From positions 93,352 to 157,351 of the forward strand of contig CAZCXU010000001.1 of the NCBI GenBank assembly GCA_964502885.1: a DNA stretch of 64,000 bases. Direction: 5' to 3'. This DNA comes from an uncultured Gammaproteobacteria bacterium (GTDB taxonomy: Bacteria > Patescibacteriota > Microgenomatia > CAZETR01 > Amesbacteraceae). The notes under the pieces were generated by a model. The model saw only the letters and a program-made list of their open reading frames with translations. It did no database searches and had not been told where the DNA came from. The position numbers were made by a program, and so were the translations under genes. This document shows positions 1 to 64,000 of the stretch, piece by piece. Each line of letters begins with the position of its first letter. Position 1 is the first letter of the stretch.

Positions 1-636
1 GCTGATGCTATCAACGGGACATTAGTTGCCCCTGGAGAAATTTTTTCGTTTAACAAAACGGTTGGGGAAATTTCAGGTGATACCGGGTATAAACAGGCAT
101 ACATAATTAAGGAGGGAAAAACAATTTTAGGAGACGGAGGTGGAGTATGCCAGGTATCGAGCACTTTATTTCGAGCCGCCTTGAATACCGGACTTCCAAT
201 TGAAGAGCGCACCGCACACGCCTACAGGGTTCACTATTATGAGGAGAAATACCAGCCTGGATTTGATGCAACGGTATTTCAGCCTGCTCCGGATTTCAAA
301 TTTAGAAACGATACGTCGAGACACATTCTTATCCAGACAGTGTTTGATGAAAAAGCAAAATATCTGGCTATTGAAATTTATGGGACAAGCGACGGAAGAA
401 AAGCTGAGGTGTCAAAATCGCGAATTTGGGAAGTTACCCCTCCGCCACCTGACCTATACCAGGACGACCCCACCCTGCCACTAGGAAAGATTGTACAAGT
501 CGAGCATTCGGCATGGGGAGCAAAAGTAGCCTTTGATTGGAAAGTGACCCGCGGAGATGAAGTACTACAACAACGTACGTTTTACTCAAATTACAAAAAT
601 TGGCAGGCTGTGTATCTTCGGGGAACAAAAATATAA
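1..636 (+). CDS. VanW domain protein (5' end lies outside the window)
   Basis: The frame is open from nt 1. The motif ...ILGDGGGVCQVSSTLFRAALNTGLPIEERTAHAY... is typical of the VanW family. Stop at 634-636. Confidence 0.65.
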   Translation, partial: ADAINGTLVAPGEIFSFNKTVGEISGDTGYKQAYIIKEGKTILGDGGGVCQVSSTLFRAALNTGLPIEERTAHAYRVHYYEEKYQPGFDATVFQPAPDFKFRNDTSRHILIQTVFDEKAKYLAIEIYGTSDGRKAEVSKSRIWEVTPPPPDLYQDDPTLPLGKIVQVEHSAWGAKVAFDWKVTRGDEVLQQRTFYSNYKNWQAVYLRGTKI

Positions 637-641
637 GATCC

Positions 642-1415
642 TTACGGTTGAAAAACTGATTCGGGAAGAATCGTTACATGCTTGACTTCAGGAAACTGCA
701 AGGCGGATTGTTCTAGACGAGTGCGGTGACTCATCTGAAGACAGGAGCCTCCAGAAGTTAAGCCGGGAATTTCTGAAATGACCAGTACCAATTCACCGTT
801 ACGCAAACTGAGCTCTTTGATGGTAAGGCGGGGATCGATTTCGGATAACTGGCGAGAAAGAGTTTCTCTGATCGGAGTTTTTGACAAACCAAGTTGAACA
901 GGACGAGGAGTTACGACATTGCACAGCTCATCTGAGACGTTTTCCTGACGATCAAAAAGATAAGCAGTACCTACCGCTCGCGCGGAAAACTCTACCGGCA
1001 GCTCGTACGATTTCATATTTTCGGCAAGACCACTGGGGTTATCGTTTTGAAACACTAAGAAACCAGACCCGCTAGAGACAGGTAGACCGTAGGATTGAGT
1101 AAACAGAAGCAACTCGTCTTCGCTGGAGGTTGGGGCAGGCACGGGGATACTTCGCGATAGAAGGATCTCCCTGCCTGAACTGAGAACCTGAACCTGAAAT
1201 TGGCCCTCAAATGTCCAGGATTTGGGGACATAGCCCTTTATCATCAGCACTCCGGTCAGAACAGAGGATGGTTTAGGAAGAAGCAACTGAAAAGCGGGCA
1301 TAGTCTCTGATACTGGCGACATGCGCATTCTGGATTCAGGGAGATTGGTGTAAAACAAAAAAGCGATTATTGTACCAACACCAAGCAAAATACCGATTTT
1401 GAGAAGCGCGCTCAT
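642..1415 (-). CDS. GerMN-domain protein, membrane-anchored (lipoprotein LpqB-like)
   Basis: 257-aa ORF with an N-terminal TM helix followed by a sporulation/germination (GerMN)-like domain; recalled by similarity. Confidence 0.4.
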   Translation of the reverse strand: MSALLKIGILLGVGTIIAFLFYTNLPESRMRMSPVSETMPAFQLLLPKPSSVLTGVLMIKGYVPKSWTFEGQFQVQVLSSGREILLSRSIPVPAPTSSEDELLLFTQSYGLPVSSGSGFLVFQNDNPSGLAENMKSYELPVEFSARAVGTAYLFDRQENVSDELCNVVTPRPVQLGLSKTPIRETLSRQLSEIDPRLTIKELSLRNGELVLVISEIPGLTSGGSCLQMSHRTRLEQSALQFPEVKHVTILPESVFQP

Positions 1416-1429
1416 CGGCTAAAGTATAA

Positions 1430-2485
1430 TTGGCGGGAATGAAACTAGTCAAAGAGACCCAACAGATTATTCCAGAGGCTGTCTCGGTTCTAAATAAAGG
1501 AGGATTGGTAATCTTCCCATGCGAGACGGTGTATGGTGTGGCGGCTGATGCCAGCAACGAGGCGGCAGTGAGAAGACTTAATGCGTACAAACAACGCCCA
1601 ACAGGAAAACCATATGCGATTATGGTTTCGGATATGGCCATGGCGCAACAATATGTAGAAATTAACCAGACTGCCAGAAACTTATATAAAAAGTTTTTAC
1701 CTGGACCGTTAACAATAGTGTCAAAAGGAAAACACAAAGTTGCCTCCGGAGTTGAGTCAGAAAACGGATCCTTGGGAGTGAGAATTCCAGATTACGATTT
1801 TTTACTAAGATTGATTACTTCATTTGGCAAGCCGATAGTCGCAACATCTGCAAACGCCAGTTACAAGAAACGACCTTATAAGCTGGATGATGTTTTTGAA
1901 AATATTTCCCAGGACCAAAAACAACTGATTGATTTGGCTATCGATGCAGGGGAGTTGCCACACAATGAACCGTCTACCGTAGTGGATACGACTTTGGACG
2001 ATGCAACAATACTTCGACAAGGAGAGATCAGATTTTCAGAGGAAAACAGAGTAATAAGCCGAAGCGAAGAGAACACCCAGAATATTGGCAAGGAATTGTG
2101 GCAGAAGTACGAACACTTTTTGCATCAGCGAGCAATCGTATTTGCCCTTTCAGGAGAAATGGGGGCGGGAAAAACGCAACTCACAAAAGGGATAGCCAAA
2201 GCGATGGGAATTACTGACACAGTTGTCTCCCCCACTTTTAGTCTGGAAATCGAATATGACAACTTGGTTCACATAGATGCCTGGAGAATTGAGAACGAGA
2301 AAGAAGTTGAACAAATGGGTTATGTAAAGCGAATTTCGGAAAAGAGCGTCATAGTGATCGAGTGGGCCGAAAAAATCGGAAACTTAATTCGCAGATATGA
2401 TGATGATGCGATTGTGGTTTGGATAAAGATCAAATATGGATTCAGCGAGAATGAACGAATTATCTCCTGGGGGGTTGAGGCTTAA
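1430..2485 (+). CDS. Fused L-threonylcarbamoyladenylate synthase TsaC/Sua5 (YrdC domain) and t6A protein TsaE
   Basis: N-terminal YrdC/Sua5 motifs (VIFPCETVYGVAADASNEAAVRRLNAYKQRP...IMV). C-terminal TsaE/YjeE motifs (GEMGAGKTQLTKGIAKAMGI...VVSPTFSLEIEYD...DAWR). Confidence 0.75.
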   Translation: MAGMKLVKETQQIIPEAVSVLNKGGLVIFPCETVYGVAADASNEAAVRRLNAYKQRPTGKPYAIMVSDMAMAQQYVEINQTARNLYKKFLPGPLTIVSKGKHKVASGVESENGSLGVRIPDYDFLLRLITSFGKPIVATSANASYKKRPYKLDDVFENISQDQKQLIDLAIDAGELPHNEPSTVVDTTLDDATILRQGEIRFSEENRVISRSEENTQNIGKELWQKYEHFLHQRAIVFALSGEMGAGKTQLTKGIAKAMGITDTVVSPTFSLEIEYDNLVHIDAWRIENEKEVEQMGYVKRISEKSVIVIEWAEKIGNLIRRYDDDAIVVWIKIKYGFSENERIISWGVEA

Positions 2486-2486
2486 G

Positions 2487-3539
2487 ATGAAAACGGCTGA
2501 ACTAATATTGGCTATTGATACATCGTGTGATGAAACAGCTGTATCTGTAACATGTGGCACAAATGTACTTGCAAACATAGTCTGGTCTCAGGCGCAGCAA
2601 CACGCGGAATTTGGCGGAGTGATGCCATCGCTGGCGAAACGGATGCACGCAGAGCGCATCACTGAAGTAACACAAAAAGCTCTGGGCCGGGCAGGTATAG
2701 ACAAAAGAGAAATTGACTGTGTGGCGGTCACTACTGGGCCGGGCCTGGCCATTGCGCTGGAGGTAGGAATTCTGGCCGCAAAAACCATTTCTAATGAACT
2801 CGGAATACCCTTACTGGCGATAAATCACATAGAAGGACATCTATTGAGCAACCTGGCTGTGCCACGCAATAAACCCGCAACCTCTTTTGAATTTCCAGCA
2901 TTAGGACTGGTCATTTCCGGGGGACACACAGAATTAGTACATATTAGGAAATTTGGGCAATATCAAATTCTTGCCCAAACGCAAGATGACGCACTAGGAG
3001 AGGCGCTCGACAAAGCAGCCCGAATGTTGGGATTGGGATATCCGGGTGGAGCTGTTTTGGAAAAGATGGCAAAGTTTGGAGATCCAAAGGCTTATTCCCT
3101 GCCATTACCTATGGCGAGGCAGAGAAATTTTGAGGCGTTTAGTTATTCCGGACTAAAAACAGCTTTTTTCAGGTTAACCAATGAAATCGGAACTAAGAGC
3201 TCAACGAGACAACAAACATACAACCTGGCGGCTACTTTTCAAAATCGCGCCTTTCAGCACCTTGAAAAAGTTTGTAGCGCTCAAATAGAAAGACTTGGCA
3301 ATGAAAAGCCAAAATACTTGTGGGTCGGTGGAGGGGTGGCAGCAAATGCTTTACTGCGCAAAAGACTTAGAAGAATGGCAGAAGACTTTGGACTAAAGAC
3401 CAGATTCCCCTATTCAAAAAAACTGATCGGCGATAATGCGGCAATGATAGGTGTTGCCGCTTATTTACGCCGCACTGCTGGCATTGATGACAATATTATC
3501 CAACCAGACAGACGACCGAGATGGACGATTGGAAGCTAA
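2487..3539 (+). CDS. tsaD: tRNA N6-adenosine threonylcarbamoyltransferase TsaD (Kae1/Gcp family)
   Basis: MKTAELILAIDTSCDETAVSV... followed by a Gcp/Kae1-type HxxH/ASKPS-like core. The ATG at 2487 follows the tsaCE stop directly, so the track start at 2436 is probably an upstream extension. Confidence 0.85.
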   Translation: MKTAELILAIDTSCDETAVSVTCGTNVLANIVWSQAQQHAEFGGVMPSLAKRMHAERITEVTQKALGRAGIDKREIDCVAVTTGPGLAIALEVGILAAKTISNELGIPLLAINHIEGHLLSNLAVPRNKPATSFEFPALGLVISGGHTELVHIRKFGQYQILAQTQDDALGEALDKAARMLGLGYPGGAVLEKMAKFGDPKAYSLPLPMARQRNFEAFSYSGLKTAFFRLTNEIGTKSSTRQQTYNLAATFQNRAFQHLEKVCSAQIERLGNEKPKYLWVGGGVAANALLRKRLRRMAEDFGLKTRFPYSKKLIGDNAAMIGVAAYLRRTAGIDDNIIQPDRRPRWTIGS

Positions 3540-3556
3540 GGCTCTATAATGATGGC

Positions 3557-3707
3557 AGTATTGACAATTGAGCGGACCAGTCACCCGCGAGTCACGCCGA
3601 AGAACAGGGTCAACAATGTCTCTAAGTAGAACGGCACAACGAGAAGTAAATAAGGTGGTACCACGAGATCCCGCTCGTCCTTATAATGTTGAGGAAGCGG
3701 GTTTTTT
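3557..3707 (+). promoter_or_regulatory. Putative T-box leader (valine specifier) with intrinsic terminator, upstream of valS
   Basis: AATAAGGTGGTACCACGAG (3649-3667) matches the T-box consensus AAnnnGGGTGGNACCGCG. A terminator hairpin CCCGCT...AGCGGG plus T6 lies at 3670-3707. A GUC (Val) codon sits in a candidate specifier region at about 3608-3610. The candidate promoter has -10 TATAAT at 3545-3550. Confidence 0.4.
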
Positions 3708-3714
3708 GTGAAAT

Positions 3715-5961
3715 ATGGACAAAGCATACGACCACAAAAAATATGAGGACCAAATCTATGAGATGTGGGAGACTAGTGGGGCATTTAAACCTGCAGCAAC
3801 CGGAACTCCATATACAGTTCTAATGCCCCCACCAAACGCAAATGCATCCCTGCACGCCGGCCATGCGATGTATACCATTGATGACATTGTTACCAGGTGG
3901 AAAAGAATGCAGGGCTACTCGACGGTGTGGATTCCAGGAATGGATCATGCAGGGTTTGAGACGCAGTTTGTTTATGAAAAGAACCTGGCTAAAGAAGGTA
4001 AATCGAGATTGAATTTTGACCGGAAAACCCTATATAACAACATCTTCCAGTTTGTAAAAAACAATTCGGGTTTGATATACAAACAGTTTCGGAAACTAGG
4101 GTTATCCGCTGATTGGGACCGCAGCGTATTTACTCTAGACAGACGTGTAGTCGAACGGGTTTATGAAACTTTTAGACGGATGGAAAGAGAGGGTAAGGTT
4201 TACAGGGACAACTACATGGTGAACTATTGCACACACTGCGGAACTTCCCTGTCTGAACTCGAAGTTGATCACGAGGAAAGAGTGGATCCGCTGTACTACT
4301 TAAGGTACGGCCCTTTTGTGTTGGCCACAGTAAGGCCGGAAACAAAGTTTGGAGATACAGCTGTGGCGGTTCATCCGGGCGACAACAGGTATACAAGTCT
4401 GGTAGGTAAGGAGATTGAAGTGGATGGGTTGATTGGAAAATTCAAGGTGAAAGTGATTGCAGATGAAGCTGTTGATCGGGAGTTTGGAACAGGAGCAGTA
4501 AAAGTAACCCCAGCACATGACCCGACTGATTTTGAGATGGGGAAACGTCACAATCTGGAAATAAAACAGGTAATTGGTCTTGATGGGCGATTAAACGAAA
4601 AGTCTGGTAAATATGCGGGTTTGAAAGTAGCTGAGGCGAGAAAGGCTGTTGTTGCGGATTTGCAGAGTGCTGGCTTACTGGAAAAAGTTGATGAGAATTA
4701 CAAACACGCGGTATCCATTTGCTACAAGTGTAAAAGAACGCTCGAACCCACAATCATCCCTAACTGGTTTGTACGCATAAACGATTTGAAAAAACCAGTT
4801 ATTGAAGCAGTAAATCGTGATGAGGTGAGGTTTTTTCCTAAGAAATTTAAGAGATTAATGTTGGACTGGTTAAAGAGAATGCACGACTGGCCCATCAGCC
4901 GGCAAATTGTCTGGGGAATTCGGATTCCGGTGTGGTATGAGTTGGATTTTCAAAAAGAAAATATTTGGGCGGGATGGCTGGATAAAGAGGGAAAGTTTCA
5001 ACAATCATCTGTTAGTCATGCTCTGAAACAGGGCACTCCCCTATCGGAAATTGTGGACGGGCTGCAATGGATCAGAACCAGCACAGGAGAGTCGGCCCCC
5101 AGATATGTGGTTTCAGAGGAGAAACCCGCGGACGGAAAAATATATTTGCCGGAGACAGACACCTTTGACACCTGGTTTTCCTCCAGCCAATGGCCACTAG
5201 TAACCCTGGATGAACATGAGTTTGCCACAAGATTCCCTTCCGATTTCATGGGCACATTGGAGGATATACTCCCCTTTTGGATTTCACGAATGATTTTGTT
5301 TGGAGAATATGTGAAACAAGGTGTTCCATTTAAACAGGTGTACTTGTGGTCAAAAGTGACTGATAGCAAGGGGCAAAAAATGAGCAAAAGCAAAGGAAAT
5401 GTGGTCAATCCGGTTGATTTTATTGATAAATACGGAGCTGATGCGGTAAGAATGGCTCTTGTTTTTGGTGTCGCTCCAGGGAGCTCAATCCCCTTTTCCG
5501 AAGGCAAAATTAGGGGCATGCGTAATTTTGCTAATAAACTTTGGAATGTGGCACGGTTTGTCTTTACGACTATTCAGGATACTGCTCAAGGAGAAGCAAT
5601 TTCCAACGAAGTACAAGAATCTTTGAATAGCCGTCTGGAGACAATTAGACAAAAGTCGGAGCTGGTTCAAAAAAAGGTCTCATTAAGTTTAGAGCACCTA
5701 CGTTTCAATGATGCTGCAGAATATATCTATGAATACGCCTGGCACGAATTCGCTGACAAAGATTTGGAATTTATAAAGACAAGAATTAATTCTGGAGCAC
5801 GAGTAAATGGCAGGTCAAAAAAGGATCTTACGGCTGCATTAATCAATATTCTGACAAGTGTTCACCCGTTAATGCCGTTTGTTTCAGAGGCAATCTGGCA
5901 GGAGGGTATCAGACAAAATCTATCAGGATTTACAGGAATGCTAATAAGAAAAGTCTGGTAG
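3715..5961 (+). CDS. valS: Valine--tRNA ligase (compact, no C-terminal coiled coil)
   Basis: HAGHAMY (HIGH-like) motif, CP1 editing-domain motif VRPETKFGDTAVAVHP, and KMSKSKGN (KMSKS) motif. Confidence 0.9.
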   Translation: MDKAYDHKKYEDQIYEMWETSGAFKPAATGTPYTVLMPPPNANASLHAGHAMYTIDDIVTRWKRMQGYSTVWIPGMDHAGFETQFVYEKNLAKEGKSRLNFDRKTLYNNIFQFVKNNSGLIYKQFRKLGLSADWDRSVFTLDRRVVERVYETFRRMEREGKVYRDNYMVNYCTHCGTSLSELEVDHEERVDPLYYLRYGPFVLATVRPETKFGDTAVAVHPGDNRYTSLVGKEIEVDGLIGKFKVKVIADEAVDREFGTGAVKVTPAHDPTDFEMGKRHNLEIKQVIGLDGRLNEKSGKYAGLKVAEARKAVVADLQSAGLLEKVDENYKHAVSICYKCKRTLEPTIIPNWFVRINDLKKPVIEAVNRDEVRFFPKKFKRLMLDWLKRMHDWPISRQIVWGIRIPVWYELDFQKENIWAGWLDKEGKFQQSSVSHALKQGTPLSEIVDGLQWIRTSTGESAPRYVVSEEKPADGKIYLPETDTFDTWFSSSQWPLVTLDEHEFATRFPSDFMGTLEDILPFWISRMILFGEYVKQGVPFKQVYLWSKVTDSKGQKMSKSKGNVVNPVDFIDKYGADAVRMALVFGVAPGSSIPFSEGKIRGMRNFANKLWNVARFVFTTIQDTAQGEAISNEVQESLNSRLETIRQKSELVQKKVSLSLEHLRFNDAAEYIYEYAWHEFADKDLEFIKTRINSGARVNGRSKKDLTAALINILTSVHPLMPFVSEAIWQEGIRQNLSGFTGMLIRKVW

Positions 5962-5988
5962 GGAAGAAGGCTGATTTGGAGAGGATTA

Positions 5989-6666
5989 TTATTCCGGTTT
6001 TTCGGCTTCTTTCGTTTGTTCGGTGTTCTTTTCGGGGGCTCCATCTTCGATGGGGGCAACTTCTCCCTCGGCAGGTGTCACGGACGGAACAATCTCTTCT
6101 TTGGCTAAGGCTTCGATCTGCACTATGGTGTTTTCCGGACTTGTCACAATCTTCAAGCGTGTAGTGTCGAGACTGAGGTCTCCTACAGTAATATGAGAGC
6201 CTACCTCAGCAAGACTGGAAACATCGACTTGAATATTCTCAGGCATATCCGCAGGTAAGGCTTCGATCTCTACTTCATGCAGTTGCTGAACCATAATTCC
6301 CAACTTGTCTTTTTCTGCCAAAGACTCCCCCACGAGGACAATCTGAACAGGGGCAGTAACCTTTTGCTTAAGATCTACCTGATGAAATGCAACATGAAGG
6401 ACATCCGAAGTCACAGGGTCTCGTGACACCTGACTTACAAAAACAGGTCTGGGATCTTTTTCGGAATCAATATGCAAATAAGCCAAACTTGACTCCCCCA
6501 CTTTGGCATAAAAAGCGGCAAACTCCTTAGTGTTTACCTGGATGTCCAAGCTGGTTATTTTGTTCCCAAAAACATTAGCTGGAACTGTACCACCTAAACG
6601 AAGACGTTTTACTTTTCGACCGACAAGTTCCCTTTTTTGGCAATTAAGATAGTGTTTTTCGGCCAT
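5989..6666 (-). CDS. rplY: 50S ribosomal protein L25 / general stress protein Ctc
   Basis: L25/Ctc-like N-terminal and beta-barrel domains, followed by an acidic C-terminal tail. Confidence 0.75.
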   Translation of the reverse strand: MAEKHYLNCQKRELVGRKVKRLRLGGTVPANVFGNKITSLDIQVNTKEFAAFYAKVGESSLAYLHIDSEKDPRPVFVSQVSRDPVTSDVLHVAFHQVDLKQKVTAPVQIVLVGESLAEKDKLGIMVQQLHEVEIEALPADMPENIQVDVSSLAEVGSHITVGDLSLDTTRLKIVTSPENTIVQIEALAKEEIVPSVTPAEGEVAPIEDGAPEKNTEQTKEAEKPE

Positions 6667-6670
6667 ATAC

Positions 6671-8806
6671 TCAGTTATTCAAGATGAAATCAATGCTAAG
6701 CCTTAGTGGCTTTGAGCTCTGCGTATTATAACTGAGCTCGCCTGCTCTAGCAACTACAGGCGGATAATAGGTTGTCGAGTGCCAACTTGGAGGAAAATTT
6801 ATCGTGGAAGTCAAACGAGAAGTTGATCCTGGCTGATTTAGGAAATGAAGGAGGTAAGTAAATCTGGCAGAAACAGAACTTTTTTCCTCAAATTGAAGTT
6901 GGAACTCTGTGATTGCGTCAAGTTTTGGAATCTTAAACCCAAGCAGACTGATTCCTGACTGAAAATCTGGCTGGGAAACACTAATTGGCCAGGCAACTGA
7001 CCCTGTGAATGATTTTTTAATACTAATATTTTTTGATACTAACACCCAGAAGTACTCATCTCCCAATGCCTTGGACAGGCGGAAGTTGAGGGAGTGGGTA
7101 ATCCCCCCACCGGGCAACAGTACAGTTTCCAAATGATAGTTTGGCGCCATTACTTCAGAAGATGTGGATGTAACTGATGGATAAATTACCGAACTAGCAC
7201 AAGGAAGATGAGAGGTGCAAATTGGCATCGCGACTCCCCCACTCCAATTTATGTGTTGTAAAAGTGTGTCGCTGACGGATTGGTAGGAAATCAGGATGTG
7301 CCGGTTTTCTACCTGTCTGAATAAATAAACCAGGTCTGACATAGTGTCGGGTGTTCCAGTATTTAAATTTGTAAGTTTCTGCCAATCCCCCTCAGACAAA
7401 GAGAATACAAGGTCGGGGGACCAATTTTGAGATTTCTCAACAAACCAGGCGGCATACCTGGCTGAGAGATGAAAATCCGGTGAGTAATTATGATTGGAAA
7501 AATTCCAGATGTTTTTTTCGTAGATATCCTGAAATCCAGCTGGGCTTTGAATCAGGCCATCGATAGACTCAGCTATTTGTTGGGGAGTTTTTTCACTTAT
7601 GACTGAAATGCGGCCAGACATGATTTGCAGTAATTTCAACGACTTTACGATTCCCCCATCTGATGACATGCTGGGGTTTTCTTTTATAAGAGCTAAGACA
7701 TTAATCGGCCGAGATCCGTCAATAATTTGTTGATACGAATTTCCAAGATACACCAACTTACCTATATACGAGAGTATCTCTTTTGTAGTTATTTTGACTG
7801 ACTGCAGACTGGAACTGCTTGAATTGAGCGATGAAACTGTCGAAAGTTTTTCCTGAAAATCTGCAAATGCTGTACGAGCATGTAGTAACTGGCTCATAAG
7901 TGTCTGAGAATTGAATGATTGATTAGTAGCAGCTTGATTGACTTCTCTGATTGACAAATAGGATTGGCTTAATAGGTCAGACAGGTTTTGCGCTAGCGAC
8001 AATGGGAGTGGGTAGTTAAACATCATAGAGAAAAACGGGGAAAGGCCTGACGCTTTTATTAAAGGCCATGATGTTTTTTGGGCCACCGCAGACAACTTGA
8101 GAGCAGATCCAAAATCTGTTTTTGCATAATCGCTCAATGCGAAACCCAAAACAACCTGAAGTGACACTGTGTAGACAAGCAATAGCAATACGAAAACAAC
8201 AAACGACCGAATTATTATTTTTGACCAAGAAATAAATATGTTATGTCTGCGAGGTTTTTCATAAAGTCTTTTTACGAGTACCGGTGATGCCTTAGATGGG
8301 GCAGGAAGTTGTGTCAGGTTGTGCAAATTCTTTTTCAACAATAGCAGCAAAGAGTCCGGAAGTGGATTGTCTGCCGGCACCGGCACCACTTCAAACCGCA
8401 ACGGATACCTGCGGGCAAACTGAGCTACAAACTGAATCGCTGTCTGGACCATATGAGTGGTGGTGCTTTCAACTACCAAAATCAATTTGGCGTTTTGAGA
8501 AACAGCTCCAACGAGTAGGTGATGCAAATATGAAGTGCAGTATATTGACTGATTCAATGAGGGAGGACCAAACCCAACAAAATGATAGATGCACGAGAGG
8601 TGCAGGGGTGTCTGATTTGGAGATGTGCTGCCGATTTCACTGTGAACCTGAATTGTCTGAAGACAGGAAAATTGTACTGCAAGGTTTTTTGAAAGTTGAG
8701 TGACCTCACCAGATATGAGGACTGAATAACGGTTTGTAACTTCATTTGCAACTAATAAATTCTTATGCATTTGTTTATTTATAGCGGGCCATGAAGCGAG
8801 GTGCAA
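6671..8806 (-). CDS. Large hypothetical membrane-anchored protein
   Basis: 711-aa ORF with one predicted TM helix (IIIRSFVVFVLLLLVYTVSLQVVLGF). No motif I recognise. Confidence 0.45.
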   Translation of the reverse strand: MHLASWPAINKQMHKNLLVANEVTNRYSVLISGEVTQLSKNLAVQFSCLQTIQVHSEIGSTSPNQTPLHLSCIYHFVGFGPPSLNQSIYCTSYLHHLLVGAVSQNAKLILVVESTTTHMVQTAIQFVAQFARRYPLRFEVVPVPADNPLPDSLLLLLKKNLHNLTQLPAPSKASPVLVKRLYEKPRRHNIFISWSKIIIRSFVVFVLLLLVYTVSLQVVLGFALSDYAKTDFGSALKLSAVAQKTSWPLIKASGLSPFFSMMFNYPLPLSLAQNLSDLLSQSYLSIREVNQAATNQSFNSQTLMSQLLHARTAFADFQEKLSTVSSLNSSSSSLQSVKITTKEILSYIGKLVYLGNSYQQIIDGSRPINVLALIKENPSMSSDGGIVKSLKLLQIMSGRISVISEKTPQQIAESIDGLIQSPAGFQDIYEKNIWNFSNHNYSPDFHLSARYAAWFVEKSQNWSPDLVFSLSEGDWQKLTNLNTGTPDTMSDLVYLFRQVENRHILISYQSVSDTLLQHINWSGGVAMPICTSHLPCASSVIYPSVTSTSSEVMAPNYHLETVLLPGGGITHSLNFRLSKALGDEYFWVLVSKNISIKKSFTGSVAWPISVSQPDFQSGISLLGFKIPKLDAITEFQLQFEEKSSVSARFTYLLHFLNQPGSTSRLTSTINFPPSWHSTTYYPPVVARAGELSYNTQSSKPLRLSIDFILNN

Positions 8807-8972
8807 CAGATATGCGGGAAAATGCTAGTTAACAATATCTGTGTACTTACACATAATTTATACCTGATACTTACAGTATTTCGAGGCTAAACTTTTCTTG
8901 TTAATGTAAGTACATCAAAAACATGAAAATTCCCGCAAGTTTAATTCGAACTTACCAAATCATTTTGTCAAT

Positions 8973-9404
8973 CTAATTCGCGTCTAAACATCGGTTTACC
9001 AAAGCATCCGGGGCGAAATTCTGTTCACGGGGAATATGGTTAAAACTGACCTGAACATGATGTCTTGTAGAAAGGGAATTCAGCTGGCTTTTGACTTGGG
9101 ACGCTAGTTGCTGCAATGAATGATCTTTGATGCGATAAACCCCATTTAATTGGTTAACTATCAATTGCGAATCCAAATAAATTGAAATGTGTGAAACAGG
9201 ATTTCCCGGTAGAGCAGTGGCCAACCAAGACAGAGCAAGGAGTACGCCGCGATACTCGGCTTGATTGTTGGTAGTTGTACCCAAATATTGATAGTCACTG
9301 AAAATGACTTTTCCGGAGATGTTGGCGGCAACAAAAGCACAGGCTGATGGGCCAGGGTTCCCTCTGGATCCACCATCACAATTTATGGCGATGTGTCCAT
9401 TCAT
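8973..9404 (-). CDS. rnhA: Ribonuclease HI
   Basis: IAINCDGGSRGNPGPSACAFV...NNQAEYRGVLLAL...D motifs of the RNase H fold. Confidence 0.75.
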   Translation of the reverse strand: MNGHIAINCDGGSRGNPGPSACAFVAANISGKVIFSDYQYLGTTTNNQAEYRGVLLALSWLATALPGNPVSHISIYLDSQLIVNQLNGVYRIKDHSLQQLASQVKSQLNSLSTRHHVQVSFNHIPREQNFAPDALVNRCLDAN

Positions 9405-9508
9405 AGATTTTTCGGCGATCGTACAGTCTCGCTGTGTTTTTTCTGTCGAGATAATATTTTTGATTTTATATTAAAGAGTCAATATATACTGGTCGAAATG
9501 TTATTTTG

Positions 9509-10735
9509 TTATCGGTTAGCTGTTTTAATAGTTTCCTGCTGTTTTGAACCCACGACAGATAAGCCTGTCAGAATCATAATTAAAAGAAAATTTTGATGTG
9601 AGGTTAACCAATAGTGATCAAAAAATCCACTAAAAAGGATGAATGTCCAAGAAAAAAGGTGGTTGACAGATAAATTGTGCATCAGCTTCGCGATGCCCCA
9701 GCATAAAGTGACTATCACCACCAGAAATGGAATAACCCCCAATTCAGTGATTAGCAGTAGATAAGTGTTGTGTATAGGCTGCGAGGACACAGCGTAAATA
9801 TTTGGGAAGGAATTGATTGACACATAGACGTAAGCCCCCAGTCCAGTCCCCCAAACAGGATATTTATTTATCAGGTTTTGCCAAATAGGAAGCTGATTTA
9901 GGCGACCAGATAATGATAGCGGGCGAAGCTGAATCCAAACTTGAACAATAAGACCCAAAACAATCATGCAGACAAAAAGCAATTTGGGACGATGTGTGCA
10001 TGTTAACAAACAAAACGATAATAATGCCGCCACCACCGTACCAAATGACCCAGTCAAAAAAATCGCCAACAGACCCAGCAGAATAACAAAATGAGTAAAC
10101 CCTTTTTTTTGAACCGAATGTGTGTGTTTAGGAAAAAGTAACATCAAGCAGACAGCCAAAAAGCCGGCCAGGGCGTTTGGATGGGGAAATGTGGCGTAAG
10201 ATCGAAGATGTGTACCAAAGTACGGGAGTGTATGTTTGGCGACTGCTGAGGAGGATAATGACAAAGGTCGTTCTCCCAGATAATAGAGAAGTCCACCCAC
10301 TTCACCAGACAAGTAGAACTGAGAGACTGACAATAAAGATAACCAAAGTACTGTAAAGGGCAAGATGCGGAAAAATACTTTTGAAAAATAATCCGCAGAA
10401 AGCACATAGGAATATATAAAGCATAAATACAGGAAAAATATTGTTACCTTGTACAGAGATAACAGAGGCACTCTTGATGTGTTTAATACAAATAGCAGGA
10501 TAGCGATGAACAGTAAAACCACGACTCGAAATCTTTGACGGAAAAAAGTGGGATTACGAGGTAGTCGAATTAAGAGAATTAGCATAACCAAAAGATCGAC
10601 AAAGTAGATAGCAGGCGAGAGATAATCTACCGGAAGGCCGAATGGATGCGAAAAATTTGGCCATAAGTGATAAGCCAACTGAGAAGGAAAAATCAGAACA
10701 AAAAGACCAAACAGAAATCGCTCTAGTTTATACAT
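9509..10735 (-). CDS. Polytopic membrane protein, O-antigen ligase/polymerase (Wzy_C)-like
   Basis: 408 aa with about 10-12 TM helices and a periplasmic-loop pattern reminiscent of the WaaL/Wzy family. Confidence 0.3.
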   Translation of the reverse strand: MYKLERFLFGLFVLIFPSQLAYHLWPNFSHPFGLPVDYLSPAIYFVDLLVMLILLIRLPRNPTFFRQRFRVVVLLFIAILLFVLNTSRVPLLSLYKVTIFFLYLCFIYSYVLSADYFSKVFFRILPFTVLWLSLLSVSQFYLSGEVGGLLYYLGERPLSLSSSAVAKHTLPYFGTHLRSYATFPHPNALAGFLAVCLMLLFPKHTHSVQKKGFTHFVILLGLLAIFLTGSFGTVVAALLSFCLLTCTHRPKLLFVCMIVLGLIVQVWIQLRPLSLSGRLNQLPIWQNLINKYPVWGTGLGAYVYVSINSFPNIYAVSSQPIHNTYLLLITELGVIPFLVVIVTLCWGIAKLMHNLSVNHLFSWTFILFSGFFDHYWLTSHQNFLLIMILTGLSVVGSKQQETIKTANR

Positions 10736-10838
10736 GAATAGGCCGATTATATAGTCATGTCAAAACAGAATGACTACATATCTTACACAAAACGAAAATT
10801 TTGTTTTGTGGTCGCTATAGTCTGAGAGGAAAAAACCA

Positions 10839-11300
10839 CTAAGCCTTGGCTGAAACGATGACACTACGGCTTCGACCAGTACCCTGAGAAGATGTGTCTA
10901 CGCGCGGGTGGTTGGCTAAATACAAATGGACAATGCGGCGCTCAGAAGCGGGCATGGGAGGCAAAGAGTGAGGTTGTCCGGTGGCAATAACCCGAGACAC
11001 TGCAGTATCGGCGAGGGAGTGGAGAGTAAACTGGCGGCGTTCACGATAGTCATTAACATTGACAGAAAGATTAAACCATTGCGAGTATTTGGCATGAAGA
11101 TGTTGGTTGAGAATCAACTGCATCGCACCAAGATTTTCTCCATGATAACCAATAAGAAGAGAAGGATTTTCGGTTTGAAGAAGAATCTGATAGGTGTCTG
11201 TTTCCTTGTCGTAATTCACTGTAGCGGTGACGTCAATAGAAAAGCCAAGATGTGCAAGAAGCTCCTGGGCTTGGGCCAAAACATTCGATGTGTGATCCAT
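10839..11300 (-). CDS. Jag/KhpB-like RNA-binding protein (KH + R3H domains)
   Basis: R3H motif ...ERRIVHLYL..., and the conserved position downstream of yidC. Confidence 0.65.
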   Translation of the reverse strand: MDHTSNVLAQAQELLAHLGFSIDVTATVNYDKETDTYQILLQTENPSLLIGYHGENLGAMQLILNQHLHAKYSQWFNLSVNVNDYRERRQFTLHSLADTAVSRVIATGQPHSLPPMPASERRIVHLYLANHPRVDTSSQGTGRSRSVIVSAKA

Positions 11301-11301
11301 T

Positions 11302-12126
11302 TTAGTCGGCTGATTTTAGCAAATTAAATCGTTTTAGCCAAGGTTTGAGCCCGCCCAATCCCGTGATAGAGTATTGCTGCATTGCTCCGGTCAGGGAAAA
11401 AACAAACCAATAAATTACCAGCCCAGCCTGAAATTGATACCCTACTACGAGGGTCATAAGCGGGAAAAGATAGACCATCTGGCGCTGTGCCTCTACTATT
11501 GCATCGTCGGACGACTCAGGTGTGCCATCGGCAATTTTTTTTGCTTTGGCGACTACAGGGGAAAGCATTAGGGAACTGATCAGTTGAGTGACTGCAGACA
11601 GAAAGAGAAACAGTCCAGGAATCGGGAGGGGGACGCCAGGTATATGAAAGACGTCGGCCCTGGTAAGATCCATATATAAGAAATCAGTAGTAAGCTTAAA
11701 ATCAGAGGGGAGTTGATTGAAGGAATACAACTTATCACCGATTTCTGTCGCAATTTTTGAGGGATCTGCTTTGAGCACGATATTAAATACTGAGAAGAGA
11801 GCAATGAGTATGAGTATCTGAATTATCTGAGGCAAGCAACCTGAAGCTGGATTAAGTCCGTGTTCTTTGAAAAGTTGGGCTTGAGCCAGCATAAGCCCTT
11901 GTTTGTCGTTTTTGTACTTTTCCTTGAGTTTGGTAATTTCGGGGGCCAATTCCTGAGTTTTTTTAGTTACTTTGAGTCCTGGTAAAACTAACGGGGTCAT
12001 CACTATGCGGAGAGCGATTGTAAGCAAAATTATTGCTACACCCAAATTTCCGGTCAGTTGAAGGAAAAAAAATAAGGCGTTGAGCAACGGCTGTGTGAGT
12101 AAAGCGTCCCAAAGAGGTGCAAACAT
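11302..12126 (-). CDS. yidC: Membrane protein insertase YidC (short Gram-positive/CPR type)
   Basis: YidC/Oxa1 core with 5 TM helices and the GCLPQIIQI motif, located in the rnpA-yidD-yidC operon. Confidence 0.85.
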   Translation of the reverse strand: MFAPLWDALLTQPLLNALFFFLQLTGNLGVAIILLTIALRIVMTPLVLPGLKVTKKTQELAPEITKLKEKYKNDKQGLMLAQAQLFKEHGLNPASGCLPQIIQILILIALFSVFNIVLKADPSKIATEIGDKLYSFNQLPSDFKLTTDFLYMDLTRADVFHIPGVPLPIPGLFLFLSAVTQLISSLMLSPVVAKAKKIADGTPESSDDAIVEAQRQMVYLFPLMTLVVGYQFQAGLVIYWFVFSLTGAMQQYSITGLGGLKPWLKRFNLLKSAD

Positions 12127-12131
12127 AGTGA

Positions 12132-12338
12132 TTATGGAAGGGGGTCAAATCCGCCAGGGTGCCATGGATGGCAGCGAATAATTCTAAGAACACCCAACCA
12201 AACTCCGTGAAGGATACCATATTTTTCTATGGCTTGATAGGCGTAGCGAGAACAGGTCGGCTGAAATCGACAACCTAACCCTTTATGTGATAGGTATTTC
12301 TGGTAAAAGACTATGGATGAGAGCAGTAATTTGCGCAT
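12132..12338 (-). CDS. yidD: Membrane protein insertion efficiency factor YidD
   Basis: [30 protein letters not shown] motif. Confidence 0.8.
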
Positions 12339-12624
12339 GGGACAACCTGAGACAGGCTGGTTTGGGATAAATAATAATATCTAAGCCTTGATCTGGAATT
12401 ATTTCTGCAATCTCATGATATAAAATCCGACGAAGGCGATTTCTTTGAACAGCTTTTCTGGCAAGCTTTGCCGAGGTGACAACGCTATAACGATTTTGAT
12501 CTCCTGAATTCAGACCAGTCCTTTTGCTTATCAATAAACTTATCGATGGGAATGAAAGATTTCTCCCTGACGACTTGACCTGCAAAAAACTCTTACGGGA
12601 AAGTCTATAAATTCGAGGAGGCAT
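12283..12624 (-). CDS. rnpA: RNase P protein component
   Basis: [12 protein letters not shown] motif (RNR motif of RnpA). Overlaps yidD, which is typical. Confidence 0.8.
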
Positions 12625-12633
12625 GCAAAGTCT

Positions 12634-12768
12634 TTAAGCTGTTAGGCGGCGGCGGCCAACTGCGCGACGGCGCTTAAGAACGTTGCGGCCAGTTCGGCTG
12701 CTCATACGACTACGAAATCCGTGCTTTCGGGCACGCTTGATCTTTTTCGGCTGAAAGGTGTGTTTCAT
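12634..12768 (-). CDS. rpmH: 50S ribosomal protein L34 (44 aa; below the ORF-track length cutoff)
   Basis: Hand translation of the minus strand gives [44 protein letters not shown], which is classic L34, immediately upstream of rnpA. Confidence 0.85.
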
Positions 12769-12916
12769 TGCCATAACGTGGCTATTATATCATTCCAGAA
12801 TCTGGTTATGTCAAAATAGAATAGCCAGATATTTTATATAAAAAATCTGGAATTTGTGTTTGTGCTCGCTATGGTTCTTGACGGATTGTGGATAACTGGT
12901 ATAAGAGTGGCAGTGT
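12769..12916. promoter_or_regulatory. oriC-associated region upstream of dnaA (AT-rich, DnaA box)
   Basis: Perfect DnaA box TGTGGATAA (reverse complement of TTATCCACA) at 12887-12895. An AT-rich stretch lies at 12780-12860. The rpmH and dnaA promoters are divergent here. Confidence 0.5.
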
Positions 12917-14275
12917 ATGGATAAGGAAAAAACCTGGACAAGTGTACTCGCGTCCCTAAAAACTGAAGTGTCTGAGGGAATTTTTAACACCTATCTGAAA
13001 AATACTCACATTGTAGACATCCAGGAAAATGATCAACGAACAATTTTTGAAATAGGATGCAACTCCACATTTATAAGAAACACATTAGACCTTCGCTATC
13101 ACGGACAAATTGCTAGGGAATTATCCAGAGTAACAGGCAAAACAGCAGAGGTGGTAATTAAAGTTGCGGAAAAGAAAATTGAACTTGATGAAAAAGGAAC
13201 TCTTTTTGAGACACCCAAGGCCACCGTTTTTTCTGATGCATGGAGAAAGGCCAACCTGAAAGCTGACTTTACCTTTGAAAATTATGCTGTGTCCGGAAGC
13301 AACCAGATGGCGTATGCGGCCGCACAGGCCGTGGCGAAAAAATTGGGAGAAACATACAATCCATTGTTTATATACGGTGGGGTGGGGGTGGGGAAAACAC
13401 ATTTAATGCAAGCGATAGGTCACGAAGCCTTGCGAAATTCAAATGGACAGGTATTGTTTTGTTCCGGAGAGGAATTTACGAATGACCTAGTCGAAGCTAT
13501 TAGATTTAAAACTACGGATAAAGTTAGATCAAAGTATCGCAAAGTAAAACTTCTCATGATTGATGATGTGCAATTTATTGCCGGAAAACCCACAGTGCAG
13601 GAAGAATTTTTCCATACGTTTAACGCTATACAGCGCGACGGGGGTCAGGTCGTTATGACATCAGATAAGCCCCCCGGAGAAATTGCCAAGCTAGAGGAAA
13701 GGCTGAGAAGCCGGTTTGGGGCTGGCTTAATTGTCGACGTAGGGCCGGCAGACTTTGAATTGAGATCTGCAATTGTTCTAATTAAAGCCAAACAAAGAAA
13801 CATGGAAATCTCAATGGAAACAGCTCAAACGATTGCGGCAAATGTTACCGGAGTGCGAGAACTACAGGGGGCATTAATTAAACTGGAAACAGAAGAGCGA
13901 ATTCGGGGAAAAAAATTAGACATGGAGGAAATTTTGAAACTTTTGAATGTTCAAAACGAAGAAGCTATTAAATCCAGATTTATTACTCCAACTGAAGTCA
14001 TAAACCAGATCGGAAATTATTACGGAGTGGGCGTGCAACAACTTAAGGGTGAGAAAAGAACCAAGACGATTGTTTGGCCACGACAAATATTAATGTTTAT
14101 ATTACGCCACGATCTTAAACTACCATTGGAAGAAGTTGGAAGGCTGCTGGGAGGAAGAGACCACACCACAGTATTGCACGCCACAGACAAAGTCCGAGGG
14201 GAATTGGACCAGAACCATAAATTTGCAGCCGAAATGGCGGATGTTAAAAGAAAAATCTTTGGTGGTGGAGCATAA
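12917..14275 (+). CDS. dnaA: Chromosomal replication initiator DnaA
   Basis: AAA+ motifs GGVGVGKTHLMQAIGHEA, and a C-terminal DNA-binding domain (TTVLHA...). Confidence 0.95.
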   Translation: MDKEKTWTSVLASLKTEVSEGIFNTYLKNTHIVDIQENDQRTIFEIGCNSTFIRNTLDLRYHGQIARELSRVTGKTAEVVIKVAEKKIELDEKGTLFETPKATVFSDAWRKANLKADFTFENYAVSGSNQMAYAAAQAVAKKLGETYNPLFIYGGVGVGKTHLMQAIGHEALRNSNGQVLFCSGEEFTNDLVEAIRFKTTDKVRSKYRKVKLLMIDDVQFIAGKPTVQEEFFHTFNAIQRDGGQVVMTSDKPPGEIAKLEERLRSRFGAGLIVDVGPADFELRSAIVLIKAKQRNMEISMETAQTIAANVTGVRELQGALIKLETEERIRGKKLDMEEILKLLNVQNEEAIKSRFITPTEVINQIGNYYGVGVQQLKGEKRTKTIVWPRQILMFILRHDLKLPLEEVGRLLGGRDHTTVLHATDKVRGELDQNHKFAAEMADVKRKIFGGGA

Positions 14276-14528
14276 CGACATGAACAATTTGTGGACAAAG
14301 TGTGTGCGGGCAGGGGATGGGAGGAAAAAACTTGTGAATAAACACAATAAGTTGTTCACACCTAGTGGATTTTTTTTAATTTATCCACAATAATGTGCAC
14401 AAGTTTACATAGTAGGTTTTACACAAGAAATTAACCCGAAAGTTGAGTGCGATAATGCAAAATAATCAACTTATCCACAATACCTACTACTGAGACGACT
14501 ATTTTAGATATAAAAATATCGATACCGA
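14276..14528. promoter_or_regulatory. Probable oriC (dnaA-dnaN intergenic) with DnaA boxes and AT-rich unwinding element
   Basis: Perfect TTATCCACA at 14381-14389 and 14471-14479. TGTGGACAA (one mismatch) at 14290-14298. A T-rich tract at 14368-14380. Confidence 0.6.
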
Positions 14529-15647
14529 ATGAAAACAACAGTTTTACAAAGTGATCTGGCAAAATGTTTGGGAACAGTCAGCAGAGTGATACCCAGCAGA
14601 GGGCAGTTGCCTGTGTTGGCAAATGTGCTATTGGAGGCACGCAAAGATGGATTGACCCTAGTAGCAACAAATCTGGAACTTGGAATTCGTGTAATGGTGG
14701 GGGGAAAGATTGAGGAGGAGGGTGACATAACTATTCCGGCGAAAAACTTAACTGAATTTGTATCATCGTTGCCTGCAGGGAGCGTTGATCTATCGACTGA
14801 TGGGGAGAAGATGCTTATTAAGGGCGGAAAGCTATCTGCGACCTTTACAGGGATTTCAGCGATGGAATTTCCGGTGGTACCAAAGATCGAAAGTGTACAA
14901 GGTGGACGAATAGTAAAGATTAAAAGGGCGATGATGGAAAAAGTTGCAAAACAAGTTGCTTTTGCTGCAGCTACAGATGAGAGTAGGCCAGTTTTGACAG
15001 GTGTGGTTTTTATGAGTGAGGGAAATATATTGAAAATTACGGCAAGTGATGGATTTCGATTGAGCAGGAGATTTATTGAGATGGAAAGGGGGTTATGGTT
15101 ATCGGATAAAAGGTTGATTCTTCCGGCAAGAACACTATTGGAGATGTCAAGAATTGCAGCAGAGGGTAAAAAGGAAGAGATTGAGATGGCTGAAATAGCT
15201 GAGAATAACCAGGTTATTATGGCTTACGATGGAATTCAGCTTACATCGCGGATACTGGAGGGTAATTTTCCTGATGTAGAAAAGATTATTCCCGTGGATA
15301 CCAGAACAAAGATTACTCTTGATAGGCAGGAAATGCTGCGGGCGGTTAAGGCAGTGGGGATATTTGCAAGGGACAGTTCGAATATTATCAGGCTTAGAAT
15401 TCAAGATGGCGGGATGATGGTGGAGGCAAGCGCTACTCAGACAGGAGAGAGCACTGTTGAATTGGAAGGGGAGAAGACTGGAGACGATGGACAGATTGCT
15501 TTCAATTACCGGTTTGTGTTGGACTTTTTGAATAGTGTGGATAGTGAGAGAGTTACCTTTGGAATGAATGACAGCCTGGCCTCAGGGTTGTTTGGAATTG
15601 ATGGTGACAATGAATTGCTGCACTTGATAATGCCGGTAAGAGTCTAA
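14529..15647 (+). CDS. dnaN: DNA polymerase III beta sliding clamp
   Basis: 372 aa with three-domain clamp architecture. The N-terminus reads MKTTVLQSDLAKCLGTVSRVIPSRGQLPVLANVLLEA. Confidence 0.9.
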   Translation: MKTTVLQSDLAKCLGTVSRVIPSRGQLPVLANVLLEARKDGLTLVATNLELGIRVMVGGKIEEEGDITIPAKNLTEFVSSLPAGSVDLSTDGEKMLIKGGKLSATFTGISAMEFPVVPKIESVQGGRIVKIKRAMMEKVAKQVAFAAATDESRPVLTGVVFMSEGNILKITASDGFRLSRRFIEMERGLWLSDKRLILPARTLLEMSRIAAEGKKEEIEMAEIAENNQVIMAYDGIQLTSRILEGNFPDVEKIIPVDTRTKITLDRQEMLRAVKAVGIFARDSSNIIRLRIQDGGMMVEASATQTGESTVELEGEKTGDDGQIAFNYRFVLDFLNSVDSERVTFGMNDSLASGLFGIDGDNELLHLIMPVRV

Positions 15648-16150
15648 TGCTCTCTCTCTGAACTATTTATGACGTCCCCTATTGGTGGTGATTGGGCTGG
15701 GGTAAAAGTCATAATAAAAGGTTCCTGAATATTGGGCACACGAAGATTAATCGTGTATTTCTGGTTCAGTTTCCAAGGTTGATTGGGCGTAAAATAAATT
15801 GTCATTCTATTTTTATGAATAATCTTTTTGAATGAAATTCCAGAATTTGAGACGATGATTAATTTGTCTATTTCTGAAAGAGTCAGAGGGCGGTTGAATG
15901 CGTAATATATGGCTGTAGTAGATCCTGCAATGGCGGGTTTGTTGGTTACCGGAGAGGTGTAAGTAAGTTTAAGTGGTATGTTTGGATCGATTGTGGGTGA
16001 AATAGTCGCTTGTGGCGGAGTAACTTGCACATTATTCGGAAGGAGGGAATTGTTGGTGGCAGGCTGAGAATCAGCAAAAAAAGAAGCAATACCAAGAACA
16101 ATGATTATGGTTACTAATGTAGTGATAATTTTTTTGATTTTGGAATTCAT
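15644..16150 (-). CDS. Membrane-anchored hypothetical protein; positionally a PrgL/VirB8-like T4SS candidate
   Basis: N-terminal TM helix, a Pro-rich linker and a roughly 100-aa beta-rich domain. It is the last gene of the minus-strand T4SS-like operon. Confidence 0.3.
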   Translation of the reverse strand: MNSKIKKIITTLVTIIIVLGIASFFADSQPATNNSLLPNNVQVTPPQATISPTIDPNIPLKLTYTSPVTNKPAIAGSTTAIYYAFNRPLTLSEIDKLIIVSNSGISFKKIIHKNRMTIYFTPNQPWKLNQKYTINLRVPNIQEPFIMTFTPAQSPPIGDVINSSEREH

Positions 16151-16161
16151 ATTGTAATATT

Positions 16162-17028
16162 TTAACCACCGCAGAAATAATTTTCAGGACGAACCCAAAC
16201 TCCGTCTATCTGTGCCTCTAGGTGAAGGTGTGTATTGTTTCCCTGATCAAATAGTGCGGTAACAACTGTACCAGATATGGCATCTGTAGCGTAGGAAGAT
16301 GGCACCATAACATGAGTAAGTACTAAGTGGACAGATGTTGTGCCAGACGTTGTGTCGCAGTAGATGGTATTTCCGACTGAACCATTGGCGAATCCGTAAC
16401 GACATGACCAATTTACACTGACACCGTTTACTTGTGGAAGGACCACTCTGGTATCAGAGGAGAATACGTCAGCTGCAAAACCATATTCTGAGCACGAAGC
16501 TCCTCCCCCGGGCTGGTTACAGCGATTTCCATCAGGTGGGGTGGAGGTCCGACAACCGGACCCTTGTGGTATAGAGTAACAACTACCTCCGTATACGTCT
16601 TCCCAGTAATAAGAACTACCGTGTCCTCCCGAGCGATTGTGTTCCTGTGTGGGATTGTAAGAACCAAGAGATATGACTCCTCCAGGGATAGGGCAACTGC
16701 TGGGGTCAGCAAAACCTCCTCCGGGATCAAAAACTCCACCACCTCCAAAGCCGAATCCAAAACGAGAAACCGGAGTTACGAATCCTGAGCTGTTAATTAC
16801 TATTACAGCCATTAGGATGAAGCCAAAAAATATCGCCGTTGCCAACAATGCGATGAAAGCTGTTCCCAGTAGAGTGACTGCGTCGGCAATAAGGTGTTTT
16901 TTGAAATCTGTACCAAATGTTAGAAGTTTGCCGTAAGAAAAGCTTGATATTTTGGTGATATTAATGCTAAAAGCTGATCGAAGGCGACCAATGAGAGGAT
17001 TTATGGGGCCAATAGATAAACTAGCCAT
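16162..17028 (-). CDS. Putative membrane-anchored cell-wall hydrolase (M23-like C-terminal motif), Gly/Cys-rich
   Basis: TM helix near the N-terminus, then a GFGFGGGGVFDPGGG tract and a Cys-rich middle. The C-terminal ...GNNTHLHLEAQIDGVWVRPENYF resembles the M23 HLHFE...G..VDP motif. Confidence 0.3.
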   Translation of the reverse strand: MASLSIGPINPLIGRLRSAFSINITKISSFSYGKLLTFGTDFKKHLIADAVTLLGTAFIALLATAIFFGFILMAVIVINSSGFVTPVSRFGFGFGGGGVFDPGGGFADPSSCPIPGGVISLGSYNPTQEHNRSGGHGSSYYWEDVYGGSCYSIPQGSGCRTSTPPDGNRCNQPGGGASCSEYGFAADVFSSDTRVVLPQVNGVSVNWSCRYGFANGSVGNTIYCDTTSGTTSVHLVLTHVMVPSSYATDAISGTVVTALFDQGNNTHLHLEAQIDGVWVRPENYFCGG

Positions 17029-17033
17029 TATTC

Positions 17034-17321
17034 TTAATGATGATTAATTTCTTCAAGTAATATGAGCGGAAGTTTGAGCAAATGATCCTTTTCTTCCTGA
17101 TAAGGGTCGGAGAAATGTTCATCTGTAGAGTGTGTTTCCACTTCGCGGCGAAGCTCTTCTGTGCTTTTGTGGAGGACCTGCCCAGCCCATTGCCAAAGCG
17201 GGTCAGCGTCTGTTTTGAACTGATCAAAATTATGACAGGAATTACAGATTTCAATTACGGCGTTTTCCAGACTGCTGACGACAGATGGATTTATGTAGTC
17301 AGGGTAGGCAAAAGTGTTCAT
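17034..17321 (-). CDS. Hypothetical small protein in the T4SS-like operon
   Basis: 95-aa ORF, acidic, translationally coupled to the VirB4 stop. Confidence 0.3.
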   Translation of the reverse strand: MNTFAYPDYINPSVVSSLENAVIEICNSCHNFDQFKTDADPLWQWAGQVLHKSTEELRREVETHSTDEHFSDPYQEEKDHLLKLPLILLEEINHH

Positions 17322-19183
17322 TTTGATTCAGGAACCAGTATTGGTTTGGTTTGAGTTTCAGCTTGTTTTTGAGCTAATATTTCGGAGGGTTTGGTGGTAA
17401 TTAGCTTGTGTTCGTCCGGGGATGCTACAAAGCGAACAGCTACGTGATTGTTTCCTGCAAAAAACAGACCTTCTCCAACGTTTGCTGACAGGAGAAGGTG
17501 TTTTTCTCCCTCGGAGAGATAGAAGACCTGGGAAATTTTGTCGACTCCCGCTGGTGATTGTTTCATGAGTATTTGTAGGGAAGAACTGGTGACGATGGCT
17601 TTGCCGTAATCAGTGTTCAAAAAGTCTTCTACGTCCTGAGTAATAGTGGTAAGACCGAGAAAATACTTACGAGCGCGTTTGGCGACGCTGTAGAGGAAAC
17701 TGGCTGAGTCGGGATAACGCATGAGATACCAGGCCTCGTCTACCACAAGAATGCGTTTCTTGAGGTCGCGGCGCATTTTTGTCCAGATATAGTCAAGAAT
17801 GAGAAAGATAGCAATGGGCTTGAGAGAATCTTCGAGATCGCGGACAGAAAAAACTGTAAATTGATTTTTTAGTTGAATATTTGATGGCTGATCGACTATT
17901 CCGGTAAAACTTCCCTTTACAAATCGTTCTAGGCGATCAGCAAGAGATAGGGCTATGGGTTCTTCCATGCCAATGAAAGCTTTGTAAAGATCTTCCATTA
18001 GCGGGGGAGTATTTTTTTGTGTAGCGGGATCAGGGGTGATACCTTTCATACGATAAGCGAGATTGAGGGCGCGATCGAGAAGTGCGTCTTCTGTGGGGCT
18101 AAGGTTTCCCATGATGACTTTGAACATGGAATGCAGCGATTGAATTTTGAGATTAAGCTCGTTTTCATCTGAATTTTGGGTAAGAAGGGAAAGATCAAAG
18201 GGGTTGATGCGATTTTGAGAATTGTAGGAGAAATTGATGTAGTCGCCTCCTACGGCATCACAGAGGGCTTTGTATTCGTTTTCAGGATCTATAACGATTA
18301 TTTCTGTACCAAACATCATGGAACGAACCAGTTCAAGTTTAATGGTGTAAGACTTTCCCGCACCGGATTTGGCGAATACTACTGAGTTGGCGTTTTCCAG
18401 AGAGAAGCGATCAAAAATGACCAAACTGCCGTTGTGCTGATTTATTCCATAGAGGATGCCGTCATTGCTGGTGAGCTCTGATGAGGTGAAAGGGAAGGTG
18501 GTGGCCAGAGAGGTGGTGTCCATGTTTCTGGTGACCATAAGATGGTCGATACAGGTGGGGAGGGTGGTTTTGAAACCTTCAGCCTGCTGGAGGAGTGTGG
18601 GTGTAGAGGCCACTAGAAGAGATGAAAGGGAGCTAGTGACCTGTTTACTGGCAGTTTCAAGTTCGGAGGGGGAATCGGCGGGAATGGTGACATAGAGAGA
18701 GAATTGAAAGAAGCGTTCGATGCCTTTGACGAGTTGATCCTGAAGAGCCAGAGCGTCTTCGAGTTTGGCTTGGGTTACAGGATCGACAACGCGGCCGCGT
18801 TGGGCGTCAGTGTTTAGCTCGGCTTCCATTTCGGCAATCTTTCGACGCAGATCGTCGAGCGTGGACTTGCTTTCTACAGGATAGATGAACATGGAAATAT
18901 TTAGTGAATGGTCAAAATTAATGATGGGACTAAGCCAGTTGCTGGAGACGAAGCGGCGGTTTATTGAGGTGAAGTAGGTGCGGAAATATGTGTCGTTGAT
19001 TTTTAATGAATTGAAATCGATGGTAATGTTTTGTGGGGCGATGATATCCTTGACTGTTTTGGCCTGGGATAATTCTTTTTGGGGGAGAGCCATATTTGTG
19101 TCTGGGACGTTACCGGAGACCTGAGTTGCAGGAGTGGCAGTTTTTTTGACGGGGGTAAGGTTAGGGAGTTTTGGTAGCTTCAT
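17318..19183 (-). CDS. Type IV secretion / conjugation ATPase VirB4 family (C-terminal ATPase portion)
   Basis: Walker A VVFAKSGAGKSYTIK, Walker B ILVVDEAWYLM, and the general VirB4/TraE/CagE architecture. Confidence 0.85.
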   Translation of the reverse strand: MKLPKLPNLTPVKKTATPATQVSGNVPDTNMALPQKELSQAKTVKDIIAPQNITIDFNSLKINDTYFRTYFTSINRRFVSSNWLSPIINFDHSLNISMFIYPVESKSTLDDLRRKIAEMEAELNTDAQRGRVVDPVTQAKLEDALALQDQLVKGIERFFQFSLYVTIPADSPSELETASKQVTSSLSSLLVASTPTLLQQAEGFKTTLPTCIDHLMVTRNMDTTSLATTFPFTSSELTSNDGILYGINQHNGSLVIFDRFSLENANSVVFAKSGAGKSYTIKLELVRSMMFGTEIIVIDPENEYKALCDAVGGDYINFSYNSQNRINPFDLSLLTQNSDENELNLKIQSLHSMFKVIMGNLSPTEDALLDRALNLAYRMKGITPDPATQKNTPPLMEDLYKAFIGMEEPIALSLADRLERFVKGSFTGIVDQPSNIQLKNQFTVFSVRDLEDSLKPIAIFLILDYIWTKMRRDLKKRILVVDEAWYLMRYPDSASFLYSVAKRARKYFLGLTTITQDVEDFLNTDYGKAIVTSSSLQILMKQSPAGVDKISQVFYLSEGEKHLLLSANVGEGLFFAGNNHVAVRFVASPDEHKLITTKPSEILAQKQAETQTKPILVPESK

Positions 19184-19832
19184 TTTTGACTGATGGAACG
19201 GGAACTTTTGGTAAGGTAACGTTTGTTCCCATTACATCCTGATTATAGGAATTAAAAAATAACTGTAATAGTTCATTTGAGGTTATTTGGCGCCCTTTAA
19301 GACCTATGCGAGCGAGAAGTCGCAACAAATGATCTCTTTTGGGAACAAGGTTTGTAATGGCCCGATCAACTATATAGTCTTTGGGGAGAGTGGTATTTGC
19401 TGACTTACCTCCCAGAACTTTCAGCGAAGAACCAACACCTAATTCAAGTGAACTAAATGGCAAAGATATGTAGAATTTTTTATCCAACACATTTCCCTGA
19501 CGAACGATGGCTTTGACGAAGTCGCGATATTTAGTAAGCTGTTCCTTGAGCTTTGATGTGGTGATTTGGGCAAGGTGAGTGTCCAGTTTTTCGATATAAC
19601 TGGAAATATCTTTTCGTTTGCTGATGAGAACGATTTGGATGGAAAAAGTGAGTGAGTTTAGAAGCTGTGCGTAGGCATAAATGGTGGCGTCCTGCTCTCT
19701 TTCTGAAAGAAGACCAAAGTTGACGGCGCTAATTTCCATGACCATACAGGCCGAGCCGTCTTTGAGAATGACGATGTCGTTTTGAATATCTTCAATGTCC
19801 AGATGATCTTGTGTGCGGGGGGGGATAGTCAT
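19161..19832 (-). CDS. VirB4 N-terminal (CagE/TrbE/VirB-like) domain encoded as a separate ORF
   Basis: ...DIVILKDGSACMVMEISAVNFGLLSEREQDATIYAYAQLLNSLTFSIQIVLISKRKDI resembles the N-terminal domain of VirB4 homologues. It overlaps the VirB4 start by 23 nt. An alternative upstream start lies at 19907. Confidence 0.4.
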   Translation of the reverse strand: MTIPPRTQDHLDIEDIQNDIVILKDGSACMVMEISAVNFGLLSEREQDATIYAYAQLLNSLTFSIQIVLISKRKDISSYIEKLDTHLAQITTSKLKEQLTKYRDFVKAIVRQGNVLDKKFYISLPFSSLELGVGSSLKVLGGKSANTTLPKDYIVDRAITNLVPKRDHLLRLLARIGLKGRQITSNELLQLFFNSYNQDVMGTNVTLPKVPVPSVKNEATKTP

Positions 19833-19839
19833 ACTTTTT

Positions 19840-20931
19840 TTAGGTTTTTCCGTGAATAATAACAGGGCTAATAATACTGCCTTTGGCTTGAATAGAAACC
19901 GGGTCAAAAGTTAAACCTTCCTTTTCGGCGATGACGTTGTAAGTTCCGGCTGGCAAGGGAATGGCAATTTGGAACTGACCGAGACGATTGGTTCTTAGGG
20001 CCCGTGCAGGAATACCTGTCTTGGTATCAATAATCTCTACAGTTGTTTGTGCTAACGGCTGGGAAGCTGCATCTACAACCATGCCGGTGAGAATATTCGG
20101 ACTGGCAGGATTGGGAAGCTGAGTGGTGACTGTAGCAGATGGGGCTGAAGGAATATTTACAGGTTTGGGAAGCGGGGGAGTGTTAGCAACAACAGCTGAA
20201 ACACCAGAGGAGGTGAGAATTGGTGAGGTAGGAGTGGTGGGTGTAGCTAAAACTGTTTGTGGTGACGCTTCGGCGTGGGGTGTGCCTGCCGATGAGAAAG
20301 AGGTTGAGATGGTTGGAGTTGAGGTGGAATTTTTAACTGGAGATGTAAAGACTGGTTGGGCGCGTGCAGGGGAAGTGGGGATAGGTGCAGAAGAAGGGGC
20401 AGATGTAGGGATAATGGGGGGAACAGTTGAATTAGGAGCGGGTGTGGGAACAATGGAGGAAATGGCTGAGTTAGGAGTAGTTGATGGAGGTAGAGTTTTT
20501 GCGGTGGACATCTGCGGTTCAATTTTTATGGCAGCAGGAATTGGTGCCGGAACGGTGGTGACTGGTTGAGGTGTAGGTGGCGACGGTGGAGCGGCTGTTG
20601 CAGTGGGTGTGATTGGTGGGGGTGGGGCAAGGCTCGCAACGATTTCGTCAGAGATCCAGACATACTCAGTGGGAGAATAGATGGCTTTAAAAAAAGCGAC
20701 GAGCCAAGTGGTAAAGGGTCGATTGTTGATAGGGATAAAGGCCATGAGTGCACCCGTGGTGATGGAAATAAAAACCAGCGGGTATTTGATTATGGGGATT
20801 AATTGGAGACGGAAAATGAGCACCCCCACAACAATGCCTCCTGCCAGCTGGAGAAATTGCTTGAGGGTCATATCGCCCACGAGACGGAACTCGTAGGAGG
20901 AAATATTTTGCGGGACAGGGTGGTTATCCAT
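19840..20931 (-). CDS. PrgI/TcpE-like (VirB3-analog) two-TM protein with Pro/Thr-rich linker and C-terminal carboxypeptidase-regulatory-like beta domain
   Basis: N-terminal SSYEFRLVGDMTLKQFLQLAGG followed by two TM helices. A long PT-rich low-complexity region. The C-terminus reads GMVVDAASQPLAQTTVEIID...YNVIAEKEGL. Confidence 0.4.
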   Translation of the reverse strand: MDNHPVPQNISSYEFRLVGDMTLKQFLQLAGGIVVGVLIFRLQLIPIIKYPLVFISITTGALMAFIPINNRPFTTWLVAFFKAIYSPTEYVWISDEIVASLAPPPPITPTATAAPPSPPTPQPVTTVPAPIPAAIKIEPQMSTAKTLPPSTTPNSAISSIVPTPAPNSTVPPIIPTSAPSSAPIPTSPARAQPVFTSPVKNSTSTPTISTSFSSAGTPHAEASPQTVLATPTTPTSPILTSSGVSAVVANTPPLPKPVNIPSAPSATVTTQLPNPASPNILTGMVVDAASQPLAQTTVEIIDTKTGIPARALRTNRLGQFQIAIPLPAGTYNVIAEKEGLTFDPVSIQAKGSIISPVIIHGKT

Positions 20932-21005
20932 AAGCTGGTTTACATTTATCCTACCGCGTGAAAGAGAGTTTGCAAGCTAATGTTTTCACATACTAGAATA
21001 GAGTC

Positions 21006-21128
21006 ATGGTTGAGCAGGGAAACTTCAAAGATAAGGTTGCTTTTGTGTTTGGTGGTGCAATCCTTGGATTGATGGGATTGGTGGCTATAATCTTGAAGAT
21101 TGTGGGGAGGATTTGTGGCTGTTTCTGA
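21006..21128 (+). CDS. Possible 40-aa hydrophobic micro-protein (not in ORF track)
   Basis: Hand translation gives MVEQGNFKDKVAFVFGGAILGLMGLVAIILKIVGRICGCF*, a single TM helix, in the divergent region between the prgI-like gene and the 926-aa gene. Confidence 0.2.
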   Translation: MVEQGNFKDKVAFVFGGAILGLMGLVAIILKIVGRICGCF

Positions 21129-21181
21129 ATCTATCCTATAGTTGATAATTCGTGGTAAAATGAGAGTGTTATACTAATTTC

Positions 21182-23962
21182 ATGGACGATATGAGCAGCG
21201 AATCTAGACGGTCTGGTAGACTTGATTTTGACTCTGGCTTGGACGCTTCCCAAGTTAACAGAAGTGGGGATGTTGTAGGCCGAAATGTTCAAGAGTGGGG
21301 AGGGCGGGGGAGGCAGGTTGATGCGGAAGATGATAATTTAGAAATTTTCAAAAAAAAGTTGGAAGAAGCGGAGAACTTTTCTAGTATTCAGACTTATGTA
21401 GTGGGATATTTGGAGAGAGCTGAACAGAGAAACATCGTCGAGAGAAACGCAGCTTTGGAATTAATTCTGGAGAGGTCGAGATCATTTAAGGAGGTGGACT
21501 TAGGAATTCAAAGAGCTTTAAAAATCTCTCTAAAGGAGGAAAGGTTTGAAGAGTTGAAACAACTGAAAGACGAACAAGCAGCGTTGATGGTGGTGGCTGA
21601 TTCTTTAGATATGTTTGAAGGGGTAAGGCAGGTGGCTAGAGCAGGCCAGGGGGATTATTTACGAGGGAAGAGAGACGCGGATGAAATCTTTTCTGGAGCT
21701 GTGGGGCCTAATGTGTCAAATATAAGGGGTTCAGAGAAATTGCAAGGAATGGTGGACAGATACCAAGCCACAGCTGTAGGGGTGTGGGAATGGGCAAAAA
21801 GTGTGGCAAAGGGCGCGGATTATGAAGGTCGAACAAAAGAAGGTTTAGAGGCGTTGGGATGGGGAACTATCCCGTTTAGAGAAACATTGAACTTGGCAAG
21901 GGTTATAACGGAAGAAACTGTTTCTCCACCGGAAACTCCCCCCAGAGTTGGTCCATCTGGTGGTGACCCATCTCGAGGACCAGAAAGTGAGATTTTTGCT
22001 GAAAGGGCAAGGAGAGCAGAAGAGTTGTTGATAGCAACGGGATTAAGTAACAATGGTTTGCCAACATCAATTGCTGAGTTGGATGCTATTGAACAAGGGG
22101 CTCCATACATCGAAAAAACAGGCAGACCTTTGTATGGTGGAATTTTGCACAACCTGCTTAATAAATACATGACAGTTTCGGTGACTGAGGGAGAGAAAAG
22201 ATTGGGGTTGGCTAGTAAGGTGGAGGCTAATTTTACTTCTGATGAGTTGCTACTAATTAACGACAGAGATGTGAGGTTTTGGGTTCAAGTGTTTGCCTTT
22301 GGGTTTGGGTTGGGGTCTCGAACGAAAATTAATTCACATTTAAATGAGAATCAGGGTGGTTTTGTGAAGAATGCTTCAGGAGAAGCTCCCATGCAGGGGA
22401 GAAGTGTGGGTGAAATGTTAAATGCAATTGCAGGTAGGGATGTTGAGAATGATGAAAGAATGTGGGGAGAATATCGTATGGAGGCGGGGCGACGGGTGGC
22501 TCCCTCTAAGGATAATACATGGAATAAAGCTTTTGGAAATGTGCAGTATGGTGAATGGGAGGTTTTGCAGGTGGCGATGATGAGAGCAATAGTGTTGCGA
22601 GGGAATCCAGAGATTTCTTCGGATGAACTCGACACAATAATTCGTACTAATAAAAATTTACGTATGGGTTTAGCTGGGGCGAGGATGTATGCAATGGCGA
22701 CACATATGGGAGATCAGTTTGCAGTCGAATCTAAACACTTTTTAGCAACGGCGGCATATTTTGAGTTCCATTTTCAAGCAGCAGCCGTGGATAGATTGGC
22801 AAAATTATCATTACCACACAGGTTTAGGAGTTATATGAATTTAAACTCAGACTTATTTAAGGACTCGCAGGGAAACTGGAGTGATGAAACACTTATGCAT
22901 CGCAGATTATTTGCCCCTGATGTAATGCGATCAGTTATATGTTCTCCTGCTGTGTTTTCGCGAGGAGTACAAGGACCTAATCCGGAAGAATCAAGATATG
23001 AACCACAGGAGACAATCTTAGACTTGGCCATAAGGGGCATAGAAGTTCGACAAGATGCGTTGCAAACAGGGGTAACTCCTACCCGTATTTATAGTTTTGG
23101 AGTAAATGCGGCCGAAAAAATATTTAATTTGGCTTTTGGGGGTGGGACTCCCCCCGAAGGGCCGGATGTAAAGTTTGACAGAGATAAGGGATGGGCGTGG
23201 AATATGGGGCAGGAAATTCTGGCTACAGCGCGGGATTTGGGTTGGATTATGGAATATGAAAATACCATTAAACAAGAAGGGGTGAGTATGACTCCAGCTG
23301 AAGCGTCTCGACGAAGAAGAGCGATAGAACATAATATTCAGAGGTTGGGTATCACTAGGTTTATGGCTGGGTTGGGAATGAGAATAGAAAGAGGCGAAGT
23401 GCACAATTTAACCGATTTGGCGGCTTGGGCGGTGGGGATGGTGCTTGATAGAAGCGCCAAGTTTGTACATCAGATGAATTTGCCGGACGGAAGTGTCAAG
23501 CAGTTGGAGTTTCGCTGGGTATCCAAGGAGGACTCAGAATGGGTTGTAGAACATGGGTTGAATAAAAGAGATGAGAAGTGGGTGGATACGAGAAGCCCTT
23601 GGTCTTATGTTTATGAGTTAGTAACCAGGAGAGCACCTAATCGTAGAGGTGAGTGGGAAACTAAGCAGGGTGGAGAAGATGATTTATTGATTCAGGTATT
23701 GGTAGATAAGGCAGGAGGGGATGCTTCGGAAGCGGCTATGCACAGAAGAGACCAACTGAATCATCGGGTTAGAAAGTGGCGTTGGGGAGTAGGTGACTAC
23801 TTCTTGGGGTGTGGAGGGACTGCTACTAAAGAGGATGTGAGGCTTCGGGAGAGCTTTGAAGAAAAAATTGCGGGTGGTAGGGATATGCCCAAAATAGACA
23901 GGTTAACTCCATATCAAAAGGTGTACAACACATTGGACTTTTCTGATTACGGTAAAAGCTAA
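21182..23962 (+). CDS. Large soluble orphan protein (926 aa) adjacent to the T4SS-like genes
   Basis: Long ORF with no TM helix and no Walker motifs, Gly/Arg/Trp-rich. No family I recognise. Confidence 0.5.
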   Translation: MDDMSSESRRSGRLDFDSGLDASQVNRSGDVVGRNVQEWGGRGRQVDAEDDNLEIFKKKLEEAENFSSIQTYVVGYLERAEQRNIVERNAALELILERSRSFKEVDLGIQRALKISLKEERFEELKQLKDEQAALMVVADSLDMFEGVRQVARAGQGDYLRGKRDADEIFSGAVGPNVSNIRGSEKLQGMVDRYQATAVGVWEWAKSVAKGADYEGRTKEGLEALGWGTIPFRETLNLARVITEETVSPPETPPRVGPSGGDPSRGPESEIFAERARRAEELLIATGLSNNGLPTSIAELDAIEQGAPYIEKTGRPLYGGILHNLLNKYMTVSVTEGEKRLGLASKVEANFTSDELLLINDRDVRFWVQVFAFGFGLGSRTKINSHLNENQGGFVKNASGEAPMQGRSVGEMLNAIAGRDVENDERMWGEYRMEAGRRVAPSKDNTWNKAFGNVQYGEWEVLQVAMMRAIVLRGNPEISSDELDTIIRTNKNLRMGLAGARMYAMATHMGDQFAVESKHFLATAAYFEFHFQAAAVDRLAKLSLPHRFRSYMNLNSDLFKDSQGNWSDETLMHRRLFAPDVMRSVICSPAVFSRGVQGPNPEESRYEPQETILDLAIRGIEVRQDALQTGVTPTRIYSFGVNAAEKIFNLAFGGGTPPEGPDVKFDRDKGWAWNMGQEILATARDLGWIMEYENTIKQEGVSMTPAEASRRRRAIEHNIQRLGITRFMAGLGMRIERGEVHNLTDLAAWAVGMVLDRSAKFVHQMNLPDGSVKQLEFRWVSKEDSEWVVEHGLNKRDEKWVDTRSPWSYVYELVTRRAPNRRGEWETKQGGEDDLLIQVLVDKAGGDASEAAMHRRDQLNHRVRKWRWGVGDYFLGCGGTATKEDVRLRESFEEKIAGGRDMPKIDRLTPYQKVYNTLDFSDYGKS

Positions 23963-24020
23963 TTAAAAAAGTGGTCTGGTGGATGGTTTATTCGGATAAG
24001 TTGTTTATAGAATGCGTAGC

Positions 24021-25751
24021 TTAGGATGTACCACCTGCGGGAGGGACAGGTCTTCGAATGTTGGCTTCTTTGGCTTTGGAGACTTGCTGACCAGCCGAAG
24101 TCAATTGTCCCATGGTGTCTTTGGCCATCTTTTCAACAAAGTCAGAAGGATCTACAGACTTACAGAACATGTTCTTAACCATGGTTGCTATGTTGGGGGC
24201 GAATGACATGGCCCCTACGAAAACTGCATATTGGACGAAAATATTACTGGGCATGTCAAATAAGGGAAAGTTGGCTTGGTTGTTAAAAAAGAAGCCTATG
24301 TCTCCGGCGAATCCTGGGACGGGAGTGCGAGTGTCAAACCCTGCATTAATTAGAATTGCTAAGAGAGCATATGTCACAAAAATTGAGGCATTGCCGATGA
24401 GACAAAGAAGCCATTTTTTAAATCCACCAAAATCAGATTTCTTCGATGGGATAATATCGAAAATAATTATTAGCGGGCCGGCGACAACCAGAAGATTAAA
24501 AGTAATAAAGGCGACCACAAATTGACCAATAATTCTGGCCCAGACGTAAATTGACCAAAGGAAGAAACCAAGAATGAAACCAGCTATGAGAACAACCACT
24601 CCTCCAGAAGCAAGATTAAGCAGTGCAGCTAGAACTATAGTGAGAATTATCAGTACTATGGAAACAACTATCCAAAAGGCAAGGAAATGCCAGACAAAAT
24701 CAAAACCGCCTCCAGCTAAGGTGGACATAGCAAGCGGCAAGTCAGTTATAATTGTCATGCCGATAGCTGTTTGGGCAAAATAAAGCATGCCAATAATTGC
24801 GGAAATGGCTAAGTACATCAGGTCAATTACGAAGCCGGCAATGGCGTATGAAAAGAGAACCAACACAATAGATATGGCAATGCGGGGAATAACCATTTGA
24901 ATTGTTACCGAGACTTGCGGAGATATTTTTGAACGGAACATAACCATAAAACCAGCAATGATGATAATCAGGGTGGTAATTAATAGTGCGATGTTTCGAG
25001 TGGCGATCCAAAATGCTCGGGTAGGAGAGTCTGTCGTTCCGGTACCACCCAAGCCAAGTCTTTCGTAACCACTTCCTTGCGCAAACGTGTCCGAGACAAT
25101 GTTGAGTTTTGAAGCAAGTTGTTTAGTTTCAGACCAGGCTGAGGGGAGGGTGTCAATTTGTGATGAGATATAGTAGGTAAGCTTGAGTACTCCAATATAA
25201 CTTTGACCTATGAATCCATATTTATTAACAAATGCCAGATCAGAAGAAGAAAAATTTTGAGTGACGAGCATGCTGCGGGCAAGATCTATCGCTGTGAGTA
25301 AATCAGTGATGTTTTGCAAAAGGGCTGCTGGATCAGGAGAAGATATAACTGAGGGAAATAACATCGAAGAGAGAGAGTTGAGGATCCAGTTTACTTGAGC
25401 GTAGGTGTAGCGCTCACCAAAAATTTCGTCGGGATTTGTATTGTCGAAAACTTTTTGCTGGAACTCCTGAATTGAAGGATTGTACCAAGGGTGTGGTGTT
25501 ACTTCGGCGAAGAACAAACGGGAGATTTCGTAGATGAGATAGGAGCAACGTGCTGCATCACCGAAAGGGTTGGGGGAAATGGCTTGACAGGCAGCATCTG
25601 CCTGAGCGCACAGCGGCTCGGCGGGATCACAGGTCGGTTGGGCAAGAACCGGTGATGGTGTGATAAATACTGTTAACCCTATGAATAGAAACGAAAGGGT
25701 AAAAAGGTATTTTTTAATCAGCATTGAAAGATGTTTTGTCATGGAAGACAT
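24021..25751 (-). CDS. Polytopic membrane protein with signal peptide and Cys-containing periplasmic N-domain; VirB6/TrbL-like candidate
   Basis: Signal peptide, then a roughly 230-aa extracytoplasmic domain, then about 8 TM helices with large loops, consistent with VirB6-like topology. Confidence 0.35.
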   Translation of the reverse strand: MSSMTKHLSMLIKKYLFTLSFLFIGLTVFITPSPVLAQPTCDPAEPLCAQADAACQAISPNPFGDAARCSYLIYEISRLFFAEVTPHPWYNPSIQEFQQKVFDNTNPDEIFGERYTYAQVNWILNSLSSMLFPSVISSPDPAALLQNITDLLTAIDLARSMLVTQNFSSSDLAFVNKYGFIGQSYIGVLKLTYYISSQIDTLPSAWSETKQLASKLNIVSDTFAQGSGYERLGLGGTGTTDSPTRAFWIATRNIALLITTLIIIIAGFMVMFRSKISPQVSVTIQMVIPRIAISIVLVLFSYAIAGFVIDLMYLAISAIIGMLYFAQTAIGMTIITDLPLAMSTLAGGGFDFVWHFLAFWIVVSIVLIILTIVLAALLNLASGGVVVLIAGFILGFFLWSIYVWARIIGQFVVAFITFNLLVVAGPLIIIFDIIPSKKSDFGGFKKWLLCLIGNASIFVTYALLAILINAGFDTRTPVPGFAGDIGFFFNNQANFPLFDMPSNIFVQYAVFVGAMSFAPNIATMVKNMFCKSVDPSDFVEKMAKDTMGQLTSAGQQVSKAKEANIRRPVPPAGGTS

Positions 25752-25797
25752 TTTTACTTTAGAATAAATAGATCAAACATGCAATAACAGTGGTTGG

Positions 25798-28700
25798 TTA
25801 GGGAAAGGGAAACGGGCAGCTGGGAGCAATCCATTCCCATTTGCCTTGAAGGCCAGGATTTGCGGCGGTACCGTCTCCCAACGCATATAGATCGGATTCG
25901 GCGGTGGGAATGCAGGAGTCACCCACCAGGTATATGGCAGAGAATACCCGTACTCCTCCGTAAGTATTTATTTCAGATGCGCAACGGGATCTGATGGCAT
26001 TTACGGTAAGGAGGTGACCGGTGATTTGCTGATCGAAGTTGTTTGGTGTGTTGTATTGACCGACGTGAACGCCAAAATCTTCTACTGGAGTGTTGGCTTC
26101 GTAATTGCTGGCGTCCGATTCGTTTAACCAAATCAATAGTGAAAGTCCAGGATTTACGCCGGCGGCGTCTGCGCGTGTGACGACGTCGTTGTAGCAAAGT
26201 TCTGCGAAAGTGCCATCCGGAAAATTGGTCCAGCGCCTGGCGATGTCTATGTAGTTAGTGCGATCTACACAGGGTGTGTTGGTTTCGGGAAGATTGGTGT
26301 TGCAGTTTATGCCGCCCGGTGAGTCTATAGGGCTGACTGATCCTACAAAGCCTTTTGGTCGGAGGGCGCGTTGGAGATTGAGGTTTTCACGGGTGGGGAC
26401 ACCAAGAATGTGATCGGCAAGGCTGCCGACCTTGGGAAAATAAAAAGCTCCCCCAGAAGTGCGCAAACCTCCTCCGATACCACCAGAGGCTACATTACGT
26501 CCTGCCGTGACACGGGGATTGATCAAATTTTGCACCTGGCCGTTGTAGGCTGCACTAGTTCCTGCCGGTATGGATACGTCTCTGTTGTTGGTGATGTCGT
26601 AATCGGTTTGTGTGATCTGCCAAATGCAGGAGTAGCCCTGGGATGCCATTGCCTGACAGGCTGTTTCGGTTAATTGGTTAGAACAAATTCCAAGATCTCG
26701 GGGTGAGGTGGTGGTGCAAGCTTCATATGTGCCAGTCAGGGGGAGTTTGGGCATCCAGCGACGAAGGACTGAGTTTGGGCCTGCCACAAGGATGTCATAG
26801 AGCTTTTCGATGTATGGTGTTTTTACAAAAGGATTAACCCGTGCAGCTGATCTCAGGTTGCGGGTTGGCCAGACAGGGCAGTGAGGAGGACGAGGGGCCA
26901 GTGCGGGAGCGGCACGAACAACACGCCACTCACAGTATGGTGACATTCCGGCGGCAGTACACCCAGTTTGGTCCAGGGCCGAACAAACAGAAGCATAACT
27001 ATCGTATCCAGATCTGCTGCGGCAGGCATATTCATCAGTGGGGGCACAACATATTTCGCCAGCATTACCACAATCCAGATCAATTATTTCCCGATTTTCG
27101 CCACATCCGTTTGGACCGGGCGCGCGGCAGTCGTATGTGGAGCTGGCATGGTAGCACTCGCTAATCCAAGGACAGCGTTGTCCGATTTGAATCGTGCAGC
27201 ATTCGCCCCCAGGAAGCTGGTCATTGCATTCATCTCCCTCCAGGGAACAGGGTCTATTGATGCAGTTGCCGGCACCGGCGGGACACGGGTTTGCGTCACA
27301 GCCAATTACGAGTCGGGGTGTGTAGCGGAAGAGCTGACGATATGTAAGATTTCCGTTTAGGACGTTTCCCAGCAGGCGATCTCCGGATGAAGTACGAGTT
27401 TCGGCTTCGTCGCAAGTAAAGTCTGATGGAACATATAACGCAGCGGGCGCAGGTCCGTCAATAATTTCCGTGTTGCGAATGACAGTTCCGCCACCAGAGC
27501 AGCCCCTGAGAATGGAGCCTGCAAAATATCTTTGGCAGAGAACAACTGTTTCGTCGGAGTGTCCTTCGGATGCTCCAAAACCCTGATGGCGGGCAACTCT
27601 TTGGGAAAACATATTGCTATTTTCAGAACTGAACAAGGGAGCGTGTGTGGCGGCAGGGGGTGTTGGCGTTGGAGTAGGTGTGGCCAGAACAACAGTTTGA
27701 CTTGAATAACTGGATCCGGCGAGACGAATACGAATGCTGCCGGGGAGACCGCGACTGACAAACCACTGGCTACTTCCGCCGTAGCGATAATATGAATGAG
27801 GCCATGTAGGTATGATGCCTTCGTAATAGCGTTGCACACTGACACTGGGGTCAACATAGTTACTGAGTGGACCGTAGTCTTGGTTTGTTGTCGGATCAAA
27901 AACATGGAATTGGTTCCAAAGCGCTTCACCCATACCTGGCAAACCGTAATAAACATCTATCAGGTTGTAAGCTGGCAAGTAAAAAGCCCGGAGATAGTCT
28001 GCCGGATTTGTTGATAAAACAGGAGTGGGGATTGGGGGCGGGGGGGGAGGGGCGGTGGGAGGAACAATTACCGGATATGGCTGATGCAAAGCTTGGACGA
28101 GACTTGATAAAGGAACAGCTGATTTCATGTGCGGGAAATAAAGCCGTGAATCAAAGCGGCCTGAAATAAGGGTGGGAAAACTGAGGCCAATAGTGAGAAT
28201 TCGGCCATCGATGTCTACGGGTTGAGCTTCCGGAATAACACTTGCTGTAAACTCACTCACAGTGTCCTCAAGAGTTGAGTAATTGATGTATTTATGTGTC
28301 CAGGTTTCGGTATCGAAATTGCTGGCCACCCAACTAAGGCGGCGACGCAGGGTGCTGCTGACGCAGGGTTCTGCGAGGTCGAGACGTAAAGCTGCAGTGA
28401 TGTTTCCGATGCGACTCAGCAGGTTTCTGCCTAGGGAAAAAAGCATGTTTACATCATCAAGGTTGTTGGCTATCACAGTAAAACCGTAATTTAAAAGTAC
28501 ATTTCTAATTCCGATTGGGTTGAATTGATCGCCCGGAAGTAAGGCAATGTTGACAAGTGCGCCACCAAAATCCTGCATATTATTCATGCCAACTCGACGG
28601 ATGATATCGATCATTCTGACAACATCAAGGAAACTGCCAAATGAGTTTGTAAATATTGCTTCCAGAGCGTCTAAAACATAATCAAAGTCGATGTTCCGCT

Positions 28701-29460
28701 GACAGGAAACCAGATAGTTGTGGTACTGTGACCCTACGTTGTTGCTGGCAACGGTTTCCTTTATGTCATCACGGAAGTCTTTTGGATATAATTTGTTTAT
28801 TGGCCCTGAATAAGAGGTGATGCGTTTAGTGTCGGCCGGATCGAAACCGTTTAAGGGAAGTTTTTCTGACTGGAATACCGTACCATTCAGATACCAATTA
28901 AGATATTGGTTAACTTTGTAATCGTCGGGAATTGCAACTTCGGTCTGGCCGAAAATGGGGAGTTGGGAGTTGGTCGCATTGATAGCGACTGTCCAGCGAA
29001 CTCGTTTGACGTAGCAAATGTCTGTGGATCCTGACTCACAGAGATAGTCGTCAGAACGATCGCCGCCCTCCTGGGTTAGGGGGACACTGATGGGGTTGGC
29101 CGGGAGGACTGAAAGACCACACATGTCAATAACGTCTGAGACCTCATCGTAACCTGAGACATTTAGGGATTTGGCACAATGAAATGAGAGATAGACTTTA
29201 TTGGGATCGTCCGGGGCTTCGGGGACTTTTGCGGGAATGAGGACATCGCAAGGGTTTCCAGGATAGGGTCTTAGCGGATGAAATTCCGGATCGTTTCCGG
29301 TATTTGTGTGGCAAGGATAATTAAATGGAGCCGGCCAGGGGTTACGGGTAAAAAATCCGAGAGTGGGGGTCTGGGCGTGAATAAGATTTAGCCATGGAGT
29401 GATGGCAGAAAAGACTGCTACAACAGAGCTTACTACTAACAACTTAACGGTCGGTTTCAT
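25798..29460 (-). CDS. Giant secreted Cys-rich modular protein (1220 aa), putative surface adhesin or tip protein
   Basis: Signal peptide MKPTVKLLVVSSVVAVFSAITPWLNLIHA. Poly-Pro linkers (PPTAPPPPPPIPTPV, TPTPTPTPP). Dense Cys modules (CDANPCPAGAGNCINRPCSLEGDECND...CCAPTDEYAC). It sits directly upstream of the pilin array. Confidence 0.55.
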   Translation of the reverse strand: MKPTVKLLVVSSVVAVFSAITPWLNLIHAQTPTLGFFTRNPWPAPFNYPCHTNTGNDPEFHPLRPYPGNPCDVLIPAKVPEAPDDPNKVYLSFHCAKSLNVSGYDEVSDVIDMCGLSVLPANPISVPLTQEGGDRSDDYLCESGSTDICYVKRVRWTVAINATNSQLPIFGQTEVAIPDDYKVNQYLNWYLNGTVFQSEKLPLNGFDPADTKRITSYSGPINKLYPKDFRDDIKETVASNNVGSQYHNYLVSCQRNIDFDYVLDALEAIFTNSFGSFLDVVRMIDIIRRVGMNNMQDFGGALVNIALLPGDQFNPIGIRNVLLNYGFTVIANNLDDVNMLFSLGRNLLSRIGNITAALRLDLAEPCVSSTLRRRLSWVASNFDTETWTHKYINYSTLEDTVSEFTASVIPEAQPVDIDGRILTIGLSFPTLISGRFDSRLYFPHMKSAVPLSSLVQALHQPYPVIVPPTAPPPPPPIPTPVLSTNPADYLRAFYLPAYNLIDVYYGLPGMGEALWNQFHVFDPTTNQDYGPLSNYVDPSVSVQRYYEGIIPTWPHSYYRYGGSSQWFVSRGLPGSIRIRLAGSSYSSQTVVLATPTPTPTPPAATHAPLFSSENSNMFSQRVARHQGFGASEGHSDETVVLCQRYFAGSILRGCSGGGTVIRNTEIIDGPAPAALYVPSDFTCDEAETRTSSGDRLLGNVLNGNLTYRQLFRYTPRLVIGCDANPCPAGAGNCINRPCSLEGDECNDQLPGGECCTIQIGQRCPWISECYHASSTYDCRAPGPNGCGENREIIDLDCGNAGEICCAPTDEYACRSRSGYDSYASVCSALDQTGCTAAGMSPYCEWRVVRAAPALAPRPPHCPVWPTRNLRSAARVNPFVKTPYIEKLYDILVAGPNSVLRRWMPKLPLTGTYEACTTTSPRDLGICSNQLTETACQAMASQGYSCIWQITQTDYDITNNRDVSIPAGTSAAYNGQVQNLINPRVTAGRNVASGGIGGGLRTSGGAFYFPKVGSLADHILGVPTRENLNLQRALRPKGFVGSVSPIDSPGGINCNTNLPETNTPCVDRTNYIDIARRWTNFPDGTFAELCYNDVVTRADAAGVNPGLSLLIWLNESDASNYEANTPVEDFGVHVGQYNTPNNFDQQITGHLLTVNAIRSRCASEINTYGGVRVFSAIYLVGDSCIPTAESDLYALGDGTAANPGLQGKWEWIAPSCPFPFP

Positions 29461-29484
29461 GGGCTACACTATTCTAGCAAATCT

Positions 29485-29880
29485 TTAGGAGCAGCCGATG
29501 CCTCTGGCTATACAGATATCAAATATTCCCAAATTGATACCGAGGAAAGTGCCAATAAGGTTGACTATTACGAATGCTGACAAGGTGATTATTAATCCTG
29601 CAAGAGAAAAGATAATTGTATTTCTTGCTTGTTCGGTTTGGGCTTTGTCTGCTCCTGCAGCTAGATACTTGTATCCACCAATAACCAGAAATCCTAAAGA
29701 AATGAAAACAAAAAGGCTGATGATTGCGGTAATCGCAGCGGCTATTACTCTATTTAGGTTCTGGAGCATTGCGGGCGGAGTAGGGTTTGCAATTGTTGTT
29801 TGAGCTTGAGCGACAGTAGGCCATGCTAATACGAATACAGATGCGGCCAACGTGATCAGTGAGCGAATTGTTGTGTACAT
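29485..29880 (-). CDS. T4SS pilin-like protein (VirB2/TrbC-like two-helix), paralog 1
   Basis: Signal peptide, then TM1-GADKAQTEQARNTI-TM2. It ends in a CxxxxxC tail. Confidence 0.55.
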   Translation of the reverse strand: MYTTIRSLITLAASVFVLAWPTVAQAQTTIANPTPPAMLQNLNRVIAAAITAIISLFVFISLGFLVIGGYKYLAAGADKAQTEQARNTIIFSLAGLIITLSAFVIVNLIGTFLGINLGIFDICIARGIGCS

Positions 29881-29960
29881 CTGTTTTTAATATAGGGCAA
29901 AAAAACAACCCCGGCAAGGGCCCGGGGTTGTTTTGGCCATTTCTGGCCGGTTCCAAAAAC

Positions 29961-30326
29961 TTATGAACCAATCGTTGCGAGATTGAATTCGATAAGGTTG
30001 ACGTTGAAGAGAACACGCAGAATGTACAGTAAGGCGTAAGCAGAGAAGACGATTGCCAAACCGATTAAGGCGGCAGTGATCTTCTTGCGAGCTTTTTCGG
30101 TACCTTCTTTGTCTCCACCAGCGAGAATCCATTGTAAACCACCCCAAAGTAGGATGATAAAGGAAGCTACGCCAGCGATACCCAACATAAGATTCAAGAT
30201 GGTTCTCAAGAAATCTGATGGGGTATAGTTCTTCAAAGTGTCGAAACGTGTATCGACGTTAGCCACGCTACCGACATCCGAGTCTGGAATAGGAAGAGCA
30301 AGTTGTGCAAGTAGTCTCATCATCAA
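29961..30326 (-). CDS. T4SS pilin-like protein, paralog 2
   Basis: LGIAGVASFIILLWGGLQWILAGGDKEGTEKARKKITAALIGLAIVFSAYALLYILRVLFNVNLIEF. Confidence 0.6.
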   Translation of the reverse strand: MMMRLLAQLALPIPDSDVGSVANVDTRFDTLKNYTPSDFLRTILNLMLGIAGVASFIILLWGGLQWILAGGDKEGTEKARKKITAALIGLAIVFSAYALLYILRVLFNVNLIEFNLATIGS

Positions 30327-30379
30327 ATCTCACCGCCTTTCAGTGGAAAGTATAACATAAAATCAGTGCCGGAGGCTAA

Positions 30380-30754
30380 TTAGAGGGGTGTGATAGTGTA
30401 CTCAATGAGATTGACGTTGAAGAGGGTACGGATGATATACAGAATCGCATAGGATGAAAATACGATAGCCAATCCTATGAGAGCATAGCTGATTTTGCGG
30501 CGAGCTTTCTCGACTGCGTCTTTGTCGGATCCAGCGGTAATCCATTGAAACCCACCTATTAGGAGGAATAAGAATGCGGCAACACCTGACAGGCCCAGGA
30601 GGGCAAGAATCGACGTGCGGATATAGCTGGCGGGCTGAATATTGTAGGTGTTAGCAAAAGGAGAGTTGGGGTCGCGTAGATCTATTAATTGCTGGGCATC
30701 AATAGAAGGAGGAAAGAGAAGCAAGCTTGCCAGGAGAGCGAGAATCAGTTTCAT
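30380..30754 (-). CDS. T4SS pilin-like protein, paralog 3
   Basis: Signal peptide plus ...WITAGSDKDAVEKARRKISYALIGLAIVFSSYAILYIIRTLFNVNLIEY. Confidence 0.6.
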   Translation of the reverse strand: MKLILALLASLLLFPPSIDAQQLIDLRDPNSPFANTYNIQPASYIRTSILALLGLSGVAAFLFLLIGGFQWITAGSDKDAVEKARRKISYALIGLAIVFSSYAILYIIRTLFNVNLIEYTITPL

Positions 30755-30782
30755 GTGAGTTCGAGTTTATAAGAAAGGGTTG

Positions 30783-31454
30783 TCAGTTACAAGGGATGCA
30801 GGTAATCAGGCCACATCCAGTCGTGCCGAGCGGAGTCCAAGAGCCGTTTGATTCGCATCGGAAACATGGACCATTTATGACAGATGTTGATCCTAACGTG
30901 CCTGCCGGAATGCATCTTCCAGTTGCAGATCCGCCACAGGCACACATGCCGGATGGTGGGGTGATGTCGCAGCCGGGATCTGTGGGGTTAGTACAAGGAA
31001 TCCCTGAATCCCAGGGATCACTACCAGGAGCAGGTGGGTTGGGGTCGTTGATCTGAGAGGAAATTTCCCCGATATGTCCGAGGTTGAATTGAATTAAATT
31101 GATGTTAAAGAGGGTGCGGAGAGCAAAAAGGAAACTGTAGGCTGAAAAAACAATTACCAGTCCAATTAAAGCCTGAACAACCTTTCTGCGGGCTTTTTCA
31201 ATTGCGTCTTTATCACCACCAGCCAGTATCCACTGAATACCGCCGATAAGCAGGAATATAAAAGAAAAAACTCCTGCCAGTTGGAGGAGAAGGTTTAGAA
31301 GTGTGGTCAATATCATTGATGGGGTGAGGCTGCGAATTGTCGTAAAATCCGGATCGACGTTTTGTTCTATGCCAATGTAGTCTTGTGCTTTTGCGGTTGC
31401 AGGCATTAAGAACATAGAAATAACTGTGGAGATGTGAACCAGGTGGTTTCGCAT
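30783..31454 (-). CDS. T4SS pilin-like protein, paralog 4, with C-terminal Cys-rich extension
   Basis: Pilin core (...WILAGGDKDAIEKARRKVVQALIGLVIVFSAYSFLFALRTLFNINLIQF) followed by a 90-aa tail carrying about 11 Cys. Confidence 0.6.
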   Translation of the reverse strand: MRNHLVHISTVISMFLMPATAKAQDYIGIEQNVDPDFTTIRSLTPSMILTTLLNLLLQLAGVFSFIFLLIGGIQWILAGGDKDAIEKARRKVVQALIGLVIVFSAYSFLFALRTLFNINLIQFNLGHIGEISSQINDPNPPAPGSDPWDSGIPCTNPTDPGCDITPPSGMCACGGSATGRCIPAGTLGSTSVINGPCFRCESNGSWTPLGTTGCGLITCIPCN

Positions 31455-31460
31455 GGGTAA

Positions 31461-31802
31461 TTAGAGGTTTCTTAAGGTGAATCCAATCGGATTTACATTA
31501 AATAGGACACGCAATATATAAAGAATGGCGTAGGAAGAAAAGACGATAACTAAACCTATCAGCGCGTTGATGATTTTACGGCGGGCTTTGTCGATACCAT
31601 CTTTGTCGCCACCGGCAGTAATCCACTGAACTCCACCCCAGAGCAGATAAATAAAGAAGCCAACACCAGCAAGACCCAAGAGAAGACTGATGGCTGTAGC
31701 GACATAAGCGGAGGGTTTGAGGTTTGTAATGTAGTCGTAGTTGCTGTCACCAGAATTGACAGTGATGGGAACAAATTGAGCCAATAGGTGTTGGTTGATC
31801 AT
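31461..31802 (-). CDS. T4SS pilin-like protein, paralog 5
   Basis: ...WITAGGDKDGIDKARRKIINALIGLVIVFSSYAILYILRVLFNVNPIGF. Confidence 0.6.
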   Translation of the reverse strand: MINQHLLAQFVPITVNSGDSNYDYITNLKPSAYVATAISLLLGLAGVGFFIYLLWGGVQWITAGGDKDGIDKARRKIINALIGLVIVFSSYAILYILRVLFNVNPIGFTLRNL

Positions 31803-32131
31803 AGTTCAGGAACGTTGAGGGAGAGAATCGAGACGCCAAATAACACTTCGATTATCCAAATGATTACGAATGAAGAAAGAAGTATGGCAATTCCAATAAG
31901 GGCATTACGAATACGGTGTGTGGCTTTCTGGACGCCTTCCTTATCTCCGCCGGCGGTGATATAGGCAAAACCACCCATTAACAAGTTGACGAAAAAATAA
32001 ATTCCACTTAATCCCATGACGGCATTTAAGACGTTTCTTAGTAGCAACTGGACCATGCTGTCAGCCTCGTTGACGTTGATATTTCCGATTTGACTGTTGA
32101 CCGCAGGGTTGACGATGGTAAACAGATACAT
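31799..32131 (-). CDS. T4SS pilin-like protein, paralog 6
   Basis: ...YITAGGDKEGVQKATHRIRNALIGIAILLSSFVIIWIIEVLFGV. Confidence 0.55.
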   Translation of the reverse strand: MYLFTIVNPAVNSQIGNINVNEADSMVQLLLRNVLNAVMGLSGIYFFVNLLMGGFAYITAGGDKEGVQKATHRIRNALIGIAILLSSFVIIWIIEVLFGVSILSLNVPEL

Positions 32132-32134
32132 ATT

Positions 32135-32554
32135 TTAAGGTGAAGCAACAATTAACTGCAATCCGAGACGAAAGATGTCCAATCCCAGGAATCGGCCAAT
32201 GATTCCAATTAGTCCGTATGATCCAACAACTATGAACATACCCAATATGGAAGTGGAAAGACGTTTTTTGCTTACCTCCACGGTATTTTTATCGCCACCG
32301 GCACCAATCCACTGCATTCCGGAAAGGACTATTTGATAGATGAACCAAAGTGACGCGACTATAGTGAGTAAACCGAGGATAGAAGAAACAAATTTTTCCA
32401 ACATATCTCCGGGCCCTCCACCTGTGCCAGTCATAAAAAGTCCTGAATGTCCAAATGTACCCAGAGGTCCGACACCGTCAATGTTTCCCAAGTTGACTTG
32501 AGCTAAAAGGTTTCTCATGGGGTGAATATCCGTGGTGAAATAAGCGTGTTCCAT
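32135..32554 (-). CDS. T4SS pilin-like protein, paralog 7
   Basis: ...WIGAGGDKNTVEVSKKRLSTSILGMFIVVGSYGLIGIIGRFLGL. The real start may be an internal Met. Confidence 0.5.
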   Translation of the reverse strand: MEHAYFTTDIHPMRNLLAQVNLGNIDGVGPLGTFGHSGLFMTGTGGGPGDMLEKFVSSILGLLTIVASLWFIYQIVLSGMQWIGAGGDKNTVEVSKKRLSTSILGMFIVVGSYGLIGIIGRFLGLDIFRLGLQLIVASP

Positions 32555-32874
32555 CCATTAATACCATACAGGAAGAGGCCGATGACGCTGGCGATGACTA
32601 ATGATCCGGTGACTATGGCTAGTCCCAGAAAGGATTGCCAAATGCGCTCGTGGGCTTTTTGGACCATTTTGGGGTCGCCATTTGCGCTTAAGTATCCATA
32701 CCCTGCCAAAATTAGATTGATCAATGTGTATATACCAGCCAGGATTATGGAGAGTCGGATGAGGCTGCTAAGAATTAAGATAAGACCTTCGCCCTGAGTG
32801 CCAGCTGCGAGTCTGGGATTGTTGTATCCGGATGTCCCAAATGGATTGTCGATAGTGCCGAATGCTCCTAACAT
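32515..32874 (-). CDS. T4SS pilin-like protein, paralog 8
   Basis: ...YLSANGDPKMVQKAHERIWQSFLGLAIVTGSLVIASVIGLFL. Confidence 0.5.
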   Translation of the reverse strand: MLGAFGTIDNPFGTSGYNNPRLAAGTQGEGLILILSSLIRLSIILAGIYTLINLILAGYGYLSANGDPKMVQKAHERIWQSFLGLAIVTGSLVIASVIGLFLYGINGWNTLISPRIFTP

Positions 32875-32880
32875 AGTTTT

Positions 32881-33231
32881 TTAGACGAATGGCGGGTCAA
32901 TTAAGTTTACACCTGTAATGGTAGATATAATCTGAAGTATAAAATAAGCACTAATGACTAGCAATAAGCCCAGAACTCCATAAGTGACGGAATTTTTTCC
33001 TTGCTGAACACGTTGTGGAGGGTTGATTTGTCCGCCAAAGATAATTAGTAAGTAACCTCCGTGGATGATGAGATAAATGAAATAAAGACTGGCGATTGCC
33101 ATGGCATTGAGGAGTAAGAGAGAGACAATATCGCCCAATTGACCACGGAAAGGGGAGGTGGCCCCAACGTTGGGATGGTTGACGAAAAACTTGTCTTGCA
33201 AGTTTACTGGCGGGTTAAGAAGCTGAAACAT
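32881..33231 (-). CDS. T4SS pilin-like protein, paralog 9 (divergent)
   Basis: Two hydrophobic helices flanking a ...GGQINPPQRVQQGKNSVTYGVLGLL motif. Confidence 0.45.
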   Translation of the reverse strand: MFQLLNPPVNLQDKFFVNHPNVGATSPFRGQLGDIVSLLLLNAMAIASLYFIYLIIHGGYLLIIFGGQINPPQRVQQGKNSVTYGVLGLLLVISAYFILQIISTITGVNLIDPPFV

Positions 33232-33234
33232 TTT

Positions 33235-33540
33235 TTAGATTAAGTTGGTGCGGGTAATAGTTTGAATTATTTGCAAAATAAAGAAGGCACTAACTACAGT
33301 AAGGAGGCCAAGAAGCGCGTTGGTGATCTGTCTTTTTATCTGCATGAGTTTGGCTTCGTCGCCCAGGCTTCCCATATATGCGAATCCCGCTGTAATCAGA
33401 TGGTAAAGAAAATAGAGTCCGGCTCCGGCCATGGCAAAGAGAATAGTGCGAGAGGCGATTGTTGAGGGTAGTGTGGCACTGGTCGAGAATCGGCCGGAGG
33501 TGTGGATGAAATCGGGAATCTGAGCTAAATGTGAGTTCAT
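33235..33540 (-). CDS. T4SS pilin-like protein, paralog 10
   Basis: ...YMGSLGDEAKLMQIKRQITNALLGLLTVVSAFFILQIIQTIT. Confidence 0.5.
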   Translation of the reverse strand: MNSHLAQIPDFIHTSGRFSTSATLPSTIASRTILFAMAGAGLYFLYHLITAGFAYMGSLGDEAKLMQIKRQITNALLGLLTVVSAFFILQIIQTITRTNLI

Positions 33541-34055
33541 TAGAGTCGGAAACCAAATAAGGAGAGACCTAAGACGTTAAATCCTAAGAAGTTGAGAACG
33601 ACGATGGCGGAAGTGATAAGAATTAAACCTAGTACTGCCGAGGTGAGTGTGTCTTTGGCGGAATTAATTTTTTTAGGGTCGCCTTCAGCGGTGGCAATAG
33701 TGAAACCCGCATATACGATCAGAAGAAGAGTAGCCAGGCCGGCCAAACCAACTGCCCAAGTAGCAATAATCCAGACTGTATTTTGAGTATCGGAGGTGGG
33801 TATACAACCTAAGGCTGTCCTAATAGCACCAGTGCCTGCACAAAAAGGATTTTGAGCATTACATTCTGCTACAGTGTCGCAACAAAGATGTTCCATAGGG
33901 TTTGCACATTGAGGGCGGGCGACACAGGGACTGTAAGTACCCCATATTGTTCGAGAACGGATTTCACACCAGCTGTAAGTTGGATCTGGGAGGGATAATA
34001 CTGACGTGACAAATAAAAGTGTTGTGATAAGTATTCTAAGTGGTGCAGATTTCAC
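33540..34055 (-). CDS. T4SS pilin-like protein, paralog 11, with N-terminal Cys-rich secreted module
   Basis: Signal peptide, then a roughly 70-aa module with 10 Cys, then the pilin core (...FTIATAEGDPKKINSAKDTLTSAVLGLILITSAIVVLNFLGF). Confidence 0.5.
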   Translation of the reverse strand: MKSAPLRILITTLLFVTSVLSLPDPTYSWCEIRSRTIWGTYSPCVARPQCANPMEHLCCDTVAECNAQNPFCAGTGAIRTALGCIPTSDTQNTVWIIATWAVGLAGLATLLLIVYAGFTIATAEGDPKKINSAKDTLTSAVLGLILITSAIVVLNFLGFNVLGLSLFGFRL

Positions 34056-34080
34056 AGATTAAGTTTAGCATAATTCGGGT

Positions 34081-35868
34081 ATGATAATTGGTATGACGAA
34101 AGTGAGACTTACAATAATATGTTTAATAACGTTTTTATGGATAACCATGACATCTTCGGTGCGGGCAGAGGAGTGTGATAATCCAGGAAGTTTGTCTGAT
34201 CCAGTAACAATAACCAGATGCATAGGCAAATTTAATGGAATATTGGAAGCGATTTCGAAAGCAAATTCTAACAACAAGCAGCAGCTGCAGGGGATGCAGC
34301 AACAGATTGCCAAACTACAAGCGCAAATAAAAGCTTTGGAGATGCAAATCGGGGTGCTACAAAAAGGAATATTTGAAAGAGAAGTACGGGTGGGGGTGAA
34401 ACAGGAACTGTTGTCTGCGAAAGTGAGACGTGACTATGTAGTGAAACGAGATCAGCCAATATTGCAGGTGTTGTTTGCTGCTGATGGGGCAGCGGATTTT
34501 TTTCAAGATATGTTTTTGCGGGAGAAGTTGGCGCGGCTGGACCATGCATTGATTGTGTCTGTGGGGGGGGAGATTAAAAATTTGAATGATCAGGCGCAAA
34601 CTTTATCGTCCCAAAAACAAAAACTGGCGAGTCTTCAGGCGCAAGTAGATAAGCAGGCGGATTTTCTACAGGCGGAAGTCGAAAAAGCCAGTAAATATGA
34701 GTCTGATTTGGGAGGGAAGATCTCAGCATTGACCGCTAGGCAACAGGAATTGCTGGCGGAAAAGACTGGGACTATCGCCACTTCGGTCGGAGATGTACCA
34801 CTAGCTGACGATCCGGCCGCGAGACCGGATTACAATCCAGGTTTTTCACCGGCGTTTGCCATGTTTTCGTTCGGGGCGCCACACTTTAAAGGGATGAGCC
34901 AATATGGGGCTTTGGGTAGGGCCAAGGCAGGCCAGAGTTATGAGACCATTCTTAAGGCTTACTATGGTGATGTGAGGATTGTGGATGTGGGAACGGGTTT
35001 TTCGATAAGGACAAGTGCAGGAACAATGCCAATGGAGGATAGATATATGAAGGGGATAGCGGAGATGCCGACGTCGTGGGCAAATGACGGGGGAATGGAG
35101 GCGTTGAAGGCGCAAGCGATAGCGGCCAGAAGCTATGCGTTGAGTTATGTGGGGTGGCGAATGGGTAAACAATCAGCCGGAGGTTCGATTTGTGTGACGG
35201 AAGCGTGTCAGGTATGGAGATCGTCGAAAGCAAACAGTCCCGGAGCGTGGGGAAGTGCTGTTGATCAGACTAAGGGAAAGATTTTGGTGAGTAACAAAAC
35301 GGGAGAAATTATTAGCGCCTGGTATGCGAGTACGTCGGGAGGTTATCAGGAAAGTTATACCACCTTGGGCCATACTACTCCTGGATTTTGGGACACGACA
35401 TCAAATTGGACGAGGTGGGCAGATGGAGCGTATGAGGTAAAAGCAGGAAGTCCGTGGTTTTATAAAGGCTGGTACAAGACCAGGACAGGAAAAACCTGTG
35501 GCAGGGCACATCCGTGGCTTAACCAGGAGGAGTTCTCAGATATGGTGAATGCTGCCATTGTGGTGGAAAGAGGTGGAGATGTGTCGGGAATTTTTCCTGA
35601 AGATGTGAGGAGTTGTTGGGGTGGAAGTGACAATCCATGGTCAAAAGACCGGTTGGCACAGGAAGCGGACAAGCATGGTGGCCGGGTGACGAGTGTCGGT
35701 AGTGTGAGAGTGGAGCATGGAAACAATGGTATTACAAACAAGGTAATACTTTCGACAAATAGAGGAGAAGTTACGATTACCGGAAGTAATTTCAAACGAG
35801 CATTTAATTTGCGCGCCCCAGGAGCTCTAGCTTTGAAGAGTGGACTTTTTAATATCGAAAAGAAGTGA
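34081..35868 (+). CDS. SpoIID/LytB-domain peptidoglycan hydrolase with N-terminal signal/TM and coiled-coil region
   Basis: Coiled-coil Q-rich N-terminus. SpoIID/LytB motifs ...MEALKAQAIAARSYALSY...AWYASTSGGYQESY.... Confidence 0.55.
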   Translation: MIIGMTKVRLTIICLITFLWITMTSSVRAEECDNPGSLSDPVTITRCIGKFNGILEAISKANSNNKQQLQGMQQQIAKLQAQIKALEMQIGVLQKGIFEREVRVGVKQELLSAKVRRDYVVKRDQPILQVLFAADGAADFFQDMFLREKLARLDHALIVSVGGEIKNLNDQAQTLSSQKQKLASLQAQVDKQADFLQAEVEKASKYESDLGGKISALTARQQELLAEKTGTIATSVGDVPLADDPAARPDYNPGFSPAFAMFSFGAPHFKGMSQYGALGRAKAGQSYETILKAYYGDVRIVDVGTGFSIRTSAGTMPMEDRYMKGIAEMPTSWANDGGMEALKAQAIAARSYALSYVGWRMGKQSAGGSICVTEACQVWRSSKANSPGAWGSAVDQTKGKILVSNKTGEIISAWYASTSGGYQESYTTLGHTTPGFWDTTSNWTRWADGAYEVKAGSPWFYKGWYKTRTGKTCGRAHPWLNQEEFSDMVNAAIVVERGGDVSGIFPEDVRSCWGGSDNPWSKDRLAQEADKHGGRVTSVGSVRVEHGNNGITNKVILSTNRGEVTITGSNFKRAFNLRAPGALALKSGLFNIEKK

Positions 35869-35902
35869 AGAGGTTAGAAGATGTTTGGTGTAAAATCAGG
35901 TT

Positions 35903-36628
35903 GTGACTGATCTATACGTTTCTCAGGATAAACATAAGCAAGCGCATGCACATCCTGCGTCTTCTGCTCATGGGCCGCAAGAGAAGAGCGTGACTGAGGG
36001 TGTGACAGCAGGTCAACATGATCAAGTGAGAACACATATCAATGATGTCTTGAAGCGGGTGGGGGAAAAACCCCGCAAAGAACTAGGAGGAGCCTATACT
36101 GTGTTTCCCGGGGTGAAATTTATCCAAAAACAGCAAGATGAGGAAGTGGTATTGATGTTGCGGGCGCACCCGATCACGAATTTTAAGTGGATTGTTACCG
36201 TGATTTTGGCGTTATTGCTTCCAGAGATTCTCATTGCTTTTGGGGCTTTGGCAGAGATTCCCTTCAGGGTTGTATTTGTAGGGAGACTGGTGTGGTATTT
36301 AATGATGTTGGGCTTTTCATTTGAGAAATTTCTGTCGTGGTATTACTCGGTGTTCATTGTGACAAATGAAAGAGTTATTGATATCGATTTTGTCAATTTG
36401 CTATATAGGGTGGTTTCTTATGCCAATCTGGATCACATTGAAGAGCCGGCGATGGTGGCGGGCGGTTTTATCAGGTCAATTTTTAAATATGGGGACGTGT
36501 CTGTGGCTACGGCTGCTGAAAAGTCGACAATCGAGGCTATGGGAGTGCCGCATCCAGATAAGGTGATACGAATCGTTTCTGAGCTGGCGGAGGATTACGA
36601 AAGAGCTCACGGGAGGAGAGACAAATGA
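35903..36628 (+). CDS. Membrane protein with bacterial PH (YdbT/bPH_2-like) domain
   Basis: Two TM helices followed by ...YYSVFIVTNERVIDIDFVNLLYRVVSYANLDHIEE.... Confidence 0.35.
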   Translation: MTDLYVSQDKHKQAHAHPASSAHGPQEKSVTEGVTAGQHDQVRTHINDVLKRVGEKPRKELGGAYTVFPGVKFIQKQQDEEVVLMLRAHPITNFKWIVTVILALLLPEILIAFGALAEIPFRVVFVGRLVWYLMMLGFSFEKFLSWYYSVFIVTNERVIDIDFVNLLYRVVSYANLDHIEEPAMVAGGFIRSIFKYGDVSVATAAEKSTIEAMGVPHPDKVIRIVSELAEDYERAHGRRDK

Positions 36629-36870
36629 ACGAAACAGCAGGTGTGGCGTGGCTACAGAATTTTTTGGTGAGTGGGCCAGAATTAATTCTTAAGGGGTTTT
36701 TGGTAGTGGGGATGCTAATGTATCTATTTTTTGCGCTGGTGGTAATGAAACAGGTGGCAATTATGACGGAAACCTTTGAATCTGAAGTTAACTCAACAGT
36801 GAAATTGTTTGCATGGGGACATTTTCTGTTGACGGTCGTGATTTTGGCTGTGGTGATAGTGGTACTTTAG
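36625..36870 (+). CDS. Small two-TM membrane protein
   Basis: 81-aa ORF, translationally coupled to the previous gene. Confidence 0.3.
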   Translation: MNETAGVAWLQNFLVSGPELILKGFLVVGMLMYLFFALVVMKQVAIMTETFESEVNSTVKLFAWGHFLLTVVILAVVIVVL

Positions 36871-36913
36871 GAGAGGGCAGAGACTTTTGTTTCTGTGATA
36901 TCCTTTTATTGAT

Positions 36914-38773
36914 ATGGAATTAGCCGTGGGAAAAATTTCCGGTAATATGGGTGACAATTTTTGGGGGCAGGTACTGACTTATGCTCCCAATGAAGAAGAC
37001 TTGAAAAATGTCCGTGGAGAGTTGGTTGTGGTATTGGGTATAGATGGGGAGGGTGGGCAAATAGAAACAATGAAAAAAGGGAGGGAGGTATTGAGTGAGA
37101 TTCAAAATGGGTATTTCTCAGGCAAGAAAGAGTCTAATTTTGAATCTCTGAAGGAAGCGGTGGAAACTGGAGTTTCAGGAGATGCGAGGGTGCAGGTCGG
37201 GTGTGTGGCTTTAGCCAGAGATTGCTGGCAAGTTGTGGTTTGGGGCGGAATGGGTGTATGGGTGCAGAACGGAACTAAAAGTGGGTATGTGGTAAGGCCG
37301 GGGAGGGCTTCGGGAGATTTGATTGCTGTGAGCGGAAAGTTGAGTGTGGGAGGTGTGGTGGTTTTGGGCAATCAAGTTTTTTTTGCGGGAATTTCTGAAA
37401 GCGAACTTCCGAAATTTGTTATCCGTGGGGATGTGGACTTTGCCGCTGAGGCAATGAGGGGGGTTTTACAGAAAGCGAGTGGGGTTGGAGGTGGGTGGGT
37501 GGGGGTTGTTTTGAAACAAAATGCTCATAGGGAGACAAAGAAATTTGAGGTAGTAGATAAACAAAAAGAACTTGTTTCTGAAGGGGCTTTTCGGCCAAGC
37601 TATCCAAGCTATGGACAACGACTGCTTAACAAATTCTTGATGGCGGCATCGAGGATTTATGTCAAAAGGGGAGACAGAGAAGATCAGCGGCGAAAAGTGC
37701 GTTATCTGGGGCTAGGGCTAGTGGCTACACTTTTGATAATGGTGGGGGTGGGACATTTTACCGCGAAGAAAAATGATAATTCAAAAAGCGAATCAGTTTT
37801 TTCGTTTGTCTCGGTTGAAGAAAAAATAAATGAAGCCGCTGAGTTGGCCGATCTGAATCCAGCCAGAACTAAGGAGTTACTGATTGATGTGAAGAGTGCG
37901 ATGAGCAATTTGAAAGGAAATAAGAATGATGTTCAAAAAATAGGGGTATTGGAGACCCGATGGAATGAAATCTGGCAAAGAGCTTCCGGGATAGTAAAGT
38001 TGGAAGTGAAAGAAGTTGTGGATCTGACCTTGGTAAGAGAGGGGATGCAGGGGCGGCGGATGGTGAAAGTAAAAGATAAGTTGTTTGTGTTGGATGGGGA
38101 TTTGGGCAGAGTAGTGGAAGTTACATATGCTAACGGATCGGCTAAGGTGGTCGGTGGAGGAAATCCAATCGCACAGGCGACGTTGATTGCCAATTATCTG
38201 GAACGTGTTTTTGTGATGACCCCCAACGGAATGGTTGAGATCGGAGAATCGGTGGTGAAACTGAAGCCTGGTGAAAGTTGGGGAGCTATTGCTGATATGA
38301 AGTTGTTTGGAGGAAATGTGTATTTGCTGGATAGCGAAAAAGGGGAGGTGTGGAGACATCAGGTAAAAGGAGCTGAGTGGGGAAGCGCTCAAAAGTGGCT
38401 GGCGGATGGGAACGGGGGTGCGGCAATTGTGGGCGCAAAATCTATGTTGATAGACGGCAGTATTTATGTAATAGGAAGAAATGGAATGAGTAAGTTTACT
38501 CGGGGAATAGAAGACAGAGTTGCGGTGGAGGGTTTGGATGAAATGTGGGGCGATGGGGTGGTGGCTTGGACAGGAGAAGATGACGAGAATATATATGTGC
38601 TGGATGGTGACAAAAAGCGGATTGTGGTGATTAGTAAACAGGGGGCGTATAAAAAACAATTTGTAGCAGATGTGTTCGCGGGAGCCAGCGATTTAGCTGT
38701 TGATGAGGATCGAGGCGAGATTTTTGTACTTTCCGGTGGTAAAGTCTGGGCTGCAAAGTATGAAAGTAACTAG
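36914..38773 (+). CDS. Membrane protein with N-terminal PP2C/SpoIIE-like (possibly degenerate) phosphatase domain and C-terminal repeat domain
   Basis: LGIDGEGGQ (resembles DGHGG), SGDARVQV (resembles GDSR) and SGDLIAVSGKL motifs, then a central TM helix and a beta-rich C-terminal half. Confidence 0.3.
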   Translation: MELAVGKISGNMGDNFWGQVLTYAPNEEDLKNVRGELVVVLGIDGEGGQIETMKKGREVLSEIQNGYFSGKKESNFESLKEAVETGVSGDARVQVGCVALARDCWQVVVWGGMGVWVQNGTKSGYVVRPGRASGDLIAVSGKLSVGGVVVLGNQVFFAGISESELPKFVIRGDVDFAAEAMRGVLQKASGVGGGWVGVVLKQNAHRETKKFEVVDKQKELVSEGAFRPSYPSYGQRLLNKFLMAASRIYVKRGDREDQRRKVRYLGLGLVATLLIMVGVGHFTAKKNDNSKSESVFSFVSVEEKINEAAELADLNPARTKELLIDVKSAMSNLKGNKNDVQKIGVLETRWNEIWQRASGIVKLEVKEVVDLTLVREGMQGRRMVKVKDKLFVLDGDLGRVVEVTYANGSAKVVGGGNPIAQATLIANYLERVFVMTPNGMVEIGESVVKLKPGESWGAIADMKLFGGNVYLLDSEKGEVWRHQVKGAEWGSAQKWLADGNGGAAIVGAKSMLIDGSIYVIGRNGMSKFTRGIEDRVAVEGLDEMWGDGVVAWTGEDDENIYVLDGDKKRIVVISKQGAYKKQFVADVFAGASDLAVDEDRGEIFVLSGGKVWAAKYESN

Positions 38774-39203
38774 CAAAAAAGCATATTTTAATTATGAGTT
38801 GGGTGAGCGGATGGAGGCGGGTATTGTGTTGACGGGAGCTGAGGCAAAATCGGCGTTTTTGGGACAAATTGATTTGGATGATGCGTATATTAAAATCCGG
38901 TCGGGGCAGCATAAGGGAATGGAAGCCTGGGTTACCAACATGAAGATATTTCCGTACAAGCATGCGGATAACACCAATTATGATCAGGCGCGGATGCGAA
39001 AACTTTTATTGCATCAAAAAGAGATTCTGGAATTGATGAACAAAATGAAGCAAATGAACAGAATTGTCGTGCCGGTTGCCGCATATACTAAAAGCGGGAG
39101 AATAAAAATTGAGTTGGCGCTGGCTAGAGGCAAAAGAGTTTATGAGAAGAGAGAGAAGATTAAGAAGCGAGATCAGGAAAGGGATGCAGAAAGATTGCAA
39201 TGA
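38760..39203 (+). CDS. smpB: SsrA-binding protein SmpB
   Basis: MKVTSKKAYFNYELGERMEAGIVLTGAEAKS..., the canonical SmpB N-terminus, with a basic C-terminal tail. The ORF-track start at 38700 is an upstream extension. Confidence 0.85.
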   Translation: MKVTSKKAYFNYELGERMEAGIVLTGAEAKSAFLGQIDLDDAYIKIRSGQHKGMEAWVTNMKIFPYKHADNTNYDQARMRKLLLHQKEILELMNKMKQMNRIVVPVAAYTKSGRIKIELALARGKRVYEKREKIKKRDQERDAERLQ

Positions 39204-39841
39204 AAATAGTGGTAGTGCCTGGTTATGGTTTGCCGACTGATATTTTTGCGGATGAAATGTACGAGAAGTATTTTCGGGTAGTAAAGAGAAAGATAAATGA
39301 ATATGGAGATGAAGAGATGCACTTAATTTTTTGTGGAGGAAACACCGATTTGGACCCGCCGTATGTGAGAACTGAAGCGGAAGAAATGAAGAAATTGTGG
39401 GAGCTAAAGTTTGGTAAGCCTAATGTGAAAGTGTGGTTGGAAAAAGAAAGCCTATCGAGTTTAGATAACCAGGTGGGGGCGAAAAAGATAATGGAGACAA
39501 ATGGCTGGAAGGTTTTGCCGCTATTGTTTTGTGAACGAACGCGATTGGAAAGAATTCGGCTGATTGCCAAATGGGTGTATGGGGCTGAAGTGGAAGTGAT
39601 TCCGGTGGATTTATATACTGAAGAGCAATTGAAAGATTTGACGCTGATGACGGCAAAGGAAGAAGCGCAGAAGATGGCAGTACTTTGGGCTATACAAAAT
39701 GAAACGAACTTGAACAAATACAGACAGATGTTTGTGGAGAAATTCAGGATTTTGAGAGAGGCGAAACCGTGGGAGAGGGAAGAAAAATTGAAAGAGATGT
39801 ATGGTGAGATGGCGAGGAATGAACAACCGCAAACCAAATGA
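39200..39841 (+). CDS. DUF218 (YdcF/ElyC/SanA-like) domain protein
   Basis: ...HLIFCGGNTD...EAEEMKK... pattern of the DUF218 fold. Confidence 0.4.
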   Translation: MKIVVVPGYGLPTDIFADEMYEKYFRVVKRKINEYGDEEMHLIFCGGNTDLDPPYVRTEAEEMKKLWELKFGKPNVKVWLEKESLSSLDNQVGAKKIMETNGWKVLPLLFCERTRLERIRLIAKWVYGAEVEVIPVDLYTEEQLKDLTLMTAKEEAQKMAVLWAIQNETNLNKYRQMFVEKFRILREAKPWEREEKLKEMYGEMARNEQPQTK

Positions 39842-39872
39842 GGTGTTTGTTGCGGAAGGCGAAGCCGGAATC

Positions 39873-40166
39873 TTAAATGTCTAGTTTGACGGTGGTATCT
39901 TTTAATGCCTGTTTCATCTGGCTTCTACCAAATCCACTCTTCAGAAATTTTTCCCTTGCTAGAGCGTCCTTTCTGGAAATGAAGTATTCGTAATGAATAA
40001 GTTTTAGTGGTCTTCTAAATTTAGTTGCTGTTACCCGACCTTGTGCGTGGAGAATCAGTCTGTGTTTTAGGTCGGACGTGAACCCAATATACAATCTGTG
40101 GTCTTTTTCACTAAAGAGGATGTAGGTATAAAAACGTTCCTTGGAAACGTCTAACGTTTCACTCAT
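39873..40166 (-). CDS. GIY-YIG nuclease-family small protein (UPF0213/YhbQ-like)
   Basis: FYTYILFSEKDHRLYIGFTSDLKHRLILH shows the GIY...YIG motifs. A possible longer start lies at 40202. It abuts the 3' end of the tmRNA gene. Confidence 0.6.
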   Translation of the reverse strand: MSETLDVSKERFYTYILFSEKDHRLYIGFTSDLKHRLILHAQGRVTATKFRRPLKLIHYEYFISRKDALAREKFLKSGFGRSQMKQALKDTTVKLDI

Positions 40167-40240
40167 CAAATATATTATGTGTGTCGCGTCTGACGCGATC
40201 ACCTTGCAAACACGTCTTCTTGCGAAGCCGCGTTTGACGC

Positions 40241-40639
40241 GGTGGAGATGGAGGGAGTTGAACCCTCGTCTGTGTAAGTTTTGAAAACCGGTTTATTACA
40301 AGTTTGTTTGGTATAAAGCTGCCAACAGCTGCTGGTTAGTTGGTCTTTTTTCGATTTAGGATAACCAAAGCCGATCGAAAGCATTCCGATAGGGTTTATC
40401 ACTAAAGAAAAGTTATCGGAAAAACAATTCTTGAGTGTCGGCTTGTCCCTACTTAAGCGTAAAGCATGCGAGGGGCAAACTGAGTGCTGAAGATGGAGTT
40501 GAAAGGATTGACCTTTGCAACAAAACCTTCAACGCGTGCTTTTAAGTTAGCACTTTGTTTTGAATCTGTTTTACGAGTGTGATTCGAACTCGACTTGCCG
40601 ATATTTCAAGGTGCTTATACATCGAAACCCGTCATCCCC
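40241..40639 (-). ncRNA. ssrA: tmRNA (ssrA)
   Basis: On the minus strand the 5' end is GGGGAUGACGGGUUUCGAU... and the 3' end is ...GACGAGGGUUCAACUCCCUCCAUCUCCACC, giving a tRNA-like T-arm and a 7-bp acceptor stem (GGGGAUG/CAUCUCC). Length about 400 nt. smpB lies about 1 kb upstream. Candidate tag frame: ...GCA AAG GUC AAU CCU UUC AAC ... UAC GCU UAA. Confidence 0.55.
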
Positions 40640-40705
40640 GACTAGCCAGGGATTATAGCAATTTGAGGCTGGAAAGTCCAGGCTGCTTGGGTTTATTGTG
40701 AAAGT

Positions 40706-41392
40706 ATGTTGCGGGGGTGGTTGAAAGCACTTTGGGGAGTACTTTTTCCGATCAGGTGTGTGGCCTGTGGTGAGCTGGGGGTTTGGGTGTGCGGGAAGTG
40801 CCAGGTTGGGTTGTGGGAGGAGGAGCAAATTTGCCCAGGGTGCGGACAGGCGAATAAAGGTGGGCTCAGGCACGGGAAGTGTGGCGGACGATCGGACCTT
40901 TTGGGCCTGACAAATATATGGGCGTATGAGGGAATGGCGAAGAAAATAATTACCGTGGCAAAGTATCGAGGTCAGTTCGCGGCCCTGGAGGTATTGTGTG
41001 AATTTGAGATGCAAAGAGATGACTTGGATCGATTCAGAGAGTTTTTGTCCACAAAGCCGATATTAGTGCCTATTCCTTTGTATAAAACCAGGTTTCGGGA
41101 GAGAGGCTTCAACCAGGCGGAAGTGATCGCTGAACTTTTGGCGCAAAAATGGAGTTTGCCTGTAAAGAAGCTGCTAACGCGGGTTCGCGATACTGGGCAT
41201 CAGGCGGGGCGGGAGAGATGGATGAGGATGGTGAGCATCAGGGAAGCATTTCAGGTGAGCGCAAAGGGTACCGTGGCCTCAATAGTGCTGGTAGACGATG
41301 TGTGGACTACGGGAGCTACTATGAATGAGGCGGCCAGAGAGTTGTCGAAAGCGGGTTTTAAACGGATTTGGGGACTTGTACTGGCGCATTGA
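40706..41392 (+). CDS. comF: ComF family phosphoribosyltransferase-domain protein
   Basis: N-terminal Cys4 zinc finger (CVACG...CGKC...CPGCG...HGKCG). C-terminal PRTase motif LVDDVWTTGATM. Confidence 0.7.
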   Translation: MLRGWLKALWGVLFPIRCVACGELGVWVCGKCQVGLWEEEQICPGCGQANKGGLRHGKCGGRSDLLGLTNIWAYEGMAKKIITVAKYRGQFAALEVLCEFEMQRDDLDRFREFLSTKPILVPIPLYKTRFRERGFNQAEVIAELLAQKWSLPVKKLLTRVRDTGHQAGRERWMRMVSIREAFQVSAKGTVASIVLVDDVWTTGATMNEAARELSKAGFKRIWGLVLAH

Positions 41393-42560
41393 CGGGTTGG
41401 GTGACAAAAGCCTTGAGGAATGCCAGGGCGAATGGATCTGGCTCCTGAGGGATTGCTCCTTCTGGCAATTGCGGAACAGTGCTTGGTGGTAGCTCGGGAC
41501 GGGGTATGGGGGCTGTCAGTTCCGGAGTGGGGGTAGTGGGGGGTGGTCCGAGCTCGGATGAATTTGATTGAGCAGTTGTAGTGGGGTTGTTTTCGGACTT
41601 GGGATTGTCTGTGGTTGTTGTGGTGGTGGGTTTGGCTTCAGCAGCTGGCGTAGCGGGGGAAGATGCTTCGGATGGTAGAGCCGGAATGTTTGGGATGGTG
41701 ACTTTTAGCCCCAAATCTTCGATGGCTTTCTGGATGCTTTTTGCCCGAAGAATAGTACCAGCTATTTGGGCATATTCTGCACCATTTTGCATTGAGGAAG
41801 CTGAACCTGAGAAGTCTCCTGCAGCGGCGCGGCCTATTGAAGAGATAATTCCAAGTAAAGCAATGAGTAAGAGCATGAGGGCGTAGGCCTCGGCGGATTT
41901 GTAATTTGATTCTGGATCCTTGTTTTTTATGATGTCAGTAAGTGCGCGTACAACCTGATTTTCAGGGGCGGTGCTGTTTTCGGTGATGATGATCACTTGC
42001 TCGGCTACTGCAGGGAGTGCGGCAGCTGCTAATTGGTCCGGGGTGGTTGCTGGGTTATGGTAAATCTCGGTGAGTGAAGAGAGACCGGCGGTAACCGCAT
42101 TGTCCATCTGTGCTTCCGGTATGATGTTAACCACCGACTGGGCCGCAGAATACTCCGCAGGTTTTGGTTTTTTGGCGAGAGAATCATAAGCATTGTTGAT
42201 GATTTTCATGGCCTCTAAAGCTGCTGGGTCGTTATTTGTGTCCGGATGCCAGCGGCGGGCAGCATCGAAAAAGGCTGAGCGTATCTGATCCGTGGTGGCA
42301 TTTTTTGGAAGACCAAGAATCTCATACGGATCTTGGCCATTCAGGTTTATTTCTGGCTTATTGGGTTTTTGAGCTTGTTCCTGGTTGGCGCGAGGTTGAG
42401 ATTCCGGAGTTGGTGCACGTTGTTCTTTTGGTGTAGTTGGATTTTGATTAATAGTGGAAGATTCGATAGGAGGGGTAAGATTTGAAATAGGGGGGGCTTC
42501 AGTGCCGCTGGCAATTTTATTGAGGACATCGGCAATGGCAGGAGGGGGAAACTCACTCAT
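41358..42560 (-). CDS. J-domain (DnaJ-like) protein with Pro/Thr-rich N-terminal region
   Basis: DPYEILGLPKNATTDQIRSAFFDAARRWHPDTN carries the HPD motif of a J-domain. Confidence 0.55.
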   Translation of the reverse strand: MSEFPPPAIADVLNKIASGTEAPPISNLTPPIESSTINQNPTTPKEQRAPTPESQPRANQEQAQKPNKPEINLNGQDPYEILGLPKNATTDQIRSAFFDAARRWHPDTNNDPAALEAMKIINNAYDSLAKKPKPAEYSAAQSVVNIIPEAQMDNAVTAGLSSLTEIYHNPATTPDQLAAAALPAVAEQVIIITENSTAPENQVVRALTDIIKNKDPESNYKSAEAYALMLLLIALLGIISSIGRAAAGDFSGSASSMQNGAEYAQIAGTILRAKSIQKAIEDLGLKVTIPNIPALPSEASSPATPAAEAKPTTTTTTDNPKSENNPTTTAQSNSSELGPPPTTPTPELTAPIPRPELPPSTVPQLPEGAIPQEPDPFALAFLKAFVTQPVNAPVQVPKSV

Positions 42561-42624
42561 TTATTGATACTAAGTCTAGCATTATTTGGTTTTTGGGGCA
42601 TGATCTGAGAAAATGTGTGGGCTT

Positions 42625-42709
42625 GGAGGATATCCCGAACGGCTGAGGGAATGGTTTGCTAAACCATGAAGGCGCAAGTCTTCGGTGGGTTCGACTCCCA
42701 CATCCTCCG
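42625..42709 (+). tRNA. tRNA-Ser (anticodon GCU)
   Basis: Acceptor GGAGGAT/ATCCTCC. Anticodon stem ATGGT/ACCAT with loop TTGCTAA. Long variable arm. T-arm GTGGG-TTCGACT-CCCAC. Discriminator G. CCA not encoded. Confidence 0.8.
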
Positions 42710-42968
42710 CAAATGAGATTATTAAATAAGAAATCATTATTACTAATATTGCTGGGTGGGATTTTTTACTTGTCATTTTATGTGTTTGGTTTGCTACATC
42801 GTATTGGGTTTCCTATTACACATCCCATTTATGCAGATTGTATTGGACACAAAAGGGTGTTTGAAGATTCAAGGGGTATAAGAAGAGTCGCGTGCTATGG
42901 ATTTATATACAACATCTGGCTTGAGTAAAGGGTTTTTTAGTTGTATTACAATTTGTTGTTTTTGGGGA

Positions 42969-43050
42969 TGTGGGCGGAAGGGGCGAATATTGAACTTCGT
43001 TCAAGAATCTCGCAAGACAGCGGAAGGGGCGAGATGGTGTGCGGTGCTTC
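42969..43050. repeat. Two decayed direct copies of the 3'-terminal segment of tRNA-Ser(UGA)
   Basis: GCGGAAGGGGCGA recurs at about 42975 and about 43022, in addition to the genuine tRNA 3' end at 43097-43110. The 42975 copy extends to about 27 nt (GCGGAAGGGGCGAATATTGAACTTCG versus GCGGAAGGGGCGAGATTCGAACTCGCG). Confidence 0.45.
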
Positions 43051-43095
43051 GCATCCTCCGTTATCTCGCACTCTTTCTTCGCAGCGGAGCTGCTG

Positions 43096-43182
43096 CGGAA
43101 GGGGCGAGATTCGAACTCGCGAGGGTGTTGCCACCCTAGAGGTTTTCAAGACCTCCGCACTCGACCACTATGCGACCCTTCC
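43096..43182 (-). tRNA. tRNA-Ser (anticodon UGA)
   Basis: Minus-strand sequence GGAAGGGTCGCATAGTGGTCGAGTGCGGAGGTCTTGAAAACCTC...GCGAGTTCGAATCTCGCCCCTTCCG. Anticodon loop CTTGAAA. Long variable arm. Discriminator G. Confidence 0.8.
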
Positions 43183-43216
43183 TAGTGCAAATTAGCCTCC
43201 AAAATTATACCATTCA

Positions 43217-43741
43217 GTGTGCTATATTAGATTTATGGTTGAGGAAAATGTTGTGGAGCAGGAAAAAGTTTTGTTGACTTGGGAGGCAGAGAGTCGACCC
43301 TACAATCCAATTGATGAACAGACGAGGCCGGTAGTGCTCGTGTTGGCGGTGCTAGTAGGAATAGTGCTGCTTTTCACCGGCGAGACTATGATAATGATAG
43401 TGTTGGGATCATTAGCTTTTTTGTATGTGGTCTGGAATAAAAACCCGCCGGAAAAGATGGAGTTTACGATTACAAATAAGGGAATAAGAGCTTTTGATAG
43501 GGTGTATATGTGGTGGGAATTCGGGAGGTGGTGGATTGAAGAGAAGCAGAGCGGCAAAGTTCTGATATTGGAGATGATTTCCGGGTTAGTGGGTAGATTG
43601 TACTTGCCTTTGGAGGAGAGAAAGTCTGAAGATGTTAAAAAAGTAATGTCGAAGTATCTGGTATTTGATCAGCCACAAGATACGGCTGCTGACAAACTAG
43701 CAAGGTGGGTGGGGGAGAAGTTTCCTTTGAGAAATAGTTAG
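43217..43741 (+). CDS. Hypothetical two-TM membrane protein
   Basis: 174-aa ORF with TM helices in the N-terminal half. Confidence 0.35.
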   Translation: MCYIRFMVEENVVEQEKVLLTWEAESRPYNPIDEQTRPVVLVLAVLVGIVLLFTGETMIMIVLGSLAFLYVVWNKNPPEKMEFTITNKGIRAFDRVYMWWEFGRWWIEEKQSGKVLILEMISGLVGRLYLPLEERKSEDVKKVMSKYLVFDQPQDTAADKLARWVGEKFPLRNS

Positions 43742-43797
43742 TGATCCTAAGTGACAAGGTGGAAGAGGTAGCGCTGATTGTGGGTGTGGGGGTTGTG

Positions 43798-46476
43798 TCA
43801 ATTGACAACAGATGACACATCAACGACGTAAAAGCCTTTCTCGTTTGGTTCAATATTGCCATATAAGGTAATGGGTTGTCCGGAACCATTATTTTTAGTG
43901 GCGGTAATTTTTACTCCAGAGGTTGTTTTTTCTGCTAATAGGTTGTAATTTCTGTCGCCGTTTTTAGAATAGCTGACATATATACTTGATTTGGTCTTGG
44001 TGTTGAAAAAAACGTAAGCATACATTTTGGACACTGCGGGGTTGGAATCGCCAATGATCAGTATTTCTCCTTCTTTCAAAAAGACCGGATAATCCAAACT
44101 TCCCGAGGAGGATGCAATTGGAACATATTGATAGCTTCTATCTCCTTCAAGATATTTGACACCCTTTGTACGGGGGTTGGAGATCAACGGAAGCCAGTTT
44201 CCTTCAGGAAAGTAGACATTCAGACTGTCTGCGTTTTTAACGAATACCGGCCTGACTAACAAAGCCTTGCCAAACATATATTCATTTTTGGGCTGGGAGG
44301 GACTTGTCATTTCACTGTACTGAGCATTAGCTTTGGGATCGTTTGGATAATCAAACACGAGAGGTCTCATTAAGTGAGAGGTTTTCTCTTCGTAGCCCAG
44401 AGAAGCGTAATCAAATGCATAACGTTGGAGGCGCTGTCTCATTTGCATATTCCAAATAACGATATTTTGTAAGTGTGTATCCGGACCAGTGTCGTTTGAC
44501 AGACTGCCAGTTCTAAGCCGCCAGTAGCCAGGGGAAAACATGGTGACGGGAAACCAGGTTGCCAGTTGGTGTTGTCTGACAAAATGGACTTTTTCGTTTT
44601 CGTCATAGTAGTTTGATATCTGGCCGTTGTCATACTTTCCGACAATACCCCAATTTGTTTGCAGGGGAATACCTGATAGGACAGTGTTGATTGCCATGTC
44701 TGTGCAGTACTTGAATTTATAGATATTGGTACTGACGGACGAATAATTCGGATCTGGATAGTGAGGGGCCCAATAGTCTGTCGAGGTGCAAAGATTGTAA
44801 AATGCATCAGTCTGCGAGAACCAGTTGTTTGGAGTAAAGATTAAAAAGTTTGAACCGTATTGTTGATAATAAGTTTCGAATGGGAGTTTGAAAGCGTCAT
44901 CCCTGTCGTTTTTCAGCTTGCTCCTATCAAATATTGGAGTAGGAGTCGGGGTCGGTTTTGCTGAGAGGTGGGCGATATATCCTTTGTTGTCTGAAACGCG
45001 CATATCATCGTATTTAAATCCGCCAAACGTTTTGTTTGGATCTGTCGATCCGTATGCGCTTTTTAGCAGGGACGTCCATTTTGTTACCACGTCCACATCA
45101 AATACGTTTAATTGATAGTGGTATTTTTGCTTGGTCGTCTGGTTGTAGGTGAAGGTATCACCGTTATAGTAAACAGCTGGAGTTTGAGGAGAGTTCGAAA
45201 CGGTCAACAGAGTCTTGTCTATGGGCATACCGAATTTTGAGGAAACCACGGAAATGTTTGAGTTGTTTATGTCTCCCGGTTGTATCTGCGGTCTCATCCC
45301 CAGAATTGGGATTATCCCTTTGCTTCGAATTTTTGAGAATACATCAGCCAGTCCTGATGGGAATCTGGTTGTATTTTGAGCAAAGGCATCTGTTGCGGCT
45401 GTAAGCATTCTTTCGTCTCCACCGAGCCTGCAACCCACTGAAGCGCTATCGCTAATTCCTTTCCACCACCCTGATCCCAAAGTAAGAGTTGAGAGCTTAA
45501 TATTTTTCGAAGAGTAAAGGTTGACTATGCTGTTGCTGGCGTCGATAACAGTGGAGGCTGTTGGAGCGCATCCAAGTTCCTGGAACGTTTCCCAATTGTT
45601 GCCAAACGTCGCGTACTTCGGTTTTACGTTTAAAAAATTATTTCTGTCTAGATAGGCGAAGTATTTTGAGTAGGCATCCGCAAAAGAGGTCCCCTTTATG
45701 ATTACCAGTGGAGCAGATGACCCCTCCGGATAGAGGTGGTGTTTTTTAAATACTAAGCAAGTTTTGCCTTGTGGGCAATTAAACGCCTCACTGGGATTTT
45801 TGTTTACATTGCGTGTCAGCCTTAACATTTTCACTTCTGGTTGGACGTAAAAGATTATGAGAGACGCACTTGGGATGCTAATAATAGGTGTTCGCCCCCT
45901 GATAGCGTCGCCGTTCCATAGTTCCATTGTTTGGGATTGATTGTTGGAAAGACGGTTGGTTATTTCGTGTCCAAAGCCAAAGTTGGTATCAAGGAAGTCG
46001 TCTAGCTCGGCTTTATTTGATTTGAAAGGTGTTACGCCAAGACCAAATATTTTTGCAGTTGTGCCGCTAATGTGGATTTCGTATCTATCCACTTCACATC
46101 CTGTGGAGCCTAACACACAACTGGAGGAGCCGTTTCTGACGATAAAGCTATTGTTTGCTCCCTTTTCTATTGTGGCGGGGGCTTTTAACTCATAGACGCC
46201 GTTATCGATTTTATTAACAATTGTGTTGGGGGGAGGAGTAATGACCGTTTGGGTGTCGAGTTGGGCCTGGTAAATGGTGGAATTACCGGTTATGGCCGCT
46301 TTGGTTTGGGAGTTTGTTTGGTTTTTTATTGAGACAATTGTCGCAACAAATAAAGCACAGAGACCAACCAGCGATACCAGTGAAGCGAACAGAAACTTTT
46401 TCCTGGTTTGTTTGGGGGGAGTTGAGATTGGTTGTGTTTCCTGAAATATTTCTGGTGGGTTTTCGCTTTGATCCAT
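43798..46476 (-). CDS. Large membrane-anchored/secreted glycoside hydrolase family 31-like protein
   Basis: N-terminal TM helix. The C-terminal half has RPLVFDYPNDPKANAQYSE...YMFGKALLVRPVFVKNADSLNVYFPEGNWLPL, which resembles the GH31 alpha-glucosidase distal region. Confidence 0.4.
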   Translation of the reverse strand: MDQSENPPEIFQETQPISTPPKQTRKKFLFASLVSLVGLCALFVATIVSIKNQTNSQTKAAITGNSTIYQAQLDTQTVITPPPNTIVNKIDNGVYELKAPATIEKGANNSFIVRNGSSSCVLGSTGCEVDRYEIHISGTTAKIFGLGVTPFKSNKAELDDFLDTNFGFGHEITNRLSNNQSQTMELWNGDAIRGRTPIISIPSASLIIFYVQPEVKMLRLTRNVNKNPSEAFNCPQGKTCLVFKKHHLYPEGSSAPLVIIKGTSFADAYSKYFAYLDRNNFLNVKPKYATFGNNWETFQELGCAPTASTVIDASNSIVNLYSSKNIKLSTLTLGSGWWKGISDSASVGCRLGGDERMLTAATDAFAQNTTRFPSGLADVFSKIRSKGIIPILGMRPQIQPGDINNSNISVVSSKFGMPIDKTLLTVSNSPQTPAVYYNGDTFTYNQTTKQKYHYQLNVFDVDVVTKWTSLLKSAYGSTDPNKTFGGFKYDDMRVSDNKGYIAHLSAKPTPTPTPIFDRSKLKNDRDDAFKLPFETYYQQYGSNFLIFTPNNWFSQTDAFYNLCTSTDYWAPHYPDPNYSSVSTNIYKFKYCTDMAINTVLSGIPLQTNWGIVGKYDNGQISNYYDENEKVHFVRQHQLATWFPVTMFSPGYWRLRTGSLSNDTGPDTHLQNIVIWNMQMRQRLQRYAFDYASLGYEEKTSHLMRPLVFDYPNDPKANAQYSEMTSPSQPKNEYMFGKALLVRPVFVKNADSLNVYFPEGNWLPLISNPRTKGVKYLEGDRSYQYVPIASSSGSLDYPVFLKEGEILIIGDSNPAVSKMYAYVFFNTKTKSSIYVSYSKNGDRNYNLLAEKTTSGVKITATKNNGSGQPITLYGNIEPNEKGFYVVDVSSVVN

Positions 46477-46587
46477 TTCTTACTTCGGTAAGCTTAGGCG
46501 TTGTTAATTTATATGTCAACCTTCCGCATTATTTGGACAGTAGAGAGTGGCGTATACAATTTGTATTCTAGTTTTGGAGATTGTTTG

Positions 46588-46659
46588 TGCCCTCAGTAGG
46601 AATTGAACCTACATCAACAGTTCCGGAAACTGCTACTCTATCCGTTGAGCTATGAGGGC
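46588..46659 (-). tRNA. tRNA-Arg (anticodon CCG)
   Basis: Minus-strand sequence GCCCTCATAGCTCAACGGATAGAGTAGCAGTTTCCGGAACTGTTGATGTAGGTTCAATTCCTACTGAGGGCA. Anticodon loop TTCCGGA. Confidence 0.7.
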
Positions 46660-46686
46660 CTTTTTGACGGATTACGTTTGATTTTA

Positions 46687-47886
46687 TCAGCATAATCTAT
46701 CGTAAATCTCTTCGAGAGCATCTGTCATGGAGTCAGTGGTATATTTCTGAGCGTCTTTTGCTGCCTGTTGGCCGATGCGTCTTTGTAGTGAGGTGTCGGA
46801 CATGAGTTTTTCAAGAAGGCCGGCAAGGGCTTCGGGGTTTTGTGGATCAACCAGAAATCCGTTGTAGTTGTCTTTGATGTATTCTGTGGGACCTCCGGTG
46901 TTTGAAGAGATTACTACTTTTCCTGTGGCCATCGCTTCCAAATACATGAGGCCGAATGTCTCGTAGAGGGATGGAACACAAACAATGTCGCTGCCAGCGT
47001 AATATTCTGGCATATCGTCGGGATCAATCGTGTCAATAAAACTGACGTTGGATTTGACACCTGTTTTAGAGAGTTGCGTGTCCAGTGAACTTTTTGCGGC
47101 GGCAACCACTTCGTTTCCGTAGACTTCATTGAAAATACTCACAAACTGATAATTGGTGATACCCTTTGTTGCCAAATGTCCGAGGGCATCAAACACTAAT
47201 CGGAGGTTTTTTTGTTTGTTCAGGTTTCCCGTGGTGAGACTGAACAGGCGAGCAGGGCTAAACAGAATGGTTTGATCAGGCAGAGTACGAAATTTTTGCA
47301 TAACGGGTGAAGGAAGAGCCGATGAAAACTTTTTTACATCTATACCGTTATAAACTGTGGAGATCTTTTTCGCATTTGTGCCCAATTTCAACCATTCGTT
47401 TTTTACGAAATTACTGACACAAATCAAGTGATTCCAAGGGAGATCGCGGAGCGGTTTGGTGATTTCAGGATCTTTTAACTGGGCGTTGTGGGCGTGTTCG
47501 ACAATGGGGAGCGAAAACCCTAGTAGATGAGAGAAAATTGTGAGGATATTATCGACACCAATAGATTTGTCTGCAGAGCCGGATGGGTACGAGCCATTGT
47601 GAAAGTGAATCAGGTCCGGTTTAAGCTGGCTGATGATCTTTGAGAGATCGGCACAAGCAGTTGGCTTATCAATGGGATTTCGTGAGTCAATATATTTTCT
47701 ACGAAACACCCTAATGCCAAAAATGTATTTCTCGTTTTCTGCCGCATCGCTAAGGACGGAGGTAAGAACCGAAACATGATGTCCCCGTCTGACCAATTCT
47801 CTGGCTTGGTTAAGAAGAATGGTTTCAGCGCCTCCGACTTTTGGGTAGAACAACCAACCAACAAAAAGGATCCTTTTAGGATTCAT
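46687..47886 (-). CDS. Glycosyltransferase family 4 (GT-B, retaining)
   Basis: Classic GT4 N-terminus (KVGGAETILLNQARELVRRGHHVSVLT) and C-terminal E-x7-E-type region. Confidence 0.7.
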   Translation of the reverse strand: MNPKRILFVGWLFYPKVGGAETILLNQARELVRRGHHVSVLTSVLSDAAENEKYIFGIRVFRRKYIDSRNPIDKPTACADLSKIISQLKPDLIHFHNGSYPSGSADKSIGVDNILTIFSHLLGFSLPIVEHAHNAQLKDPEITKPLRDLPWNHLICVSNFVKNEWLKLGTNAKKISTVYNGIDVKKFSSALPSPVMQKFRTLPDQTILFSPARLFSLTTGNLNKQKNLRLVFDALGHLATKGITNYQFVSIFNEVYGNEVVAAAKSSLDTQLSKTGVKSNVSFIDTIDPDDMPEYYAGSDIVCVPSLYETFGLMYLEAMATGKVVISSNTGGPTEYIKDNYNGFLVDPQNPEALAGLLEKLMSDTSLQRRIGQQAAKDAQKYTTDSMTDALEEIYDRLC

Positions 47887-48448
47887 AATGAAGATCGAGT
47901 TCTATTAAATCATTGTGAGAGAAATCCGGACGCGGCGAATTACCAATTTTTTCGGCTATCAAACGATTAAACATTGCATGACCCACCAATAAAACATTTT
48001 GATTTTTAATTTTTTTCAAAAATTCTTTGAGCTGGTTAATACGACTGATGAGCGTTTGAATATTTTCTCCGCCGGTGAAGCTCCAATCGTCAGAAATCAA
48101 TGATTGGGAGCGGGAATAGTCTTTGGGGAAGGAGTTGGCTGCCGCTGATGGGGTAAGGCCGCTAAGAACTCCAAAATCCACTTCGTTTAGCAAGGAAGTT
48201 TGTTCGATGGGAACACTTTTTTTGTATATTTTTTCCTGCTGGCGCTGAATGATTAATGCGGTGGCCAAACTCCTTTTTAATGTACTGCTGATTATTGTGT
48301 CGAGTTCGATAAACTCGGTAATTTTTTGGGCAAAAACTCTTAAACCCGCGATGCCGGTCGGATGTAATTCGGTATCTAACCTACTACCCGCAAAGACTCC
48401 GTTTAAATTGTGAGTAGATTTTCCATGACGGATCAGGAGAAATGACAT
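47876..48448 (-). CDS. Histidine phosphatase superfamily (phosphoglycerate mutase-like) protein
   Basis: MSFLLIRHGKSTHNLNGVFAGSRLDTELHPTGI shows the RHG catalytic motif. The start is coupled (TAATG) to the stop of the upstream GT2-HAD gene. Confidence 0.6.
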   Translation of the reverse strand: MSFLLIRHGKSTHNLNGVFAGSRLDTELHPTGIAGLRVFAQKITEFIELDTIISSTLKRSLATALIIQRQQEKIYKKSVPIEQTSLLNEVDFGVLSGLTPSAAANSFPKDYSRSQSLISDDWSFTGGENIQTLISRINQLKEFLKKIKNQNVLLVGHAMFNRLIAEKIGNSPRPDFSHNDLIELDLHYES

Positions 48449-49806
48449 TATTCGATTATAGCCAGTAATTCTGCCAGTATTTGGATGGTTTTGTCGGCAG
48501 ATTCTCGAAGTTCCGGCACAGTTGGCCTGTACGCAATACTTAATCCACATCGGGAGAAAATGGGAAGAATTTTGTTGTTTCCTGCTACGAAAATGGTTTC
48601 TGACGCCTTTACTTTTTGTGACTTTATAGCGGTGTCGAAAGCGCTTAGGAAAGATTCCGTGAGATTTCTTTTTAACCACTTTTGCGACTTGCGGCTAATA
48701 GCTCCCGTAAATTTGCCTTGTTTTGTCTCCAATATGACACTGTTCACATAGTGGGCGCCAATCTGTTTGGCAACCGCTTCGGCAATGGGAGAAAAGTTTG
48801 AAGTGATTATGCCGATGCGATATTTGCGTTTGATAAGCGCTCTTGCCACTTCTCTGGCATAACGAATTAGTTGCAGGTCCCTGGTAAGTTCTCTGACTTT
48901 GGAAACCTCGATATCCCTGAACAGGAGCGCGTTTTTTTTCAAGTATTCATCACCAGAGATTTTTTCGGAAATATATAGCTCGTGGTTATTGACAATGTCG
49001 TTGTGAATACCTAACTTGATGAGAAGTTTGCTGAGTGATGGTAGTCTGAGTAGGGTGTTGTCGAGTGTGAAGATAACCAGCTTGTATTTGTGGCGAATGA
49101 GTCCGGCACGGGAAATCATAGTTTCCAAAACTTGTCGACTCATTTCCTTTACTGTCTCGGCTGAATTGGCACGATTTACCAGATGACCAATGTCTACTTC
49201 TACAATGCGTTGCCCGGACTCTATCGCGTCAAAAAGTAGGCCAATGTCAACCCCGTATCGATCTGAGAATTCAGCTGTTTGCAGAAAGCTCTTTTTTGCG
49301 CATATCTGACCACTGATGGGTTGATTGAAATAAATACTTGGAAAAAGTATTTCCATCATGGGTTTGACCGCAAACTCAGTGACCCGACCTCTTTTTCTGC
49401 TAAATGATCCCCGTGACATATCAACTTCGTCTTTGAGAACAGGTTCGACGATTTTGTAGATTTTTTGACTGGTGATGTTGCCAAGATCTGCGTCCAGAAA
49501 AAGAACGACTTCATTTTTTGCTCTTTTTACACCAGCCAGCAAAGCTTTCCCTTTGCCGCGATTTTTTTCCAGTCTGTGGTAGATAAATCTGGGATCGGTC
49601 TGAAACTGCTTTACTGAATTTATTGTATCGTCGGTACTGCCGTCATCAACAAAGATAAGTTCGTCCAGGTAGGGAACTTTTAACAATTCATTGAGAACAT
49701 GGATGAACAGGGGGTTTTCGTTATAGGATGGGACTACCGCAGTAAATTTTGTGTAGATGAGCTGGCTGTCTGTGGTATTTTCTGGTTGGAGCGCTTCATT
49801 TGACAT
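48448..49806 (-). CDS. Fusion of a GT2-type glycosyltransferase (N-terminal) and a HAD-like hydrolase domain (C-terminal)
   Basis: AVVPSYNENPLFIHVLNEL...FVDDGSTDDT...LFLDADL are GT-A motifs. C-terminal ...IGIITSNFSPIAEAVAKQ...VAGNNKI resembles the HAD-IB fold, with a partly degenerate motif I (FTLDNTLL). Confidence 0.5.
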   Translation of the reverse strand: MSNEALQPENTTDSQLIYTKFTAVVPSYNENPLFIHVLNELLKVPYLDELIFVDDGSTDDTINSVKQFQTDPRFIYHRLEKNRGKGKALLAGVKRAKNEVVLFLDADLGNITSQKIYKIVEPVLKDEVDMSRGSFSRKRGRVTEFAVKPMMEILFPSIYFNQPISGQICAKKSFLQTAEFSDRYGVDIGLLFDAIESGQRIVEVDIGHLVNRANSAETVKEMSRQVLETMISRAGLIRHKYKLVIFTLDNTLLRLPSLSKLLIKLGIHNDIVNNHELYISEKISGDEYLKKNALLFRDIEVSKVRELTRDLQLIRYAREVARALIKRKYRIGIITSNFSPIAEAVAKQIGAHYVNSVILETKQGKFTGAISRKSQKWLKRNLTESFLSAFDTAIKSQKVKASETIFVAGNNKILPIFSRCGLSIAYRPTVPELRESADKTIQILAELLAIIE

Positions 49807-49949
49807 TGTGGCTAATTATAACAGTGATTTAATTGCATCACTTTTATGGAGTGATGACTAAATGTCTTTTGCTCTATGGGGTGTCCAAGTGCGAAGAATT
49901 TATGATTCTTCAAGTTTTGCGAATGAAGGTTTGTGCTGTGCGGGTACTG

Positions 49950-50037
49950 CGGAGAGGGTGGGATTTGAACCCACGAGGAGGTTTTGCCCCCTACAGCTTT
50001 TCGAGAGCTGCGCCTTCGACCACTCGGCCACCTCTCC
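49950..50037 (-). tRNA. tRNA-Ser (anticodon CGA)
   Basis: Minus-strand sequence GGAGAGGTGGCCGAGTGGTCGAAGGCGCAGCTCTCGAAAAGCTG...GTGGGTTCAAATCCCACCCTCTCCG. Long variable arm. Discriminator G. Confidence 0.8.
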
Positions 50038-50099
50038 TGACGTATTGTTCCTTCGACTCCGCTCAGGACTGCGACTTTTTGACTAATCAAAAGTCTTGG

Positions 50100-50171
50100 T
50101 GCACCCGACAGGAATCGAACCTGTATCAACAGTTCCGCAAACTGTCACTCTATCCGTTGAGCTACGGGTGC
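50100..50171 (-). tRNA. tRNA-Arg (anticodon GCG; unusual for bacteria, which normally use ACG/ICG)
   Basis: Minus-strand sequence GCACCCGTAGCTCAACGGATAGAGTGACAGTTTGCGGAACTGTTGATACAGGTTCGATTCCTGTCGGGTGCA. Anticodon loop TTGCGGA. Confidence 0.65.
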
Positions 50172-50224
50172 AGATTTTGTAACGTAGAGTGAATTTTATC
50201 ATTTCCATAAGTTAAAATTGGCAG

Positions 50225-51724
50225 ATGGGCAAAAAAGTAGTCTTTGGGTTGGGTTTATGGGTGGCGGTGTGGGCAAGCTTTTGGTTTATGGGGTGGAAGC
50301 TAATTGACCCTGATTTTGGCTGGCACTTACAGATTGGAAGAAAGTTTTTAGCGGGAGAAATGGTAAAAACTGATCCTTTTTCATATACCATGCCGAGCTT
50401 TCCGTGGATTGATCATGGGAGGGTAACTGATATGGCGATTGCATTTCTGTACGACGGGTGGGGAATGGGAGTCACGGCGGCGGTGTTTGCAGGGATTGGT
50501 ACGGCTGCGTTGATACTGATTATTCCTGTGGGTTTGTGGGTGTGGAGTGTGGTGCCGCTACTGTTTGGCTGGGGAGTATTGGTGATGCGGTCGGGAGTGC
50601 GGCCGCAGATGGAAGATTGGCTGTTTGTGGCGATTATTTGGCGTGCTGTTGAGGCCGGCAGGTGGAAGTTTTTAAGGTGGTTTTTGCCTGTTCTGTTTGT
50701 CATCTGGGTAAATGTTCACGGGGGCTTTTTGTTGGGGTTAATTATTGTGTGTGCGGGAGTGGCGGGTAAGTGGTGGAAAAAACGAAGAATTGTGATATCT
50801 GATGTGATCGTGTGGATACTTTGTCTGTTGGGGACGGGGATAAATTATTATGGATTCAGAATTTGGGAGGAGATTTGGTTGACGGTTTCGGATACGCATT
50901 TGCGGGGCTCGATTGTGGAGTGGCAACCATTTGTGACTCGGGTAGAACTGGGGTTGTGGTTGCTTGGCGGAATGGTGTTTTTTGCTGGTAAAAAGTTTTT
51001 ACGCAATTTATCTGCGAGCAGGTTATTAATTGTTGCAGCGGTGACGGCTGCCGGTTTATCTTCATTACGGCACGCGCCATTTCTAGTCATGATTCTGGTG
51101 ACTTTGGGGGCAGAAATATTTAAAAATTTTTATGATGAGATTAAGTCTGATAAAGAAAAGGTAAAAAGAGCGAAGGTTTTTTATGGTGTGCTTCTAGGAT
51201 TGGGACTAATAATATTTGCAATGGAGGGGGGGGTGACTTTGTGGAAAGCCGGGCGCGGCAGACTTCTAAATTATCCTGATGGAGCAATTGAATATCTAAG
51301 GAAAAGTGAGATTTCAGGAAGACTTTTTTCCACTTATTCGTGGGGAGGATATTTGATATGGAAGCTGCCGGAGCAGAAAGTGTTTGTGGATGGAAGAATG
51401 CCGAGTTGGAGGTGGAAAGCTCCGGAAGGAGAAAGCGATTGGGCTTTTGTGGACCATGAAAAAATTCAATCAGGGGAAAAAAGAATGGAGTTGTTTGATA
51501 AATATAATATCAAGACCGTGTTGTGGGCGAAGCCGGCAGAGAAAAAGGGGATTACTGCTTGGTGGCAGAAAATGTGGGGAGGGCGATCGCAGGTTGGATT
51601 TGATGAAGCGTTGAAAAGCGAAGGATGGAAAGTGGTGTATGAGGATGCTATATCGGTGGTATTAACCTATCCAGTACCAGTTGACAAAAAAGAGAGAAAC
51701 GAGACAGAGTCCCAGAGCGGATAA
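50225..51724 (+). CDS. Polytopic membrane protein, putative GT-C-type glycosyltransferase
   Basis: About 11 TM helices in the N-terminal two thirds, then a soluble C-terminal domain. Sits in a locus of glycosyltransferases. Confidence 0.3.
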   Translation: MGKKVVFGLGLWVAVWASFWFMGWKLIDPDFGWHLQIGRKFLAGEMVKTDPFSYTMPSFPWIDHGRVTDMAIAFLYDGWGMGVTAAVFAGIGTAALILIIPVGLWVWSVVPLLFGWGVLVMRSGVRPQMEDWLFVAIIWRAVEAGRWKFLRWFLPVLFVIWVNVHGGFLLGLIIVCAGVAGKWWKKRRIVISDVIVWILCLLGTGINYYGFRIWEEIWLTVSDTHLRGSIVEWQPFVTRVELGLWLLGGMVFFAGKKFLRNLSASRLLIVAAVTAAGLSSLRHAPFLVMILVTLGAEIFKNFYDEIKSDKEKVKRAKVFYGVLLGLGLIIFAMEGGVTLWKAGRGRLLNYPDGAIEYLRKSEISGRLFSTYSWGGYLIWKLPEQKVFVDGRMPSWRWKAPEGESDWAFVDHEKIQSGEKRMELFDKYNIKTVLWAKPAEKKGITAWWQKMWGGRSQVGFDEALKSEGWKVVYEDAISVVLTYPVPVDKKERNETESQSG

Positions 51725-52852
51725 AATAAAAAGGGGGAGGAAAGTTCGAAGAGAAGAAGTTTTTGTGGCAAGAAATATAAATAAGGGAAAGGAGACGCTT
51801 TGAAAGCGGGTAAATGCGGCCAGATCGCGAACTAACAAGGGGGTAAGAAAGATCGATAAGGATACGCCCCAAAGAACAAGGGGAAGGGTTTTACGGCTAA
51901 GATATAACAAGATGATCACAAAAAAAGCAACGAGGTTGTCAAGCTGGGAAGCGTGAACAGTATGGAAAGGTAGGTCTATTGTTTTCATAAGTAGTATGAG
52001 GTTGAGAATGGGGGCGGGAAGAACCATCGGACTGTACCAAACTGATTGGATGGCGAAGAAATAGATGGGATTATGTGCGGTTAAGTAATTGAATACCATC
52101 CAAACCAACATGGGTAGGCCGATGATTGTCGGATATACAACAGCCGTAAGCGGTTTAATTTTGGTTTCGACTATGGATTTAATCAGAATGAACAGGAAGA
52201 TGAAATTGACCAGAACAACTGTTCCTTTGGTTACATTTATCAGACCCAGCAGGATGGACGCGGGGAGGAACTTCTTTTGTAATAGGAAGTAGCTAAACCA
52301 GACAAGGAACAGCATTAGCAATGATTCCGCGTAATATGAGCGGAAAAAAATGGAAAAAGGGAAGACAAAAAGCAGCCAGGAAGCGCGTATGGCTATTTGT
52401 GGATTGTATAGCCTTGAAATTACAATCATTAAACTGAGAAAATTGCATACAAGAAGGATTTGAGTGAGGATAAAGGCGGCGAGTAACGAGTCTTTGAAAA
52501 TGACTTTGGTGAGCCAGCCTAGTAGTGGAAATGCAGGGAAAAAGGCATACGAAGGATTTTGCATAAGACTTTTGTCGTTGAGTGATTGCTCTGTGGGAGA
52601 AAACGAGTATCCAGAATCAATAATTTTTAAATACCATTGGGCGTCAAACTGGGCCATTCCGTGAAGAAGGTTGAAACCTTTTCCTGTGATGCGGGGATCT
52701 GTGAAGTAGTGGTGGGCATCATTGTGGTATGAAAAGCGGTTGAGGGGGATGAATGTGTGGAAAGTGCCGATAAAAAAGTAAAGAAGTGTATTGAATAGCA
52801 TAAATAACAAAGTGTGGCGAATCAGTATGTGTGGGGTTGGGGGGCCAGCCAT
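51662..52852 (-). CDS. Polytopic membrane protein (putative GT-C / mannosyltransferase-like)
   Basis: 396 aa with about 10 TM helices. Confidence 0.3.
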   Translation of the reverse strand: MAGPPTPHILIRHTLLFMLFNTLLYFFIGTFHTFIPLNRFSYHNDAHHYFTDPRITGKGFNLLHGMAQFDAQWYLKIIDSGYSFSPTEQSLNDKSLMQNPSYAFFPAFPLLGWLTKVIFKDSLLAAFILTQILLVCNFLSLMIVISRLYNPQIAIRASWLLFVFPFSIFFRSYYAESLLMLFLVWFSYFLLQKKFLPASILLGLINVTKGTVVLVNFIFLFILIKSIVETKIKPLTAVVYPTIIGLPMLVWMVFNYLTAHNPIYFFAIQSVWYSPMVLPAPILNLILLMKTIDLPFHTVHASQLDNLVAFFVIILLYLSRKTLPLVLWGVSLSIFLTPLLVRDLAAFTRFQSVSFPLFIFLATKTSSLRTFLPLFILSALGLCLVSLFFVNWYWIG

Positions 52853-52867
52853 GATAAAATTCTACAG

Positions 52868-53000
52868 CAGTGTGGAGTTGGTTTTGGAGAGGTCGCATAC
52901 AGGAGCCTCTATCTTCAACCTCGCGGTTGAAGTTTCTCCTGTATTACTTCCTCTCCTCGTTTCACTTGGAGAGGTCGCATATCAAACTTGCAGTTTGATA
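52868..53000. repeat. Upstream partial copies of the tRNA-Ser(GGA) 5' end plus strong hairpins
   Basis: GGTTTTGGAGAGGTCGCATA at 52871-52890 and TTGGAGAGGTCGCATA at about 52962-52978 duplicate the real tRNA 5' end plus flank (53095-53114). One hairpin is ATACAGGAG...CTTCAACC-tcgc-GGTTGAAG...CTCCTGTAT at about 52886-52935. Another is ATATCAAACT-tgc-AGTTTGATAT at about 52975-52998. Confidence 0.45.
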
Positions 53001-53100
53001 TAGCTTGCCGTGCTTTGTCAAAAATTGTAAAAATTTTTGAGTCGCAGGGCGCACTATAGCAAGCTATTTGACCTTATTTGTAATAAAATTTACTGGTTTT

Positions 53101-53190
53101 GGAGAGGTCGCATAGTGGTCTAGTGCGCACGCTTGGAAAGCGTGTGTCGCCGAAAGGTGACCGCGAGTTCAAATCTCGCCCTCTCCGCCA
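53101..53190 (+). tRNA. tRNA-Ser (anticodon GGA), CCA encoded
   Basis: GGAGAGGTCGCATAGTGGTCTAGTGCGCACGCTTGGAAAGCGTGTGTCGCCGAAAGGTGACCGCGAGTTCAAATCTCGCCCTCTCCGCCA. Anticodon loop TTGGAAA. Long variable arm. Confidence 0.8.
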
Positions 53191-53467
53191 ATTCGGATTC
53201 GAAAAAAGCTTTTTTAACTCCACTGCTGGTTTGTATTTATGGTGACCGTCGCGTCGAACGCGACTAACGCGCCTCGTCCCGTTAAGCGGGACGCGTGGAA
53301 TCACGAACAAATCTTGCCCTCTTTGGCCAATTCGGATTCGAAAAGAGCTTTTTTAACTCCACTGCTGGTTTGTATTTATGGTGACCGTCGCGTCGAACGC
53401 GACTAACGCGCCTCGTCCCGTTAAGCGGGACGCGTGGAATCACGAACAAATCTTGCCCTCCTTTTAA
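53190..53467. repeat. Two near-identical tandem direct repeats of 139 bp immediately 3' of tRNA-Ser(GGA), each ending in a tRNA-3'-end-like motif
   Basis: Unit 1 is 53190-53328 and unit 2 is 53329-53467. They differ at one position (AAAAAAGC versus AAAAGAGC). Each unit reads AATTCGGATTCGAAAA(A/G)AGCTTTTTTAACTCC...GGTGACCGTCGCGTCGAACGCGACTAACGCGCCTCGTCCCGTTAAGCGGGACGCGTGGAATCACGAACAAATCTTGCCCTC. The unit ends resemble the tRNA 3' end CAAATCTCGCCCTCTCCGCC. Confidence 0.75.
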
Positions 53468-53470
53468 ATC

Positions 53471-53899
53471 ATGTCTGAAGTAAAATTGGAGCATATGCGA
53501 ACAAATGTGAGGGTGGGGGCGATAATTGAGAGGGATGGAAAAATGCTTCTTATTCACCGTTGGAAAAACGGAGATGAATATTGGGTATTGGTTGGTGGTG
53601 GGGTAGAAGAGGGAGAAGATTTGGTTGAGGCGTTGAAACGGGAAGTATTGGAAGAGACCTCTTTGCGGTTGAAGAACTGGGAAGTTGAGATAGAACATGA
53701 AGCAATGGGGATGATGCATAAAATTTTCCGTTGTGTTACTGAAGAAGGGGAGCCTGTATTGGGTGGTCCTGAAAAAGAGGCAGATTCTGATGAAAATAGA
53801 TATGTACTGGAGTGGGTAGATTTTTCTACTATTGCTGAGATTGAGGATATTTACCCGAGAGTCACAAGAGAACTAGCCAGGAAACGCATCGCAAAGTGA
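53471..53899 (+). CDS. NUDIX hydrolase
   Basis: Nudix box GGGVEEGEDLVEALKREVLEETSL (GX5EX7REUXEEXGU). Confidence 0.7.
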   Translation: MSEVKLEHMRTNVRVGAIIERDGKMLLIHRWKNGDEYWVLVGGGVEEGEDLVEALKREVLEETSLRLKNWEVEIEHEAMGMMHKIFRCVTEEGEPVLGGPEKEADSDENRYVLEWVDFSTIAEIEDIYPRVTRELARKRIAK

Positions 53900-55194
53900 G
53901 GGGATTGGCCGTAAAATGCATTGAAATGAAGCTACTGACAATTATTGTGCCGGTATTTAATGAGGTTTCCACTCTAGGTGAAGTGAGGAGAAGATTGAAT
54001 GATTTGGTATTGCCTTTTAGTGTAAAAAAACAGATTGTTTGGGTGGATGATAAATCAGCTGATGGAAGCAGGGAAATGCTTTTGAAATGGAAGAAGGAAA
54101 AAAACCGGAAAGAATCTTTTGTGTTTCATCGGAAGAATTCAGGTAAGGGAGCTGCTGTGCAGAGCGGGCTTTTGGAGGCGGTCGGGGATTATGTGGTGAT
54201 ACAGGATGCTGATTTGGAATATCATCCACTTGATATAAAAAAACTGGTAAGTTTAGCAATCAGGAAGAATCTGCTGGCGGTGTATGGGAGCAGGGATAGG
54301 GAGATTAAGAACAAGTATCTCTATCCACATTACTATTGGGGATCACGTTTTTTGTGTTTTTTGATGCGAGTTTTCCATGGCCAGAAACTGACGGATCCGG
54401 AGACTTGCTACAAGCTGATTCATAAAGATGTGCTTAAGTTTATCGGGGTCGAAGAGAAGGGTTTTGGAATGGAGATTGAAATTTCGGCAAAATTGGCCAG
54501 ACTGCGATTGGATATTGGTGAGGTGGGCATTGGATATACACCAAGAAGTTTTTCTCAGGGTAAAAAAATTCGGGCAAAAGACGGGTTGATTGCTATGGGG
54601 CTGATACTGAAGTACTGGCTGTCGGATTTGCATTATGGGTGGTTTGACAGGATTTTGCGAAAATGGCGCAGGGATGCGATTTTTAACGAGTTGAATATTG
54701 ACGAAACTGATGTGGTGATGGATGTGGGCTGTGGAAGGCAGGCTGACTTGGGTTGGAAAATGAGTGGGCAAATAAAACAATATGTGGGAGTGGATATGTC
54801 GGTACCGGAAGTTCGGATCGGCAACATATCTTTACTGAAACGGAATTTAGAAATGGCATTTGTTGTGCCGGATAAAATGCGACCCACGAAGCTGGTTGGG
54901 ATGGCAATTTTGGAGCACCTGAAACATCCGGAAAGTTTCTTAAAAAACTGCCACAAATTATTAAAGCCCGGGGGAATTTTGGCTCTAACCACTCCAGCGC
55001 CACCATTGGCCGATTTAGTTTTGAGAATACTTTCGTGGGTGAAGCTAATTGATGGAGGAGAGATAGACGATCATAAAAAATATTTCGGAATGAGAGAATT
55101 GGAAGAGAAGTTGAAAAGTGCCGGTTTTGAACTGATCAGAAAGAAAAAATTCATAGTGATTTTTAACAACATGGTAATGGCTAGGAAAATATGA
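53896..55194 (+). CDS. Fusion of a GT2 polyprenyl-phosphate glycosyltransferase (DPM1-like) and a class I SAM-dependent methyltransferase
   Basis: N-terminal GT-A motifs: LTIIVPVFNE, VDDKSADGS and IQDADLEYHP. C-terminal VMDVGCGRQADLG...LKPGGILALTTP are methyltransferase motifs I and post-I. Confidence 0.6.
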   Translation: MRGLAVKCIEMKLLTIIVPVFNEVSTLGEVRRRLNDLVLPFSVKKQIVWVDDKSADGSREMLLKWKKEKNRKESFVFHRKNSGKGAAVQSGLLEAVGDYVVIQDADLEYHPLDIKKLVSLAIRKNLLAVYGSRDREIKNKYLYPHYYWGSRFLCFLMRVFHGQKLTDPETCYKLIHKDVLKFIGVEEKGFGMEIEISAKLARLRLDIGEVGIGYTPRSFSQGKKIRAKDGLIAMGLILKYWLSDLHYGWFDRILRKWRRDAIFNELNIDETDVVMDVGCGRQADLGWKMSGQIKQYVGVDMSVPEVRIGNISLLKRNLEMAFVVPDKMRPTKLVGMAILEHLKHPESFLKNCHKLLKPGGILALTTPAPPLADLVLRILSWVKLIDGGEIDDHKKYFGMRELEEKLKSAGFELIRKKKFIVIFNNMVMARKI

Positions 55195-56297
55195 AGATGC
55201 TTGTATTGGTGGCGGTGGTGATATGGTCCTTGGTGTTTGTGTATTTTGGTTATTCGGGGATGGTAACGCAGCCGAATGAGGGAGATAGTCTGGCATATCA
55301 TTTGCCGATTGCGCAGATGATTGGTGCGGGTAGCTGGATGGATAGGAGCAACTTTTTGAAACCATTTTATTTTTATCCTGCCATGGGGGAGACGTTTCTT
55401 TCGGGAATAATGAAAGTTGGGTTGCCGGCGAATTGGTTTAACTGGTTGGGGTGGATAATGTGGTCGGGAATTGTCTATGGATTGTTGAGGATGGCCGGAT
55501 TGGGACGGTCTGAAAGTGTGATAGGAGCTGTGGGGGTGGTGATGTGGCCATCTGTGGTGCGACTTATTCCCAATCAGACTGTGGATATATGGATGGGGGT
55601 GTGGTGGGCTGCTGCTGCAAGACAATTGCTTTTACGGGGTAGAAGCTCGCTTTGGGCTGGGATTTTTTTGGGGATTTTGAGCGGGACGAAAGTTTCCGGG
55701 TTGCTGTTTTCTGTTGTGTTGTGGCTTGTGCTCAGCAGGAGCTGTGATAGAAAATTATGGGCAGCTTGGGTGGTAGTGGGAGGTTTCTGGTATATACGCA
55801 ATCTATTACTAACCGGCAATCCGATTTATCCTGCTAGTGTGTTTGGGTTTGTCGGTGATCCCAATTTTCATCTAATGGATTGGTCAGTGGCAAAGACACT
55901 GAGCAGTTTTGCGGGATGGCGATTGTGGAGTAGTGCGTTGATGTCAGAATATCTGGGATGGATGGGTTTGCTTGTGCTGCCCCTGTGGTTGCGGAACAAG
56001 TGGACGCTACTTGGACTTTTGAATTTGGGTGTTTATTTGTTGCTGCCATCGTGGCCGCAAAACATTGTGTCGGATTTGCGATACGCATTTGTGGTGTTTC
56101 TACCGCTGACCGTGGCAATGTGGAAAGAGGTAAAGAAAAGGCGATTAGAAGTGTGGATGGGGCTAATGACGATTTGTATGGCAGTGATGGAATTGACTCA
56201 GCTGGATTTCCGGCCGAAGTTGTTTGTGGTTGGTCTGGCAATTTCGGGATGGGTGCTTTACCGAAGGAGGGTAGATGTGGAAAAGTTTTTGGCATAA
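55191..56297 (+). CDS. Polytopic membrane protein (putative glycosyltransferase/flippase-like)
   Basis: 368 aa with about 11 TM helices, translationally coupled to the GT2-MTase gene. Confidence 0.3.
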   Translation: MKMLVLVAVVIWSLVFVYFGYSGMVTQPNEGDSLAYHLPIAQMIGAGSWMDRSNFLKPFYFYPAMGETFLSGIMKVGLPANWFNWLGWIMWSGIVYGLLRMAGLGRSESVIGAVGVVMWPSVVRLIPNQTVDIWMGVWWAAAARQLLLRGRSSLWAGIFLGILSGTKVSGLLFSVVLWLVLSRSCDRKLWAAWVVVGGFWYIRNLLLTGNPIYPASVFGFVGDPNFHLMDWSVAKTLSSFAGWRLWSSALMSEYLGWMGLLVLPLWLRNKWTLLGLLNLGVYLLLPSWPQNIVSDLRYAFVVFLPLTVAMWKEVKKRRLEVWMGLMTICMAVMELTQLDFRPKLFVVGLAISGWVLYRRRVDVEKFLA

Positions 56298-57816
56298 TTG
56301 TGGGCCGATGCTACTGGTGGTGGTGTGTGCTTTGTGGAGCGTGAGGGCCTTCCTGAATTGCCTGGACTGTTTTGCAAACTTTGGCCAGGACGGGTACCTG
56401 ATTGGGTGGATTTTGGACCAGGCAGGTAAAAATCTCTACGGGTTACATTTGGGTGGGTGGCAGCAAATATTTGGGGGTAACATATTTTATCCGGAAACCC
56501 AGGTTTTGCTCTATTCAGACTTATTTATTGTAACTAGTTTGTTGACGTATTACTGGGGTCGATTGGTGAACAATCCGATGATTTTGACAGGACTGGCGAT
56601 TGTGGGGGGGCAAGTATTGGTGATGGGGATATCGTATATATGGTGGAAAAAAATGTGTGGTAAAAAATGGATTGCGGCGTTGGCTGCAATAGCTTTCGGA
56701 CTGTCACAGGTTCGAATGCATTACCAAGTGCATTTGCAAATGTGGAATATGCAGTATTGGTTGCTGGGATGTTATTTGATATGGATGTGGGGACAGAACA
56801 AGCATCGAAATATGTGGTTGATAGCGGGTTTGAGTCTAATTGGTCTTCAAGCATGGGAGAGTGTATTGCCGGTATATTTTGCGATGTTGATGGTCGGGGT
56901 AATGTTGTGGAGTGGAGAAGTGAGAAAACATTGGAAAACTGTTTTTGTCGGTATTGTTGTGATGGGGGTTATCGCGATGATTCCGCTGTTTGGATATTGG
57001 CAGGTGAGCAATACTTATAATTTCCAAAGAACAATAAGAGATGCCGCTGCGGGGGGAATGTCGATTGATGATTTATGGGGAAAGTTTTTTAGTCCTGGGT
57101 TACTTATACTGGCTTTGATTACTGGTGTTTCCGGATGGAAAATGAGAGGAACTATTGGGAAGCTAAAGGAAATGAAATGGTTGGTGGTGGTGAGTGCGAT
57201 AAGTTTATTGTTGGCGATGGGGCCGGTGTTGAAGTGGGGCGGAAAGACGGTGAAGTTTAATGGGTGGGCGATTCCTCTACCGTATGCTGCCACATATTAT
57301 GTGGTACCGGGGATGGAAGCGTTTCGAACCCCTTCGCGCTGGATTTGGGTCGCCGTCTGGAGCGGGACGGCATTGGGGACGATAATTTTGGCAAATGTAA
57401 AAAATAAGCGATATATTTATTTGCTTATGTTGTTATCCTTATTTTTAGGTTCGAGTATTAATAGTGTTCGACGGTTTCCAATGAGAAAGGACGTTCCGGA
57501 AGTGTATAAATGGTTAACGGGCCAACCTGATGGTGTCGTGGTGAATTATCCGATGATAGTAGGAGAAGATGCGGCTGTGGAGATGAGCTACAGTATTTAT
57601 CACAAAAAGACATTGGTGGAAGGTTTCTCGGGGTTTGCGCCCCCACAGATTTTGTTGATTAGGAATGAAGTGAATGAGGCTTCTGACAGCGGGAAACTAT
57701 TGGAGATTTCAAAAAGGGTTGGGGCAACATATCTGATTACAAACAAACGGGAAATAAATAACGATGTAAATAAGATAGTCTATGAAGATGATATGAACAG
57801 AGTTTATAAGCTGTAG
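56275..57816 (+). CDS. Polytopic membrane protein with C-terminal soluble domain (putative GT-C family glycosyltransferase)
   Basis: 513 aa. N-terminal about 350 aa holds multiple TM helices. The C-terminal roughly 130 aa is globular. The architecture is similar to the 50225-51724 protein. Confidence 0.3.
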   Translation: MWKSFWHNCGPMLLVVVCALWSVRAFLNCLDCFANFGQDGYLIGWILDQAGKNLYGLHLGGWQQIFGGNIFYPETQVLLYSDLFIVTSLLTYYWGRLVNNPMILTGLAIVGGQVLVMGISYIWWKKMCGKKWIAALAAIAFGLSQVRMHYQVHLQMWNMQYWLLGCYLIWMWGQNKHRNMWLIAGLSLIGLQAWESVLPVYFAMLMVGVMLWSGEVRKHWKTVFVGIVVMGVIAMIPLFGYWQVSNTYNFQRTIRDAAAGGMSIDDLWGKFFSPGLLILALITGVSGWKMRGTIGKLKEMKWLVVVSAISLLLAMGPVLKWGGKTVKFNGWAIPLPYAATYYVVPGMEAFRTPSRWIWVAVWSGTALGTIILANVKNKRYIYLLMLLSLFLGSSINSVRRFPMRKDVPEVYKWLTGQPDGVVVNYPMIVGEDAAVEMSYSIYHKKTLVEGFSGFAPPQILLIRNEVNEASDSGKLLEISKRVGATYLITNKREINNDVNKIVYEDDMNRVYKL

Positions 57817-57845
57817 TCGTCGCAAATACGCTATACAATAATTGT

Positions 57846-59279
57846 ATGAAGCAAACAGTAAAACTGTGGTTTGTGTGGATGGTTGGGGCGGTCATGGTCT
57901 TTGCGGTAACAATGGGCGGGTGCGGATTGGTCGGATACCGATTAATGAGGGCGATATATGACGATCGGCGAGATTCGTTCGCAAAGTATTACCAGGGAAC
58001 CGCCTGGTGCGGAAAAGGGCTGCCATTTTTTGAGCATCTTAAAAAAATATTTGATGGAAAGTATGTAGTATTGCTGCAAAACAATTATGAATTGAGGCCT
58101 ACCGGGGGATTTATGGGAAGCTTTGCAAAAGTGGAATTTCGTGAGGGGGGATTGAAAAATATTTCGGTACAAGATATTTATGAGTTGGATGGAAAACTGC
58201 CCGGACATGTGGAACCTCCGTATCCGGTTCAGGAGGCGTTTGGGCAGGGATGGTGGAAGCTTCGTGATGCCAATTGGGACACTGATTTTGCGACAACGGC
58301 GGCGACTGTGTCCTGGTTTATGGAGCAGGGGGGCGAGAAAGAGATTGACGGAGTAATAGGGATAAATTTGTTTTTGCTAGAAAGGATATTGGCAGCTGTG
58401 GGGGGAGTGGAGGTTACGAGTTATGGTGAGAGGGTTACTGACAAAAACTTATATTCGTTGGCGCAAAAATATGCTGAGACACGCACGCAAGGGAACAAGA
58501 CTGACAAGCGGGGGTTTTTGGGGGCATTGGGGACAGCTCTTTTGGAGAAGCTGAGAGCAGTAGGACTACGAGAGTGGTTGTCTGTGGGGTCTGTGTTGTG
58601 GGGGGAACTGAATCAGCGACAAGTGTTGGTGTGGATGAAAGATGCGGCAATACAAAAAGATGTAGAAAGAATGAGGTGGAGCGGTGGTTTGTCTGAGGGG
58701 TGGGGAGGGGCAGGAGATTATGTATATATAGTAGACAGTAATTTGGGGGCAAATAAATCGGATTGCTGCATCAAAAGAAAACTTATACAGGAGGTGGATA
58801 AGAATGGTGATGGTGTAACAGTGAAGCTGAAACTGGAATGGAAAAATGAAAATGATTTTGAGGTTCCCAAACCGCCAATTTTCTGGGGAGGTAATTACTT
58901 GTCATATACGCGAATAGTGCTACCTAAAGAAGCGGTGAAATTGGTGGATGTCACTGTCGGAGCTGAGAAATTGCGACGAGGAGACGAGAAAGATTTTTTG
59001 GTGAAAACATCATTGCGTAGAGGAATTTCCAAGGAGATATATAAAGTTTCTGAGAGACAGGGTTTTGTGGAAGTCGGTTTTTGGGTAATGGTAAAGGCAC
59101 AACAATTGCAGACTGCCGAAGTGGTATTTGAAAGTGGTAGAAGTCCACGGAGACAATATGAAACGTTTGTGAGAAGACAGCCGGGAATAACTGGTTTTGA
59201 CTATTTGTTGAAGATGGGGGAGAAGGTGCGGGTGGTCACGTATATAGACAAAGATAGTCAATTTAAGGTATTGTGGTAG
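57846..59279 (+). CDS. Membrane-anchored DUF4012-like protein
   Basis: N-terminal TM helix, then ...NNYELRPTGGFMGSFAKVEF..., the conserved RPTGGF core I associate with DUF4012. Confidence 0.4.
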   Translation: MKQTVKLWFVWMVGAVMVFAVTMGGCGLVGYRLMRAIYDDRRDSFAKYYQGTAWCGKGLPFFEHLKKIFDGKYVVLLQNNYELRPTGGFMGSFAKVEFREGGLKNISVQDIYELDGKLPGHVEPPYPVQEAFGQGWWKLRDANWDTDFATTAATVSWFMEQGGEKEIDGVIGINLFLLERILAAVGGVEVTSYGERVTDKNLYSLAQKYAETRTQGNKTDKRGFLGALGTALLEKLRAVGLREWLSVGSVLWGELNQRQVLVWMKDAAIQKDVERMRWSGGLSEGWGGAGDYVYIVDSNLGANKSDCCIKRKLIQEVDKNGDGVTVKLKLEWKNENDFEVPKPPIFWGGNYLSYTRIVLPKEAVKLVDVTVGAEKLRRGDEKDFLVKTSLRRGISKEIYKVSERQGFVEVGFWVMVKAQQLQTAEVVFESGRSPRRQYETFVRRQPGITGFDYLLKMGEKVRVVTYIDKDSQFKVLW

Positions 59280-60130
59280 TAATGAAGCAATTGTTTAAGC
59301 TGCTTACCGCCAGTTTTTGGACGTTTGCGACGACGCTTCTGGTAGTGATGGTGTTTTTTGCAGGTTTCAGGACGGTGGCTGCAGGAGAAGTGGCGGTGGT
59401 GACCAGATTTGGTGAAGTAACAGGTAGGGTGCTTTCTCCGGGAGCAAATTTCATAGTGCCATTTTTTGAATCGACTTTGTATTACAACACTAAAAAGATT
59501 AACTATGAAACTGCTCCGGCAGAAAAGTCACTGAGTTCAAATGCTGACTATCGGGATATTCCCGTAGATACAAACACCAAGGATGGACAGCCTGTGGATA
59601 TCAGCTATACAGTCAGATTTTCTGTTGATCCCACAAAAGCAACTTGGGTGGCACAAAACATAGGCAGCGAACAAGCTTTGATTGAAAAAATTGTAAAAAC
59701 GGAGTCACGTATCTGGACGAGAAATGTCCCGAGAGGATTTTCTGCCGAAGATTTGTATACGGGAGAAGGGTCTTTGCAGGTGCAGCAGGCGATATTTGAA
59801 AAACTGCGGCCGGTATTTGAGTCAAATGGTTTGATATTGGATACGGTGGGGGTCCGGGAAATAACTTTTGACAGGTCTTATGTAGAGGCGATTAAAGCAA
59901 AACAAGTAGAACTGGTGAAAATTGAAGTGGAGAAGAATAAAGCTGCGCAGGAAGAATTTAAAAAGGAACAGAGGATTACCGCTGCAGAGGGACAAGCTAG
60001 AGAACAGGAATTGCAGAGAAGCACAATTTCTGAGGCACTGCTTCGCAAGATTTGGATAGAGAAGTGGGACGGGAAACTGCCCAACTATGTGGGTGGATCT
60101 GATGCCAGTACACTATTACAGATTCCTTAG
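59273..60130 (+). CDS. SPFH/band-7 (stomatin/prohibitin/HflC-like) membrane protein
   Basis: N-terminal TM helix. SPFH core ...FRTVAAGEVAVVTRFGEV...LSPGANFIVPFFES.... C-terminal coiled coil. Confidence 0.7.
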   Translation: MVVMKQLFKLLTASFWTFATTLLVVMVFFAGFRTVAAGEVAVVTRFGEVTGRVLSPGANFIVPFFESTLYYNTKKINYETAPAEKSLSSNADYRDIPVDTNTKDGQPVDISYTVRFSVDPTKATWVAQNIGSEQALIEKIVKTESRIWTRNVPRGFSAEDLYTGEGSLQVQQAIFEKLRPVFESNGLILDTVGVREITFDRSYVEAIKAKQVELVKIEVEKNKAAQEEFKKEQRITAAEGQAREQELQRSTISEALLRKIWIEKWDGKLPNYVGGSDASTLLQIP

Positions 60131-60488
60131 AATTATGGCCAAAGGTAGGTATCATGTGGATGAAATGGAAAGAAAGTGGCTATTGATATGCATAATGATG
60201 GGGGTGGCTTTGTTTTTGGGATTGGTGGCGTGGCAGATGCGGGTGGATAAAATCAACATGTGGTATGACTCCTTGATTGAGAGGGGGAAAACAGCGGAGG
60301 CCACGGAATCAGCAAAACCCAAAGTGGTCGATTTTTTTGCTTGTGGAGACAATTGCCCGGGGCCGGAAAGTAAGTATACGGTGAAAGTGTATGAGGGGGT
60401 GACTTCGAGTGAAGAATGTGCAAAGTGGGGAGGAAGGTGGAAGTCGTTTGTGGGGTGGGGAACAACATACTACTGTCAGGCGCGGTAG
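60087..60488 (+). CDS. Hypothetical membrane-anchored small protein with Cys pairs
   Basis: 133-aa ORF with a TM helix (LLICIMMGVALFLGLVAW) and a C-terminal CGDNCPG...C motif. The start is probably an internal Met. Confidence 0.25.
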   Translation: MWVDLMPVHYYRFLRIMAKGRYHVDEMERKWLLICIMMGVALFLGLVAWQMRVDKINMWYDSLIERGKTAEATESAKPKVVDFFACGDNCPGPESKYTVKVYEGVTSSEECAKWGGRWKSFVGWGTTYYCQAR

Positions 60489-60520
60489 CCACAATTTAGT
60501 GTGATATTATCGGGGGGAAT

Positions 60521-62269
60521 ATGGATCAGGTTGAAGACGTAAAAAGTAAAGTAGACATGGTGCAGTTGGTGGGGGAATACGTGAAACTTAATAAAGCGGG
60601 GAGAAACTATAAGGGATTGTGCCCATTTCATGGGGAAAAAACACCATCATTTATGGTGAATCCGGAATTGCAAATATATAAGTGTTTCGGATGCGGCGAA
60701 GGGGGAGATGCATACCAATTTATACAAAAGATGGAGGGAGTGGAATTTGGCGAGGCATTGAAAATGCTTGCCAAGAGGGTGGGGGTGACTTTGCAAAGCT
60801 ATACGCCCACTAAAGGAGAAGAGCAGCGGGAGAGGTGGTATGGAATAAACCAGATAACAGCTGATTATTATCACTATTTGTTGACCAAGCATGAGGTGGG
60901 TAAACTCGCTCTGGAGTATTTAACAAAACGGGGTATCAGCGAACAATCGATAACCAGTTATCGATTGGGATATGCGCCGGATGGCTGGGACTTTCTGATT
61001 AAGTATCTGGTTTCAAAAAAAGGCTACAAAGTTGAAGATTTAGAGAAAGCCGGATTGGTAGTGCCAAGTCAAAAAGGGGGGTATGACCGGTTTAGGAATC
61101 GGGTAATGTTTCCACTAACCAATCATCGCGGACAGGTGGTTGGGTTTGCCGGCAGAGTGATGCCGGGAGCTGATGAGAAAGCAGGTGGGAAGTATGTTAA
61201 TACACCGGAAACAGAGATCTACCACAAGGGAGATTTGCTTTACGGGTTGGATCAAAATAAAGTGGAAATTAAAAATGCGGGATGGGTGGTGATAGTGGAG
61301 GGGGAGGTGGATTCGATAGCAAGCGTACAGGCGGGAATTAAAAATGTAGTGGCCATTAAGGGATCGGCTTTGACAGCAAGGCAAGTGGAGATATTGAAGA
61401 GATATACAGACACTTTGGTGCTGGCATTGGATGCAGATTTGGCTGGTGATGCTGCGGCGCGGCGGGGAATTGAGATTGCGCAAAAGGCGGGAATGATTAT
61501 CAAAGTTGTCGAATCAGGGTCTTTGGCGGTGAACCCAAATAAATATAAAGATCCAGGAGAATGGGCGATGGCTGACGCGCTTGGTTGGGGTGCGGCTGTT
61601 GCGGCAGCGGTACCAATCTATGACTTTTATATCGAATCGGCGATTGAGAGATATGGATTGGATGTAGTGGGTAAAATGCGGGTAAGTAAAGAAATTTTGC
61701 CGTTGCTTTTTCGTATAGATGATGAGATTACGAAAGGGCATTATATTAAGAAGCTGGCAAAAGTTTTGGATGCTGCGGAGGATGATGTGCGAAAACAGAT
61801 GGGGAAGTTGTCATTTGGCAAAAGTGAAGAGGTGTTGGATGGGCAAGGCGGAGCAAAAACCGGACCGAAGACACGAAGAGAAGTCAAAGAAGAATATGTG
61901 GTGGGGCTGGCGCTGCGGTCTGATTTGACTGAAAAGCTGCTGGCGCCGGAAGTGGTAAATTTGTTTGAAAGTGGAATCTGGAAGCGAATAGTCGATGAAG
62001 TGGGAAAGCATTACCAGCCGGGTATGAAAGTGCGGGATTTGATAGATAGGTTTCCTGCGGAAATACGACAAAAGGCGGAGGAGATAGTGCTGGCGGTCGG
62101 AGAGAGTATCAAAGAGGGGGATTTGGAAAAAGAGTGGGAAACGGCAGTCAGGCTACTTGAAGAGGCGGTCTTGAGGGAAAAGATAGCCAATCTCAGGGGC
62201 AGGGAAGGTAAGGAGGCTGAGGTGGCCAAGCTGGTGGTGCGATTAAACGAGTTGACGCGAGTCGATTAG
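60521..62269 (+). CDS. dnaG: DNA primase
   Basis: Zinc-binding CPFHGEKTPSFMVNPELQIYKCFGCGEGGD and a TOPRIM domain (EGEVDSIA...ALDADLAGD). Confidence 0.9.
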   Translation: MDQVEDVKSKVDMVQLVGEYVKLNKAGRNYKGLCPFHGEKTPSFMVNPELQIYKCFGCGEGGDAYQFIQKMEGVEFGEALKMLAKRVGVTLQSYTPTKGEEQRERWYGINQITADYYHYLLTKHEVGKLALEYLTKRGISEQSITSYRLGYAPDGWDFLIKYLVSKKGYKVEDLEKAGLVVPSQKGGYDRFRNRVMFPLTNHRGQVVGFAGRVMPGADEKAGGKYVNTPETEIYHKGDLLYGLDQNKVEIKNAGWVVIVEGEVDSIASVQAGIKNVVAIKGSALTARQVEILKRYTDTLVLALDADLAGDAAARRGIEIAQKAGMIIKVVESGSLAVNPNKYKDPGEWAMADALGWGAAVAAAVPIYDFYIESAIERYGLDVVGKMRVSKEILPLLFRIDDEITKGHYIKKLAKVLDAAEDDVRKQMGKLSFGKSEEVLDGQGGAKTGPKTRREVKEEYVVGLALRSDLTEKLLAPEVVNLFESGIWKRIVDEVGKHYQPGMKVRDLIDRFPAEIRQKAEEIVLAVGESIKEGDLEKEWETAVRLLEEAVLREKIANLRGREGKEAEVAKLVVRLNELTRVD

Positions 62270-62360
62270 CAGTGTATATTCTAGGATGTTTCGACCATGA
62301 CGCTTGTGGTTGTCCCAATTTTAGATTCGGACAACCCTCGTTGACACAGGCCGTTTTTAT

Positions 62361-63470
62361 ATGGGAAACCAAGATAAAGAAAAAGATAAAGGTGCGCAGG
62401 CTGTGGCGAATCTGATCGCAAAGGGAAAGCATCAGGGGTACCTGACCTTGGATGAAATTTTGGAAGCTTTTCCAGATGCTGAGGATAGAATCGAAGAGCT
62501 GGACGCGATGTTTGCCAAGCTGATTACGGCAAGTGTGGATGTCTTTGAAACGGTTACTGAGAGGGAAGAGGAAGATGAGGAGCGTTCAGTTGCTGATCTG
62601 GAGAAAGAGATTGAGGCATTGACCAAGGTTGAGGGAGTGGTGACTACTGATCCGGTAAGAATGTATTTGCGAGAAATAGGAAAGATCCCACTTTTGAAGC
62701 CAGTGGAAGAAATTTCTTTGGCACAAAAGATTGAAAAAGGTGATAGGAAAGCAAAAAAGAAGCTTACTGAGAGTAATTTGAGGTTGGTGGTGTCAATTGC
62801 AAAAAAATATGTGATGAGAGGTTTGTCGCTGTTGGATTTGATCCAAGAGGGAAATCAGGGGTTGATTCGGGCTGTGGAGAAATATGATTGGCGCAAGGGA
62901 TATAAGTTCTCAACATATGCGACTTGGTGGATCCGCCAGGCTATTACCCGGGCAATTGCTGATCAGGCGAGAACAATTCGTATTCCTGTACATATGGTGG
63001 AGACCATAAATAAGTTGATCAGGACTCAGAGACAACTGATGCAGAGTTTGGGTCGTGAGCCAACAGCGGAAGAAATTGCGACCACTATGGGTGAAATGAC
63101 GGCACATCGCGTGAGAGAGATTCTTAAAATAGCTCAGGATACAACCTCACTGGAAACACCAGTCGGAGATGAAGAAGACTCGATGCTTGGTGATTTCATC
63201 GCGGACACATCGCAACCGTCTCCTATAGAAGCTGCGTCGCGTGAACTTTTGAAAGAAAACATTGAGGAGGTGTTGTCATCTTTGACAGATAGAGAGGCCA
63301 AAGTTTTGCGGATGCGATTTGGTTTGGATGGCAAGAATCCGATGACTTTGGAAGAGGTGGGTCGAGAATTTGGAGTGACACGGGAAAGAATTCGTCAGAT
63401 AGAAGCTAAAGCTTTGCGAAAACTGAAACACCCGTCACGCAGGAAGAAGCTGCAAGACTATCTGGAGTAA
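62361..63470 (+). CDS. rpoD: RNA polymerase sigma-70 factor RpoD/SigA (short form without extended region 1.1)
   Basis: Region 2 motifs ([39 protein letters not shown]) and region 4 motifs ([26 protein letters not shown]). Confidence 0.9.
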
Positions 63471-64000
63471 CCGTTGGGGTGAGTACTGTGCCACCTGTAG
63501 GCGTGAGAGATGATGGTAGCAATATCAGAACTGGTGGGTGTCCAATTAAGCCGTTTTTGAAGTTTGGTGGAATCGGCTACTAACTCCGCAGGGTCACCTT
63601 CGCGGCGAGGCCCAAAGTTGATGGGAAATTCTGTGTGGGTAACATCCTTTACGGTATTGGCGATTTGAAGATTGGAGGTACCTTTTCCGGTACCGACGTT
63701 GAAAACATCTGTCTGGTGACCATTTTTCAGCGCGTCGAGGGCAAGTGAGTGGGCGGAACAAAGGTCGTCAATGTGAATGTAGTCACGAATACAAGTGCCA
63801 TCGGGAGTGGGGAAGTCGTTGCCAAAAATGGTGAATTGTTTATTTTGCATGGCCATCTTGATGGCGATGGGGATGATGTGCCCTTCCGGCTGATGATCTT
63901 CTCCGTAATTTCCATCGGGACTGGCGCCACAGGCATTGAAGTAACGCAAGGAGATAGATTTGATGCCAAATTGGCGGTCATAGTAAGAGAGAAGCTGTTC
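63458..64000 (-). CDS. galE: UDP-glucose 4-epimerase, C-terminal part (the gene continues beyond the window end)
   Basis: ...[27 protein letters not shown]... is typical of GalE. The frame is open to nt 64000. Confidence 0.75.

Follow-up and report, generated by a model that had tools for sequence, protein, structure and literature searches.

A VirB4 ATPase very probably made as two polypeptides from a TrsD-like gene and virB4 in a chromosomal T4SS locus of a Patescibacteria genome

The window (the whole stretch of 64,000 nt that was analysed) carries a T4SS region in which two minus-strand ORFs overlap by 23 nt, and the question is how they together give VirB4: as two separate proteins, as one protein joined by programmed frameshifting, or as one gene broken by a sequencing or assembly indel. 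These three options were put forward in an earlier note made from the sequence alone, and only the genuine split has stood up to the comparison of 78 related loci, which speaks against the other two. According to our analysis, the window very probably carries a chromosomal, origin-proximal T4SS of the kind usual in Patescibacteria (the genome is Microgenomates/Amesbacteria-like), in which VirB4 would be made as two polypeptides, a TrsD-like protein of 223 aa and a remainder of 621 aa.

Gene layout of the T4SS locus

The smaller, TrsD-like gene (19161..19832, minus strand) corresponds to a detached VirB4 N-terminal subdomain, approximately the first 200 residues of full-length VirB4, and is assigned to PF26593 'TraC-like' by precomputed annotation. 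It contains the pattern DIVILKDGSACMVMEISAVNFGLLSEREQDATIYAYAQLL...IQIVLISKRKDI, by which the earlier note had recognized a VirB4 N-terminus. The same note gave this ORF 224 or 248 aa; the longer form, which starts from TTG and occupies 19161-19907, was found as described, while the form starting from ATG has 223 aa. The ATG at 19832 is the start shared by 30 homologues, an independent gene call also gives 223 aa, and judging from these homologues it is the real start.

The remainder of virB4 (17318..19183, minus strand) encodes a variable head (residues 1 to about 40), the latter half of the VirB4 N-terminal domain (about 40-233) and a RecA-like ATPase C-terminal domain (234-596). Its Walker A motif, GAGKS, lies at residues 274-278 (18350..18364, minus strand) and its Walker B motif, VVDEA, at residues 480-484 (17732..17746, minus strand). 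The earlier statement that this ORF holds only the ATPase half therefore has to be corrected, and the break is located inside the N-terminal domain and not at the ATPase boundary. The overlap of the two genes (19161..19183, minus strand) lies in a non-conserved linker; both ORFs and their 23-nt overlap were recovered as the note had described them, and the second gene proved to be in the +1 frame relative to the first. Translational coupling of the two genes across this overlap is probable.

Directly upstream of the TrsD-like gene is a PrgI/VirB3-like gene (19840..20931, minus strand), which is kept apart from it by a stop codon and 7 nt, and no VirB3-VirB4 fusion is present in the window. Its product combines a PrgI domain at the N-terminus with a linker rich in Pro and Thr and a CarboxypepD_reg domain, and is likely to be the membrane anchor touched by the N-terminal piece. 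On the other side, the ATG of a 95-aa ORF (17034..17321, minus strand) overlaps the virB4 stop codon (ATGA), which places this ORF in the same operon. As well, an array of four VirB2-like T4SS pilin genes (T4SS_pilin/TrbC; 29485..31454, minus strand) belongs to the same T4SS region. The context of the gene pair includes PrgI/VirB3, pilins, dnaA and dnaN, in agreement with the published description.

The two ORFs as consecutive parts of VirB4

The 621-aa ORF scores 377.5 bits against NF045971 conju_CD1110, above the cutoff of 325, while covering only profile positions 183-734 of 752, and it matches the Mbov_0397 family profile at positions 284-892 of 894. Its RecA-like domain matches the VirB4 C-terminal domain of 4ag5 with an E-value of 3.6e-54, and Pfam reports PF19044 (2.5e-29), AAA_10 and DUF87. 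By its P-loop domain, Walker motifs, model score and T4SS context, the protein can be placed among the VirB4/TraC/CagE T4SS ATPases. It aligns to residues 335-772 of the 796-residue PrgJ with an offset of about 189 residues, and the first 180 or so profile positions that it lacks are supplied by the separate 223-aa ORF. In relatives, inteins occur in VirB4 at the Walker A (P-loop) site; the copy in the window has no intein.

The small ORF matches the Mbov_0397 profile at positions 111-230 of 894 (E 2.5e-8) and the CD1110 profile at positions 8-94 of 752, and its profile matches lie where they should, in the N-terminal part of three VirB4 families. On VirB4 profiles the two ORFs thus occupy successive stretches in collinear order, with no overlap between them. 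A search with the small ORF gives 2265 homologues at E<=1e-3, and its profile recovers 2739 representatives from a library clustered at 50% identity, a homologue signal that is far beyond chance. Precomputed annotation assigns PF26593 to a protein identical with that of the small ORF and likewise to every listed homologue; our local Pfam-A scan gave no family for the small ORF, presumably because the local copy does not hold the PF26593 model.

Structural comparison points the same way. In a Foldseek search with the small-ORF model, the 14 best matches were all TrwK/VirB4 chains, and the fold resembles that of the N-terminal part of VirB4 in a solved structure (TrwK residues 15-400). The TM-scores of these matches to VirB4 are low (about 0.4) because confidence in the models used is moderate to low (pLDDT 70 and 57). 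Direct profile comparison of the N-terminal piece with full-length PrgJ by hhalign is weak (E 0.044, probability 1%), yet it falls at the correct N-terminal position. When the small ORF was searched against PDB chains as a single sequence and as a 30-sequence profile, VirB4 was not found, and the only matches, to CodY and Crl, were due to chance.

The small ORF is related to TrsD as well. Against the NCBIfam TrsD/TraD model NF041427 it scores 24.4 bits (E 2.1e-5, positions 21-107 of 201), far below the cutoff of 200, whereas pSK41 TrsD itself reaches 227.6 bits; it is therefore a remote TrsD homologue and not a member of the curated family. An hhalign comparison of a 30-sequence profile of the N-terminal ORF with pSK41 TrsD aligned 177 columns (9-200 versus 34-217) with an E-value of 5.8e-5, a probability of 66% and 24% identity, which gives moderate support for a putative end-to-end homology to bona fide TrsD. 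The earlier note had held that a match to some other conjugation protein in place of VirB4 would speak against its proposal. TrsD/TraD is indeed matched, in addition to VirB4, and is itself a homologue of the VirB4 N-terminus.

Could the upstream ORF instead be an independent T4SS accessory protein, which resembles the VirB4 N-terminus superficially and has no part in a composite VirB4? Its resemblance to VirB4 N-termini is distant, in many lineages the protein has tails that are rich in Q/N/P/T and up to about 500 aa long, unlike full-length VirB4, and TrsD homologues in Gracilibacteria are not located beside virB4, according to the published account of these systems (PMC12102498). An accessory protein would, however, not be expected to match at the N-terminal positions of three VirB4 families, to have TrwK/VirB4 as its exclusive best structural matches, to occur in natural fusions that are collinear with full-length VirB4, and to stand beside a VirB4 that misses exactly the matching N-terminal residues, about 190 in number. 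We regard this alternative as very improbable. The identification of the small ORF as the detached N-terminal piece of VirB4, which the earlier note had proposed, is supported by the N-terminal profile positions, the collinear natural fusions and the 14 best Foldseek matches.

Conservation of the split and the nature of the junction

The earlier note had suggested examining whether orthologous loci also carry two ORFs, and 73 of the 78 related Microgenomates loci do. The frame offset between the parts is 2 in 40 loci, 1 in 26 and 0 in 13; the offset-0 loci comprise five with fused ORFs and eight with an in-frame stop codon followed by a new ATG. Junctions in the relatives vary from 4-nt ATGA overlaps to gaps of about 190 nt, with unrelated junction sequences, and the break sits in a variable linker between conserved blocks. 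Beyond these loci, all of the best 120 of the 2265 small-ORF homologues are stand-alone proteins of 200-270 aa, and 148 of 150 representatives of the family are free of the VirB4 C-terminal part. The prevalence of the two-ORF state, the occurrence of all three frame relations and the varied junctions rule out both a conserved frameshift site and an assembly indel. On this comparative evidence, the split is genuine and old.

Programmed +1 frameshifting or another form of recoding within the 23-nt overlap would join the ORFs into a VirB4 of about 840 aa, in all or some ribosomes. The ORFs do overlap, with the second in the +1 frame, an A5 run (19183-19187) stands at the start of the overlap, being the sole A-run that touches it, and the fused proteins of sister lineages evidently work. 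Against this, neither the junction nor its geometry nor the frame relation is conserved, the second ORF has its own ATG followed by an MK(L/F)P N-terminus that recurs in relatives, and none of the known +1 slippery motifs is present at the junction. The A7 run to which the earlier note drew attention was misplaced by a few positions: it lies at 19141-19147 and not at 19144-19150, and begins 36 nt, rather than 24 nt, past the A of the ATG at 19183. It is located 3' of the small ORF's stop codon and hence outside the overlap, which removes its relevance to the junction. Recoding at this site is accordingly given almost no weight, and the same is true of its milder form, in which a fraction of the ribosomes would shift +1 in the overlap and the cell would make both split and fused VirB4. 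A comparison with programmed-frameshift genes (cf. prfB, +1, and dnaX, -1) likewise found neither a conserved slippery site nor a conserved frame relation.

The other way to obtain two ORFs from an otherwise single gene is an indel introduced in sequencing or assembly, or else a mutation that inactivated the gene very recently. Homopolymer runs are present near the junction, fused versions exist in sister lineages, and the 23-nt overlap, compared with overlaps of usually 1-4 nt in close relatives (mostly 1 or 4 nt in the closest), would look like a 1-nt change in an A-run relative to an ATGA-type junction. It is plausible that the overlap did arise by a 1-nt change in the A5 run; such a change would at most have altered the non-conserved tail, by seven codons, and would not have created the split. 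Moreover, the split recurs in the related loci across many independent assemblies, free-standing small proteins prevail among the homologues, and conservation is high in both pieces, with a mean column identity of 60% in the small one. An independent Logan assembly contig from SRR12404947 (1752 bp) is 100% identical over window positions 18766-20517, junction included. An indel or a fresh mutation as the origin of the split is thus scarcely credible. The gene pair was also considered as a pseudogene or assembly artefact, for which the disruption should be confined to one genome, and was rejected as such in view of the split relatives and the identical independent assembly.

Known systems, fused homologues and a proposed mechanism

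According to Quiñonero-Coronel et al. (2025, Microb Genom, PMC12102498), TrsD is a remote homologue of the VirB4 N-terminus and, among the T4SS components that neighbour virB4 in Patescibacteria, the most frequent one. The T4SS of Patescibacteria is reported as essential for the epibiotic lifestyle, and Wang et al. (2023, cited in PMC12102498) reported the TrsD homologue and virB4 as essential genes of Ca. Southlakia epibionticum ML1. The gene pair, the PrgI/VirB3-like neighbour, the VirB2-like pilin array and the dnaA/dnaN location described there are common to the window, and apart from the longer overlap no essential difference is seen. The window adds a further instance of the Patescibacteria system of TrsD homologue and VirB4; the split arrangement is already published and current understanding is unchanged.

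A similar arrangement is found in TrsD/TraD and TrsE/TraE of the staphylococcal plasmids pGO1 and pSK41 (MPF_FATA, pGO1 subclass), where the gene for a protein of about 225 aa immediately precedes that for a VirB4-like ATPase of about 620-670 aa. The break point is the same: residues 79-611 of the 621-aa ORF align to pSK41 TrsE 69-643, residue 79 corresponding to TrsE residue 69. The homology of pSK41 TrsD to the N-terminal piece is only remote, as given above, and the pGO1/pSK41 system resides on plasmids and is conjugative, with a relaxase, whereas that of the window is chromosomal and beside the origin. PrgJ of pCF10 (CD1110 family) and TrwK of R388 (PDB 7O3J-7O43, 8RTB/8RTD) are collinear over the whole protein with the two ORFs, which keep intact Walker A and B motifs and a 4ag5-like ATPase domain; these VirB4 proteins are single polypeptides, while the window has two, broken at about residue 190-200, inside the N-terminal domain. 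In VirB3-VirB4 fusions of some conjugative systems, as mentioned in PMC12102498, gene boundaries near the VirB4 N-terminus are likewise plastic, although these act in the opposite direction, by joining to the upstream partner.

Some sister Amesbacteria carry both parts in one ORF of 787-842 aa. Counted over the related loci and the 120 closest homologue clusters, fused ORFs of 738-842 aa are present in five loci and in 24 clusters. These fused ORFs match CD1110 at 3-735 of 752 and TIGR00929 at 8-726 of 792, each in one stretch, and in most of the 24 fused clusters precomputed annotation places PF26593 beside PF19044. For a natural fused homologue, P0170, the AlphaFold model was of low confidence (pLDDT 57, pTM 0.41); its alignment length against TrwK was the sole feature used, and not the packing of the domains. 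A term search of PMC12102498 returned no fused TrsD-VirB4 ORFs, the word 'fused' occurring there once, for VirB3-VirB4. A paper on ComB of H. pylori employs the word 'split' with other meanings and has no bearing on this gene pair.

The genes form one operon in the order prgI/virB3-like, trsD-like, virB4 and then small ORFs, with stop and start codons that overlap or abut. Translational coupling could yield the two proteins in near-equal amounts, and their non-covalent association would rebuild a complete VirB4. The small piece may offer the surface that VirB3/PrgI wraps, like the N-terminal domain of R388 TrwK (residues 15-400), which is wrapped by VirB3. Bound to PrgI, it would dock the ATPase hexamer on the membrane and so power VirB2-like pilus assembly and secretion.

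For annotation, the 223-aa 'hypothetical protein' would be better named a TrsD-like VirB4 N-terminal subdomain protein, and the two genes should not be marked as a pseudogene broken by a frameshift. A two-chain VirB4, broken within the domain that VirB3 wraps in R388, bears on the modelling of the T4SS machine, and the natural fused variants lend themselves directly to testing whether a covalent link between the parts is neutral. A neighbour-joining tree suggests at least two independent re-fusions within Amesbacteria. We tentatively speculate, with a good deal more doubt than assent, that the TrsD/VirB4 boundary is a labile fission-fusion point, with at least two such re-fusions, and that the free N-terminal piece serves as a tunable adaptor between PrgI/VirB3 and the VirB4 hexamer. 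If the boundary is labile, the free piece would be more than a passive fragment; in that case TrsD, to which no function has yet been assigned, would gain a definite structural role from the natural fusions. Finally, the tails of the free small piece in many lineages are long and of low complexity, and full-length VirB4 proteins are devoid of them.

Two open reading frames covering VirB4

The window carries a 621-aa ORF (17318-19183, minus strand) encoding a VirB4-type ATPase, which contains P-loop_TraG, AAA_10, and DUF87 domains, matches the NCBIfam profile conju_CD1110 at 377.5 bits (cutoff, 325 bits), and retains intact Walker A (GAGKS, residues 274-278) and Walker B (VVDEA, residues 480-484) motifs. 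Its residues 234-596 match 4ag5, a structure of the C-terminal domain from Thermoanaerobacter VirB4 (E 3.6e-54), while the match to full-length VirB4 profiles begins only at profile position ~183-284 (CD1110, 183-734 of 752; Mbov_0397, 284-892 of 894; TIGR00929, 207-726 of 792) and is offset by ~189 residues against PrgJ of pCF10 (796 aa). Residues ~40-233, ahead of the ATPase domain, are still alignable to VirB4 profiles. The break is therefore internal to the VirB4 N-terminal domain, which spans residues 15-400 in TrwK, and does not fall between this domain and the ATPase domain, as an earlier note on this DNA had assumed.

Upstream lies a small ORF (19161-19832, minus strand) of 223 aa from ATG 19832, or of 248 aa from the alternative start TTG 19907, ending at 19161 either way. 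It matches Mbov_0397 at 111-230 of 894 (E 2.5e-8), CD1110 at 8-94 of 752, and PRK13853, another VirB4 profile, at 21-68 of 789, as well as the TrsD/TraD family. Profile comparison of both ORFs thus agreed with the earlier note, in that the upstream ORF aligns to VirB4 N-termini and the large ORF to the remainder; the positions are complementary, so that together the ORFs make up a full-length VirB4 and no part of it is covered twice. A local Pfam-A scan of 19161-19832 returned no family, the local copy apparently being without the newer PF26593 model, and precomputed annotations assign an identical protein to PF26593 ("TraC-like").

Both ORFs, their 23-nt overlap, and the sequence motif quoted for the small ORF were found as the earlier note described them, with the large ORF in the +1 frame relative to the small one. 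ATG 19832 is the true start: the alignment of 30 homologues begins at this methionine, and gene calling done independently on Logan contig SRR12404947 yields the same 223-aa product. Over window 18766-20517, including the junction, this contig shows 100% identity. The recurring N-terminus MK(L/F)P... of the large ORF in relatives supports ATG 19183 as its start. The A7 run that had been placed near the junction is actually located at 19141-19147, 3' of the small-ORF stop codon and beyond the overlap; the one A-run in contact with the overlap is an A5 (19183-19187). Compared with 1-4 nt in the closest relatives, the 23-nt overlap is what would be expected if the A-run preceding the ATG had changed by 1 nt, a change that would extend a non-conserved tail by seven codons and alter nothing else. 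Downstream, the virB4 stop overlaps the ATG of the next ORF as ATGA.

The split in related loci

A scan with one genome per species yielded 80 loci from Amesbacteria, Beckwith-, Shapiro-, Chisholm-, Woese-, and Collierbacteria, among which both VirB4 parts were present in 78, and as two separate ORFs in 73 of these 78. Including the window's own locus (79 in total), the frame offset was 2, 1, and 0 in 40, 26, and 13 loci, respectively. The commonest junction was a 4-nt ATGA overlap, and 1-nt overlaps, 11-38-nt overlaps, 23-29-nt gaps (Collierbacteria), and gaps reaching 191 nt also occurred. The 120 best small-ORF homologues are without exception stand-alone proteins, 200-270 aa in length. Its profile found 2739 proteins in a library of 1.84 billion representatives; throughout the top 150 the domain occupies residues ~1-215, and 148 of them are without any VirB4 C-part.

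The earlier note had considered a genuine split, a programmed frameshift, and a sequencing or assembly indel. Neither a recoding site kept across the loci nor a single assembly accident can give rise to such mixed frames and junctions and to the stand-alone homologues. Frameshifting is excluded as the cause of the split because frame relations and junctions vary across loci, and an indel because 73 of 78 loci are split, leaving the genuine split as the correct option. The split is old and has been maintained. As well, in one Amesbacteria MAG (L025:1529-2288), the VirB4 gene shifts frame at 1861/1863, a probable assembly error or pseudogene.

Known systems and the gene neighbourhood

In staphylococcal pSK41, trsD (227 aa) lies directly upstream of the VirB4 homologue TrsE/TraE (672 aa). 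The large ORF aligns with TrsE from residue 79 (69 in TrsE) onward at 26% identity (E 7e-40), and the break point is the same in both systems. The N-piece profile matched pSK41 TrsD end-to-end (177 columns, E 5.8e-5, probability 66%); against the NCBIfam TrsD model the N-piece scored 24 bits (cutoff, 200), which places it as a remote homologue outside the curated family. Large-ORF residues 79-212 and residues 157-376 of L019, a related Amesbacteria locus, also align with positions ~244-477 of 477, the C-terminal portion, in the NCBIfam "SCO6880 family protein" model, which hints at actinobacterial systems with a stand-alone VirB4 N-terminal-domain protein, broken elsewhere.

A recent survey (Quiñonero-Coronel et al. 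2025, PMC12102498) already describes TrsD as remotely homologous to the VirB4 N-terminus. Among T4SS components in Patescibacteria, it recovered the TrsD homologue most often (2272 homologues, 1664 adjoining virB4); the Ca. S. epibionticum homologue is listed as essential, and the T4SS loci, which contain PrgI/VirB3 and VirB2-like pilins, are situated close to dnaA/dnaN. The window conforms to this layout, with dnaA (12917-14275), dnaN (14529-15647), a PrgI/VirB3-like gene (19840-20931, minus strand), and four T4SS pilin genes (29485-31454); yidC is at 11302-12126. With dnaA and dnaN directly beside the T4SS operon, the locus adjoins the replication origin, as reported for Microgenomatia. A split VirB4 is a normal feature of patescibacterial and pGO1-type T4SS and has already been published, so there is nothing new in the split itself.

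The two pieces are homologous to and collinear with VirB4, their split is conserved, and they lie in an operon whose stop and start codons overlap. Co-translation probably yields comparable amounts of the two chains, which probably assemble into a complete VirB4. By analogy with R388, where VirB3 wraps around the VirB4 N-terminal domain, the small chain probably supplies the part wrapped by VirB3/PrgI, an arrangement that would hold the ATPase hexamer to the membrane.

At 363 aa, the PrgI/VirB3-like protein is of unusual length; its N-terminal PrgI domain is followed by a ~170-aa linker rich in Pro, Thr, Ser, and Ala, and by a C-terminal CarboxypepD_reg-like beta-sandwich domain. Downstream of virB4 in the same operon, a 288-aa ORF (16162-17028, minus strand) gave no significant Pfam match. 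Its product has a membrane segment at the N-terminus, a stretch rich in Gly, several Cys, and an HLHLE motif that recalls M23 peptidases, and may be the VirB1 analogue of the system, a cell-wall hydrolase. Three large ORFs separate the virB4 operon from the pilin array, of 926 aa (21182-23962, plus strand), 576 aa (24021-25751, minus strand), and 1220 aa (25798-29460, minus strand). None matched Pfam, and they may encode divergent VirB6-like, VirB8-like, or surface components.

Fused, long-tailed, and intein-bearing relatives

Fused variants, P-loop inteins, and long low-complexity tails of relatives are minor by-products worth noting. A single TrsD-VirB4 ORF occurs in five loci from some Amesbacteria (L011, L017, L018, L019, and L020) and in 24 of the 120 closest large-ORF homologue clusters (P0142-P0197), with lengths of 738-842 aa (all 787-842 aa except the 738-aa P0173). 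Most carry PF26593 and PF19044 in precomputed annotation, and they match full-length VirB4 profiles unbroken (CD1110, 3-735 of 752; TIGR00929, 8-726 of 792; Mbov_0397, 112-892 of 894). A low-confidence model of a fused protein (pLDDT 57) aligned over 735-885 columns with full-length TrwK (E 1.9e-14). When fused, N-only, and C-only proteins were aligned, a conserved N-piece end (...GTKV.LP) was followed by a variable linker of 0-40 residues, within which the split forms end and begin, and by a conserved C-piece start (KDL...DIIAP..I.VDFN). Because the fused loci sit in two separate places of a rough neighbour-joining tree, nested among split Amesbacteria, at least two independent secondary re-fusions are suggested; term searches of the 2025 survey returned no mention of TrsD-VirB4 fusions.

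In many lineages, the stand-alone N-piece bears a long low-complexity Q/N/S/P/T-rich C-terminal tail, as in loci L054, L062, and L065 and in P0333 (715 aa) and P0310 (705 aa). Among representatives P0241-P0388, the median length is 341 aa and the longest ~715 aa; the window N-piece tail is only ~18 residues.

The window virB4 has no intein at its P-loop. In several relatives, VirB4 is interrupted in frame by ~560-690 additional residues precisely at the Walker A P-loop (query residues ~260-278). This insertion is found in L008:6648-10259 and L043:6635-10576 and, judged by length, also in L017, L031, L038, L050, and L074; its Intein_splicing and LAGLIDADG_3 domains mark it as a homing-endonuclease intein.

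Follow-up and report, generated by a model that had tools for sequence, protein, structure and literature searches.

[quoted passage not shown] In the Southlakia locus (SEML1_0006-0019), as far as the available description of it extends, all large proteins are membrane proteins or hydrolases encoded on the strand of the operon; the VirB6-like proteins SEML1_0011 and SEML1_0013 of S. epibionticum are ~1000-1090 aa long and carry ARM-repeat-like soluble domains.

We analyzed a 64-kb stretch of DNA (hereafter, the window) from a genome of Candidatus Amesbacteria (Patescibacteria), in which a gene for a 926-aa protein interrupts a T4SS cluster of the monoderm conjugation type that lies near dnaA. 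The locus is like the MPF-FATA-like Patescibacterial clusters covered in the available parts of PMC12102498 (Quinonero-Coronel et al. 2025) and PMC10633639 (Wang et al. 2023): it adjoins dnaA and dnaN, encodes VirB4, TrsD, PrgI/VirB3, a polytopic VirB6-like protein and ~11 VirB2-like pilins, and has no relaxase and no nearby coupling protein. No relaxase was found near the T4SS cluster, and Pfam or NCBIfam scans of 35 of the larger ORFs of the window detected no VirD4, TcpA or FtsK-like coupling protein. The VirB6-like protein has a signal-like N-terminus and many hydrophobic segments but no Pfam match, and a polytopic protein of 470-640 aa is found at its position in related loci. The difference from the described clusters is the 926-aa protein itself, as a large soluble gene in reverse orientation between prgI and virB6 is absent from the descriptions in those parts of the two papers. 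The gene and the PrgI-like/TrsD/VirB4 block are transcribed divergently, the block beginning at 20931 on the minus strand with the PrgI/VirB3-like gene. On its other side the gene is convergent with the VirB6-like gene (stop codon 24021-24023), with a gap of 58 nt after its own stop. No same-strand gene that could serve for immunity lies downstream. The divergent orientation and the position between the PrgI-like and VirB6-like genes are thus seen here as the initial annotation had described them.

Table 1 Features of the T4SS locus, the 926-aa protein and its upstream region (positions are those of the window)
Feature	Position	Strand	Basis
VirB4 ATPase gene	17318-19183	-	NCBIfam NF045971 (CD1110 family, E 1e-112); Pfam P-loop_TraG
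TrsD-like gene	19161-19907	-	NCBIfam NF041427
PrgI/VirB3-like gene, C-terminal CarboxypepD_reg domain	19840..20931	-	Pfam PF12666, PF13620
Mirror-symmetric divergent promoter region	20947..21000	.	Inverted repeats I1 and I2
40-aa single-TM ORF ending CGCF	21006..21128	+	tblastn
CCTATAGT element, palindromic CTATAG core	21135..21142	+	Sequence, palindrome search
Second, upstream extended -10-like box TGGTAAAAT	21153..21161	+	Sequence
Extended -10 box TGTTATACT, 6 nt before ATG	21167..21175	+	Sequence
Gene of the 926-aa protein (104 kDa, acidic, soluble)	21182..23962	+	ORF and translation
N-terminal ~50 residues (MDDMSSESRR...WGGRGR)	21182..21331	+	Net charge -4, composition
N-module, aa 95-240, helical	21464..21901	+	phmmer, BLASTP, hhalign
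Pro/Gly/Ser-rich linker VSPPETPPRVGPSGGDPSRGPES, aa 246-268	21917..21985	+	Translation, composition profile
C-module, aa 424-891	22451..23854	+	phmmer, BLASTP
VirB6-like polytopic membrane protein, 576 aa	24021..25751	-	Translation
Cys-rich secreted protein, 1220 aa	25798-29460	-	Translation
Array of ~11 VirB2-like T4SS pilin paralogues	29485-34055	-	PF18895 T4SS_pilin, NF045849

The ORF is a genuine gene, intact from its ATG start through 926 codons (ORF call and translation), and the chance of so many stop-free codons at 45% GC is estimated at ~1e-23. Its product has a net charge of -17 and a pI of 5.6. The highest 19-residue Kyte-Doolittle mean is 0.88, compared with ~1.6 expected for a TM helix, and neither a signal peptide nor a TM segment was found, as judged from hydropathy and the acidic N-terminus. 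Relative to the other ORFs of the window, the protein is rich in Arg (8.9 vs 4.7%), Glu (9.1 vs 5.1%) and Gly (9.3 vs 7.4%). The initial annotation had reported a soluble 926-aa protein with an acidic start, rich in Trp, Gly and Arg and free of TM helices and of Walker, relaxase (HUH) and coupling-protein signatures; the ORF was recovered exactly, the first 50 residues carry a net charge of -4, and the motif scans and Pfam/NCBIfam searches were empty, with Trp as the one marginal item (2.2 vs 1.8%). No paralogue was found in the window, nor were internal repeats found in the protein.

The Walker A motif [AG]x4GK[ST], HxH- or HExxH-type motifs and a Toprim-like motif are all absent according to motif scans. 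Searches of Pfam and NCBIfam, with relaxase, primase, AAA and P-loop profiles included, gave no match even at E 0.01; PADLOC gave none at E 0.1 (no known defense family), PHROGs a single insignificant match (E 0.044), and no toxin domain was found in Pfam, PHROGs or PADLOC. Against the PDB, nothing significant was obtained with the sequence, with a C-module profile or with two profiles of related protein clusters, and the best match of an N-module profile was insignificant (E 0.28). Homology to an enzyme family unrelated to secretion, which the initial annotation had named as the contrary finding, did not appear in any of the family, PDB and representative-protein searches. The protein is predicted to be mostly helical. 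AlphaFold2 models from the single sequence (pLDDT 36.6) and from a 5-sequence alignment (pLDDT 33.8) are of low confidence with no assignable fold, and a Foldseek search of the PDB (no match at E <= 0.001, TM ~0.06) was discarded as the models were too poor.

These results bear on several candidate functions. A coupling protein (VirD4/TcpA) or VirB11-type ATPase was ruled out by the missing Walker A motif, TM segment and AAA/P-loop profile match. A VirB8-like/PrgL protein, with an N-terminal TM and an NTF2-like domain of ~150 aa, was rejected given the absence of a TM helix, the length of 926 aa and the mostly helical prediction (from low-confidence models). A diverged relaxase, primase or anti-restriction protein left by a former conjugative element would have a typical size, at least for a relaxase, and would suit a T4SS of the monoderm conjugation (MPF-FATA-like) type with no relaxase nearby, as described in the available text of PMC12102498. 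We regard such a DNA-processing origin as highly improbable: HUH/HxH-type, Walker and Toprim-like motifs are missing, relaxase and primase profiles do not match, the acidity is ill-suited to DNA binding, and catalytic proteins keep conserved cores, none of which is common to the related proteins described below.

The protein can be divided into segments with different distributions. Its first 50 residues are Gly/Ser/Arg-rich and, judged from composition, probably disordered, and they begin with the signature M-[A/S/P/D/G]-[E/D/N]. The N-module contains a WEWA...GWGTIP motif and is shared with the syntenic proteins of loci L012 (P0003) and L083; the central part of the L001/P0002 family matches it weakly (phmmer E 2e-7; BLASTP 29% identity, E 5e-14; hhalign 96.7% to L012 and 72% to the L001 family). 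In the alignment-based AlphaFold2 model, no other region reaches a pLDDT of 60-80. The linker VSPPETPPRVGPSGGDPSRGPES follows. The C-module is common only to this protein and the C-terminal half of the syntenic P0002/L001 (phmmer E 1e-14; BLASTP 24% identity over 503 columns, E 2e-26), with the conserved blocks ATxAYxxFH...AxDRxAK and DLxAWAVG, and domain iteration added no member beyond P0002/L001. Both models, low in confidence as they are, predict a small beta unit at aa 761-817. The protein ends in a weakly basic C-terminus, with a charge of +1 in its final 25 residues.

An exhaustive phmmer search of 1.84 billion representative proteins returned two remote relatives (E 1e-14 and 2e-7), both of which occupy the same position in other Amesbacteria T4SS loci. 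Indeed, all detectable homologs lie in this slot (P0002/L001, P0003/L012, L083, P0004/L002 and P0005/L003), and homologous modules were identified in three other members of the class defined below. A word-index homolog search and a search with a 15-sequence class alignment both returned the 926-aa protein alone. The term "orphan" is therefore apt by sequence, with two weak matches among 1.84 billion proteins, and does not hold strictly or by position, as syntenic relatives exist.

To describe the slot more widely, we compared related loci with at least 7 kb of sequence upstream of VirB4 (n = 41), all from Microgenomatia. Within six genes upstream of VirB4, 38 of them have at least one large reverse-oriented ORF (at least 400 aa, no N-terminal TM, at most one TM elsewhere), followed in ~30 loci by a polytopic VirB6-like gene of 470-640 aa. 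We define the class as proteins of 500-1300 aa without signal peptide or multiple TM segments, with an acidic N-terminus (M-[ASPDG]-[EDN]), encoded on the opposite strand between prgI-like and virB6-like genes and with a -10 box 4-9 nt before the start; the 926-aa protein has every one of these features. Lengths in the class range from ~500 to 2122 aa. There are one or two copies per locus, with two ORFs in up to 6 of the 41 loci by an automatic count that includes a few doubtful ORFs, and L003 is a further two-gene locus beside that count. With corrected starts, 25 of 29 members have E, D or N as their third residue. The first 12 residues have a net charge of -1.55, compared with +0.62 in leaderless-like control genes (p 2e-10), and the last 40 residues a mean charge of +2.5, compared with +0.1 in 259 soluble control proteins (p 1e-7). 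Most members lack a signal peptide or TM segment, five (L037, L040, L050, L053 and L066) have a C-terminal hydrophobic tail anchor, and one has a PP2C phosphatase domain (E 1e-11). Genes of other kinds are also found in the gap at L014, L015, L023, L027, L032, L033 and L053; these include MNT/HEPN-type toxin-antitoxin pairs, assigned from sequence motifs, a SAM-methyltransferase-like ORF and an AAA_14/DUF4143 ATPase.

The 926-aa protein thus represents, in this locus, a class of large proteins filling one fixed T4SS slot in Microgenomatia, a class that is undescribed in the consulted portions of the Patescibacterial T4SS literature. By hhalign, the protein and its modules share no core with eight more distant syntenic clusters, and an all-against-all comparison of the class clusters added only three links (c10-L012, c4-c5 and c8-L014). 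Because these distant clusters cannot be linked to the protein by sequence, the coherence of the class depends in part on where its genes lie and on composition. A shared C-terminal motif (hydrophobic-hydrophobic-S-x3-5-W-I) suggested by the seed sequences was dropped, as its p value in independent clusters was 0.05-0.11. As for the role in the T4SS proposed in the initial annotation, conserved synteny with the same slot filled in 38 of 41 loci upholds the link to the system, and both of the roles that it offered, a secreted substrate or effector and a structural component, have evidence in their favor.

The upstream region carries several conserved elements. The extended -10 box TGTTATACT, only 6 nt from the ATG, implies a leaderless mRNA and an own promoter, and the sequence fits an own, leaderless transcript. 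Of 44 class genes, 29 have a -10 box (at least 5 of 6 matches) located 4-9 nt ahead of an in-frame start. Leaderless-like starts and the absence of SD sequences are general across this genome, so the layout marks only an own promoter, and leaderless transcription was dropped as a feature specific to this gene. The upstream box TGGTAAAAT forms a tandem with TGTTATACT, and such tandem -10 boxes are conserved among Amesbacteria loci. The element CCTATAGT occurs once in the window and has conserved counterparts ahead of the syntenic genes of L001, L004 (both genes), L007, L012, L017 and L018, across genomes whose DnaA proteins are only 57-71% identical; we regard it as a candidate for a gene-specific cis-regulatory site.

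Directly upstream, between the PrgI start and the 926-aa protein gene and on the strand of the latter, lies the 40-aa ORF. It has tblastn matches at the same position in L001, L002, L003, L004 and L005 (E 3e-9 to 2e-4), in L003 with a 42-aa gene called there, and is itself leaderless from TAGAAT (20994-20999; promoter TTGCAA-18-TAGAAT). The adjacent divergent promoter region has a palindromic TTGCAA (20970-20975) between GTGAAA/TTTCAC arms, flanked by opposed -10-like boxes, TAGGAT on the minus strand for PrgI (a promoter read by eye from the sequence) and TAGAAT on the plus strand. The motif cgcgtgaa..tgcaa..ttttcaca recurs in many related loci. As the promoter region of the 926-aa protein gene adjoins this symmetric promoter shared with the prgI-virB4 operon, it is plausible that the gene and the machine are co-expressed.

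The apparent own promoter and the opposite orientation could also indicate a passenger gene. The gap between prgI and the virB6-like gene may be a recombination hot spot that collects mobile, defense or selfish genes with no tie to secretion, as would suit the extra genes listed above and the many class clusters that cannot be linked by homology. A hot spot should, however, hold diverse recognizable genes, and 46 of 48 slot occupants have no informative Pfam domain and are alike in size and solubility. Moreover, 29 of 44 class genes combine the same leaderless layout with the acidic N-terminal signature, the slot is occupied in nearly all loci, PADLOC finds no defense family in the 926-aa protein, and CCTATAGT is conserved across distant genomes. 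The GC3 of the gene (0.40) differs from the mean of the window (0.45 +/- 0.06) by less than one standard deviation and so gives no hint that the gene was imported recently. In general, we consider a passenger gene improbable.

The most distinctive property of the class is its divergence. Between the window and L001, amino acid identity is 84% for VirB4, 74% for TrsD, 71% for DnaA, 44% for the VirB6-like protein, 41% for the giant secreted protein and 36-71% for the pilins, compared with 24% over 54% of its length for the 926-aa protein. In 13 of 15 loci with a VirB4 that is 64-90% identical, no counterpart was detectable by sequence. In these comparisons, the class diverges faster than every other gene of the cluster. 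P0004 shares its N-terminal half with P0002 and its C-terminal half with a 1282-aa protein of L004, indicating that class proteins are built of modules that recombine between lineages, and variation affects both protein halves. A polymorphic toxin with immunity was rejected, given the lack of a toxin domain, the lack of a same-strand downstream gene and the variability of both halves.

We tentatively read the 926-aa protein as a dedicated T4SS cargo or host-interaction factor, a reading that we prefer over the others but hold only possible and well short of assured. It would be made in the cytoplasm, recognized via terminal features by a VirB4/TrsD/PrgI/VirB6-like translocon with no VirD4-type coupling protein nearby, and exported to the cell surface or into the host on which the epibiont depends, where its variable modules would engage host-specific targets. 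Contact with a host would account for how fast the class diverges, for the exchange of modules and for the second copy in some loci. A little more doubtfully, the class as a whole might represent the cargo of the Patescibacterial T4SS in Microgenomatia: modular, locus-encoded and exported independently of a VirD4-type coupling protein by a new signal, which could consist of the acidic disordered N-terminus with or without the basic C-terminus. Module swapping would then track host specificity.

Several lines of evidence point to such a cargo. The slot is fixed, and all detectable homologs of the 926-aa protein are found in it; the absence of a signal peptide or TM segment is compatible with T4SS export; N-termini are acidic and probably disordered, and C-termini on average basic, across the class; and the conserved CCTATAGT and the adjoining symmetric divergent promoter suggest gene-specific regulation. 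Extreme divergence and module swapping speak for cargo or for a role facing the host rather than for a core part of the machine, as do the one or two copies per locus, the PP2C member and the charged termini. On the other hand, secretion is here deduced from sequence and locus context, and the C-terminus of the 926-aa protein itself is only weakly basic; positive C-terminal charge is reportedly the classical VirB/D4 transport signal (Vergunst et al. 2005). Near-universal fixed placement is unusual for effectors, whose genes often lie dispersed over the genome. Fast divergence without a host arms race is possible for helical, partly disordered proteins, the five tail-anchored members better suit a membrane-associated cytoplasmic protein, and the distant Microgenomatia clusters cannot be linked to the 926-aa protein by sequence. 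The lack of a VirD4/TcpA-type coupling protein among the window ORFs scanned also counts against export, although some T4SSs (Ptl, Brucella VirB) function without one (PMC12857230).

The same lack could instead be read as a vacancy that the class fills. The protein may be a cytoplasmic, non-secreted accessory, for example an adaptor, gate, scaffold or regulator docked to the cytoplasmic side of the VirB4/TrsD/VirB6-like translocon, which in one variant would replace the missing coupling protein or supply, as a polypeptide of its own, the large hydrophilic domains that "extended" VirB6 proteins of other lineages carry as fusions. Presence at one fixed slot in nearly every locus and a promoter region adjoining that of the prgI-virB4 operon agree with this, and the tail anchors of five members would keep a large cytoplasmic domain attached to the membrane. 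Extended VirB6 with large hydrophilic domains is a recognized type (PMC12857230), and the Southlakia epibionticum locus, in the part of it described, has no reverse soluble gene but has the VirB6-like proteins of ~1000-1090 aa, compared with only 470-640 aa in Microgenomatia. Against an accessory stand the absence of an NTPase motif, the lack of sequence or profile similarity to any T4SS family in Pfam and NCBIfam, lengths from ~500 to 2122 aa with one or two copies per locus, and the exchange of modules between lineages. Divergence is also far above that of the VirB6-like protein, PrgI and even the exposed pilins, and machine parts normally co-evolve at rates similar to those of their partners. 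We hold a cytoplasmic accessory to be the main rival of the cargo reading, a serious but rather unlikely explanation.

A T4SS-locked and Sec-signal-free protein encoded by the most variable gene of the locus offers a concrete, testable cargo candidate in the ultra-small Microgenomatia; should the class prove not to be cargo, it becomes a candidate for a cytoplasmic component that is otherwise missing. Even with the cargo reading wrong, the data document a slot that is conserved in place and variable in sequence, has a conserved promoter element of its own and lies within an otherwise very conserved machine locus. Position can reveal members of the class that sequence searches miss, which is useful for genomes that consist mostly of "hypothetical proteins".

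Among better-known systems, the interbacterial effectors of Xanthomonas-type T4SSs (X-Tfe) carry a C-terminal XVIPCD. Such effectors and polymorphic toxins are similar to the class in the lineage-to-lineage swapping of modules and the association with a secretion locus; they differ in that the 926-aa protein has no conserved C-terminal XVIPCD-like domain and no recognizable toxin domain, and the convergent VirB6-like gene directly after it leaves no place for an immunity gene. VirE2, VirE3 and VirF of Agrobacterium are VirB/D4 substrates with a positively charged C-terminal signal, and the C-termini of the class are likewise basic relative to controls. The tail of the 926-aa protein is, however, only weakly charged, with no R-x7-R-x-R-type motif identified and no VirD4 nearby, and the distinctive conserved feature of the class, an acidic N-terminus, does not belong to that signal.

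CagA of the Helicobacter pylori cag T4SS is large, soluble, island-encoded and variable between lineages, with no Sec signal and no homologs, and its translocation via the coupling protein Cag-beta and the chaperone CagF is proven. There is no sequence relationship between the two, and the 926-aa protein is far more divergent, lacks a nearby coupling protein and is known from sequence alone; the likeness is that both are soluble, T4SS-island-encoded proteins of ~100-140 kDa, so any resemblance would be in a possible mode of action. The extended VirB6 proteins, judged by the description of SEML1_0011 and SEML1_0013, are like the 926-aa protein in comprising a large, probably helical soluble polypeptide tied to a VirB6 part. 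The VirB6-like proteins of Microgenomatia are short, as if the hydrophilic part were encoded separately, and the counterpart here is a separate gene on the opposite strand that evolves much faster than the VirB6-like gene.

The target gene, which encodes the 926-aa soluble protein, lies inside a T4SS cluster that adjoins dnaA and dnaN, at a position between the prgI-like and virB6-like genes and on the opposite strand (hereafter, the slot). The source genome is a Candidatus Amesbacteria (Microgenomatia, Patescibacteria). The VirB4 of the window shares 90% identity with its counterpart in Amesbacteria RIFOXYB1_FULL_44_23; its best matches are all from Microgenomatia MAGs. The cluster is a Patescibacterial T4SS as described in PMC12102498, sections of which characterize this system as MPF-FATA-related, located near dnaA, equipped with arrays of pilins and lacking a relaxase. 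According to parts of PMC10633639, the T4SS is essential for epibiotic growth of Southlakia epibionticum, and its substrate is given as unknown in passages of that paper and of PMC12857230.

Features of the T4SS cluster and of the region upstream of the target gene (window coordinates)
Feature	Position	Strand	Remark
dnaA	12917-14275		
dnaN	14529-15647		
Big_5 protein gene		-	member of the T4SS neighbourhood
95-aa ORF		-	T4SS neighbourhood
288-aa M23-like protein	16162-17028	-	downstream of VirB4; sequence reading, no Pfam match
VirB4	17318-19183	-	
TrsD-like	19161-19907	-	
PrgI/VirB3-like	19840-20931	-	
Mirror-symmetric divergent promoter	20947-21000		start point of the 40-aa ORF
40-aa single-TM ORF MVEQGNFKDKVAFVFGGAILGLMGLVAIILKIVGRICGCF	21006-21128	+	upstream of target; C-terminal CGCF
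Element CCTATAGT	21135-21142		palindromic core CTATAG; single occurrence in 64 kb
Second extended -10 box TGGTAAAAT	21153-21161	+	upstream of TGTTATACT
Extended -10 box TGTTATACT	21167-21175	+	6 nt upstream of target ATG
Target	21182-23962	+	opposite in strand to the VirB4, TrsD-like, PrgI/VirB3-like and VirB6-like genes
VirB6-like, polytopic	24021-25751	-	
Cys-rich secreted protein, 1220 aa	25798-29460	-	
VirB2-like pilin paralogues, ~11	29485-34055	-	
Pilin paralogue, 223 aa	30783-31454	-	C-terminal extension rich in Cys

Several neighbours have features of their own. Besides a TM segment at its N-terminus, the 288-aa protein has a stretch rich in Gly and an HLHLE motif recalling M23 peptidases; it may be a cell-wall hydrolase (VirB1 analogue) of the T4SS. 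The 1220-aa secreted protein matches nothing in Pfam and contains stretches rich in Cys and in Pro; it and the 223-aa pilin paralogue are probably components of the T4SS that lie at the surface or contact the host. VirB4 identity is 74-90% among Amesbacteria (loci L001-L023 of our survey of VirB4 relatives), against 57-71% for DnaA and 45-59% for DnaN; such apparent constraint, above the level of DnaA and DnaN, is unusual for a secretion ATPase. All 2-kb bins of the 64 kb have a positive GC skew on the + strand (range 0.04-0.45); the skew keeps its sign at dnaA/dnaN, the expected place of the origin, and peaks where genes are on the + strand. A tmRNA predicted by ARAGORN (40241-40639, - strand) has an unusually long 28-residue tag, ARVEGFVAKVNPFNSIFSTQFAPRMLYA, whose end is not the usual LAA.

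The ORF of the initial annotation was recovered exactly, with an ATG start and 926 aa; the chance of 926 codons without a stop at 45% GC is estimated at ~1e-23. As had been proposed, the protein lacks a TM helix (top 19-residue Kyte-Doolittle mean of 0.88), a Walker A motif and an HxH-type motif, and its start is acidic (net -4 over residues 1-50). Compared with the remaining ORFs of the window, it is indeed rich in Arg (8.9 vs 4.7%) and Gly (9.3 vs 7.4%), and also in Glu (9.1 vs 5.1%), but barely in Trp (2.2 vs 1.8%); its net charge is -17 and its pI 5.6. The gene looks native, because its GC3 (0.40) differs from the window mean (0.45 ± 0.06) by less than one standard deviation. No informative match was obtained against Pfam, NCBIfam, PHROGs, PADLOC or PDB sequences, and the target belongs to no known protein family, while the surrounding machine is of a known kind. 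The structure prediction suggested at the outset yielded AlphaFold2 models with confidence too low to assign a fold (pLDDT 36.6 from the single sequence, and 33.8 from an alignment of five sequences, all homologues alignable). Only the helices of the N-module (residues 95-240) reached pLDDT 60-80 in the alignment-based model. Both low-confidence models are mostly helical with a small beta unit at about residues 761-817, and a Foldseek search of the PDB with the low-confidence target model gave no match at E <= 0.001.

The label of orphan given to the target largely holds for its sequence and fails for its position. In a word-index search over 5.8 billion clusters the target retrieved nothing but itself, and exhaustive phmmer against 1.84 billion representatives brought up two distant relatives, P0002 (1122 aa, E 1e-14, aligned over target residues 424-890) and P0003 (798 aa, E 2e-7, residues 94-241); a search with P0002 as the query added P0004 and P0005. 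The P0002 locus (L001) has the order dnaA, dnaN, ..., VirB4, TrsD, PrgI, P0002 on the opposite strand, a 597-aa VirB6-like protein, a 1111-aa protein and pilins. The slot is likewise where P0004 and P0005 lie in their loci, and P0003 occupies it in L012.

The locus survey took in the surroundings of VirB4 relatives in GTDB species representatives, 80 loci in all, and the slot count was restricted to the 41 whose sequence reaches 7 kb or more upstream of VirB4. Slot ORFs were reverse-strand, at least 400 aa long and at most six genes upstream of VirB4, with no N-terminal TM and at most one TM elsewhere. At least one such ORF was detected in 38 of the 41 loci, an automatic count that takes in a few doubtful ORFs (L027, L067, L081), and up to 6 of the 41 have two. 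In about 30 loci, a polytopic protein of 470-640 aa follows the slot ORF on the operon strand. The gap between prgI and the slot gene is itself an insertion hot spot, because ORF pairs of ~120-165 aa are inserted there (L014 6250-7100, L015 6884-7805, L023 7478-8324, L027 6798-7641, L032 2572-3296), carrying the minimal-nucleotidyltransferase motif (GSxxxGxxxxxSDxD) and the HEPN motif (RNxxxH) that MNT/HepT toxin-antitoxin modules have. These pairs, recognized by sequence motifs, and other small genes inserted in several loci would fit a target that is merely unrelated cargo of the hot spot; however, the large ORF is uniform in character and present in those 38 loci, and we consider this explanation improbable.

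SD sequences are nearly absent in the window genes, and many have a -10 box beside the ATG; in many operon-first genes the box is 6-9 nt before it (starts 10735 (-), 29460 (-), 34081 (+), 49806 (-) and 50225 (+)). Leaderless translation thus seems, from the sequence, to be the rule in the source genome, and since this layout is general, the -10 box of the target shows only that this gene possesses a promoter of its own. The element CCTATAGT is also kept before the slot gene at seven further Amesbacteria promoters (L001, L004 (both tandem genes), L007, L012, L017 and L018). The 40-aa ORF is conserved at the equivalent place in L001-L005 (called as a 42-aa gene in L003), and may encode a small T4SS-associated membrane peptide. 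In the divergent promoter, a palindromic TTGCAA (20970-20975) lies between GTGAAA/TTTCAC arms, with opposed -10-like boxes, one towards the 40-aa ORF and the other towards prgI, the latter promoter (- strand) being read by eye. The motif cgcgtgaa..tgcaa..ttttcaca is repeated across many Microgenomatia T4SS loci, and the symmetric TTGCAA site is probably an operator for a dimeric regulator of the T4SS operon. Given the mirror symmetry of this adjoining promoter, co-regulation of the target with the T4SS operon would be plausible.

Sequence identity between the window and L001 was 84% for VirB4, 74% for TrsD, 71% for DnaA, 59% for DnaN, 44% for the VirB6-like protein, 41% for the giant secreted protein and 36-71% for the pilins, and 24% for the target over 54% of its length. 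No target match was found in 13 of the 15 loci compared, while their VirB4 proteins are 64-90% identical. When 50 slot occupants were clustered by BLAST, the target fell into a 19-member cluster (15 distinct proteins after merging duplicates) joined by transitive links, and the remaining occupants into many small clusters. The N-module matches L012 and L083 only, and the C-module (residues 424-891) L001 only; P0004 matches P0002 in its N-half (39% identity) and a 1282-aa protein of L004 in its C-half (33% identity). Profile-profile comparison linked the target to L012 (96.7%) and to the L001 family (94.3%), L012 to c10 (97%) and, among further slot-protein clusters, c4 to c5 and c8 to L014; it found no core common to all clusters. 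A diverged relaxase or primase is very unlikely, because the target is an acidic protein, catalytic motifs are missing from it and no conserved core unites it with the class, that is, the large slot ORFs of Microgenomatia T4SS loci. No informative Pfam domain was detected in 46 of 48 class members, the exceptions being an unrelated AAA_14/DUF4143 ORF and the 967-aa member of L040 (3116-6016, - strand), with a PP2C Ser/Thr phosphatase domain (E 1e-11) at residues ~249-527. The latter has a hydrophobic C-terminal tail, and its C-terminal part is homologous to the L050 slot protein.

Most class members have no signal peptide and, except for a C-terminal tail, no TM; the tail is a hydrophobic anchor in five (L037, L040_967, L050_834, L053 and L066). 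After start correction, 29 of 44 class genes have a -10 box (at least 5/6 matches) 4-9 nt before an in-frame start, and the N-termini of these 29 follow M-[A/S/P/D/G]-[E/D/N], with E, D or N at position 3 in 25. Their first 12 residues have a net charge of -1.55, compared with +0.62 for 128 leaderless-like genes taken as controls in the same loci (p 2e-10). Over the last 40 residues, class members have a mean charge of +2.5, compared with +0.1 for a control set of 259 soluble proteins (p 1e-7). The N-terminal signature is clear in the target (MDDMSSE...), and its tail is weakly basic (+1 over the last 25 residues).

The initial annotation had offered a secreted substrate or effector, or a novel structural component; the tie to the locus is borne out by the slot occupancy. 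The best-supported reading, a tentative one, makes the protein a dedicated cargo of the T4SS or a host-interaction factor, because the gene is locked to the locus, without a Sec signal, the most variable of the locus, modular, in some cases present twice or joined to an enzyme domain, and marked by class-specific charged termini. The main rival, a cytoplasmic accessory of the T4SS machine, appears somewhat less likely; it is favoured by the fixed place of the slot, by the variants with a tail anchor, by the lack of a coupling protein (no VirD4 or TcpA type among 35 of the larger window ORFs in Pfam/NCBIfam scans), and by the long VirB6-like proteins of Southlakia.

No description of a reverse-oriented slot gene was found in portions of PMC12102498 and PMC10633639 or in Patescibacteria passages of the 2025 review PMC12857230. 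The evidence for the target as a T4SS-locus accessory or cargo gene is circumstantial, and for the question of what the essential T4SS transports, the target class is a specific, testable candidate. As cargo, the target would resemble CagA, a dedicated island-encoded effector, in its mode of working, without membership in that family. As an accessory, it would resemble the hydrophilic domains of extended VirB6 proteins, separately encoded and likewise not a member; Southlakia has no slot gene and has VirB6-like proteins of ~1000 aa with ARM-like soluble domains (SEML1_0011 and SEML1_0013), whereas the VirB6-like proteins of Microgenomatia are short (470-640 aa).

Follow-up and report, generated by a model that had tools for sequence, protein, structure and literature searches.

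The gene at 25798..29460 on the minus strand of the 64,000-nucleotide window (the whole stretch of DNA that was analysed) belongs to a large Patescibacteria family that has no name and for whose core there is no Pfam model. Its product is probably (we put this at about 0.7) a Sec-exported, modular cell-wall glycosidase that forms a fixed part of the Patescibacteria (Microgenomatia-type) T4SS/pilus locus. The C-terminal 180 residues are lysozyme-like at the level of the predicted fold, and from this model and the sequence the tail would most likely cut bacterial cell wall. On our best reading the product either takes over the VirB1 function, whose absence from these lineages has been reported, or serves to breach the wall of a host.

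The features of the gene are as follows.

25798..29460, minus strand: whole gene, a member of the large unnamed Patescibacteria family, between pilin array and VirB6-like gene (ORF list, homologues, synteny)
29374..29460, minus strand: predicted signal peptide, residues 1-29 (MKPTVKLLVVSSVVAVFSAITPWLNLIHA, followed by QTP); sole hydrophobic segment, AHAQTP-like site kept in homologues
28066..29373, minus strand: family-specific N-terminal domain, residues 30-465 (alignment, jackhmmer; no Pfam or PDB relative)
28351-28698, minus strand: helix-prone insert in the N-terminal domain, residues 255-370, absent from some homologues
28018..28065, minus strand: Pro-rich linker 1, residues 466-481 (read from sequence)
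27685..28017, minus strand: Tyr/Gly/Ser-rich insert, residues 482-592, flanked by both Pro linkers, lineage-specific
27652..27684, minus strand: Pro/Thr linker 2, residues 593-603 (TPTPTPTPP; read from sequence)
27301..27648, minus strand: conserved mid domain, residues 605-720 (alignment)
26881..27300, minus strand: variable Cys-rich region, residues 721-860 (Cys statistics, conservation across homologues)
26341..26880, minus strand: conserved post domain, residues 861-1040 (alignment)
26596-26727, minus strand: second 4-Cys module (Cys2), residues 912-955, interrupting the post domain (alignment; its Cys at 915-945)
25801..26340, minus strand: lysozyme-like (GH23/goose-lysozyme-like) domain, residues 1041-1220, tail type A (predicted structure, fold comparison)
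26119..26121, minus strand: codon of Glu1114, predicted catalytic acid (motif GVNPGLSLLIWLNES; invariance, helix position, motif alignment; codon confirmed by translation)

The program-made ORF list gives one open reading frame of 1220 codons plus stop at 25798-29460, and the translation has a single hydrophobic segment (residues 2-27), after which IHA is followed by QTP. The AHAQTP-type site is conserved among homologues, and the protein is predicted from its sequence to be exported via Sec with cleavage of the signal peptide; an earlier note, written from the letters alone, had described a secreted 1220-residue protein with a signal peptide and two Pro-rich spacers, all of which we find, the spacers at 469-481 (TAPPPPPPIPTPV) and 593-603 (ATPTPTPTPPA). 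The N-terminal domain, with the motifs PEFHPLRPYPGNPCD, YLNWYLNGT, SGPxNKL, YSTLEDT and DSRLYFPH, is detected by jackhmmer in 154 of 156 family members. The mid domain (QRVxxHQG, IRNTE, PAPxxLY, CD..TR..GD.LLG, LTYxQLFRYTP) is present in 148 of the 156, with low AF2 confidence there, and the post domain (LRSAARxNPFxKTPxIEKLYDxLV..SxLRRWxPKLP ... YFPxxGS..D.ILG.P..ENLNLQR.LRPKGF) in 144, its invariant residues in the alignment being L891, S897, R901, P904, Q1030, R1034 and P1035. The Tyr/Gly/Ser-rich insert has no relative among the 156 members; homologues P0005 and P0009 carry Cys-containing repeats at its position. A search of the window and of 15 loci turned up no paralogue of the N, mid or post domain.

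The neighbourhood of the gene places it in a T4SS cluster, with pilins, VirB6-like gene, PrgI, TrsD and VirB4 all in the window.

29485..34055, minus strand: ten VirB2-like T4SS_pilin genes (Pfam PF18895), directly upstream
24021..25751, minus strand: 576-aa polytopic membrane protein, VirB6-like (topology and position), directly downstream
19840-20931, minus strand: PrgI/VirB3-like gene (Pfam, NCBIfam)
19161-19907, minus strand: TrsD-like gene (Pfam, NCBIfam)
17318-19183, minus strand: VirB4-like ATPase gene (Pfam, NCBIfam)
34081..35868, plus strand: SpoIID-domain protein, encoded divergently to the pilin array (Pfam PF08486; syntenic in related loci)

The pilin array ends 24 nt upstream of the gene, and the 576-residue protein, which has five or six hydrophobic stretches, is encoded 46 nt downstream; it has no Pfam match, and we call it VirB6-like for its topology and position alone. 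Each of the 14 independent loci examined has the gene behind a tandem array of 5-13 VirB2-like pilin genes, and a polytopic VirB6-like gene comes next in every locus whose contig extends that far. The position between VirB6-like gene and pilin array, already pointed out in the earlier note, thus recurs in each of these loci, and the gene order is kept with homologues of only 27-35% identity. In the loci examined the gene is single-copy inside the T4SS operon. The window itself is chromosomal and contains dnaA, dnaN, tRNAs and tmRNA.

A word-index search returned 14 homologues and an exhaustive profile search 808 cluster representatives (at 50% identity); the closest genomes are those of Candidatus Amesbacteria. 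In homologues the type A tail is replaced by other lysozyme-like tails (types B to E), of which the type C tails of P0094, P0110 and P0095, at the same position as the query tail, reach the gathering score of Pfam SLT_3 (PF18896, 'Lysozyme like domain'), which the type A tail of the query does not match; homologues with type D tails give a borderline Pfam SLT match. Some homologues have in addition SGNH or SASA esterases, GH5 or NAGPA. Alignment of tail type A with types B to E by hhalign was not significant and gave a short match at the Glu motif only.

That no known domain can be recognised in the protein, as had been stated earlier, holds for sequence comparisons (Pfam, NCBIfam, PHROGs, PDB sequences) but not for the fold of the tail. 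Scans of the query against Pfam, NCBIfam and PHROGs gave zero matches; in Pfam, the query and its 13 closest homologues gave nothing at E<=1, hence no SLT (PF01464), SLT_2, SLT_3 or Glucosaminidase. Profiles of type A, of type B and of the whole family matched PDB sequences only by chance or non-significantly. At 'YFPxLGS..LQxxLRPKG', Vav DH domains came up repeatedly with E of about 0.1, which we judged to be chance. The AF2 model of residues 605-1220, built with a 14-sequence alignment, has a pLDDT of 50; only the tail domain and two Cys mini-modules of it are usable, and it yields no fold for the mid or post domain. In the predicted structure of the tail, residues 1041-1220 adopt the helical fold of lysozymes and form a substrate groove, at the place (residues about 1000-1220) where the earlier note had suggested looking for an enzymatic domain.

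Tail type A is highly conserved across homologues. Glu1114, which is invariant in 60 sequences, as are W1111, S1118, D1128, G1130 and Q1145, lies in the model at the C-terminal end of helix 1104-1115; weak alignments connect its motif to that around the Glu in tails B and D, and the latter to the catalytic E64 of MltE. From sequence and model we predict Glu1114 to be the catalytic acid. Compared with GH23 goose-type lysozyme and the family-1 lytic transglycosylases MltE, MltC, MltF and Slt70, to which identity is 10-17%, the query tail differs in having no Pfam SLT match, no recognisable GLMQ and AYNxG motifs, and six Cys.

All 40 Cys of the protein lie in its mature part. Residues 721-843 contain 18 of them, one per 6.8 residues against 2.0% elsewhere in the protein (binomial P = 6e-11), so that the Cys-dense centre described before is real, though a little less dense than one Cys in nearly every fifth position. 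It includes C-x-C-x-C-x-W mini-modules at 745-765 and 826-845 (pLDDT about 82-87 at 815-844). The region 721-860 is the least conserved part of the protein, ranging across homologues from 30 to 199 residues with 2 to 23 Cys, and the Cys2 insert is common to the query and homologue P0006 only. The Cys-rich inserts are presumably disulfide-bonded. In the homologue comparison indels are most frequent in the linkers and Cys modules, which makes the stalk-plus-knot architecture proposed earlier plausible, although the model of this middle part is at pLDDT 50. A hevein/CBM18 or knottin identity of the CCWGxCP region was considered and dropped: there was no Chitin_bind_1 match, and Toxin_29 matched in one homologue (E 0.076).

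Without its signal peptide the protein consists of about 1000 residues of N, mid and post domains, Pro-rich linkers and Cys inserts, followed by the lysozyme-fold domain with its invariant Glu1114 and Asp1128. We propose that this domain cleaves the MurNAc-GlcNAc backbone of peptidoglycan either as a muramidase or as a lytic transglycosylase. The conserved N/mid/post scaffold may attach the enzyme to the pilus/T4SS machinery, and the variable Cys modules and linkers may extend it outwards from the cell. The enzyme could act on the producer's own wall, opened for pilus and channel as VirB1, PrgK and TraG do, a function that near virB4 is reported to be mostly absent from these lineages, or it could act on the wall and surface glycans of a host bacterium at the contact site. 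By analogy we slightly favour the host, because the tails are swapped and esterases, GH5 and phosphodiester glycosidase are added, as happens in the lysins and depolymerases of phage tails, which must match diverse envelopes.

The earlier note had proposed a pilus-associated adhesin. The genetic link to pilin array and VirB6-like gene is indeed very strong, and as a pilus-tip or pilus-associated adhesin the protein would be a functional analogue of VirB5, Sec-exported, mounted on the VirB2-like pilus and binding the host with its Cys-knot modules, while the tail would be mainly lectin-like or auxiliary. VirB5 is exported by Sec and lacks a membrane anchor; likewise, the only hydrophobic segment of the query is N-terminal, and its gene lies directly after the pilin genes and before the VirB6-like gene in the loci examined. 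The hypervariable, indel-rich Cys modules and linkers would also suit a binding protein, and Patescibacteria T4SS loci have yielded neither a VirB5 nor a PrgB-type adhesin (PMC12102498, PMC12857230). However, the query has no adhesin domain in Pfam, no match to VirB5/TraC (PF07996, a three-helix bundle with globular appendage) and no C-terminal LPXTG as in the LPXTG-anchored PrgB type; the sole such string (LPLTG, 906-910) is internal, has no hydrophobic tail behind it and is not conserved. That Glu1114 and Asp1128 are invariant and the tail is strongly conserved points to catalysis rather than mere binding, and homologues gain hydrolase or esterase domains, not lectins. We therefore regard an adhesin as unlikely to be the principal role, although such a role is compatible with a wall glycosidase and does not exclude it. 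We reasonably infer an interaction with a host, and the only function that sequence and model would allow us to assign is enzymatic.

A free, diffusible muramidase secreted apart from machine assembly to lyse competitors or prey, like T6SS Tse3/Tge or the Xanthomonas T4SS effectors X-Tfe, appears quite improbable: the protein has a Sec signal peptide and not a T4SS coupling-protein signal, no conserved immunity gene is adjacent in the 14 loci, where a pilin gene and the VirB6-like gene invariably occupy the flanks, and a conserved scaffold of about 1000 residues with strict single-copy synteny in the operon fits a structural or accessory part better than cargo. We give hardly any weight to a generic surface or S-layer-type protein with a degenerate tail and an incidental T4SS location, for which one could cite the large size, secretion, Pro/Thr linkers, high Cys content and absence of Pfam domains; synteny kept among relatives down to 27% identity, invariant acidic residues in the tail and homologous tails that reach Pfam SLT_3 all speak against it. 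As a speculation, which we consider doubtful, the family could be the missing distal component of the T4SS pilus, a VirB5-like tip turned into a phage-tail-like cell-puncturing device whose hypervariable disulfide knots recognise the host and whose swappable lysozyme-like head locally digests wall and surface glycans of that host. If so, esterase, GH5 or phosphodiester glycosidase modules would assist the device in some lineages, and it would open a route for the epibiont's essential T4SS to the host cell.

The wall glycosidase favoured here bears on surveys of Patescibacteria T4SSs, which for the most part report no VirB1-type wall hydrolase, no VirB5-type tip protein and no adhesin; in the one species tested the T4SS is essential for epibiotic growth. 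The family is a testable candidate for how ultrasmall bacteria open the wall at the pilus/T4SS, their own or that of the host, and suggests that surveys relying on sequence profiles miss some of the wall hydrolases encoded in these loci. New here are an un-annotated family, its fixed neighbourhood to a pilin array, and a cryptic lysozyme-like domain with swappable glycan-degrading modules.

We compared the protein with the VirB1-type and monoderm T4SS wall hydrolases VirB1 of A. tumefaciens, PrgK of pCF10, TraG of pIP501 and the Tn916-like Orf14/CTn1-Orf17 (PDB 4hpe). Unlike the VirB1-type enzymes it has about 1000 additional family-specific residues, no second (peptidase) catalytic domain and no detectable SLT, CHAP or NlpC sequence homology, such as would relate it to VirB1, TrsG or CD419 (SLT with or without CHAP/NlpC-P60). 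Its signal peptide is predicted to be cleaved, whereas PrgK and TraG have an N-terminal TM anchor, and its gene follows a pilin array, which the monoderm conjugative T4SSs do not have. Phage proteins (phiKZ gp144, PRD1 P7, the Staphylococcus phage tail tip lysin, tape-measure LT_GEWL) are among the structural matches of the tail. The likeness to phage lysins lies in a large scaffold that bears a swappable lysozyme-like domain, alone or together with further glycan-degrading modules, for local breach of the envelope; unlike a phage locus, the window is chromosomal, the neighbours are T4SS genes and there is no PHROG match.

Finally, in the cultivated Patescibacterium Southlakia epibionticum two proteins of the T4SS cluster, SEML1_0006 and SEML1_0007, are essential (PMC10633639, Table S2). 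SEML1_0006 has lysozyme-like/CHAP domains, and SEML1_0007 (1113 aa) has a long unannotated N-terminal part and a C-terminal cell-wall peptidase (951-1105, DD-peptidase) (PMC10633639). By layout alone, a long scaffold with a C-terminal wall hydrolase, SEML1_0007 resembles the query; the genes of both Southlakia proteins are downstream of virB4, whereas that of the query is between the pilins and the VirB6-like gene.

The gene is a single open reading frame of 1220 codons, as the earlier note had described it except for the strand, which is minus. It does lie between the VirB6-like gene and the pilin array, separated by 24 nt from the nearest of the ten pilin genes on its upstream side and by 46 nt from the VirB6-like gene on its downstream side:

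17318-20931, minus strand: PrgI/VirB3-like, TrsD-like and VirB4-like genes
24021-25751, minus strand: 576-aa VirB6-like protein (so called from topology and position only), five or six hydrophobic stretches
25798..29460, minus strand: the 1220-codon ORF
29485-34055, minus strand: ten tandem divergent VirB2-like T4SS_pilin genes (PF18895)
34081-35868, plus strand: SpoIID-domain gene, divergent from the pilin array

The window is chromosomal, with dnaA, dnaN, several tRNAs and a tmRNA. The dnaA/dnaN genes (12917-15647, plus strand) are about 1.5 kb beyond the T4SS-like genes, which start at 17318, and the locus is beside the presumed origin of replication, an arrangement described in some Patescibacteria (PMC12102498). 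Patescibacterial T4SSs are kin to monoderm (MPF-FATA) systems, have arrays of 2-11 VirB2-like pilin genes, are often near dnaA and usually have no recognisable VirB1 near virB4 (PMC12102498). The locus in the window matches this picture; its ten-pilin array is among the longer ones described for the phylum. The tmRNA gene (40241-40639) is about 6 kb from the SpoIID/pilin end, and in two related loci smpB is a few genes from that end (L002, 1054-1473; L015, 1-97), a loosely conserved smpB/tmRNA neighbourhood. Within the locus, a 926-aa gene runs on the other strand (21182-23962, plus strand), without hydrophobic segment and without a Pfam or NCBIfam match; it has detectable homologues at the same place in the related loci L001 and L004, large genes occupy this place in other loci, and it is perhaps a further T4SS component that is still uncharacterised.

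A word-index search with the 1220-aa protein returned only 14 proteins; an exhaustive profile search returned 808 cluster representatives (clustered at 50% identity; E<=1e-3), 441 of them at E<=1e-30. The family is therefore large but has gone without annotation. At the level of sequence, Pfam (E<=1), NCBIfam and PHROGs show no known domain in the protein, as the earlier note had it. Its common architecture is a signal peptide, an optional head, N and mid domains, a variable Cys region, a post domain and a C-terminal tail. The nearest genomes with a relative are those of Candidatus Amesbacteria (Microgenomatia). Co-occurrence with the pilin array was borne out: wherever the contig extends, the order SpoIID(-), 5-13 pilins, family gene, VirB6-like, further genes, PrgI, TrsD, VirB4 is kept in 14/14 independent loci, with a single family copy per locus and no paralogues in the loci examined. 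The order is also kept in relatives of 27-35% identity and in those with other tails.

The earlier note had pointed to residues about 1000-1220 as a place for an enzymatic domain, and a lysozyme-like fold is predicted there. Residues 1041-1220 (type A tail) were modelled as all-helical from a 60-sequence alignment (pLDDT 92.6, pTM 0.90) and compared with known structures.

Comparison table for domain 1041-1220
GH73 endolysin: 8.9
MltF: 8.8
LytB: 8.6
goose-type lysozyme: 8.2
GH23 chitinase: 7.8
MltE: 7.7
Slt, MltC, phiKZ gp144: 7.5
FlgJ: 7.2
Tn916-like CTn1-Orf17 conjugative hydrolase: 7.1
T6SS Tse3: 6.6
T3SS EtgA: 6.1

Foldseek ranked g-type lysozymes (PDB) and LT_GEWL phage proteins (BFVD) at the top, with matches that are not significant (E>=0.25 and E>=0.019, respectively; TM 0.43-0.50). 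W1111, E1114, S1118, D1128, G1130 and Q1145 are invariant in all 60 aligned sequences. Glu1114 is at the end of helix 1104-1115 (motif GVNPGLSLLIWLNES), and hhalign aligns its motif to '(Y)VP..L..I...EGG' in the alternative tails, whose profile finds in the PDB only MltC and MltE, aligned at the catalytic Glu (MltE E64; E 0.13-2.6). In a local alignment with goose lysozyme, which is not significant, E1114 likewise falls opposite E73. On this evidence we regard the fold as established, at the level of a model, and a catalytic role of Glu1114 as a well-supported inference. All close type A homologues end in C-x-FPFP (here residues 1217-1220; 25801-25812, minus strand), possibly a motif for docking or processing.

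The tails are exchangeable. Among the 156 best family members, 94 (including this protein) have type A, 20 type B, 12 type C, 10 type D and 3 type E, with singletons besides; types A and B both occur within Amesbacteria. Type C attains the Pfam gathering cutoff for PF18896 (SLT_3, 'Lysozyme like domain'), type D falls just short of that for PF01464 SLT (20.3 bits vs a cutoff of 21.3), B and D are related (hhalign probability 87%), and the consensus of 5/5 tail types contains '...P..L..I...E(S/G)'. Some members also carry GDSL/SGNH or SASA esterases (before the tail or at the N-terminus), GH5 cellulase-like domains (as head or inside the N domain), a Glyco_hydro_cc module or a NAGPA phosphodiester glycosidase module. 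What the family conserves is thus a scaffold, and the glycan-cleaving enzymes that it carries are interchangeable. In comparison with close relatives the tail is the best conserved part (78% identity to the homologue P0002); conservation is lowest in the Cys regions and linkers, which are rich in indels.

Wall hydrolases associated with T4SSs are already well known, as are lysozyme-like domains, and one tail type is covered by PF18896. Three things appear to be new. One is the scaffold family itself, very large and unannotated, which has a fixed place between pilin array and VirB6 in Microgenomatia-type Patescibacteria; the others are the cryptic lysozyme-like tail of type A and the modular way in which the family exchanges glycan-active domains.

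We propose that the tail would cleave the glycan strands of peptidoglycan, that the N, mid and post domains would dock on the pilus or T4SS apparatus, and that linkers and disulfide modules would project or target the enzyme. The target could be the producer's own wall, the role of VirB1/PrgK, which would fill a gap, since most genomes with pilins have no VirB1 homologue (PMC12102498). It could also be the wall and surface polymers of a host at the contact site. The tail diversity and the GH5, NAGPA and esterase additions resemble phage tail lysins and depolymerases; self-assembly alone does not readily account for them, and we therefore lean slightly towards the host. An adhesin or VirB5-like role, close to the earlier note's reading, is less probable but compatible with the enzymatic activity proposed for the tail. 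We judge a free toxin to be unlikely, since the protein has a Sec signal, no immunity gene lies alongside and the gene keeps strictly to a single copy at its place in the operon of the machine. A pilus-tip 'puncturing device' would, if real, be of high interest; we consider it rather improbable.

The remaining features named in the earlier note were largely found. The sole hydrophobic stretch, residues 2-27, lies in the signal peptide and is followed by IHA|QTP, an AHAQTP-type site kept in close homologues, and the two Pro-rich spacers are at 469-481 and 593-603. The Cys-dense centre is real (18 Cys in 721-843 against 2.0% elsewhere; binomial P 6e-11), at a density of 1 per 6.8 residues, slightly below the claimed every fifth; an extra 4-Cys module is at 915-945. 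A model of residues 605-1220 (AF2, 14-sequence alignment) was poor (pLDDT 50).

Between the spacers is a 111-residue Tyr/Gly/Ser-rich insert (482-592; 27685-28017, minus strand), which no other of the 156 members has; at its position the homologues P0005 and P0009 have 2 or 3 copies of a six-Cys repeat of about 50 residues. A small C-x(2-9)-C-x(3-10)-C-x-W module occurs in 24/156 members at differing insertion points (N domain, linker, Cys region, post domain), here at 745-765, 826-845 and 926-947 and also in P0008, P0011, P0005, P0006 and P0009; two copies were modelled at pLDDT ~80. In its behaviour the module resembles a mobile disulfide mini-domain. The GC content of 26001-28000, coding for linkers, unique insert and Cys-rich part, is 0.519 vs ~0.43-0.47 in most other 2-kb bins (highest elsewhere 0.488); composition (Pro, Gly, Ala and Cys codons) or recent acquisition are candidate causes.

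The records of the public MAGs behind L004, L008, L012 and L013, which have the Patescibacteria-type locus, are titled 'uncultured Gammaproteobacteria bacterium', which looks like a mislabel. In another related locus the VirB4 ATPase (L003, 18399-21899; 1166 aa) contains an intein with a LAGLIDADG homing endonuclease (Intein_splicing, LAGLIDADG_3).
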